Source of the DNA: Xylanibacter ruminicola 23
GTDB taxonomy: Bacteria; Bacteroidota; Bacteroidia; Bacteroidales; Bacteroidaceae
Reading direction: 5' to 3'
NCBI RefSeq assembly: GCF_000025925.1
Contig: NC_014033.1
Location: forward strand, 2,520,001 to 2,552,000
Length of the DNA stretch: 32,000 nucleotides
Positions within the stretch are counted from its first letter, which is position 1, and each line of letters starts with the position of its first letter. Under the pieces are notes generated by a model. The model was not told the origin of the DNA. It saw only the letters and a program-made list of their open reading frames with translations, and ran no database searches. Below are positions 1 through 32,000 of this stretch, piece after piece. Made by a program: the position numbers and the translations under genes.

Positions 1-252
1 CTGTTCGCTCCTGGTAAGGCTGTTAACGCCGGTGGTGTAGCCACATCAGGTTTGGAGATGACTCAGAACTCAATGCGCATGAGCTGGACCGCCGAGGAGG
101 TTGACCAGCGTCTGCACCAGATTATGAGTGGTATCCACGAGCAGTGCGTGAAGTACGGTAAGGAAGGCAACTACATTAACTATGTAAAGGGTGCCAACGT
201 AGCCGGCTTCATGAAGGTCGCTAAGGCTATGCTCGCTCAGGGCATCGTGTAG
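1..252 (+). CDS. gdhA: Glutamate dehydrogenase, C-terminal fragment (5' end lies outside the window)
   Basis: Frame 1 is open from nt 1 and reads LFAPGKAVNAGGVATSGLEMTQNSMRMSWTAEEVDQRLHQIM...AKAMLAQGIV*, the typical GDH C-terminus. The 'M' at 52 in the ORF track is a TTG inside this frame. Confidence 0.85.
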   Translation: MFAPGKAVNAGGVATSGLEMTQNSMRMSWTAEEVDQRLHQIMSGIHEQCVKYGKEGNYINYVKGANVAGFMKVAKAMLAQGIV

Positions 253-257
253 AGCTC

Positions 258-330
258 GGCGATAGCCAAGGTCTATTCTGCCATGCTGTCAGGCATTGGC
301 GGCGATAGCCAAGGTCTATACTGCCATGCT
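258..330. repeat. Two 30-bp direct repeats (258-287 and 301-330, one mismatch, 43-bp period), each followed by a small hairpin
   Basis: ggcgatagccaaggtctatTctgccatgct versus ggcgatagccaaggtctatActgccatgct. The second copy runs into the hairpin catgc-ttcg-gcatg. Confidence 0.85.
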
Positions 331-348
331 TCGGCATGAAGGCATTGT

Positions 349-861
349 ATGATCAAATTCATAAAAATAGTCGCAACGACACTAACACTAATAATAAGCT
401 TTACCGCTCAGGCGCAAACCGAGAGCGGTAAGGCTTCGTTTTATTCTAAAAGCTCCAGCGGCCGCCGAACGGCCAGCGGTGTGCGACTGCATCACGACAG
501 TCTTACATGCGCCCACCGCACCTACCCTTTCGGTACACTGCTGTTAGTAACCAACCCAGCCAATGGTAACCATGTTATCGTAAAGGTCATCGACCGTGGT
601 CCGTACGTTAAAGGTCGCGTTATCGACCTCTCGCATCGTGCCGCCAAAGAGTTAGGCATCATCGCCCAGGGCATAGCCCCAGTGATTGTCGAGGAGTTTA
701 ACGAGTCGGTCATCCCGTTCAAACCTGCCGAGGTATTCAGCAAGCCAGAGCTCGACTTAAGTACCAGCGATGGCGATGCCGCCACACCAATCTGGGTTGA
801 ACTAAACCAACAGATGAAACAGAAAAAGCAGCAGGAGCATAAAGAAAAAAAGAAGCGATAG
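349..861 (+). CDS. rlpA: RlpA-like (double-psi beta-barrel) secreted protein/lipoprotein
   Basis: 170 aa with an ATG start and a signal peptide (MIKFIKIVATTLTLIISFTAQAQ). Core GKASFYS...SGRRTASG...CAHRTYPFGTLLLVTN..NGNHVIVKVIDRGPYVKGRVIDLS..AA is typical of the RlpA family. The tail is Lys-rich. Confidence 0.75.
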   Translation: MIKFIKIVATTLTLIISFTAQAQTESGKASFYSKSSSGRRTASGVRLHHDSLTCAHRTYPFGTLLLVTNPANGNHVIVKVIDRGPYVKGRVIDLSHRAAKELGIIAQGIAPVIVEEFNESVIPFKPAEVFSKPELDLSTSDGDAATPIWVELNQQMKQKKQQEHKEKKKR

Positions 862-877
862 GACGAACCCTATCGCT
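854..877. terminator. Putative bidirectional terminator hairpin shared by two convergent genes
   Basis: A 9-bp stem (agcgatagg / cctatcgct) with a 6-nt loop. It overlaps both stop codons (TAG 859-861 on plus; TAG complement of 870-872 on minus). A T-run follows on the minus strand, as the complement of the A-run at 841-853. Confidence 0.45.
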
Positions 878-1568
878 TACTTGTTTGAATCCTGAACTCC
901 CTTGTCTGGGAAACAATCTCATTACGACCTAGAAAAACTCCTATACGGAAAACAGCCTCGCCATCTCTTAATCCATTATCAGCCCGTACGAGCGCTGTAT
1001 ATCTGATGCCCTTACCTGGGGCTATACTCTCTATCATTACGTTGTCAGAAACCTCTATATGCTTGTTTCCGCTTATTTCTGTTACATTAGGACGTACGCG
1101 GTACAGAATCTTATCTGTTGTATTATAAACCTCGAACACAATTCTGGCCTCCTCACCACGTGCCAGCACCTGGTCGCGACTACTGTCGATCAGCATCGGA
1201 CGGCGGATCTCCAACACATCAGGTGTGCGAGCTGGTGTATTATCCATATATATGCGATCATCGGGATAGTCATAATCCGACTGGCGTTGAACACTGCCAC
1301 GATCCATACGGCGCTGCTCGTATTGCTCCACCTTCTTTTGATGCGCTTCATCGGCTGCTTGTCCTACAGCTGCACCAACAATTGCACCACCGGCCATGCC
1401 AATCAGCGTGCCGACATCACTGCCACGTGGACCGCCAGAAAGGCCTCCGATAGCCGAACCGATGATTGATCCGAACCAGGCACCTGTGGTAGCCCCTGTC
1501 TCCGTGTAGGTGCCACAACTACTCAGCAGCAGCATGGCACCAAGCGACATAACAAACAACTTCTTCAT
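870..1568 (-). CDS. Hypothetical lipoprotein with an N-terminal glycine-zipper segment
   Basis: The ORF-track start at 1574 is a TTG. The ATG at 1568 gives MKKLFVMSLGAMLLLSSC (lipobox LSSC), followed by the Gly-zipper GAWFGSIIGSAIGGLSGG...GMAGGAIVGAAVG. Confidence 0.7.
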   Translation of the reverse strand: MKKLFVMSLGAMLLLSSCGTYTETGATTGAWFGSIIGSAIGGLSGGPRGSDVGTLIGMAGGAIVGAAVGQAADEAHQKKVEQYEQRRMDRGSVQRQSDYDYPDDRIYMDNTPARTPDVLEIRRPMLIDSSRDQVLARGEEARIVFEVYNTTDKILYRVRPNVTEISGNKHIEVSDNVMIESIAPGKGIRYTALVRADNGLRDGEAVFRIGVFLGRNEIVSQTREFRIQTSKR

Positions 1569-1602
1569 AACCAATCTAACTAACTAATTAACTATTTCGG
1601 TG

Positions 1603-1610
1603 CAAAGATA
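1603..1610 (-). promoter_or_regulatory. Bacteroidota-type -7 box (TATCTTTG on the minus strand) upstream of the lipoprotein gene
   Basis: Plus-strand caaagata is the reverse complement of TAnnTTTG, about 35 nt upstream of the ATG at 1568. No clear -33 TTTG at the correct spacing. Confidence 0.35.
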
Positions 1611-1700
1611 CGCATATATACAAAAAAAAGAAAAGGAATTCCCCCACACTTTGGTAGGAAAATCCCTATTCTTTATAATTAGAATATAAAATTCTAACGA

Positions 1701-2195
1701 TTACTCAGCCTTAGCCTCTTCAGCAGGAGCCTCAGTTGCAGGAGCCTCAGCTACGGGAGCCTCAGCAGCCTCTGCCTTTGGAGCAGCCTTGCGTGAACGA
1801 CGGGTTGACTTCTTCTTAGTATCCTTTGCCATCTCTGGATCAAAGTCAACGAGCTCGATGAAGCAAACCTGAGCAGCGTCACCCTGACGAGTACCGAGCT
1901 TAATGATACGAGTGTATCCACCGGGACGATCGCCAACCTTCTCACTTACAGTAGAGAAAAGCTCCTTGATAGCCTCCTTGTTCTGGAGGTAGCTGAATAC
2001 TACACGACGAGAGTTGGTAGAATCCTCCTTAGCCTTAGTGATCAGGGGCTCTACATACTTCTTCAGGGCCTTAGCCTTTGCTACGGTCGTAGTGATTCTT
2101 TTGTGCATGATCAGCGAGATAGCCATGTTTGCGAGCATGGCACTGCGGTGAGATGCAGTACGACCGAGATGATTAAATTTCTTATTATGTCTCAT
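1701..2195 (-). CDS. rplQ: 50S ribosomal protein L17, with an Ala/Glu/Pro-rich C-terminal tail
   Basis: [25 protein letters not shown]... matches the L17 family. It sits in the canonical position after rpoA. Confidence 0.96.
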
Positions 2196-2225
2196 AATTA
2201 TTTTTTGCTTTTATTGGGCAAGAGA

Positions 2226-3218
2226 TTACTCTCTGTCCAGTTTGTATTTTGAAATATCAGTTCCAAACGACAGATTCAGACTCTCGAGCAAATCATCAAG
2301 CTCAGTGAGCGATTTCTTACCAAAGTTACGGAACTTCAGGAGGTCTGTCTTATTGTACTGTACCAGATCGCCAAGTGTCTCAACATCAGCGGCCTTGAGG
2401 CAGTTGAGGGCACGAACCGAGAGGTTCATGTCAACGAGACGAGTCTTAAGCAGCTGGCGCATGTGCAGGATCTCCTCGTCGAACTCCTGGTTGCTCTCAG
2501 TCTCAGAACTCTCGAGAGAGATCTTCTCGTCAGAGAACAGCATGAAGTGGTAGATGAGGATCTTAGCAGCCTCTTTCAGTGCATCCTTTGGGTGGATGGA
2601 ACCGTCCGTAGTAACCTCGAGTACCAGCTTGTCATAGTCGGTCTTCTGTTCAACACGATATGGCTCAACAGCGTACTTTACGTTACGGATCGGAGTGTAA
2701 ATAGAATCGATTGCAATTACATTAACGTCGGTGCAGAACTCGCGATTCTCATCGGCAGGTACATATCCACGACCTTTGTTGATTGTAATATCAATCTGCA
2801 TCGATGCTTTGGAATCTAAATGACAAATCACCAAATCGGGATTTAACACTTCAAATCCAGAAAGATACTTGCTGATATCACCAGCCTTGAATTCTGTAGA
2901 ATTCTCGACCGTGATACTTACTTTCTCGTTCTCGAATTCTTCTACTATTTGCTTGAATCGAACTTGCTTCAGATTCAAGATAATGTTGGTTACATCTTCC
3001 TTTACACCGGGAACTGATGAGAATTCATGCTCAACACCAGCAATGCGGATGGTGTTGATAGCATAACCCTCGAGTGATGAAAGCAGAATGCGGCGAAGGG
3101 CGTTACCAATGGTTACACCAAAGCCAGGCTCCAAAGGACGGAATTCGAACTTGCCGAACTTGTCGTTGGCCTCCAACATTACGACTTTATCGGGTTTTTG
3201 AAATGCTAATATCGCCAT
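2226..3218 (-). CDS. rpoA: DNA-directed RNA polymerase subunit alpha
   Basis: 330 aa with [11 protein letters not shown], an alpha-NTD and a C-terminal [10 protein letters not shown] helix-hairpin-helix. Synteny is rpsD-rpoA-rplQ. Confidence 0.97.
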
Positions 3219-3232
3219 TAATTTAAATGATT

Positions 3233-3841
3233 TTAGTTCTTAGAGTACAACTCAACGATTAACTGCTCCTTAATATTCTCGGGGATGTCGGCGCGCTCAG
3301 GCTTGTGCAGGAACTTACCGCCCTTTACATTCTCATCCCACTCAATCCAAGGATACTTGCTGTGATTGAAACCTGCAAGAGCAGCCTCAATAACCTCAAG
3401 TGACTTAGACTTCTCACGAACAGCTACAACCTGACCAGGCTTAACAGCATAAGAAGGAATATTAACAACCTGACCATCAACTGTAATGTGCTTGTGACCT
3501 ACGAGCTGACGAGCAGCAGCGCGAGTTGGAGCAATACCAAGACGGAATACTACGTTGTCGAGACGACTCTCGAGGTTCTGCAGCAGAACCTCACCAGTGA
3601 TACCCTCAGCCTTAGCTGCCTTCTCAAACATATTACGGAACTGACGCTCGAGTACACCATAGGTATACTTGGCTTTCTGCTTCTCTGCCAGCATGACTGC
3701 ATACTCCGACATCTTACGACGACGGTTGTTGCCATGCTGTCCAGGAGGGAAGTTTCTCCTAGACAAAACTTTGTCTGCGCCGAAGATGGGCTCACCAAAA
3801 CGACGCGCAATTTTTGATTTCGGTCCTAAATATCTTGCCAT
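3233..3841 (-). CDS. rpsD: 30S ribosomal protein S4
   Basis: [21 protein letters not shown]... matches the S4 family, with fitting synteny. Confidence 0.97.
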
Positions 3842-3881
3842 AATAATAAAATATGTTTCTTCTTAATAATCCTTCTAATAA

Positions 3882-4271
3882 TTATACGCGACGACGCTTT
3901 GGAGGACGACATCCGTTGTGTGGCAGTGGAGTTACATCGATAATCTCCATTACCTCGATACCAGCACCATGAATGGCACGGATAGCTGACTCACGACCGT
4001 TACCGGGACCCTTAACATAAGCCTTAACCTTGCGAAGACCCAGGTCGTAAGCAACCTTAGCGCAATCCTCAGCAGCCATCTGGGCAGCATAAGGAGTATT
4101 CTTCTTAGAGCCACGGAAGCCCATCTTACCAGCTGATGACCAAGAGATGATCTGACCCTCGTCGTTAGCCAGCGATACAATAATATTATTAAAAGAACTG
4201 TGTACGTGGAGCTGGCCGATAGCGTTTACTCTCACGTTTCTCTTCTTTGAAGTGACTGTTTTCTTTGCCAT
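3882..4271 (-). CDS. rpsK: 30S ribosomal protein S11
   Basis: ...[30 protein letters not shown]...[13 protein letters not shown]. Confidence 0.97.
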
Positions 4272-4303
4272 AATTCCTAATTTCTTAAATGTTCAACTTA
4301 GAA

Positions 4304-4684
4304 TTACTTCGTAGCCTTCTTCTTGTTAGCAACAGTCTTCTTCTTACCCTTACGAGTACGAGCATTATTCTTAGTGCTCTGACCGCGAACGGGAAGACCG
4401 TTACGATGACGGACGCCACGATAGCAACCAATATCCATCAGTCGCTTGATATTCAACTGGATCTCTGAACGGAGATCACCTTCTACTTTGAATTCAGCGC
4501 CGATAATTTCACGGATTTTGGCTGCCTGGTCGTCAGTCCACTCGTTAACCTTCAGGTCACGGCTGACACCTGCCTTATCCAATATCTTTGCTGAACTACT
4601 TCGACCAATACCGTAGATATAGGTCAATGCGATTTCGCCACGCTTATTCTGGGGCAAATCTACTCCAACAATTCTTATTGCCAT
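4304..4684 (-). CDS. rpsM: 30S ribosomal protein S13
   Basis: [27 protein letters not shown]... Confidence 0.97.
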
Positions 4685-4745
4685 TGTTAATTAAAAAGAT
4701 AAAAATAAATTACTCTAAAAATTACATTTCTTGCTAAAAAGCATG

Positions 4746-4753
4746 CAAAGGTA
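4746..4753 (-). promoter_or_regulatory. Possible internal promoter (-7 box TACCTTTG, minus strand) between rpmJ and rpsM
   Basis: Plus-strand caaaggta lies in the 112-nt AT-rich gap between rpmJ and rpsM. No convincing -33 element. Confidence 0.35.
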
Positions 4754-4796
4754 CGAAGAATTTTTCAATTCTCCGCCATTTTATGCATTTTTAACA

Positions 4797-4913
4797 TTAA
4801 CCCTGACGCATTTTATACTTTGGGTTCTTCTTGTTGATAACGAACAGGCGACCCTTACGACGTACGATTTTGCAGTCTGGGGTACGCTTCTTCAATGATG
4901 CTCTTGTCTTCAT
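4797..4913 (-). CDS. rpmJ: 50S ribosomal protein L36 (below the ORF-track cut-off)
   Basis: Hand translation of the minus strand gives [38 protein letters not shown] (38 aa). It lies between infA and rpsM as expected. Confidence 0.92.
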
Positions 4914-4928
4914 ATTAATTCGTATTGT

Positions 4929-5147
4929 TTATTTGTATCTGAATACAATTCGTCCCTTTGTCAGGTCATAGGGGCTCATTTCCACCTTAACCTTATCACC
5001 GGGGAGGATCTTGATATAGTGCATTCTCATCTTACCAGAGATATGCGCAATAATCTGGACCCCATTTTCAAGTTCTACACGAAACATCGCATTCGACAGC
5101 GATTCTACAATTGTTCCGTCCTGCTCAATAGCGGATTGTTTTGCCAT
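4929..5147 (-). CDS. infA: Translation initiation factor IF-1
   Basis: 72 aa: [29 protein letters not shown]...RIVFRYK. Confidence 0.97.
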
Positions 5148-5156
5148 ACTTAATGT

Positions 5157-5957
5157 TTAATATAACTTACCTTCTAATTTCTCCACTTCTTCAAAAGAAG
5201 ACAGGATTTCGGCCTGACCCTTTCTAACAGCAATGGTATGCTCAAAATGAGCTGCTGGCTTTCCGTCGCGAGTACGGATTGTCCAGCGGTCGGCATCCAT
5301 CCAGATGGCTCGGTTACCCATTGTTACCATAGGCTCGATAGCCAAGCACATACCGGCTTTCAGCATGATACCGTTGCCACGTCGACCATAGTTAGGCACC
5401 TGTGGGTCTTCGTGCATCTCGCGACCGATACCGTGACCGGTCAACTCACGTACGATGCCGTACTTCTGTGCCTCACAATGCTCCTGCACTGCAGCGCTGA
5501 TATCCCCCAGGTGTTTGCCCGCTACGGCACTTTCGATACCTTTGTAAAGCGACTCCTTGGTAGTCTTCAACAGCTGCTTGACCTCGTCGGAAACCTCGCC
5601 CACACAGAATGTGTAACACGAATCTCCATTAAAGCCGTTCAACAGTGTACCGCAGTCGATCGAAATGATGTCGCCCTCTTTGAGAACAGTCTCAGCGTTG
5701 GGCACGCCATGAACCACTACGTCGTTCACCGATGTGCAGATGCTGGCAGGAAACGGCCCTCCATATGGATTGGGGAAACCCTTGAAAGTTGGGATAGCAC
5801 CATTATCTCTAATGAACTCATCCGCTATCTTATCCAACTGGAGGGTCGTTATACCAGGCTTAATATGTTTAGCCAATTCGCCAAGCGTTTTGCCAACAAG
5901 TTGGTTGGCCTGGCGCATCAGCTCTATCTCATCTTCAGTTTTTAGATATATCTTCAT
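5157..5957 (-). CDS. map: Type I methionine aminopeptidase
   Basis: 266 aa with VVHGVP, DISIDCG, GHGIGREMHEDPQVPNY and EPMV metal-site motifs. Synteny is secY-map-infA. Confidence 0.95.
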   Translation of the reverse strand: MKIYLKTEDEIELMRQANQLVGKTLGELAKHIKPGITTLQLDKIADEFIRDNGAIPTFKGFPNPYGGPFPASICTSVNDVVVHGVPNAETVLKEGDIISIDCGTLLNGFNGDSCYTFCVGEVSDEVKQLLKTTKESLYKGIESAVAGKHLGDISAAVQEHCEAQKYGIVRELTGHGIGREMHEDPQVPNYGRRGNGIMLKAGMCLAIEPMVTMGNRAIWMDADRWTIRTRDGKPAAHFEHTIAVRKGQAEILSSFEEVEKLEGKLY

Positions 5958-5963
5958 AGAAGA

Positions 5964-7304
5964 TTAGTATGCGGCCATTCCACGTCCGTGAATACGACCT
6001 GAACTGAGCAGACCGTCGTAATGACGCATCAGCAGGTGACTCTCGATCTGAGCGAGTGTGTCGAGCACAACGCCCACCAGAATCAGCAACGATGTTCCAC
6101 CGAAGAACTGAGAGAACGCATCCTGAACATTCAGCAAGCTTGCCAATGCAGGCATGATAGCGATGAATGCGATGAACAATGAACCGGGGAGAGTAATGCG
6201 ACTCATAACTGTGTCGATGTACTCAGCGGTCTCCTTACCGGGCTTAACACCTGGGATGAAACCATTGTTACGCTTCATGTCCTCAGCCATCTGAGTAGGA
6301 TTCAGAGTGATGGCTGTGTAGAAGTATGTGAAAGCGATAATCAGTATAGCGAAAATGATGTTGTAGGTCCAGCTGTGATGATCGAGCATCGTGCGAACGA
6401 ACCAACTTGCATTCTCAGGAGCTGAATACTGTACGATAGTCAATGGAATGAACATCAGAGCCTGAGCAAAGATGATAGGCATTACATTGGCAGCGAACAG
6501 CTTCAGGGGGATATACTGACGTGCTCCACCGACCTGCTTGTTACCTACGAGGCGCTTAGCGTACTGAACGGGCACTTTGCGAACACCCTGTACCAGAACA
6601 ATTGATGCGCAAACAACTGCATAGAGAATGATGATCTCGACCAAGAACATAACCAGTCCACCACCAGTGATGGCAGTGAATCGCGAGCTAACCTCCTGGA
6701 TGAATGCCTGAGGCAGACGTGCGATAATACCGATCATAATAATCAGTGAGATACCATTACCTATACCCTTATCCGTAATGCGCTCACCCAACCACAGGAT
6801 AAACATGCTACCTGCAGCCAGAATGATAACAGCAGGAACCATGAAGTATGACCATGAGATGCCTGTTGCCAGGGCAGCTCCCGAAGTCATCTTCAGGTTC
6901 ATCAGGTAACCCGGTGCCTGGAACATCAGGATGGCTACAGTGAGCCAACGGGTGTACATGCTGATCTTCTTGCGGCCGCTTTCACCTTCGCGCTGCATTT
7001 TCTGCACGTAGGGAACAGCGACAGCAAGAAGCTGCATTACGATAGAAGCAGAGATGTAAGGCATGATTCCAAGCGCAAAGATAGATGCGTTGGAGAATGC
7101 ACCACCGGAGAACATGTCGAGCAATGACATCAAACCACCGGCAGTCTGTGACTGCAATTGGCTTAACATGGCTGGGTTGATACCAGGAAGTACAACGAAC
7201 GAACCAAAACGATAAATTGCTACGAACAGGAGAGTGATGAGGATGCGCTGGCGCAAGTCCTCAATCTTCCAGATGTTCTTCAGTGTCTCTATTAACTTCT
7301 TCAT
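5964..7304 (-). CDS. secY: Preprotein translocase subunit SecY
   Basis: 446 aa, multi-pass membrane protein with FSGGAFSNASIFALGIMPYISASI. It follows rplO. Confidence 0.97.
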   Translation of the reverse strand: MKKLIETLKNIWKIEDLRQRILITLLFVAIYRFGSFVVLPGINPAMLSQLQSQTAGGLMSLLDMFSGGAFSNASIFALGIMPYISASIVMQLLAVAVPYVQKMQREGESGRKKISMYTRWLTVAILMFQAPGYLMNLKMTSGAALATGISWSYFMVPAVIILAAGSMFILWLGERITDKGIGNGISLIIMIGIIARLPQAFIQEVSSRFTAITGGGLVMFLVEIIILYAVVCASIVLVQGVRKVPVQYAKRLVGNKQVGGARQYIPLKLFAANVMPIIFAQALMFIPLTIVQYSAPENASWFVRTMLDHHSWTYNIIFAILIIAFTYFYTAITLNPTQMAEDMKRNNGFIPGVKPGKETAEYIDTVMSRITLPGSLFIAFIAIMPALASLLNVQDAFSQFFGGTSLLILVGVVLDTLAQIESHLLMRHYDGLLSSGRIHGRGMAAY

Positions 7305-7312
7305 TTTTAATG

Positions 7313-7759
7313 TTAGATTTTTGTTGCGTTACCACCTACTGCCTTGATTGCCTCTTCAGCAGTCTTTGAGAAAGCGTTAGCTTCTACGTCAACCTTAGCC
7401 TTGAGCTCACCGTTGCCAAGAACCTTTACCAGCACCTTGCCATTGGTAAGACCAGCAGCGATCAACTCCTCAATGCCGATCTTGGTGAGGTTCTTCTCCT
7501 CAGCAAGCTTCTGCAGTGTAGAGAGGTTAACTGCAAAGTACTCCTTGTGGTTGATGTTCTTGAAACCAGACTTCGGAACGCGACGCTGGAGTGGCATCTG
7601 ACCACCTTCGAATCCAATCTTTCTCTTATAACCAGAACGAGCCTTGGCACCCTTGTGACCACGAGTAGAAGTACCACCCAGACCTGAACCAGGTCCGCGA
7701 CCGATACGACGACTTGAGTGGGTAGAACCCTCAGCCGGCTTTAAATTATTCAGTTTCAT
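7313..7759 (-). CDS. rplO: 50S ribosomal protein L15
   Basis: MKLNNLKPAEGSTHSSRRIGRGPGSGLGGTSTRGHKG... Confidence 0.97.
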   Translation of the reverse strand: MKLNNLKPAEGSTHSSRRIGRGPGSGLGGTSTRGHKGAKARSGYKRKIGFEGGQMPLQRRVPKSGFKNINHKEYFAVNLSTLQKLAEEKNLTKIGIEELIAAGLTNGKVLVKVLGNGELKAKVDVEANAFSKTAEEAIKAVGGNATKI

Positions 7760-7785
7760 AATCGAATCTACTTTTAAAATGTTAA

Positions 7786-7962
7786 TTACTCAACTACTGT
7801 TACCAGGTGGTGTACCTTACGGATCATACCACGGATTGAAGGAGTATCCTCTACCTCAACAACCTGAGAGATCTTGCGCAGGCCGAGAGCCTCGAGAGTG
7901 CGCTTCTGATCAACTGGATAACCGATCTTACTCTTAATCTGCTTTACCTTAATTGTTGCCAT
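7786..7962 (-). CDS. rpmD: 50S ribosomal protein L30 (below the ORF-track cut-off)
   Basis: Hand translation gives [58 protein letters not shown] (58 aa), between rpsE and rplO. Confidence 0.92.
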
Positions 7963-7976
7963 AGTTATTTTCTCCT

Positions 7977-8489
7977 TTAACCTCTAAATACTTTATCCAT
8001 ACTGATTCCACGAGTACCTGCTACAGTATAGGCATCACGCATCTGACTCAGAGCTACGATAGTTGCCTTAACCAGGTTGTGAGGGTTAGATGAGCCCTTT
8101 GACTTAGCGAGCACATCCTTGATACCAACACTCTCCAGTACGGCACGCATAGCACCACCGGCAACAAGACCGGTACCAGCAGCAGCTGGCTTCAGGAATA
8201 CCTGAGCACCGCCGAAGCGAGCCTCCATCTCATGAGGGATGGTACCCTTGAGTACGGGAACTTTAACAAGATTCTTCTTAGCTGCCTCAACACCCTTGGC
8301 GATAGCTGCTGTAACCTCACCAGCCTTACCAAGACCCCAGCCGATGATACCGTTGCCGTCGCCGACAACTACAATGGCTGCGAATGTAAAGGTGCGACCT
8401 CCCTTTGTTACCTTGGTAACACGGTTGATGGCAACCAGTCTGTCTTTCAACTCTACGTCACTATTTACTTTAACTTTGTTCATTGCCAT
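7977..8489 (-). CDS. rpsE: 30S ribosomal protein S5
   Basis: ...[39 protein letters not shown]... An alternative ATG lies at 8483. Confidence 0.96.
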
Positions 8490-8495
8490 AATCGT

Positions 8496-8840
8496 TTAGA
8501 ATTTAAGTCCACCTTTACGAGCTGCGTCTGCAAGCGACTTTACGCGGCCGTGATACAGATAACCGTTACGGTCGAAGACAACGGCGCTAACGCCAGCCTC
8601 CTGAGCCTTCTTGGCTACCAGCTCACCTACCTTCTCAGCCTGCTCGATCTTAGGCATAGCCTCGAGACCCAGTGAAGATGCAGAAGCAAGTGTTTTACCT
8701 TCCAAATCATTGATCACCTGAGCATAGATCTGCTTGTTGCTGCGGAAAACGCTCAGACGAGGACGCTCGGCTGTGCCGAATACGTTCTTACGAATTCTAT
8801 ATTTGATCTTAATTCGTCTTTCTACTTTCTTTGTTGTCAT
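8496..8840 (-). CDS. rplR: 50S ribosomal protein L18
   Basis: The ORF-track start at 8849 is a TTG. The ATG at 8840 gives [20 protein letters not shown]..., L18 family. Confidence 0.94.
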
Positions 8841-8874
8841 AATCTTCAATTTTTAATGATGTTAATTTTCAAGA

Positions 8875-9444
8875 TTACTTAGCTGAAGCTGACTTACCCG
8901 ACTTACGACGGATAACCTCACCCTTGAACAAAATACCCTTTCCTTTGTAAGGCTCAGGCATACGGAAAGAACGAATCTTAGCACAAATCAGACCGAGCAG
9001 TGCCTTGTCGCATGACTCGAGGATAATCTGAGGATTCTGGTTACGCTCAGACTTGGTCTCAACCTTAACCTCCTTAGGAAGCTGGATGAAGATGGGGTGA
9101 GTATAACCCAGAGCGAACTCGATGATGTTACCCTGGTTAGAAACACGGTAACCTACACCTACGAGCTCCATCTCCTTCTTATAACCTTCGCTTACGCCTA
9201 CTACCATGTTGTTAACAAGCGCACGATACAGACCGTGGAAAGCCTGCTTCTGCTTGATGTTAACAGGGCTGTTCTCGTCGATCTCAAACTTAATCTGACC
9301 GTCCTCGATAGTCATCTTGATTGAGGGGTCAACCTTCTGTGTCAGCTCTCCCTTTGGACCCTTAACGGTTACAACACCGTCCTTGTCCTGAGCAACAGTA
9401 ACGCCTGCAGGGATACTAATTGGCAATTTTCCTATTCTTGACAT
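8875..9444 (-). CDS. rplF: 50S ribosomal protein L6
   Basis: MSRIGKLPISIPAGVTV... Confidence 0.97.
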   Translation of the reverse strand: MSRIGKLPISIPAGVTVAQDKDGVVTVKGPKGELTQKVDPSIKMTIEDGQIKFEIDENSPVNIKQKQAFHGLYRALVNNMVVGVSEGYKKEMELVGVGYRVSNQGNIIEFALGYTHPIFIQLPKEVKVETKSERNQNPQIILESCDKALLGLICAKIRSFRMPEPYKGKGILFKGEVIRRKSGKSASAK

Positions 9445-9458
9445 ATTCTATCCTCCAA

Positions 9459-9854
9459 TTAATATACATAGCAAAGAACCTCACCACCGATCTTCAGGGC
9501 TGCGGCCTCTTTGTCTGTCATTACACCTTTAGACGTGGAAAGGATGGCAATTCCAAGTCCGTTAATTACTCTCGGCATGTCTTTGTAGCCAGTGTACTGG
9601 CGAAGACCTGGGGTTGAAACTCGCTTCAAGCACTTGATAGCGTTTTCACGAGTAGCTGGGTTGTACTTCAAAGCAACCTTGATAGTACCCTGAGGACCAT
9701 CCTCGATGAACTTGTAGTTCAGGATGTAACCCTTCTCGAAGAGGATCTTAGTGATCTCTTTCTTCAAGTTTGACGCAGGAACCTCAACGACACGGTGATG
9801 TGCCATGATGGCGTTTCTGAGTCTTGTCAGATAATCTGCTATTGGATCTGTCAT
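9459..9854 (-). CDS. rpsH: 30S ribosomal protein S8
   Basis: MTDPIADYLTRLRNAIMA... Confidence 0.97.
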   Translation of the reverse strand: MTDPIADYLTRLRNAIMAHHRVVEVPASNLKKEITKILFEKGYILNYKFIEDGPQGTIKVALKYNPATRENAIKCLKRVSTPGLRQYTGYKDMPRVINGLGIAILSTSKGVMTDKEAAALKIGGEVLCYVY

Positions 9855-9934
9855 AAAAATAAATGTTTTAATTAATCGGGACTACCCCGACAATATTAAA
9901 TTAATAAATCTCTTTTTTGCTTAAATCAGGTAGA

Positions 9935-10237
9935 TTACCAGCTGGCCTTCTTTACTCCAGGAATCAGACCGTTTGATGCCATCTCACGGAACTGGATACG
10001 AGAAAGACCGAACTGACGCATATATCCCTTTGGACGACCTGTGATCTTGCAACGGTTGTGCAGACGGATAGGGTTAGCGTTCTTAGGGATGCTCTGCAAC
10101 TTGCGAGCTGCCTCATAAGCCTCTGCGGGATCCTCAGTAGTAGCGATCACCTTCTTCAGAGTTGCACGTTTCTCAGCGTAGCGAGCAACGAGCTTAGCGC
10201 GCTTTACCTCGCGGGCTTTCATTGATTCTTTTGCCAT
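9935..10237 (-). CDS. rpsN: 30S ribosomal protein S14 (long form)
   Basis: [24 protein letters not shown]...[11 protein letters not shown]. Confidence 0.96.
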
Positions 10238-10242
10238 ATCTC

Positions 10243-10800
10243 TTAATCGTTTTTAGCGTTCTTGAATGGAAGACCGAAAGCCTTCAGCAGTGCGAAACCT
10301 TCCTCGTCGGTCTGAGCCGATGTAACGAAGGTGATGTTCATACCCTGAATGCGGTCAACTGAATCGATATTGATCTCTGGGAAGATAATCTGCTCCTGGA
10401 TACCCAGTGTGTAGTTACCACGGCCGTCGAACTTGCTCTCGATACCCTTGAAGTCGCGGATACGAGGGAGAGCGATGCGAACGAGCTTCTCGAGGAACTC
10501 GTACATGCGCTCACGACGAAGAGTTACCATCACACCGATAGGCATCTTCTTACGAAGCTTGAAGTTTGCGATATCCTTCTTAGAATATGTAGCAACTGCC
10601 TTCTGACCACAGATAGCGGTAATCTCGTTGATAGCAACCTCGATAATCTTCTTATCCTGAGTAGCGTCACCAAGACCCTGGTTTACTACGATCTTCTTCA
10701 GGACAGGAATCTGCATTGCAGAAGTGTAGTTGAACTGCTTCTGAAGAGCAGGAGCGATCTTCTCCTTGTACTCTTTCTTTAACTGTGCTGTATTTGCCAT
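10243..10800 (-). CDS. rplE: 50S ribosomal protein L5
   Basis: 185 aa, L5 family. Its start overlaps the rplX stop by 1 nt (TAATG). Confidence 0.97.
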
Positions 10801-11117
10801 TACTTAATCTCCTCTCCTGACTTTTTAGCGATACGAACGACATTCTTACCCTCGCGCTTGATAGCAACACGGGTAGCCTTGCCACTCTTCGGATCAATCA
10901 AACTAATATTCGAAATGTGAATAGGAGCCTCCATCTTCACAAAGCCTCCCTGAGGATTCTTGGCGCTTGGCTTGGCACTCTTGTTCACCATGTTGATACC
11001 CTCTACGAGAGCACGCTGCTTGTCGGTCAGAACCTTCAGTACCTTACCAGTCTTGCCCTTGTCCTCACCGGCCAGAACGATGACTGTATCGTTTTTCTTA
11101 ATATTGAACTTTGCCAT
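10800..11117 (-). CDS. rplX: 50S ribosomal protein L24
   Basis: [29 protein letters not shown]... (KOW motif). Confidence 0.97.
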
Positions 11118-11150
11118 TTCTCTTAACTCTTAACTGTTAATTATTAACTA

Positions 11151-11516
11151 TTACAGTACCTCAGGTGCCAAAGAAACGACCTTCATATTCACGGCACGGA
11201 GCTCACGGGCAACGGGGCCGAAGATACGGCTACCGCGGAGCTCACCTGCATTGTTCAGCAGTACGCAGGCATTGTCGTCGAAACGGATGTAAGAACCATC
11301 AGCACGACGGATTTCCTTCTTAGTGCGAACAACCAAAGCCTTTGATACTGCACCCTTCTTTACATCACTTGTAGGGATCGCGTTCTTGATAGACACAACG
11401 ATGATATCACCTACGCTGGCATAACGGCGCTTGGTACCGCCCAATACACGGATGCAGAGAGCCTCGCGTGCACCGCTGTTGTCAGCTACTGTAAGTCTTG
11501 ATTCTGTCTGTATCAT
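11151..11516 (-). CDS. rplN: 50S ribosomal protein L14
   Basis: [27 protein letters not shown]... Confidence 0.98.
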
Positions 11517-11518
11517 AA

Positions 11519-11785
11519 TTACTTAGCTTTTTCTACGATGTTAACTAATCTCCATCTCTTTGTCTTTGACAGAGGACGGGTTTCCATAATGAGCACTGTA
11601 TCACCTACATTGCACTCGTTATTCTCATCGTGTGCGTGATACTTCTTTGTCTTCTGGACAAACTTACCATACATAGGGTGCTTCTCCTTGAACTTGGCTG
11701 CAATAACAATGGTTTTATCCATCTTGTTGCTGATAACGACACCCTGTCTTGTCTTTCTTAAATTTCTTGTTTCCATCTGGACCAT
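11519..11785 (-). CDS. rpsQ: 30S ribosomal protein S17
   Basis: ...[20 protein letters not shown]... Two in-frame ATGs (11785 and 11776), so the true start is uncertain. Confidence 0.94.
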
Positions 11786-11787
11786 TG

Positions 11788-11982
11788 TTATTTATTAAGT
11801 TCTCTCTGATGAAGTTCTGATTTCATTCGTGCGATATCGCGACGAGCGGCCTTAATCTGAGATGGATTCTCAAGTGGAGTGATTGCGTGGTTCAACTTCA
11901 TCTGGTTGTACTTTGCAACCTCAGCCTCAATGCGCTCTGCCAGATCCTTGGTCTCGAGCTCTCTTACTTCTTTAATCTTCAT
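11788..11982 (-). CDS. rpmC: 50S ribosomal protein L29
   Basis: The ORF-track start at 11988 is a TTG. The ATG at 11982 gives [21 protein letters not shown]... Confidence 0.94.
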
Positions 11983-11988
11983 ACTCAA

Positions 11989-12417
11989 TTAAGCGTTTTT
12001 ATCGAAATCACGTCTTACAACAAACTTAGTCTTTACGGGCAGCTTCTGAGCACCGAGGCGAAGAGCCTCCTTAGCGATGTCGAAAGGTACACCCTCTACT
12101 TCAAAGAGAATACGGCCTGGTGTAACAGGTGCAACCCATCCTGCGGGATCTCCCTTACCTTTACCCATTCGCACGTCAGCAGGCTTGCGAGTGATTGGCT
12201 TATCAGGGAAGATGCGAATCCATACCTGACCTTCACGGTTCATATAACGATTGATAGCAACACGGGCTGCCTCAATCTGGCGGCTGTCGATCCACTTTGC
12301 ATCCAAAGTCTTGATGCCGAAGCTACCGAAAGCCAGTGTTGTTCCTCTGTGGGCGTTGCCTTTGTTGCCGCGTCCATCCTGAGGTCTTCTATATCTTACT
12401 CTTTTGGGCTGTAACAT
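11989..12417 (-). CDS. rplP: 50S ribosomal protein L16
   Basis: [36 protein letters not shown]... Confidence 0.98.
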
Positions 12418-12442
12418 AATAAGTTTCTACTTTAAATCGTTA

Positions 12443-13165
12443 TTACTTCTTCTTATTACGGAACTTTCTGTCACGACCATTACCGCCGTTAGAGCGACCA
12501 TTTGATTTCTCCTGAGTGAAGTTAGGTGCGAGGTCAACGTTTCCGTAAATCTCACCACGGCAAATCCATACCTTGATACCCAGAATACCAACCTTGGTCA
12601 GAGCCTCAGCGTGGCAGTAGTCAATGTCAGCACGATAAGTGTGCAGAGGAGTACGACCCTCCTTCAGCATCTCGCTACGTGCGATTTCAGCTCCATTAAG
12701 ACGACCTGAAATCTGAACCTTAATACCCTCGGCACCAGCACGCATTGTGTTCTGGATAGCCATCTTGATGGCACGGCGATAAGCGATCTTACCCTCTACC
12801 TGGCGAGCGATGTTGTTGGCAACAATCGTGGCATCGAGCTCAGGACGCTTTACCTCGAAGATATTAATCTGAATCTCCTTATCATAGAGCTTCTTCAGTT
12901 CTTCCTTCAGTTTGTCGACATCTTGTCCACCTTTACCAATGACGAGACCTGGACGGGCTGTGCAAATAGTAATGGTAACCAGCTTCAATGTGCGCTCGAT
13001 GACAATCTTCGATACGCTGGCCTTAGCCAGACGCTCGTTCAGGTACTTACGGATTTTCTGATCCTCTACCAGGTTATCTCCGAAGTCCTTGCCTCCGAAC
13101 CAATTTGAATCCCAACCTCTTACGATTCCAAGACGGTTGCTAATTGGATTAACTTTCTGTCCCAT
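12443..13165 (-). CDS. rpsC: 30S ribosomal protein S3
   Basis: [25 protein letters not shown]..., with a KH domain and a basic tail. Confidence 0.98.
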
Positions 13166-13167
13166 AC

Positions 13168-13575
13168 TTATTCTTTTACATCATTAGTTTTAGCATCAAC
13201 AAACAGAGTCACGTGATTAGAACGCTTGCGGATACGATAGCCGCGACCCTGTGGTGCAGGTCTCATTCTCTTCATTGTAACACCCTCGTCAACGAATACG
13301 CGAGTGATGAACAGCTCACCATCCTCAGCCTTGCGATCGTTCTTGGCTTCCCAGTTAGCGATGGCCGAACGGAGGAGTTTCTCTACATTAGCTGCAGCTG
13401 CCTTCTTCGAGAAACGGAGTACACCCAGAGCGCGATTAACCTCCATGCCGCGGATCATGTCCACAACATAGCGCATCTTGCGGGGTGAAGAGGGGCAGCC
13501 GTTGAGCTTGGCAAAATACTGTGTCTTAAGTGCTGCTTTTCTTTCTTCAGCCTTAATATGTTTTCTTGCTCCCAT
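13168..13575 (-). CDS. rplV: 50S ribosomal protein L22
   Basis: ...[27 protein letters not shown]... Confidence 0.97.
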
Positions 13576-13615
13576 TTTAATTCTTTAATTTTTTAATTCT
13601 TAATTCTCCCTGGGA

Positions 13616-13882
13616 TTACTTCTTGTTACCGGCGTGACCACCGAAACGACGTGTAGGTGCAAACTCTCCGAGCTTGTGACCAACCATGTTTTCTGTAACG
13701 TAAACAGGGATAAATTTGTTACCGTTATGAACTGCAACAGTGTGTCCCACGAAATCGGGTGAGATCATTGATGCTCTGGCCCATGTCTTAACGACATTCT
13801 TCTTACCACTCTCATTCATAGCGAGAATCTTCTTCTCGAGTGATACGTTGATGTATGGACCCTTCTTTAATGAACGACTCAT
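13616..13882 (-). CDS. rpsS: 30S ribosomal protein S19
   Basis: [19 protein letters not shown]...[33 protein letters not shown]. Confidence 0.98.
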
Positions 13883-13903
13883 AATTTACTCTAATTAACT
13901 TGT

Positions 13904-14731
13904 TTACTTCTTGTTAGCTCTTTCAATAATGTACTTGTTTGAAAGCTTCTTAGGTGCACGAGTCTTAAGACCCTTAGCGTACAAGCCCTTACGTGAACGT
14001 GGGTGACCTCCAGACTGACGTCCTTCACCACCACCCATTGGGTGATCATGTGGGTTCATAACTACACCACGGTTGTGAGGACGCTGACCCAACCAGCGAG
14101 AGCGACCAGCCTTACCTGATGCCTCCAGAGCGTGATCTGAGTTACCTACACTACCTACAGTTGCTTTACAAGCTGAGAGAATCTGACGAGTCTCGCCTGA
14201 AGGAAGCTTGATTACACAATAGCTACCCTCACGAGAAGTCAACTGAGCGAAATTACCAGCCGAACGAACCAGCTTGGCACCCTGACCAGGACGCATCTCA
14301 ATGTTGTGGATGACTGTACCTACAGGGATGTTTGCCAAAGGAAGGGCGTTACCAACCTCGGGTACTGCATCAGCACCCGACATCAGAGTTGCACCAACCT
14401 GCAGTCCATTAGGAGCAATGATATAACGTTTTTCACCATCAGCGTAGAAAAGAAGTGCAATGCGAGCTGAACGGTTAGGATCGTACTCGATTGTCTTTAC
14501 TACAGCTGGAACACCATCTTTCTCTCGCTTGAAGTCGATCAGACGATACTTCTTCTTGTGACCGCCGCCCATGTAGCGAACAGTCATCTTACCGGTGTTG
14601 TTTCGACCACCGGTTGAACGCTTACCGTAAACGAGAGACTTCTCTGGCACGGATGCAGTAATATCCTCGAACGTGCCAATAATCTTGTGTCTTTGACCCG
14701 GAGTTACGGGCTTTAATTTACGTACTGCCAT
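13904..14731 (-). CDS. rplB: 50S ribosomal protein L2
   Basis: [17 protein letters not shown]...[14 protein letters not shown]. Confidence 0.98.
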
Positions 14732-14736
14732 TTTTA

Positions 14737-15084
14737 TTACTGAATATTGCTATAAAAATCAATTACATCGCCCTCCTTAAGAGTAACGATTGCCTTCTTG
14801 AACGCGTTCTTCTGACCCTTGATCAGACCAGCCTTAGTGTAGCGTGAGCTACGCTTGCCGGCGTAACGAACAGTGTTCACGTCGATTACTGTAACATTGT
14901 ACAGAGCCTCAACCTCATTCTTAATCTCAAGCTTATTAGCCTCAGGACGAACGATGAAACCATACTTGGCCTCAGCCTTCTTGGTACGCTCCTCGCCCTT
15001 TACCTTATAAGTTTTCTCTACAGAAGACTTGTCTGTAATCTTGGTCATCTTCTCAGTGACCAGGGGTTTAATGATAAATGCCAT
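14737..15084 (-). CDS. rplW: 50S ribosomal protein L23, with an apparent Lys/Glu-rich internal insertion
   Basis: [12 protein letters not shown]...[26 protein letters not shown]...[14 protein letters not shown]. It lies between rplD and rplB. Confidence 0.95.
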
Positions 15085-15100
15085 ATCCTTAGTCCTCCTT

Positions 15101-15730
15101 TTACTTGTTTAAGATACCGTCGATAGTCTCGAGAGCCTTCTCAGTGATAACGAGTGCATCAGCGTTCAGCACCTTGTAGGTGTTAACCAGCGAAGCCTCC
15201 ATTACCTCTGTGCCCTGCAGATTGCGAGCCGACAGATATACATTGTTATTAGTACCTGACATTACGAAGAGAGTCTTCTTGCCGTCAACCTTCAGGTTCT
15301 TTGCAATGTTGATGAACTCCTTAGTCTTAGGAGCCTCCATGGTGAAGTCCTCAACAACTACGATTGCATTCTCCTGAGCCTTGTATGACAGAGCTGACTT
15401 ACGAGCAAGAGCCTTAACCTTCTTATTCAGCTTGAAGCCGTAGTCACGAGGTGTAGGACCAAACACACGACCACCACCACGCAGCAGAGGTGAGTTGATA
15501 TCTCCGTGACGGGCACCGCCGCCACCCTTCTGACGTCCAAGCTTACGAGTAGAACCAGAAATCTCGCTTCTCTCCTTTGACTTAGCTGTACCCTGACGCT
15601 GGTTAGCGAGATACTGCTTAACGTCCAGGTAGAGAACGTGGTCATTAGGTTCAATACCGAAGATAGCCTCGTTCAGAGTTACCTTACGTCCGGTCTCCTG
15701 ACATTTGATATTCAATACGCTAACTTCCAT
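15101..15730 (-). CDS. rplD: 50S ribosomal protein L4
   Basis: 209 aa: ...[37 protein letters not shown]... Confidence 0.97.
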
Positions 15731-15731
15731 C

Positions 15732-16346
15732 TTACTTGTTAATTAAAACAGTTGAACCATTATAACCAGCGCAGCTACCCTTAACAAGGATAAGATTGTG
15801 CTCTGGAATTACCTTTAACACTTTGAGGTTCTGAGTAGTAACTCGATCGCCTCCCATCTGGCCGCCCATGCGCATTCCCTTGAATACCTTGGCGGGATAA
15901 GAACAGGCACCGATAGAACCTGGCTTACGCAGACGGTCGTCCTGACCGTGAGTAGCCTGGCCTACGCCACCAAAACCATGACGCTTCACAACGCCCTGAA
16001 AACCTTTACCTTTTGAAGTTCCTACAACGTCAACAAACTCGGCACCCTCGAAGATGTCGACTGTAACGGTGTCACCGAGATTCAACTCGGTATCAAACTT
16101 GAACTCGGCCAAGTGGGCCTTTGGTGTAGTGTTAGCCTTCTTGAAGATACCCATCATTGCTTTTGTGGTATTCTTCTCCTTCTTCTCACCGAAGGCGAGC
16201 TGAACAGCCTCATAGCCATCCTTCTCAACAGACTTAACCTGAGTTACAACACAAGGACCAGCTTCGATAACAGTGCACGGTACATTCTTACCGTCGGCAC
16301 TGAAAACGGATGTCATTCCGATTTTTCTTCCAATTAATCCTGGCAT
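15732..16346 (-). CDS. rplC: 50S ribosomal protein L3 (first gene of the cluster in this window)
   Basis: [38 protein letters not shown]..., with an ATG start at 16346. Confidence 0.98.
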
Positions 16347-16389
16347 TTCAGTTTAAAAATTAATAATGTTTATAAAATATATAATAAAT

Positions 16390-16450
16390 GTTCCTTTTTA
16401 AGTGGCTCTCGCAACTTCCGTGCACACAAAACACCCACTTAAAAAGGAAC
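16390..16450 (-). promoter_or_regulatory. Perfect 16-bp-stem hairpin in the rplC 5' leader (possible attenuator or r-protein autoregulatory element)
   Basis: gttcctttttaagtgg (16390-16405) pairs perfectly with ccacttaaaaaggaac (16435-16450) across a 29-nt loop. On the minus strand it ends 43 nt before the rplC ATG and is followed by an A/U-rich tract. A second small hairpin, cttcg-tttt-cgaag, lies at 16461-16474. Confidence 0.45.
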
Positions 16451-16538
16451 TTCAACTACTTCGTTTTCGAAGGCTAAGTCGCTATTTATCAGGGCATTGT
16501 TAGCTCCACGGCCAGCGCAATACTCACTTTTGCGGGTG

Positions 16539-16570
16539 CAAAGGTACAAATAATATATAATATACACAAA
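16539..16570 (-). promoter_or_regulatory. Bacteroidota sigma-A-type promoter for the rplC operon
   Basis: On the minus strand, the -7 box TACCTTTG (16546-16539) and a -33 TTTG (16570-16567) are separated by a 20-nt spacer. This implies a leader of about 185 nt. Confidence 0.55.
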
Positions 16571-16667
16571 TATTATTAAGGCTTAGTAGTAACTTTTAAG
16601 TATTTTTATACCTTACACCTCCAAAAACTAAACAATTCTGGCTTTTGGAAGCCGAGGTAAGGTATGT

Positions 16668-16749
16668 GTTGTTCAGATAATCTGCGTGTGCTGTCCAGAT
16701 AATCTCTATCAGTTGCTCAGATAATCCCTATAGGGGTATAGAGATAATC
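16668..16749. repeat. Four iteron-like direct repeats phased at 22/22/23 bp (15-bp core GyTGyyCAGATAATC)
   Basis: gttgttcagataatc (16668-82), gctgtccagataatc (16690-704), gttgctcagataatc (16712-26), ggtatagagataatc (16735-49). Confidence 0.9.
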
Positions 16750-17094
16750 CGAACGAGTGGTTCGCTACGTCTGAGCAAGGCATAAGTGCCATCCCAACAA
16801 ACTATATGCTTCTAACATTATCGCCATTAAAAACAAATTCACCACTAACTTGCTGATATTTAATACATTACATATAATATGTGATTTAGTGAATTAGATA
16901 TATATAACTTTTAGTATACAAAAAAGGAAAATGTATAACATTAATATTTTTGAATAGAAAAATGTTGCATATTATAAATGCACTAAATCACACTTTCAAT
17001 CAGATTAACAAGCCAAGTTATTGATATTCAACCACTTGCCCCATCAAAAAACCCATCTTTTTTTTATATCAAATTGATTGAACACAAAAAAAAG

Positions 17095-17134
17095 AATCCT
17101 CTTGCAACCTATTTTATAAAGTTGCAAGAGGATT
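17095..17134 (-). terminator. Intrinsic terminator ending the surface-protein operon
   Basis: A 14-bp perfect stem (aatcctcttgcaac / gttgcaagaggatt) with a 12-nt loop. On the minus strand it is followed by C plus eight T (complement of 17086-17094). Confidence 0.75.
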
Positions 17135-17194
17135 GAGGTCATATAGCAGTTATTCCATACTGTTCATGTCAGGGGCATCTATAGATGATTCTTT

Positions 17195-17338
17195 TTAACC
17201 TAACCAGTCATCGAATTCTGGTGCATCTGTTGGATCTGATGTGTCTGGAAATTTATCGCCACTACTTATCAACAATGCACCCTGATGGCGCAGTTCTATC
17301 ACCTGTACAGATGGCTTAATATATACTTTCTTTTTCAT
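17195..17338 (-). CDS. Unannotated 47-aa ORF with a basic N-terminus and a highly acidic C-terminus (below the ORF-track cut-off)
   Basis: Hand translation gives MKKKVYIKPSVQVIELRHQGALLISSGDKFPDTSDPTDAPEFDDWLG*. The ATG lies 4 nt after the stop of the 422-aa gene, and the ORF is followed about 60 nt later by the terminator at 17095-17134. Confidence 0.4.
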   Translation of the reverse strand: MKKKVYIKPSVQVIELRHQGALLISSGDKFPDTSDPTDAPEFDDWLG

Positions 17339-17342
17339 ATCC

Positions 17343-18611
17343 TTACTTAATTATAACCTTTTTACCATTATGAATATACAGTCCTTTCTGTGTGGGCTTG
17401 GCAGAGAGCTTACGTCCGCTCATGTCGTACCAACCACCAAAGTCAATCTCACCCGTCTCGGTGTCGAGTGTACCGATGGCTGTTGTGCCGCCCTGATTGT
17501 CGTCGTCATCCTGATTACCAGGTCCTACATTCGACAGTAGTCTGACTACGATGCTACTGGGCAGTTCATCTATGGTTCCACGCGTCATGCTACGAGTATT
17601 ATTGGGTGTGCTGTTCCAAATCAGATAGCAAGTCATCGGACGGATCTTGGCACCGCTCTTAGCTTTCACAAAGTCGCCCACCTCAATATCATCCTTCTGT
17701 ACTCCTGCAAATCCATAGACTCGCCCAATCTCCGCAGCGTTTGCACCGCCGGATATCCATTCCTTATATTCATACGTTCCCTTGAACGTCCAGTTACTAC
17801 CCTTATCGGCTTTCTGACAATTGCCGCCACCCTCTGTACAGAGCGCCACGCCCTCGTTAGGGATGGTGAACGTGATGCCCGTCGCTGTCGGCATAAACAG
17901 ATATGGCGTATTGGCTGTCAGCGTAGTCACGTTGTTGGTGCCGTCGCCCGGCTCCTTCATGGTGGCTACCCACTGCTCATTTTCTTTCTCTACGCCTACA
18001 AACTCATAGAACGAGCCGCCCTCGCTGCCCGTGCAGATATAATCAAATGGCAGCATTACTGTCGACGCCTTACCCACGGTGAACGTGCGGTTATACGTCA
18101 CGTCATCCACCGTTATTGCTGTCGGAATGTTGATGGTTGCCGTCGATGTTCCATCAATGGTTGCAACCTTACCGCTTTGGTCTTCAGAAGTAGTCAGGGC
18201 TCCATAGTTAGTCACCTTCGGAGTAATGGTAAACATCGCCTCCTTAGAGCCAGCATAGTTGGCCATGCCGGTGATGGTATAGGCATGGTTGCCAGAATCC
18301 TGAATTGGGCCGCTCGGAGCAGTCACGGTGTAGTCGGTATTCTCGGTCAGCACTGTCTCGCCGTCCTTCACAGTGATGACGGGTGTCAATTCGCTGCCCG
18401 TCCATGTCTGCGACGGAATGGTGACGGTGATGTCATTATTCGCCAGCAGTTTCTTCACATCTGCTGTCACCGTTACGTCGTTATCAGGCATGATGATGGT
18501 ATAGGTGCCGTCACCGTTGTCGGTCATGAGTTGTTGTGCGCGGGCTTCGGGGGCGACGATGACCAGAAGCAGCAGGAGGGCAGCGCGAAGTATATTCTTA
18601 TTATGTTTCAT
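17343..18611 (-). CDS. Secreted surface protein: signal peptide, Ig-like repeat, ~160-aa module shared with the 1007-aa neighbour, and a T9SS-like C-terminal tail
   Basis: Signal peptide MKHNKNILRAALLLLLVIVAPEARAQQ. A repeat of the type TENTDYTVTAPS...YTITGMANYAGSKEAMFTI is present. The C-terminus GWYDMSGRKLSAKPTQKGLYIHNGKKVIIK resembles Por/T9SS sorting tails. Confidence 0.75.
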   Translation of the reverse strand: MKHNKNILRAALLLLLVIVAPEARAQQLMTDNGDGTYTIIMPDNDVTVTADVKKLLANNDITVTIPSQTWTGSELTPVITVKDGETVLTENTDYTVTAPSGPIQDSGNHAYTITGMANYAGSKEAMFTITPKVTNYGALTTSEDQSGKVATIDGTSTATINIPTAITVDDVTYNRTFTVGKASTVMLPFDYICTGSEGGSFYEFVGVEKENEQWVATMKEPGDGTNNVTTLTANTPYLFMPTATGITFTIPNEGVALCTEGGGNCQKADKGSNWTFKGTYEYKEWISGGANAAEIGRVYGFAGVQKDDIEVGDFVKAKSGAKIRPMTCYLIWNSTPNNTRSMTRGTIDELPSSIVVRLLSNVGPGNQDDDDNQGGTTAIGTLDTETGEIDFGGWYDMSGRKLSAKPTQKGLYIHNGKKVIIK

Positions 18612-18662
18612 TGCATTCTTTTGTTTTTGTTGTTCTACAAAGTTGTTGATGTCGCCAGTGGC

Positions 18663-21600
18663 TTATTCTAAATAGTCTTCATAATCGGGTATCTCTTCGG
18701 GCGGGGTGGAGCGAAGGTATTTCGATTGTTCCGTGGCCTCGACGTTGGTGGCACTGTAGCCCGCCTCAAGCTCGATGACGATTGTGGAGCCCTGGCTGAG
18801 GTCCTGGCCGTTGCCGGTATAGGGCTGGCCGTCGACGCTGACTATCTTGAAATGCTCGGGCAGGGTGAGCACGAGGCCATTGTTGCCGCCAGTGCCATCG
18901 CCCGTCCACATTAGGTAGCACGACGTGGGGCGAATCTTCGCGCCGCTCTTCACTCTCACGAAGTCGCCGGCCACGACGAGTTGTTCGTCCACCTCCTTGG
19001 TCGCTCCTGCGAAGCCGTACACCTTGCCGATTTCTTCGGAGTTCTCGCTGTCGCTCCAGTAGCGAGGCTGGTAGGTGCCTTTGAAATTCCATTTGTTCCA
19101 CGAATATGTGCCATCACTGCCGTCGTACTCGGTCTGCTTGTTACCGCGTTCGTAACCCTCAGTGAAGATATCGAAGCCTTGGTAGTAGTCGTCCCCATTA
19201 GTGAAGTAGAGGAATTTAGCGTCCGCACTAGGCATGAAGAGATACGGCGTGTTGGCCTTCATCGTGGTCTCAGTCGTTTCGTTAGAGCCTTCCACGCCCA
19301 CTTCCTTCATCACGGCAATCCAGAAGTTAAATGGCACTTCCTCAATGCCTGCGAACTCGTAGAACTTTCCTTCCATAATGTTGTCATATTCACCCCGCCT
19401 GATATCGTTCTTCGTGAAGTCGAACGGCAGCATGATGGTCACGGCCTTGTCTCTGGTGAACGGACGGTTGTAACGCAGGTAATTTGTCCTCTGTTTCGTC
19501 TTGACATCCTTGATGCCGAGCGGCATGTCATCGTACTCGATGATATAGCTCTTCTCCCCGCTGTAGCTGTACGTCTCCACCAGGTCACCGTATGTCGGCG
19601 TATAGTACTTGCCGTCGAAGACCATGGTGTGGCCATAGACCTTCAGGAAGCCGTGGTCGGTCGGAGTGCCAAAGTGGGCGAAATTGTCGGGAACGTCGGC
19701 CGATTCCACAGCGGGCGAGCCTTGCTTCAGACCGCGTGTGCCGACGTAGAAGCAGTTGGTCAGTTTACCCTCACCATAGCCGTTGCTGCGGTGGAAGAAG
19801 GTGCTGTTCCTGTCGTTGTCATATCCCCACAGCAGTTCGCACATGTTGCCATTGTTGTCGTACTGGCCGTGCAGGAAGAGGCAGTCGGTGAGGTCAACAT
19901 ACGCATACTGCGACATGGCACCGACGAATCCGCCGCAGCCGTAGGTCTGATTCCAGGTGTTCGAGTTACAGATGAGTCCGTCGAACACGCAGCCCGTGAT
20001 GTGGCATTGGTTGTATTGCGAACTCAGAAGACCCACGAATCCGCCGTGCTCCGCTTCACCGTTGATGGTGCTGCTGATTTGGGTGCTGACGCGGCAGTTC
20101 TCAATGGTGAGGTTGCTGCTGGCAGAACCTACCAGACCGCCCATGTAGTGCCAAATACCGCCATCAATCTGTCCCGTTGCATGCAGGTTGCGGATGGTAG
20201 CGCCGTTAGTGATGCGGAACGGAGCGCAATTAGGCCTATCAGCGGTGTAGTTGAAAGTCAGCGTATGGCCGTCGCCGTCGAACGTTCCTTTGAACGCGTA
20301 TTTTCCGCTACCCGCCATCGTTGTCACGGTGATGTCGTCGCCCAGCACCACGGTCTTGCCACTGAAACCGTTCAAATCAGCATCGACATCCATGCGCTGA
20401 CAGAAGTAGTTCCAGCCATCGGCAGTCTTGATGGTGTAGGTGTCGCCGCTCTGAGTGATGTTGTTTTCATTCAGCGGATACGTGAACGTAGCGCTGAGGT
20501 TCACGTCCTCTGCGGGCATGTTGAACGTGTAGGTGTTTCCGCTTTGCGTGTAGGCGATGTTGTTGCCCGACGTCGCGCCCGTCAGGGTCAGTCCTTCAAG
20601 ACTCTCATCCATCTGTTGCGTGTAAGTGATGGTCATCGCTTCGCCCTCCAAAGCCGAACTCTTGCTCAGGCTGAACTGCGAGTAGGTGTTGTTGACATTG
20701 AATCCGGCCAAGATGCTGAAATTTGTGGTCAGCATGTATGGATGCTCGTTATCGCTGTTGATGATGATGGTAACGGTGACGGTGTAGTCGCCTATTAAAT
20801 TTGGTGCTGTACCACTACTTTCTGACGTAGCGTTGTTCGTGTAACTATAGGTAGTTTTAATATCGGTAATGCCCGTCTCTGCCGAGAAATCCGTCAAGTT
20901 AAGTGTGGCACTATGTCTTTGGTTGTCAAATGAAGCATCGTTGGCGGTGAGCATCAGTGTGGACTTGCGACTCGTGCCGAGGTTGCAATTGTGGTATTGG
21001 CTGGTCTGATTGCACGTGGCGGTCAGTGTATTGCCGCTGGCACTGAACGTAAACGTATGTCCGGGGTCGGAAGTATCCTCCACCTCAACATCGTAGGTAA
21101 TGGCAATAATGCCATCCTTAAAACTGAAGTCTCCTGAAGCGTCATCTCTTGCGCTGGAAAACATTATTTTCAATGGATTCGGAGCGCTGACAGCCACACT
21201 GCCCTCAAAAGTTGCGGAATTAGAATAATCATAGTTGTTGTTCGACGGGAAATCGTAGTCGTTGGTGGTTCCTTGCAGATGCAGCAATGTTGAAGTGTTG
21301 TTCTTATCAAGGCCAATGTACATTTGCATATCACTATCGTAGAACCTGAAATTAGTGAGTACCACGCTTTTCACGGTTCCTTCTAAGTTAGGAAACTCAA
21401 TGACACCTCCGCACTCAATTACACTGGCACGAAAGGTTGTAGTTTTTTTATTGGGTCTACAGTAGATATTATTGTTTGACGGGTCATTGTTAGACCAATG
21501 CAAGGTCTTTCCACTGCTTACCAACGTCCAGTCGTCTTGCACCGACGTATTACCCGATGCGCCGCCGTCCATATAGAACGTCACGGTTCTTGTCTCCGTC

Positions 21601-21686
21601 ACAGCCCACGCCGTCTGCGCCATCGTGAGCATCGCGGCGAGGGTGAGGATGAGGATGAGATTGAATTTCTGTCTTGTCGTTCTCAT
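18663..21686 (-). CDS. Large secreted GLUG-motif protein (putative adhesin / IgA-protease-like surface protein), no T9SS-like tail
   Basis: 1007 aa with signal peptide ...LTLAAMLTMAQTAWA. GLUG-type repeats are GGLVGSASSNLTIENC, HGGFVGLLSSQYNQCHITGC and GCGGFVGAMSQYAYVDLTDC. The C-terminal module (18906-19472) is paralogous to 17610-18098. Confidence 0.8.
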   Translation of the reverse strand: MRTTRQKFNLILILTLAAMLTMAQTAWAVTETRTVTFYMDGGASGNTSVQDDWTLVSSGKTLHWSNNDPSNNNIYCRPNKKTTTFRASVIECGGVIEFPNLEGTVKSVVLTNFRFYDSDMQMYIGLDKNNTSTLLHLQGTTNDYDFPSNNNYDYSNSATFEGSVAVSAPNPLKIMFSSARDDASGDFSFKDGIIAITYDVEVEDTSDPGHTFTFSASGNTLTATCNQTSQYHNCNLGTSRKSTLMLTANDASFDNQRHSATLNLTDFSAETGITDIKTTYSYTNNATSESSGTAPNLIGDYTVTVTIIINSDNEHPYMLTTNFSILAGFNVNNTYSQFSLSKSSALEGEAMTITYTQQMDESLEGLTLTGATSGNNIAYTQSGNTYTFNMPAEDVNLSATFTYPLNENNITQSGDTYTIKTADGWNYFCQRMDVDADLNGFSGKTVVLGDDITVTTMAGSGKYAFKGTFDGDGHTLTFNYTADRPNCAPFRITNGATIRNLHATGQIDGGIWHYMGGLVGSASSNLTIENCRVSTQISSTINGEAEHGGFVGLLSSQYNQCHITGCVFDGLICNSNTWNQTYGCGGFVGAMSQYAYVDLTDCLFLHGQYDNNGNMCELLWGYDNDRNSTFFHRSNGYGEGKLTNCFYVGTRGLKQGSPAVESADVPDNFAHFGTPTDHGFLKVYGHTMVFDGKYYTPTYGDLVETYSYSGEKSYIIEYDDMPLGIKDVKTKQRTNYLRYNRPFTRDKAVTIMLPFDFTKNDIRRGEYDNIMEGKFYEFAGIEEVPFNFWIAVMKEVGVEGSNETTETTMKANTPYLFMPSADAKFLYFTNGDDYYQGFDIFTEGYERGNKQTEYDGSDGTYSWNKWNFKGTYQPRYWSDSENSEEIGKVYGFAGATKEVDEQLVVAGDFVRVKSGAKIRPTSCYLMWTGDGTGGNNGLVLTLPEHFKIVSVDGQPYTGNGQDLSQGSTIVIELEAGYSATNVEATEQSKYLRSTPPEEIPDYEDYLE

Positions 21687-21727
21687 TTTCTTTTTAATTG
21701 TTTATGTTTAATGGTTTAACTTTATTA

Positions 21728-22276
21728 CTATCTCAGTTTGCCTTTGCCATCCAGATATTTGGTGAAGGTCTCCCACTGCACGGCGTTCTTCTTGATATTG
21801 GCCTGCGTGCGCTCGTCGTCGATGAACTGGGCAGGATAGCAGTCGTGCAGGTAGTAGCGGGGATTGTCGGCATCCTCGCCAATCATGGAATAGTGCAGCA
21901 CGAGGTCGTAGAATATGCGACTGTCTATGTCGGATACGAAGCGGCTGACCTCGAACAGTACGTCCTCGCCGAGGTGGAACTCCAGCTTTTCTTTATTATA
22001 GTTCTTCATCAGTTTCGTGTAAAGCTGCTCGTCCTGCTTCTTGAAGCGGATTTCGCGGGTGCTGACGTTGAACCACTCTATGTCGTCCTCGGTAAAGAGG
22101 GTGTCGATGGCGGCGGTCGCGCCCCTTGTGTCACCGCCCGCCTCGCAGACGAAGAACCTAGTCTGCTCTACGGGGTCTGTCGTAAACGGTTCTTCCTGCT
22201 CGTTCTTGCCGCATGACGCGATGAAGATGGCAGCAACCATCACGAAGATGTTTCTACAGAAAGTCAGATTTTTCAT
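21728..22276 (-). CDS. Hypothetical lipoprotein (first gene of the surface-protein operon)
   Basis: 182 aa with an ATG start and the lipobox AAIFIASCGK. No family recognised. Confidence 0.65.
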   Translation of the reverse strand: MKNLTFCRNIFVMVAAIFIASCGKNEQEEPFTTDPVEQTRFFVCEAGGDTRGATAAIDTLFTEDDIEWFNVSTREIRFKKQDEQLYTKLMKNYNKEKLEFHLGEDVLFEVSRFVSDIDSRIFYDLVLHYSMIGEDADNPRYYLHDCYPAQFIDDERTQANIKKNAVQWETFTKYLDGKGKLR

Positions 22277-22289
22277 TATCGTTTATGCT

Positions 22290-22577
22290 TTATGGTTTAA
22301 CTTTATTTGTCTCGTGGGGTATAAAACACAGCGGCTTGCCCTGCATTCGTGCAGAGCAAGCCGTATATCGCCATTGCGCGCCGACACAAGTGTCGTCGCT
22401 CAATGTATTTTTAGCCTCTATAGAAGTATAGTGAGTGAGTGAGTGAGTGAGTGAGTGAGTGAGTGAGTGAGTGAGTGAGTGAGTGAGTGAGTGAGTGAGT
22501 GAGTGAGTTAACGAATTATTTGACATGGCCAAACAATTCGCGTTAAACATTGTTACAAACACGCATTTACACATCAT
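22290..22577 (-). CDS. Leader ORF that reads through the (TCAC)n microsatellite; probably regulatory rather than a functional protein
   Basis: Tandem ATGs at 22577/22574 lie about 40 nt downstream of the -7 box. The (SLTH)n stretch is encoded by the repeat. The stop lies 13 nt before the lipoprotein ATG. The other two frames stop within about 20 nt of the repeat. Confidence 0.25.
   Translation of the reverse strand: MMCKCVFVTMFNANCLAMSNNSLTHSLTHSLTHSLTHSLTHSLTHSLTHYTSIEAKNTLSDDTCVGAQWRYTACSARMQGKPLCFIPHETNKVKP
22333..22362 (-). terminator. GC-rich hairpin (terminator/attenuator candidate) inside the leader ORF
   Basis: The minus-strand RNA reads GGCUUGCUCUGCA-CGAA-UGCAGGGCAAGCC, a 13-bp stem including one G-U pair. 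That pair would be a C-A mismatch on the plus strand. The hairpin is followed by GCUGUGUUUUAU. Confidence 0.45.
22430..22508. repeat. Perfect tetranucleotide microsatellite, (AGTG)/(TCAC) about 19.75 units
   Basis: 79 nt of uninterrupted gtga repeats, read directly from the sequence. Confidence 0.99.
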
Positions 22578-22617
22578 CTGTTGATAATAAAGATTCTAAT
22601 GTTTCATAAAACGAGTG

Positions 22618-22625
22618 CAAAGGTA
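22618..22625 (-). promoter_or_regulatory. -7 box TACCTTTG (minus strand) upstream of the microsatellite leader and surface-protein operon
   Basis: Plus-strand caaaggta in an AT-rich intergenic region. The -33 element is not obvious. Confidence 0.4.
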
Positions 22626-22703
22626 ACACTTTTTATCGAAACCACCAACAATAATGAATAATAATTTTATATTTACCTAACAATAATCGCTGGAATCAAC
22701 TTC

Positions 22704-22832
22704 TCAGGTATTGTTTACACAATCCGCTATCATACGCACAGAAATGTTCACATCTGTTTTCATCTCCTCAGGGCGAGAAATAGCATAATGACAATTAGGA
22801 CATTGTATCTGTTTTTCCAAATATGCGCACAT
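22704..22832 (-). CDS. Unannotated 42-aa Cys-containing ORF abutting the ABC-exporter stop codon
   Basis: Hand translation gives MCAYLEKQIQCPNCHYAISRPEEMKTDVNISVRMIADCVNNT*. The ATG directly follows the exporter TGA (TGAATG). It contains a CPNC motif plus Cys2 and Cys38. Confidence 0.3.
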   Translation of the reverse strand: MCAYLEKQIQCPNCHYAISRPEEMKTDVNISVRMIADCVNNT

Positions 22833-24449
22833 TCAGCTGTGGCTGGCAAATTGTTTTTTTTCATTTTCTATCAATACTATATCATCACATAGTTCGCAGA
22901 CTGTCGACCTATGTGTTATGAAGATCATAGTTTTCTGAGGTAAAGCTGTAAATATCCGGTGGTACAGATCTTTTTCAGTAGATTCGTCGAGCGAGCTGCT
23001 TATCTCGTCGAGCAGCAGTATGTCGCCATCATGCAGCAAGCCACGGGCAATGGCTATGCGCTGGGCCTGCCCCTCGCTCAGGCCGCAGCCACGTTCACCC
23101 AGTTCGGTATCAAGACCATCCTCCAGATCGAACACAAAGTCGGCACAGGCGGTATGCAGCACCTGGCGCAACTCGTCGTCGGTAGCCGTGGGCTTGGCCA
23201 ACTGCAGATTGTAGCGGATGGTGCCGCTCATCAGGGTGTTGCCCTGCGGCACGTAACAGATGTTACCACCTACCTCTACCCGTCCGCTGGTGGGCTGGAT
23301 AAAGCCGAGTATCAAGCGGAACAGGGTGGTTTTACCAATACCCGTCTGCCCCATGATAGCCGTCTTGGTGCCAGGGGCAAACTGGTGCGTAAAATGCTGT
23401 AATATCTCGCTGTCGCCATTGGCATAGCGGAAGCTCACGTCATCAAGCCTTACCATTTTATTTGGCACGGAGTTACACGGATTATCACGGATTTCTTTTT
23501 TGTCCTGAACAGACAGTTCCTCTAACCTATCGATACTGGCGGTGCAGTGTATCACCGTGGGCACCATGTTAAGCAGTTGCAGAATGGGGTGCTGAATCAT
23601 ACCTACCAGCTGCAGGAACGAGGTCATGACACCAAAGGTGATGGTGCCATTACGCAAAGAAATGCCACCCCATACGAATGCCAACAGATAGCCCAGGCCG
23701 AACACACAGCCCATCACAATCCTCATGGCCACGGTGAACCGCATTCGACGCATCACATTGCCTTTCAATCGCTGCTGCATCGACTCCAAACGATCGGTAA
23801 CCCACTGCTCTGAGCCCAGCGAGCGCAGCACGGCATTGTGCTCCATGCTCTCTTGCACCTGCATCTGTATGCGACTCTCGTCTTCGCGGATATCGAGCGT
23901 CATCTTACGCAAACGGCGGGATATCAGCTTACCAAACACAATGGCCATAGGCGTGAGCAACAGCAATGCCCAGGCCAGACGAGCGTCGAACCAACGCATG
24001 AGCAGGAAAGCACCACACAGCTGTATAAAGGTGATGGCTATCTGGGGGATGGTGTCGGTACACACGCTGCTAATGGTCTCGATGTCCTTGACCAGTCGCG
24101 AGGTAACATCGCCCGAGTGCAGCTCTTGTTCGGTATATAGCTGACGGCGGAACAGACTGCTGAAGATACGCAGGCGCAGGGCATTGGATTGATGTACGCC
24201 TGCCGTAGTGGTGAGCCAGTAGCCCACCTGACGGAGTGCCACGCCACCCAATACGGTGAGTACCAACAGTAGCACCATACGCAGCACATCGTCGGCCGTG
24301 CCTGTACGGATGGTTTCGTCGATGAACTTACGACTGAGCCATACCATCAGCAGGCCAAGTGCCACCTGACCGATACCCGTCACGATACGCACCACCGTAT
24401 TAAAGCGGATACCACGCGAGTGATGCCATAGCCACGCGATGTAGTTCAT
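22833..24449 (-). CDS. ABC exporter, fused permease + ATPase (type-1 exporter fold, no peptidase domain)
   Basis: 538 aa with an N-terminal six-helix membrane domain. Motifs are Walker A GQTGIGKTT, signature LSEGQAQR, Walker B ILLLDE and H-loop ITHR. Confidence 0.9.
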   Translation of the reverse strand: MNYIAWLWHHSRGIRFNTVVRIVTGIGQVALGLLMVWLSRKFIDETIRTGTADDVLRMVLLLVLTVLGGVALRQVGYWLTTTAGVHQSNALRLRIFSSLFRRQLYTEQELHSGDVTSRLVKDIETISSVCTDTIPQIAITFIQLCGAFLLMRWFDARLAWALLLLTPMAIVFGKLISRRLRKMTLDIREDESRIQMQVQESMEHNAVLRSLGSEQWVTDRLESMQQRLKGNVMRRMRFTVAMRIVMGCVFGLGYLLAFVWGGISLRNGTITFGVMTSFLQLVGMIQHPILQLLNMVPTVIHCTASIDRLEELSVQDKKEIRDNPCNSVPNKMVRLDDVSFRYANGDSEILQHFTHQFAPGTKTAIMGQTGIGKTTLFRLILGFIQPTSGRVEVGGNICYVPQGNTLMSGTIRYNLQLAKPTATDDELRQVLHTACADFVFDLEDGLDTELGERGCGLSEGQAQRIAIARGLLHDGDILLLDEISSSLDESTEKDLYHRIFTALPQKTMIFITHRSTVCELCDDIVLIENEKKQFASHS

Positions 24450-24462
24450 ATTTTTTTAGGCA

Positions 24463-24489
24463 CGAATTACGCGAATTACACGAATTTAT
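24463..24489. repeat. 3 x 9-bp tandem repeat in the PqqD-like/ABC intergenic region
   Basis: cgaattacg cgaattaca cgaatttat. The last unit contains the PqqD-like gene stop codon (24486-24488). Confidence 0.8.
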
Positions 24490-24755
24490 TCCACCACACC
24501 AACGTTTTGCCATTCGTCGAGGATGGCAGCCACATCGGTTTTGGCCTCATCGACTGAAACTTCGTATTCGTCGCAGAGTTTCTGGGCGAGGGTGTCGATG
24601 GTGAAACCGTCCATAGCCACAGCCTGCTGCCACAGCCAGGCGGCTGTCTCGTTCAGCGCCAGCATCTTACCAAAGTTAATGGCGCCAAGGCCCTCGCCTA
24701 CTATCACATTCTCGCCGCACACCTGGCGCAGCACAAATCCCTTTTTTATCTTCAT
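24486..24755 (-). CDS. PqqD-family protein (putative RiPP recognition element / peptide chaperone)
   Basis: 89 aa. KKGFVLRQVCGENVIV...ALNETAAWLWQ...TIDTLAQKLCDEYEVSVDEAKTDVAAILDEWQNVGVV follows the PqqD-like pattern. Confidence 0.8.
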   Translation of the reverse strand: MKIKKGFVLRQVCGENVIVGEGLGAINFGKMLALNETAAWLWQQAVAMDGFTIDTLAQKLCDEYEVSVDEAKTDVAAILDEWQNVGVVE

Positions 24756-24811
24756 GTTTAATGTTTAATCTTTAATGTTTAATGTTTAATCTTTAATCTT
24801 TAATGTTCAAT
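24756..24811. repeat. 8 x 7-bp tandem repeat (S)TTTAAT, also readable as 2 x 21-bp perfect units plus two more heptamers (ctttaat, gttcaat)
   Basis: gtttaat gtttaat ctttaat gtttaat gtttaat ctttaat ctttaat gttcaat. It fills the whole gap between the peptidase stop (24793) and the PqqD-like start (24755). Confidence 0.95.
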
Positions 24812-25230
24812 CTCCTAAGTATGGCCAGCAAGTACCGGCGGATGGGGCGCAGATGCCACCACAGGCGGGCAGCACGACAGCGCCACGGGGTGTACAGATC
24901 GTGCATCTGCTCGTTAGCACCCACCACATGGGTAGCCACAGCCTTTACATCCTGCAGCGTACAACGCTCGGTGCCTACCAGATTGCCGTCGCCCATCAAT
25001 ATGACGTTACGGCCATCAAAAAGTATAATCCTGTGCACCACATATCTGCTATTATCAACCCAAGCCAGCACCACATCGCCAACCTTCAGCTTATCGGGCT
25101 TCTGTAGAACCACACTCTCCTTACCACCGATGATAAACGGCAGCATGCTGTGGCCATTCACGGGCAGTGTCACGCTCACTCCTTCCCTCACCAGCCGGAT
25201 GGCTTCCTCTATGATCTCATGATCCGTCAC
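24793..25230 (-). CDS. S24/S26-family serine peptidase, soluble (no N-terminal membrane anchor), GTG start
   Basis: 145 aa with VNGHSMLPFI (GxSMxP Ser box), GDVVLAW, YVVHRII and LMGDGN. The start codon is GTG at 25230, and there is no in-frame ATG before the Ser box. Confidence 0.75.
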   Translation of the reverse strand: MTDHEIIEEAIRLVREGVSVTLPVNGHSMLPFIIGGKESVVLQKPDKLKVGDVVLAWVDNSRYVVHRIILFDGRNVILMGDGNLVGTERCTLQDVKAVATHVVGANEQMHDLYTPWRCRAARLWWHLRPIRRYLLAILRRLNIKD

Positions 25231-25251
25231 AATTATTTCATTTTTACATTA

Positions 25252-26106
25252 TTACATTTTTACATTGCTCCAGCACAACCGTGCTGCGGCCTCGTCGGGC
25301 AGACACTCCAGGTGCCACATGGGCACTTGCATGGCCAGGTTGTTCTCGGTGGCATGCAGACCATCGGCTATACGTGCGTCCCAGCGCTTGCCACTGATGC
25401 TGGGCACCAGGGCTGCATAGGCCTGCAGTCCGCCTAATGGCTGTATCTTATTGTAAGGCGCCTGACTGAGCATCACGATACCCCCCAAGGGATAGCGCAC
25501 GTTACGATAGCAGGGTGTTTTGCCGCTCCAGGGCGAGCCGAAGACCGTAGCCGCGCCATCCGCACCAATACGTACCACGGGATTATCATCGTTAACCAGT
25601 TCGGTGCCATCGATATACTGTAGCCACAGGCGGGCATGTGTACTCTTACCCGTGCCGCTGGGGCCCAGGAACATATAGCCCTTATCCTGATAGCTCACGA
25701 TAGCCGCATGGAACAGCGCCGTGCACTTATCGGCCGTTACCAGGGCAAACATAATCATCAAGGCGTTATCGATAGCCATTTTTACGTGATGGGCAGTCAT
25801 TATCAGTCGGCCCTCACTATAGTCGGCCTTGCAAACCAGCCAACCGGCATTTACGCCAAACCAACCAAACTGGAACACCATCTGACCAGTAGCGGTATGA
25901 CCGCAGATAATGATCTGTTCATTATCTTCCTGTCGCAGTTCCTCGGTATAGGCGGGTGCATCGCCGCTGGTAATATCCAAGGTAAACAGCACGTCGCCTT
26001 CGGCACAGGCAAACGGCTCATAGTTGGTCATGAGCGATAAACAAGCCTCATCGCCACGCACGCAGAACCGATGTTCTGCCACTTCATAATATCTGGTTAT
26101 ACACAT
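25252..26106 (-). CDS. HPr-kinase-like P-loop protein (HprK-related kinase)
   Basis: Walker A FLGPSGTGKSTHARLW followed by ELVNDDNPVV and GSPWSGK. I prefer the ATG at 26106 (MCITRYYEVAEHRF..., 284 aa, 10-nt overlap with the upstream gene) over the track's GTG at 26196. Confidence 0.75.
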   Translation of the reverse strand: MCITRYYEVAEHRFCVRGDEACLSLMTNYEPFACAEGDVLFTLDITSGDAPAYTEELRQEDNEQIIICGHTATGQMVFQFGWFGVNAGWLVCKADYSEGRLIMTAHHVKMAIDNALMIMFALVTADKCTALFHAAIVSYQDKGYMFLGPSGTGKSTHARLWLQYIDGTELVNDDNPVVRIGADGAATVFGSPWSGKTPCYRNVRYPLGGIVMLSQAPYNKIQPLGGLQAYAALVPSISGKRWDARIADGLHATENNLAMQVPMWHLECLPDEAAARLCWSNVKM

Positions 26107-27194
26107 TCCGGATAGTCTCTTAATGATATACTTCTGAGTCGAATACGTATGTGCAACGTACGCACGATACGTTTCCAATAGAACAGCTCTTGCCACAGTA
26201 TCTCGGAGGCGTTAAACCGCATCAGCTGCAATCGGCGACGTTTGCTCTGTGCAACCCTGCGCCACACCCCCAGCTGTGTGCGTTTGGCATAACGTCCGAA
26301 GTTGCCACCAGCCATGATTTCGCGCAGCATCCACTCGCCACGATAGCTACCTGGTTTACAAAGCATCTGTTCCTTTGGCAGGTGCAGCACCTCAGCCAGC
26401 ACCCACATCAGGGCACCTGCCGCATGAAGCAAGCCCAAACGACGTAACTGAGCACTCACACACTGCCTGTCGTCGTCGGTAGCATTCTGCAGCAGCCAAT
26501 AATAATCGCACACCTGGCGCAGCCCTACCCCTTCGCCTAAGAAATGGCGCTGTATGTGTGCCAACTGCATGACCAGGGCGAACCTTACCGATGGTACATA
26601 AAAACCTTCGGGCGAAAGCTCGGTATGCTGTATCTCTTGCTCCAGCCATTGCTGCAAGCGGCGATTGGTGATAGGACTGAAATGGCCCGATGACGGACGG
26701 AAATGTATCTCAACCTCAACCCCTTTCTCGTTCTTGGGCAGATGGGCATGGTGGTACGCTACAATAGCCTCGCCATCAATGAGTGCCAACACACTCTCAC
26801 GACCGCCCTCTACCCAGATATCGATATCGCCAGGCTGGCGGGCATATTTTTCGGGATAGAGGCGCGCGTTGGCCTGACCTTTCAGTATCGCCGTCTGGCG
26901 CCCTTTCTCTGAAAACTCCCGTGTGAGTCTGGCCGCCTCCTGATAGAGCAGTTCGTTCAGTCCCTTTATCGTCTCGGCCTCGCAAGTCCACTGCATAGCT
27001 ATATCTACAGGTAGCTGTTGCTTACCCGACAACTGGCAAACGCCTTGGTAGCAAACGCCTACGAGCGACTGGCGCACAGCCATCTGATACAGCCATCGCC
27101 AGTCATCGGCATTCACGCCATCAGGAAACTCCTGCGACAGTCCTAACGACAGGCGCAGCAGCTGATAGAATAGTTCGTTATCGCGTAGAATCAT
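26097..27194 (-). CDS. Nucleotidyltransferase-family protein (uncharacterised NTase, PF14907-like)
   Basis: 365 aa with an ATG start. ...RQPGDIDIWVEGG... is the NTase-fold acidic motif. The architecture resembles the NTases found beside PqqD/HprK-like genes. Confidence 0.7.
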   Translation of the reverse strand: MILRDNELFYQLLRLSLGLSQEFPDGVNADDWRWLYQMAVRQSLVGVCYQGVCQLSGKQQLPVDIAMQWTCEAETIKGLNELLYQEAARLTREFSEKGRQTAILKGQANARLYPEKYARQPGDIDIWVEGGRESVLALIDGEAIVAYHHAHLPKNEKGVEVEIHFRPSSGHFSPITNRRLQQWLEQEIQHTELSPEGFYVPSVRFALVMQLAHIQRHFLGEGVGLRQVCDYYWLLQNATDDDRQCVSAQLRRLGLLHAAGALMWVLAEVLHLPKEQMLCKPGSYRGEWMLREIMAGGNFGRYAKRTQLGVWRRVAQSKRRRLQLMRFNASEILWQELFYWKRIVRTLHIRIRLRSISLRDYPECV

Positions 27195-27228
27195 ACTTCA
27201 ATGTTAAAGCAACATGGCGTTTGCGCCG

Positions 27229-27236
27229 CAAAGGTA
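27229..27236 (-). promoter_or_regulatory. -7 box TACCTTTG (minus strand) upstream of the nucleotidyltransferase gene
   Basis: Plus-strand caaaggta in the 83-nt gap between the OM-barrel stop (27278) and the NTase ATG (27194). Confidence 0.4.
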
Positions 27237-27277
27237 ATACTTTTCTACAACATTCAGTACATTCTACAGGAAAAAAT

Positions 27278-29782
27278 TTACAATGAGAACTCGGCGGAGA
27301 GGATGAGTTCGCGGGGACGGAGGAGGTAGCTGGTGGTTGAGGTGGCGATACCAGTGTAGATGGTCTCCTCGTAGGCTTGCTTGTTGAACAGGTTGTTGAG
27401 AGCGGCCTTCAGGCGGACAGTCTTCAATCGCCAGGTTACCGAGGCATCGCTGAGCAGGGTGTTCAGGGTGTTGCCGGCTTGCAGCTCGTTGCGGTGATGC
27501 ACAAACTTCCAAGAGAGATCAACCTTGCCGATAGTGGAAGTGAGCACCAGCTGCTGGCGCCAATTGAACAGCGTGGTATGCGAACTGCCAGCCGTTTTGT
27601 TGCCATTGAGCGAGAAACTGGCACTGTAGTCGAACTCGCACCAATCGGGCGACACGATGATACCCGGCGTAAGCGTAAGCGACTGGGTGGTATAACTGTA
27701 CCACTCACCTGCCGACAGCTGGCGACCTTTGCTTAACGAGCCATTCACACCCAGGCTCAACTTGGTCTTGATGGCATAGAAGCCTTTCTGTATGCTGGCA
27801 CCGCCACTCAGAAAGTCGTTCTGACTGTGGAGTTCCTTCAGGGTGTAGTAATAGCAGCCATCGATAATCTGCATATCGTTGGTGGTGTTGTTCCAACTGC
27901 GCTGCACCGTGAGGTTGACAGTGGCAAAAAGCTCACGGATAGGACGTTTGTACCGATAGCCCAACGTGGCATAAACCTGACGGTTGACAGGTATCAAGTC
28001 GGCTGCTTTGTACCACGTGCGATAATCACGGCGATAACTGTCGAGAGCATAGTTCTGCATACCACCCATTGTTTGTACGTAGGCACTACCGAGATGAATT
28101 TCGGAACGGGTATCAGGATTCCAATAAGCAGAGAGCACGGGATGCAGATAGAACATAGACTGCTGCTGACGCACGTAACGCTGGAAAGTAAGCGTGGGCG
28201 ATAGCGAGAGCGTGAATTTATCGGTGCGATACTGCCAGCGGGGACGCGCCTCGATGATGAGGTGCAGGTTATCGGTGTGGTTTACATACACATCCTCGCC
28301 CTCGACAAACAGGTTGTAGGTATGTGTTATCTTACCAGCCTTACGCTGCCAGCCCAGCAGGTGGGCGGTATGCCAGAGGTTGGTGCGCAGGCGATTTCGA
28401 TCGGCATCGAGATAGAGGTCGCCCACACTATGATGGTAGTCGAGGACAGATTTCCAGGTGAGCTGTGCCCCACTCTTTAACGAATACATACGATACAGCG
28501 AGCCCTCGAGAGCGAGCTGCGGCACACGGATGCGCTGCAAAGGTTCATTAGTGCCGAATAGAGACAGACCGTCGCCCTGCGTAGCACCGATGCTGAGCAT
28601 CTCGTTGCCATAGGCTTTTTCGGTATTCACCTTACGCTCTACCTCAGCCGAGAAGTTATCGGTGATAATGGTCTTCTGCTGCTGTTCGGTGGTAATGGTG
28701 GGTGCCTCGCCATCAAGATAGTAGGCCGTACGGTTCTCGGTGGATTGTCGTACCACACTACGGTCGTACTGGGCAGCCACGCGCAGTTCGCCATCATTCT
28801 TTGTTTTCCTGACGCTGTTGATGCCATAGCGCTGCGAGGTATTGAAACGCAGGCGCTCCTCGTCGAGTGGTGCCGAGAGCGATGGCACACTGTACCACGA
28901 GGGGATGTGACCACCATCGAGACGATTGTAATTACCACCCAGAATCTGATACGACTCACTGAGGTCGATGCCCTTGCGGTCGTAGGCCACATCGTACATC
29001 AGCTGTTTCTTCTTACCTATCTGTCGGATATTGGCCGTACCGCCCACATGCGTGGGATCGCCTACCAACAAGTAGGGTATCAGCGTGGCCATCAACCGAT
29101 CGCGAGCCTCGTCCTTCAGGGTAACGTTCATACCCACATCTTCGGTATAAACCTTATCACGCAAGGCCTTGATAGGCTGGTCGTGCTCTACAATCTCAGC
29201 TTTCTCCACATCCTTGGCACGGATATTCTCTGTGAGCTGGTTATAACGGCCACCCGTGAGATCGAGTCCTTCGACGGTGAAGCGCTTTACCTGTTGGTTA
29301 TTATAGTATATCTTGCCGTTCGATGCCACATCCACGCCTGGCAGTTTTTTCAGCACATCCTTCAGAGAGTTGTCGCGGTCGCTGGTAAAACGCGTCAGGT
29401 CGAAGGTGATAGTGTCGCGGCCCGTGATACGACTGCCCTGTACCTTTACCTCTTTCAAGGCGAAGGCCTCGGATGGCAATGAGAGTACAACAGGCTTGTT
29501 GGCGTTTTTCATGGGCACGCCACGCCTGCGTTTGCCAAAGCCGAGCATGGTGGCCTGCACCTGGTCGCCCATGGCAACCTGATCGACCGTGATGGCAAAC
29601 TCGCCATCAGCATTGGTCCGGGCAAACTTAACGGTCTTACCCTTACGCAGGTACATCACACTGGCACTGACCAACCGCTCGTGGGTGGCAGAATCCTCGA
29701 CTACGCCATGCACCGTTACCTGTGCAGAGGCGCCAAGCGCCTGCATCAGCAACAGCATCAACAGAATGACACCGTTTTTCAC
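27278..29782 (-). CDS. TonB-dependent-receptor-like outer-membrane beta-barrel (CarboxypepD_reg-like N-domain + plug)
   Basis: 834 aa with a GTG start overlapping the upstream stop (GTGA). The signal peptide ends ...ALGASAQ. VTVHGVVEDSATHERLVSASV...TNADGEFAI is CarboxypepD_reg-like, and LKDVLKKLPGVDV...G is plug-like. The remainder is a long beta-strand-rich C-terminal region. Confidence 0.8.
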   Translation of the reverse strand: MKNGVILLMLLLMQALGASAQVTVHGVVEDSATHERLVSASVMYLRKGKTVKFARTNADGEFAITVDQVAMGDQVQATMLGFGKRRRGVPMKNANKPVVLSLPSEAFALKEVKVQGSRITGRDTITFDLTRFTSDRDNSLKDVLKKLPGVDVASNGKIYYNNQQVKRFTVEGLDLTGGRYNQLTENIRAKDVEKAEIVEHDQPIKALRDKVYTEDVGMNVTLKDEARDRLMATLIPYLLVGDPTHVGGTANIRQIGKKKQLMYDVAYDRKGIDLSESYQILGGNYNRLDGGHIPSWYSVPSLSAPLDEERLRFNTSQRYGINSVRKTKNDGELRVAAQYDRSVVRQSTENRTAYYLDGEAPTITTEQQQKTIITDNFSAEVERKVNTEKAYGNEMLSIGATQGDGLSLFGTNEPLQRIRVPQLALEGSLYRMYSLKSGAQLTWKSVLDYHHSVGDLYLDADRNRLRTNLWHTAHLLGWQRKAGKITHTYNLFVEGEDVYVNHTDNLHLIIEARPRWQYRTDKFTLSLSPTLTFQRYVRQQQSMFYLHPVLSAYWNPDTRSEIHLGSAYVQTMGGMQNYALDSYRRDYRTWYKAADLIPVNRQVYATLGYRYKRPIRELFATVNLTVQRSWNNTTNDMQIIDGCYYYTLKELHSQNDFLSGGASIQKGFYAIKTKLSLGVNGSLSKGRQLSAGEWYSYTTQSLTLTPGIIVSPDWCEFDYSASFSLNGNKTAGSSHTTLFNWRQQLVLTSTIGKVDLSWKFVHHRNELQAGNTLNTLLSDASVTWRLKTVRLKAALNNLFNKQAYEETIYTGIATSTTSYLLRPRELILSAEFSL

Positions 29783-30669
29783 TGCAGCTCAATGAGATTA
29801 AACTTGGGGCGATCAATCTTATCGAGTTTCGAGCCGTCGGAGTTCATGATCACAATCTTAGCCCCAGTGCCCGCCATCTGTTTGAGCACATCGTTCGGAT
29901 CGTAGCTCTCCTTCAAACGTCGGAAGTCTTTCTGACTCACTTTCTCACGTTTCGCCTTGATGAGGGTAATAGGTTCGCCCTCGGGCTGCTCCATGCCCTG
30001 TCCGTCAAAGATGAACTGACGACTGCTATCATAGGCCCTCAGAATGAGACCTGGCAGACCGCGCAGTTTCCACGGTCCCTCGTCGAGGGGGATATCCTCG
30101 GTGTACCAGGCATACCACTGGCGGCCCTTGAAATGGGTGGTAGCCAACTGACAGGTATAACCCATGATATCAGCCGTAGAATCGGGCAGTACGGTCCATT
30201 CGGGTGTTTCCATCTTCTCCTCAATCTGACACTTTGCCTCACCCGCCACATCTAACATCAAGGTTTTACCTTTCTCTGGATAGTTCTTATAGAACTCCAT
30301 CGACAGGATACCAGCCTTGGGCAAGTCTCTCAGGTCAAAATCCCCCTTTTCTATCTTCTCACGCATCAACTTCATGCGAACCGCAGCCGAATAGCTGTAG
30401 AACTTCGACACGCCATCGGCACTGATATCAAGACGCATCTCATCGTCGCGATATTTATAAGGTTTGGTAAGCGTATCGTTAACCGCCTTAGATTGATAGG
30501 TGATACGATAGGTTGTATTAGCAACTGCCAATGTATCGTTCTTACCCTTCTTCTTAGCCTCCTTGGCTGGCATTTTCATCTGGCTCTTATCAATCACCAT
30601 GCCACCAATCTGCTGTGCCTGCGCCATCATACTGAAAGCCAGCAGGACAGAAATCATGAATATTCTCAT
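29779..30669 (-). CDS. GLPGLI-family protein
   Basis: 296 aa with signal peptide MRIFMISVLLAFSMMAQAQ. It contains the name-giving motif: WKLRGLPGLILRAYD. Confidence 0.85.
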   Translation of the reverse strand: MRIFMISVLLAFSMMAQAQQIGGMVIDKSQMKMPAKEAKKKGKNDTLAVANTTYRITYQSKAVNDTLTKPYKYRDDEMRLDISADGVSKFYSYSAAVRMKLMREKIEKGDFDLRDLPKAGILSMEFYKNYPEKGKTLMLDVAGEAKCQIEEKMETPEWTVLPDSTADIMGYTCQLATTHFKGRQWYAWYTEDIPLDEGPWKLRGLPGLILRAYDSSRQFIFDGQGMEQPEGEPITLIKAKREKVSQKDFRRLKESYDPNDVLKQMAGTGAKIVIMNSDGSKLDKIDRPKFNLIELQ

Positions 30670-30693
30670 TGTTTATAACAGTTTTTTAAGTTA

Positions 30694-31926
30694 TTATTTT
30701 TTTCTTGCTTTGAATTTCTCGCGTAGGTCATAGACACGCAGCATCTCCTTGGCTTTCTCTATCATCTCAGATAGCTTTTCGGTTGGTTTGTCAACTTCGG
30801 CGGCCTTCTCAACAAACTGCTGATAATAGGCTTTGCCCTGCTCCTCATCCTTTAACAGATAGGCATAGGCATTAGCGATGTTATAGTAAGTGGCTACCGA
30901 TGAGGGATTATACAACAGGTGCTCCTTCCAAGCGGCTATGGCCTCTTCGTATTTATGAGTGAGGTAATAGCCCTCACCCTCCGACAAGGTGATTGCTTTC
31001 ATGATGGTAGTATCAGGAAGCATCAGTTCCTTAGCTAAAGACAGATAGTTCAGTCCTTCGGGATAGCGCTGGGTATCAACACACACCACGCCCAAGCGAT
31101 AGGCACAGCCGGCGTGCTTCATGCCGCTCAGGAGAAAAGCCATCTGCAGGTACTTATAAGCCTGTTCCAGACTGTCGATACACGAACAACTCATGCCGGC
31201 CGAATAGAGGGTATTGAAGGTAGAGTCGCCCTGAGCTAACAGGCGTTCATACATCAGCGACGACTTGCCGAACTGGCGATCCATAAAGTAGGCATCGGCC
31301 AAGGCACGATTCACCTCAACGTTAGTAGAGTCAACACCAAAGTACTGCTGTCCGCACTTGATGCCGTTTTGTGGTTGTTCCAACTGCGCATATGCCAAGG
31401 TGAGTCCTGCCACCATCTCCCCATCCATAGGGAAACGCGCCAACAACTGACTTGTCCAAAACACATAAGAGTCCAGATCACTCTGTTTCTTATAGCTCTG
31501 AGCCAACTGGCGGAAAGACTCGTGCGAGAGACTATCCTCTGGAATCGTCTTAAGCAATTCTATTACCTGGCGATAGTTAGCACGCTTGTAGTAGCAGTCT
31601 GCCAGTTTCATCTGGACAGCACAGTCAACTATCGCACTCTGTTCGGCAGAATGCTTGAGACGCTCGATGATTTCATTTTGCTTCTCCTTTGGCAACTTAT
31701 TCAGTTGCTTAAGGGGAAGGGCTAGGTTTTCTACTGCCTTCTCCCGGCTTTTTTTCTTGGCCAAGTCATAAGCTTTCTGATAGTGTTTCAGAGCTTCGAA
31801 GGTGTTATACTGCTGCATACAGCTGTCGCCAACCTGTAGGCAGATGGTAAGCGAGTCGATAACCTCGCCCTTGGCGGGAGAAACCGCCAAGAGGACGAGG
31901 GTTACAATAGACAAAACTATTTTCAT
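30694..31926 (-). CDS. Secreted TPR-repeat protein
   Basis: The frame stays open to the window edge, but the ATG at 31926 gives the signal peptide MKIVLSIVTLVLLAVSPAKG. Repeated A..Y..A / helical TPR-like units run throughout. Confidence 0.7.
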   Translation of the reverse strand: MKIVLSIVTLVLLAVSPAKGEVIDSLTICLQVGDSCMQQYNTFEALKHYQKAYDLAKKKSREKAVENLALPLKQLNKLPKEKQNEIIERLKHSAEQSAIVDCAVQMKLADCYYKRANYRQVIELLKTIPEDSLSHESFRQLAQSYKKQSDLDSYVFWTSQLLARFPMDGEMVAGLTLAYAQLEQPQNGIKCGQQYFGVDSTNVEVNRALADAYFMDRQFGKSSLMYERLLAQGDSTFNTLYSAGMSCSCIDSLEQAYKYLQMAFLLSGMKHAGCAYRLGVVCVDTQRYPEGLNYLSLAKELMLPDTTIMKAITLSEGEGYYLTHKYEEAIAAWKEHLLYNPSSVATYYNIANAYAYLLKDEEQGKAYYQQFVEKAAEVDKPTEKLSEMIEKAKEMLRVYDLREKFKARKK

Positions 31927-32000
31927 TATAGAGAGAGAATTATTTCTTTGTAGTAATAAGAATGACGCCATCCTTGGCCTTTTCGCCATATTTCTCAATG

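Follow-up and report, generated by a model that had tools for sequence, protein, structure and literature searches.

The closest described relatives of the operon discussed here are the clusters for the 'linear polyphosphorylated peptide' (LPP) pathway (Popov et al., Nat Commun 2026;17:6633, PMC13381572). The reference locus is lppA-K-B-S-D-N from Paenibacillus alginolyticus DSM5050, and the authors called LPP 'restricted to the Bacillota' (PMC13381572). LPP clusters are defined by TIGR02228, PqqD, TIGR04249/TIGR04352, NTP_transf_5 and TIGR02203/4, and half of those published, apparently including the P. alginolyticus locus, have a TIGR04249/ScmC-type kinase (PMC13381572). LppK places one to four phosphates on Ser3 of the core, LppS, a SipW-like peptidase (S29/H68/D93), cleaves the leader only with the RiPP recognition element (RRE), and residues N33 and D70 of LppB hold the YxxP motif (PMC13381572). 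NTP_transf_5 is near-universal in the Bacillota LPP clusters, and deletion of the nucleotidyltransferase (NTase) in the heterologous host caused no change (PMC13381572).

The window, 32,000 nucleotides of DNA from Xylanibacter ruminicola 23, contains a cassette that is probably an operon for an LPP-type modified ribosomal peptide from a Bacteroidota/Fibrobacterota sister clade. A first-pass annotation had placed its product in an undescribed class, a view overtaken by the publication of LPP for the Bacillota in May 2026 (PMC13381572).

Layout and enzymes of the cassette

The cassette consists of five genes on the minus strand, with ORFs read from their translations: the NTase gene (27194..26097), a kinase-like gene (26106..25252), a peptidase-like gene with a GTG start (25230..24793), a PqqD gene (24755..24486) and an ABC exporter gene (24449..22833). 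The packed, co-directional arrangement described in the first-pass annotation is correct in all positions and exact in its spacing, with a 10-nt overlap at 26097-26106 followed by gaps of 21, 37 and 36 nt, and all the motifs quoted there are found in the translations. The reported TAnnTTTG box reads TACCTTTG and occupies minus-strand positions 27236..27229. Read from the sequence, it is a predicted Bacteroidetes-type promoter -7 box, a consensus match only, 35 nt ahead of the first ATG, that of the NTase gene. The public X. ruminicola genome GCA_019973335.1 has identical gene calls for the cassette. A 42-aa ORF at 22832..22704, which formed the left border of the region as first annotated, is not conserved and not called in the public genome, and is unlikely to be a gene.

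ScmC relatives are encoded in at least 595 species genomes, chiefly those of Prevotella, other Bacteroidales and Fibrobacter. The proposed check of synteny among homologous cassettes was run, and the core of ScmC, peptidase, RRE and ABC exporter is syntenic in 62 of 84 related loci (the ABC exporter in 66). Only 27 of them, about a third, have the NTase, so that of the five genes presented as one unit four hold together and the fifth does not. No gene family beyond the core genes and surface proteins is common to more than 7 of the 84 loci. In a Fibrobacter subgroup the peptides, NTase, ScmC and peptidase are present with no RRE or ABC gene within 10 kb.

Families were assigned by HMM searches of the five proteins against Pfam and TIGRFAMs models. 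Among the families that had been suggested, PF14907, PF05402 and the ABC models gave strong matches and PF00717, TIGR02228 and TIGR04355 weak ones; PF07475 and TIGR04352 matched none of the five proteins, and TIGR04353 scored 19.8 bits vs a cut-off of 35. The LPP-defining models with matches in the window are TIGR02228, PF05402, TIGR04249, PF14907 and TIGR02203/4. The NTase (365 aa; PF14907, E=2.6e-51) is an LppN-like NTP_transf_5 nucleotidyltransferase and an accessory gene of the family. The exporter, with matches to ABC_membrane (1.5e-30), ABC_tran (8.9e-21) and TIGR02203/TIGR02204 (3e-61 and 1.4e-63), is an LppD-like, MsbA-like half-size ABC exporter of 538 aa that lacks a peptidase domain. 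The 89-aa protein (PF05402, 7.8e-14) is a discrete, LppB-like RRE of the PqqD fold. Its Asn35 is kept in 73/73 homologues and its Asp74 in 72/73, and in a hand alignment these residues are the counterparts of LppB N33 and D70.

The matches of the peptidase to PF00717 (1.6e-4) and TIGR02228 (2.3e-5) are weak and under the curated cut-offs, but the assignment was confirmed by a profile of 74 homologues, which matches LppS-type peptidases at 8e-13 to 2e-28. The protein (145 aa) is a soluble Ser-His-Asp protease of the archaeal/ER signal-peptidase type and an LppS-like leader peptidase. GxSMxP and HR[IV] occur in all 74 homologues and MGDG in 71, and the spacing from Ser to His is 38 residues vs 39 in LppS. 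Against the published SpI-like peptidases the profile gave 1.7e-28 for SSN cluster 4 and 8.4e-13 for LppS; the RRE profile gave 3.6e-26 to 4.9e-21 for the published 'RRE others' of SSN clusters 4/9 vs 1.3e-5 for LppB. By these scores the peptidase and RRE of the window belong to a sister clade, nearest to SSN clusters 4/9, and not to the published LPP clade. Clusters 4/9 appear in the authors' listing but were not studied there (PMC13381572).

The kinase (284 aa) also matches its models weakly and under the curated cut-offs, with 8.3e-5 for TIGR04249 (ScmC; 22 bits vs a cut-off of 125) and 1.3e-4 for TIGR04355. This assignment was confirmed by Pfam PF27840 'ScmC', which this protein carries in the public gene calls, and by an AlphaFold2 model (pLDDT 88.9) for which the best Foldseek match is PEPCK (E=2.4e-8), with HprK/P 1jb1 at 2.4e-5. 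The likeness to PEPCK extends over both domains and exceeds that to HprK/P. Walker A GPSGTGKST and NDDN are invariant. It had been suggested that the kinase is a PF07475 or TIGR04352 'HPr-rel-A' member; it belongs to the ScmC family instead. It is proposed, by analogy with LppK, that this P-loop kinase-like protein with the HprK-PEPCK fold is a Ser (poly)phosphorylating enzyme.

The candidate precursor and its neighbours

The cassette was first described as having no annotated precursor. The small-ORF check near homologous cassettes, also suggested at that stage, yielded a conserved family of YxxP-leader peptides that accompanies the cassette, and the window has a copy at 17195..17338 on the minus strand, outside the region first described. 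The family was found by all-against-all clustering and then profile search and comprises 3,731 representative clusters. Members share the pattern MKKxYxKPxMxVVxL...LLxGS, after which comes a variable, acidic core; K3, Y6 and P9 are invariant or nearly so. The member in the window is a 47-aa peptide, MKKKVYIKPSVQVIELRHQGALL followed directly by ISSGDKFPDTSDPTDAPEFDDWLG, where the junction between the two is the cut site expected by analogy. It has the YxxPxV leader motif and the invariant Ser26, and it is 100% identical to a called X. ruminicola gene, the product of which the public genome lists as a hypothetical protein. The gene lies 5.5 kb downstream of the cassette with three unrelated genes between, and therefore the pairing is partly in trans. 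The peptide is likely the precursor of the cassette. A predicted terminator-like hairpin (16-bp stem and T-run; consensus scan and sequence) is located at 17095..17134 on the minus strand, about 60 nt past the precursor stop codon.

The peptide cores are hypervariable and acidic (D+E 23%, K+R 2%). A single Ser at a fixed distance from YxxP is the sole conserved residue outside the leader; 37 of the 39 unique peptides have a Ser at Y+19..21. These cores bear on whether the ScmC enzyme of a RiPP-like pathway might not polyphosphorylate Ser and might instead activate Asp/Glu carboxylates to give a cyclic product, or carry out another phosphoryl or nucleotidyl transfer, so that the product would not be an LPP. 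The abundance of Asp and Glu compared with the Gly/Pro/Asn/Lys-rich Bacillota cores would fit such chemistry, as would a kinase that is nearer PEPCK and far under the TIGR04249 and TIGR04355 cut-offs and a peptidase and RRE from a clade uncharacterised in the LPP study. However, no Asp or Glu is conserved in position in the cores, the fixed-distance Ser alone is conserved as in LPP, and the ScmC-type kinase is shared with half of the published LPP clusters. A chemistry of this kind is unlikely, and Ser phosphorylation is the preferred reading.

Nearly every precursor gene lies 4-300 nt behind the gene of a large surface protein with a tail that looks like a short T9SS signal. The one in the window, at 17343..18611 on the minus strand, encodes a 422-aa secreted protein with its stop codon 4 nt ahead of the precursor ATG. 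The protein has a conserved C-terminal module of ~290 aa that ends in the tail WYDMSGRKLSAKPTQKGLYIHNGKKVIIK, which agrees with the verbal description of short T9SS CTDs. It matches no Pfam or NCBIfam family, and its AlphaFold2 model (pLDDT 76.7) has no significant PDB match. A 1007-aa paralogue at 18663..21686 on the minus strand, found by tblastn with the 422-aa protein and by translation, contains a portion of the module (42% identity over 230 aa) and lacks the tail, and no peptide gene follows it. Of 42 precursor genes, 39 have the module or tail encoded immediately before them, and a surface-protein gene was the neighbour in 7 of 7 cases when starting from the peptides. This steady pairing, seen at the gene level, points to a role at the cell envelope.

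It could be argued from this pairing, the tightest that the peptides have, that they are tied functionally to the surface-protein genes only and that the cassette acts on another substrate. Only 26 of 84 cassette loci have a recognisable peptide within 10 kb, and a search starting from the peptides finds a cassette at this distance in 4 of 7; the two are thus neighbours only about one-third to one-half of the time. Some Fibrobacter loci lack the RRE. Against this, the peptides bear exactly the motif that is read by PqqD-type RREs, and the residues responsible for this reading are conserved in the RRE. In 17 loci the peptide gene directly precedes the first cassette gene, in the same orientation and at most 1.5 kb away, one of the 4 loci has only PqqD and ScmC beside the peptide, and family clustering in the 84 loci found no other conserved small ORF near the cassette. 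It is thus quite improbable that the peptides are not the substrates. Modification of a protein substrate, the alternative offered in the first-pass annotation, is not supported: the large neighbours carry Sec signal peptides, and it is the small peptides that have the RRE-binding motif.

Proposed pathway and comparison with known systems

By homology to the Bacillota system, from which the chemistry, the modified residue, the cut site and the export are taken, the PqqD-type RRE would bind the small precursor, here the 47-aa peptide, via the KKxYxxPx[M/L/V] leader motif. The ScmC-family P-loop kinase would use ATP to place at least one phosphate on the invariant Ser ~20 residues after Tyr (Ser26). 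With the RRE as its guide, the soluble Ser-His-Asp signal-peptidase-like protease would remove the leader a few residues before Ser26. The NTP_transf_5 enzyme, where present, may add a further group onto the phosphate, and the MsbA-like ABC exporter would carry the acidic product of 13-35 residues across the inner membrane.

ScmC (TIGR04249) is known from the SynChlorMet cassette, where it occurs with the radical SAM/SPASM proteins ScmE/ScmF and a PqqD homologue, and the 'HPr-rel-A' neighbourhood corresponds to TIGR04352/TIGR04353. The window family shares with these systems a ScmC-family protein adjoining a PqqD-family protein, but has no linked radical SAM genes, and the window has no TIGR04352 match and a TIGR04353 score under the cut-off.

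The paeninodin/pseudomycoidin-type lasso clusters of Firmicutes have an HprK-like kinase acting on a precursor Ser, NTP_transf_5, a discrete B1/PqqD RRE that reads [Y/W]xxPxL and an ABC exporter. Since these genes are typical of such clusters and the leader has the lasso-type YxxPx[L/V] motif, the cassette might act in trans to tailor and export the product of a lasso pathway with its cyclase and B2 protease elsewhere in the genome. This is very improbable. No Asn-synthetase-like cyclase or transglutaminase-like B2 gene is found between window positions ~7,200 and 32,000, no lasso cyclase is linked to the cassette, and no additional gene family is common to more than 7 of the 84 loci. The leader peptidase is a dedicated serine enzyme of the signal-peptidase fold in place of B2, as in LPP, and the leaders lack the penultimate Thr. 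In the Bacillota, cyclase linkage was reported for only a third of SpI clusters (PMC13381572).

The LPP clusters are the closest match. The first-pass annotation had proposed an exported, leader-cleaved linear peptide, phosphorylated and perhaps glycosylated, made with no lasso cyclase; experiments on P. alginolyticus have shown this for a cluster of the same five genes, matching the same models (PMC13381572), and for the window it is suggested by homology. Both systems have the five enzyme types (a TIGR02228-type soluble SipW-like peptidase with a Ser-His-Asp triad, a discrete PqqD RRE, a TIGR04249-type kinase, NTP_transf_5 and an MsbA-like exporter), an N-terminal KKxYxxPx[V/M] RRE-binding motif, a conserved Ser ~18-20 residues past Tyr, no macrolactam cyclase, and a patchy distribution in variable genomic contexts. 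The window family differs in that it occurs in Bacteroidota and Fibrobacterota, its peptidase and RRE fall with SSN clusters 4/9 and not cluster 1, its NTase is optional, its cores are acidic, and its precursor genes are joined to surface-protein genes whereas those of LPP are embedded in capsule loci. The likeness of its leader to that of LPP is confined to KKxYxxPxV (hhalign E=0.002, probability 14%), and VLxHQxIxFET, with the HQxIxFET cleavage motif, is missing from it. An LPP-type cassette is probably now seen outside the Bacillota, with the operon of the rumen bacterium Xylanibacter (Prevotella) ruminicola as a Bacteroidota relative.

The five-gene cassette and its enzymes

The cassette consists of five genes on the minus strand that encode a nucleotidyltransferase (NTase; 27194..26097), a kinase-like protein (26106..25252, ATG start), a peptidase-like protein (25230..24793, GTG start), a PqqD protein that is the putative RRE (24755..24486) and an ABC exporter (24449..22833). 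A promoter-type box, TACCTTTG, lies on the same strand at 27236..27229, 35 nt ahead of the first ATG. The tight packing described in the first-pass annotation, a 10-nt overlap followed by spacers of 21, 37 and 36 nt, is exact in the sequence, and the five genes are called identically in the public genome GCA_019973335.1 of Xylanibacter (Prevotella) ruminicola. The spacers are largely made of short tandem repeats at all three sites (25232-25266, 24754-24811 and 24461-24486), with one repeat at each: (ATTATTAC) x 4.4; (ATGTTTA) x 8.3, which runs from the peptidase stop to the RRE start; and (CACGAATTA) x 2.9. The left border first assigned to the cassette was a 42-aa ORF (22832..22704) that has a CxxC motif and abuts the ABC stop codon. 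This ORF was rejected as a precursor because it is conserved in none of the 83 related loci; it matches no Pfam or NCBIfam family and is uncalled in GCA_019973335.1.

Profile searches strongly supported the families first proposed for three of the five proteins, while the matches of the kinase and the peptidase fall below curated cut-offs. The NTase matches PF14907 at 2.6e-51, the PqqD protein matches PF05402 at 7.8e-14, and the exporter has ABC_membrane and ABC_tran domains and matches TIGR02203/4 at ~1e-61. PADLOC defence models gave only generic ABC-ATPase matches. For the kinase, the best NCBIfam match is TIGR04249 'ScmC' (8.3e-5, with a score far under the cut-off), followed by TIGR04355 (1.3e-4, also under its cut-off); the public copy of the gene is annotated with PF27840 'ScmC', a newer Pfam family. 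Sequence searches of the PDB were uninformative, with P-loop-level matches only for the kinase profile (PEPCK at 0.026, HprK/P at 0.85) and no match for the peptidase or the NTase, and the kinase was therefore compared by fold. Its AlphaFold2 model is confident (pLDDT 88.9), with PEP carboxykinases matching best in the PDB (both domains, E=2.4e-8), together with the HprK/P catalytic domain (1jb1, 2.4e-5). All the kinase homologues keep an unchanged Walker A sequence (GPSGTGKST) and NDDN motif.

The peptidase matches PF00717 at 1.6e-4 and TIGR02228 at 2.3e-5, both under curated cut-offs. It contains the motifs GxSMxP, VVHRI and MGDG, and its homologues keep GxSMxP (74/74), HR[IV] (74/74) and MGDG (71/74). 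A catalytic Ser, His and Asp are found in archaeal and ER-type signal peptidases, and a Ser-Lys pair in LexA or bacterial SPase I. Judged from its motifs, the window peptidase is predicted to be of the former type and not of the Ser-Lys type.

Candidate precursor peptides and their paired surface proteins

The first-pass annotation reported no precursor for the cassette. A candidate family of small peptides has now been found, and the copy in the window, the 47-aa peptide MKKKVYIKPSVQVIELRHQGALLISSGDKFPDTSDPTDAPEFDDWLG (17338..17195, minus strand), is identical to a protein already annotated as hypothetical in X. ruminicola. Of the 84 loci (the window and 83 related ones), 26 gave matches in six-frame profile searches, with 35 peptide copies in total; 17 loci have a copy on the cassette strand no more than 1.5 kb upstream of the first cassette gene. 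When all ORFs of at least 30 aa in the 84 loci were clustered all against all, this single small-peptide family emerged besides shadow ORFs, with otherwise no further conserved family. In a set of 1.84 billion representative proteins, a search with the family profile gave 3,731 members (representative clusters); among the matches listed, all the peptides are short and most align from the first few residues. The peptides match no family in Pfam or NCBIfam.

The family consensus, MKKxYxKPx[M/L]xVVx[L/I]...LLxGS, precedes a variable tail; K3, Y6 and P9 are invariant or nearly so. It is known that the RREs of lasso peptide and linear polyphosphorylated peptide (LPP) pathways read a [Y/W]xxPx[L/V/I] motif (PMC13381572), and the leader of the family has this motif. 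A Ser is found at Y+19..21 in 37 of 39 unique peptides. The presumed cores, counted from two residues ahead of this Ser, comprise 13-35 residues of strongly acidic composition (D+E 23%, K+R 2%), and the close relatives of the window peptide have the common ending P[D/E][F/Y]DD[W/L][L/F]G. A lasso-like ring was rejected for these peptides because no Asp or Glu in the alignment keeps a constant spacing to the conserved Ser.

Another theme is the pairing of the peptides with large proteins. For 39 of 42 peptide genes (or runs of two or three), the gene begins 4-300 nt past a large ORF of 288-1,928 aa, and these ORFs end in the tail ...WYDLxGRKLxGKPTxKGLYIxNGKKVVIK. In the window, 4 nt (TAAggatATG) separate the gene of a 422-aa surface protein (17343-18611) from the peptide gene, 3' of which lies a strong terminator-like hairpin. 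Many of the tail-bearing proteins share a module of ~290 residues with the 422-aa protein, and their N-terminal parts vary (Flg_new, LRR_5, MBG_2, Cna_B, beta-helix). The module has no annotation and no PDB match, and the fold search with the 422-aa protein gave no PDB match at E<0.001. A paralogue of 1007 aa (18663-21686) has no tail and is followed by no peptide. Starting from seven of the peptides, a large ORF was found directly upstream in all seven cases (the tail was checked for four loci) and a cassette within 10 kb in four, one of which has PqqD and ScmC alone. Members of this modular secreted protein family occur at 17343-18611 and 18663-21686 in the window and in loci L002, L004, L007, L024, L036, L039, L084-L087 and L090-L092, among others.

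The short C-terminal domains (CTDs) of T9SS proteins in Prevotella intermedia have been described as having a cleavage motif, a motif B (Tyr, Gly, basic residue), a motif D (GxY-Ile) and a motif E of basic character (PMC11969387). The tail of the surface proteins, ...T/AIG...WYDLxGRKL...GLYI.NGKKVVIK, fits this verbal description, and the model of the 422-aa protein has three short terminal strands. The tail is thus a lead for a short T9SS C-terminal signal, and it stays a lead because the standard CTD models TIGR04183 and PF18962 do not match the tails.

Several other features surround these genes. At 22430-22508 the tetranucleotide AGTG (CACT on the minus strand) is perfectly repeated x 19.8, in a tract flanked by a second TAnnTTTG-like box (~22618-22625, minus strand) and the gene of a 182-aa lipoprotein, the first of the string of surface-protein and peptide genes; a 14-bp hairpin (22363..22332) follows the repeat. 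This repeat may act on the gene string as a phase-variation switch of the slipped-strand type. The cassette and the surface-protein string are immediately upstream of a ribosomal-protein operon. From the terminator of the peptide gene to rplC there is an AT-rich region of ~850 bp (16347-17194, GC ~37%), which gave no match in Rfam and tRNA scans, and rpsJ is not found directly upstream of rplC. Just upstream of the cassette and on the same strand, the gene of an 834-aa CarboxypepD_reg outer-membrane protein overlaps that of a GLPGLI-family protein (TIGR01200, 2.1e-49) at 27278-30669. The window's other neighbours were rejected as parts of the system because tblastn found recurrence in none of the 83 related loci; the CarboxypepD_reg protein, the GLPGLI protein, a TPR protein and the 182-aa lipoprotein each matched in 0/83.

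Distribution and proposed function

Clustering at 90% identity yields at least 8,000 clusters for the ScmC-like protein, and a scan with one genome per species found relatives in at least 595 genomes. Prevotella, other Bacteroidales and Fibrobacter make up most of the best 80 of these at least 595 genomes, and a few are MAGs labelled Oscillospirales. ScmC, peptidase, RRE and ABC exporter occur together in 62 of the 84 loci, mostly in that order; 66 loci have the exporter, 27 the NTase and 16 the full set of five genes. The parts of the system, their conservation and their linkage are established by these data. Several precursor genes at dispersed sites are probably served by a single cassette, and this would account for the presence of the peptide in just ~1/3 of the cassette loci.

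Variations in gene content were also observed. Six Fibrobacter loci (L031, L036, L039, L042, L046 and L087) have the surface protein, peptides and NTase-ScmC-peptidase, with no PqqD/RRE or ABC exporter within 10 kb, and the ScmC proteins of this subgroup have no RRE-like insert. A minimal set is found in locus L092 (GCA_002353115.1, 10001-11480), where a surface protein (MBG_2), a 44-aa peptide, PqqD and ScmC occur with neither peptidase nor exporter adjacent. One Prevotella locus adjoins a locus rich in glycosyltransferases. Literature searches for ScmC/SynChlorMet returned unrelated acronyms only, and those for 'RRE-containing' with Prevotella returned survey tables only.

LPP, the product name given by Popov et al. 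(Nat Commun 2026;17:6633, PMC13381572; published May 2026), offers an experimental counterpart. In Bacillus subtilis with the Paenibacillus alginolyticus genes, the kinase LppK adds 1-4 phosphates to core Ser3, the peptidase LppS (S29, H68, D93) cleaves after T-1 and requires the RRE LppB, and deletion of the NTase results in no change (PMC13381572). The final product and the function of LPPs are unknown even in Bacillota, to which they were stated to be restricted, and the clusters in Bacilli are located in capsule loci (PMC13381572). The first-pass annotation had proposed that the cassette makes and exports a leader-cleaved linear peptide of an undescribed class, phosphorylated and/or nucleotidylated or glycosylated, or else modifies a protein substrate. 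The window proteins match the models that define the LPP groups, and the chemistry proposed for the peptide is essentially what the experiments found. By this analogy the proposal is partly supported: it appears right in mechanism and incomplete on the precursor, and with the 2026 paper the class is no longer undescribed.

Analogy with LPP is the basis here for the assignments of the modified residue, cut site, phosphate number and export. The RRE would bind the YxxP leader, and the ScmC-type kinase would phosphorylate the conserved Ser, possibly several times. The Ser-His-Asp peptidase, in complex with the RRE, would then take off the leader, the NTase, where present, may decorate the phosphate, and the exporter would carry the product to the periplasm.

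The pairing of precursors with surface proteins found here and the capsule loci in Bacilli point to the cell envelope, which gives a concrete and testable handle on the role of the peptides. A more specific reading is speculative and, in our estimation, rather unlikely as a whole. It holds that the LPP-type peptides of the FCB group are dedicated partners of modular surface proteins (probably T9SS cargo) with translationally coupled genes, that one kinase-peptidase-RRE-exporter cassette matures all the peptides of a genome, and that the acidic phospho(glyco)peptide acts at the envelope with its protein, in a role such as that of cofactor, cognate signal, or acceptor or anchor in attachment. 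If true, this would be the first functional context for the LPP class of RiPPs. Three features make the system interesting: it occurs widely beyond Bacillota, its precursor family is newly defined, and the pairing with surface proteins is constant. This sister version of LPP is very common in dominant fibre degraders of the rumen and gut, and since it has its own precursor type, targets for mass spectrometry can be predicted. Genome-mining rules that label such loci just 'RRE-containing' overlook a definable class.

Relation to known peptide pathways

Lasso clusters have a macrolactam cyclase and a B2 leader protease. As first noted from the sequence, the cassette lacks such a cyclase: neither an Asn-synthetase-like cyclase nor a transglutaminase-like B2 protease is found among the Pfam-annotated calls or scans of ~7,200-32,000 in the window, and neither is conserved in the 84 loci. 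The HPr-rel-A system also differs, with no TIGR04352 match here and a TIGR04353 score of 19.8 bits against a cut-off of 35. From SynChlorMet the cassette has the ScmC-family protein alone, without the radical SAM/SPASM proteins ScmE and ScmF; radical SAM genes are absent from the window cassette and none is conserved among the related loci.

The closest likeness is to LPP. The LPP groups are defined by TIGR02228, PqqD, NTP_transf_5 and TIGR02203/4, with TIGR04249 (67 hits) or TIGR04352 (65 hits) as the kinase (supplementary table of PMC13381572). The window has a soluble SipW-like homologue of archaeal-type signal peptidase I with a predicted Ser-His-Asp triad, in which the Ser-to-His spacing is 38 as compared with 39 in LppS. 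Its kinase (PF27840, PEPCK/HprK fold) corresponds to the HprK-like kinase of TIGR04249 or TIGR04352 type, and both an NTP_transf_5 transferase and an MsbA-like exporter are present in the cassette. In the crystal structure of LppB with its leader, D70 and N33 fix the leader Tyr and the Pro kink (PMC13381572). The window protein is likewise a discrete PqqD-fold RRE, and Asp74 (72/73) and Asn35 (73/73) correspond to these residues in a hand alignment.

LPP precursors have the leader motif YxxPxVLxHQxIxFETxxS, and the family described here has YxxPx[M/L/V] and Ser at Y+19..21 without HQxIxFET; the phosphorylated Ser3 of LPP is 18 residues past the Tyr (PMC13381572), compared with 19-21 for the Ser here. 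In a profile comparison of the peptide family with published LPP precursors only KKxYxxPxV aligns (10 columns, E=0.002, probability 14%). Since this is the RRE motif alone, a shared recognition motif is claimed and not homology of the precursors or of the whole leader.

The peptidase, RRE and precursor sequences of Popov et al. (Supplementary Data 1) were compared with profiles of 74 peptidase and 73 RRE homologues of the window proteins. In the same data, SSN cluster 8 includes Paludibacter and a Porphyromonadaceae MAG in which a SipW-like peptidase next to an RRE is apparently joined N-terminally to a long membrane protein resembling an ABC transporter (743-747 aa, stored sequences incomplete); from its sequence, this fusion would be a serine-peptidase analogue of the C39-ABC bacteriocin exporters. 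The peptidase profile matches LppS at 8.4e-13 and the peptidases of SSN clusters 4 and 9 (Dehalobacter, Anaerocolumna, Ruminococcus) at 1.7e-28 to 1.2e-20, and the RRE profile matches LppB at 1.3e-5 and the 'RRE others' beside the cluster 4/9 peptidases at 3.6e-26 to 4.9e-21. Clusters 4 and 9 were listed by Popov et al., and cluster 1 alone was studied (PMC13381572). Judged by profile E-values, the window peptidase and RRE lie nearer to clusters 4/9 than to cluster 1 and the LPP RRE clade. Because these matches are closer than those to LppS and LppB, the cassette is placed outside the published clade as a variant of the LPP kind.
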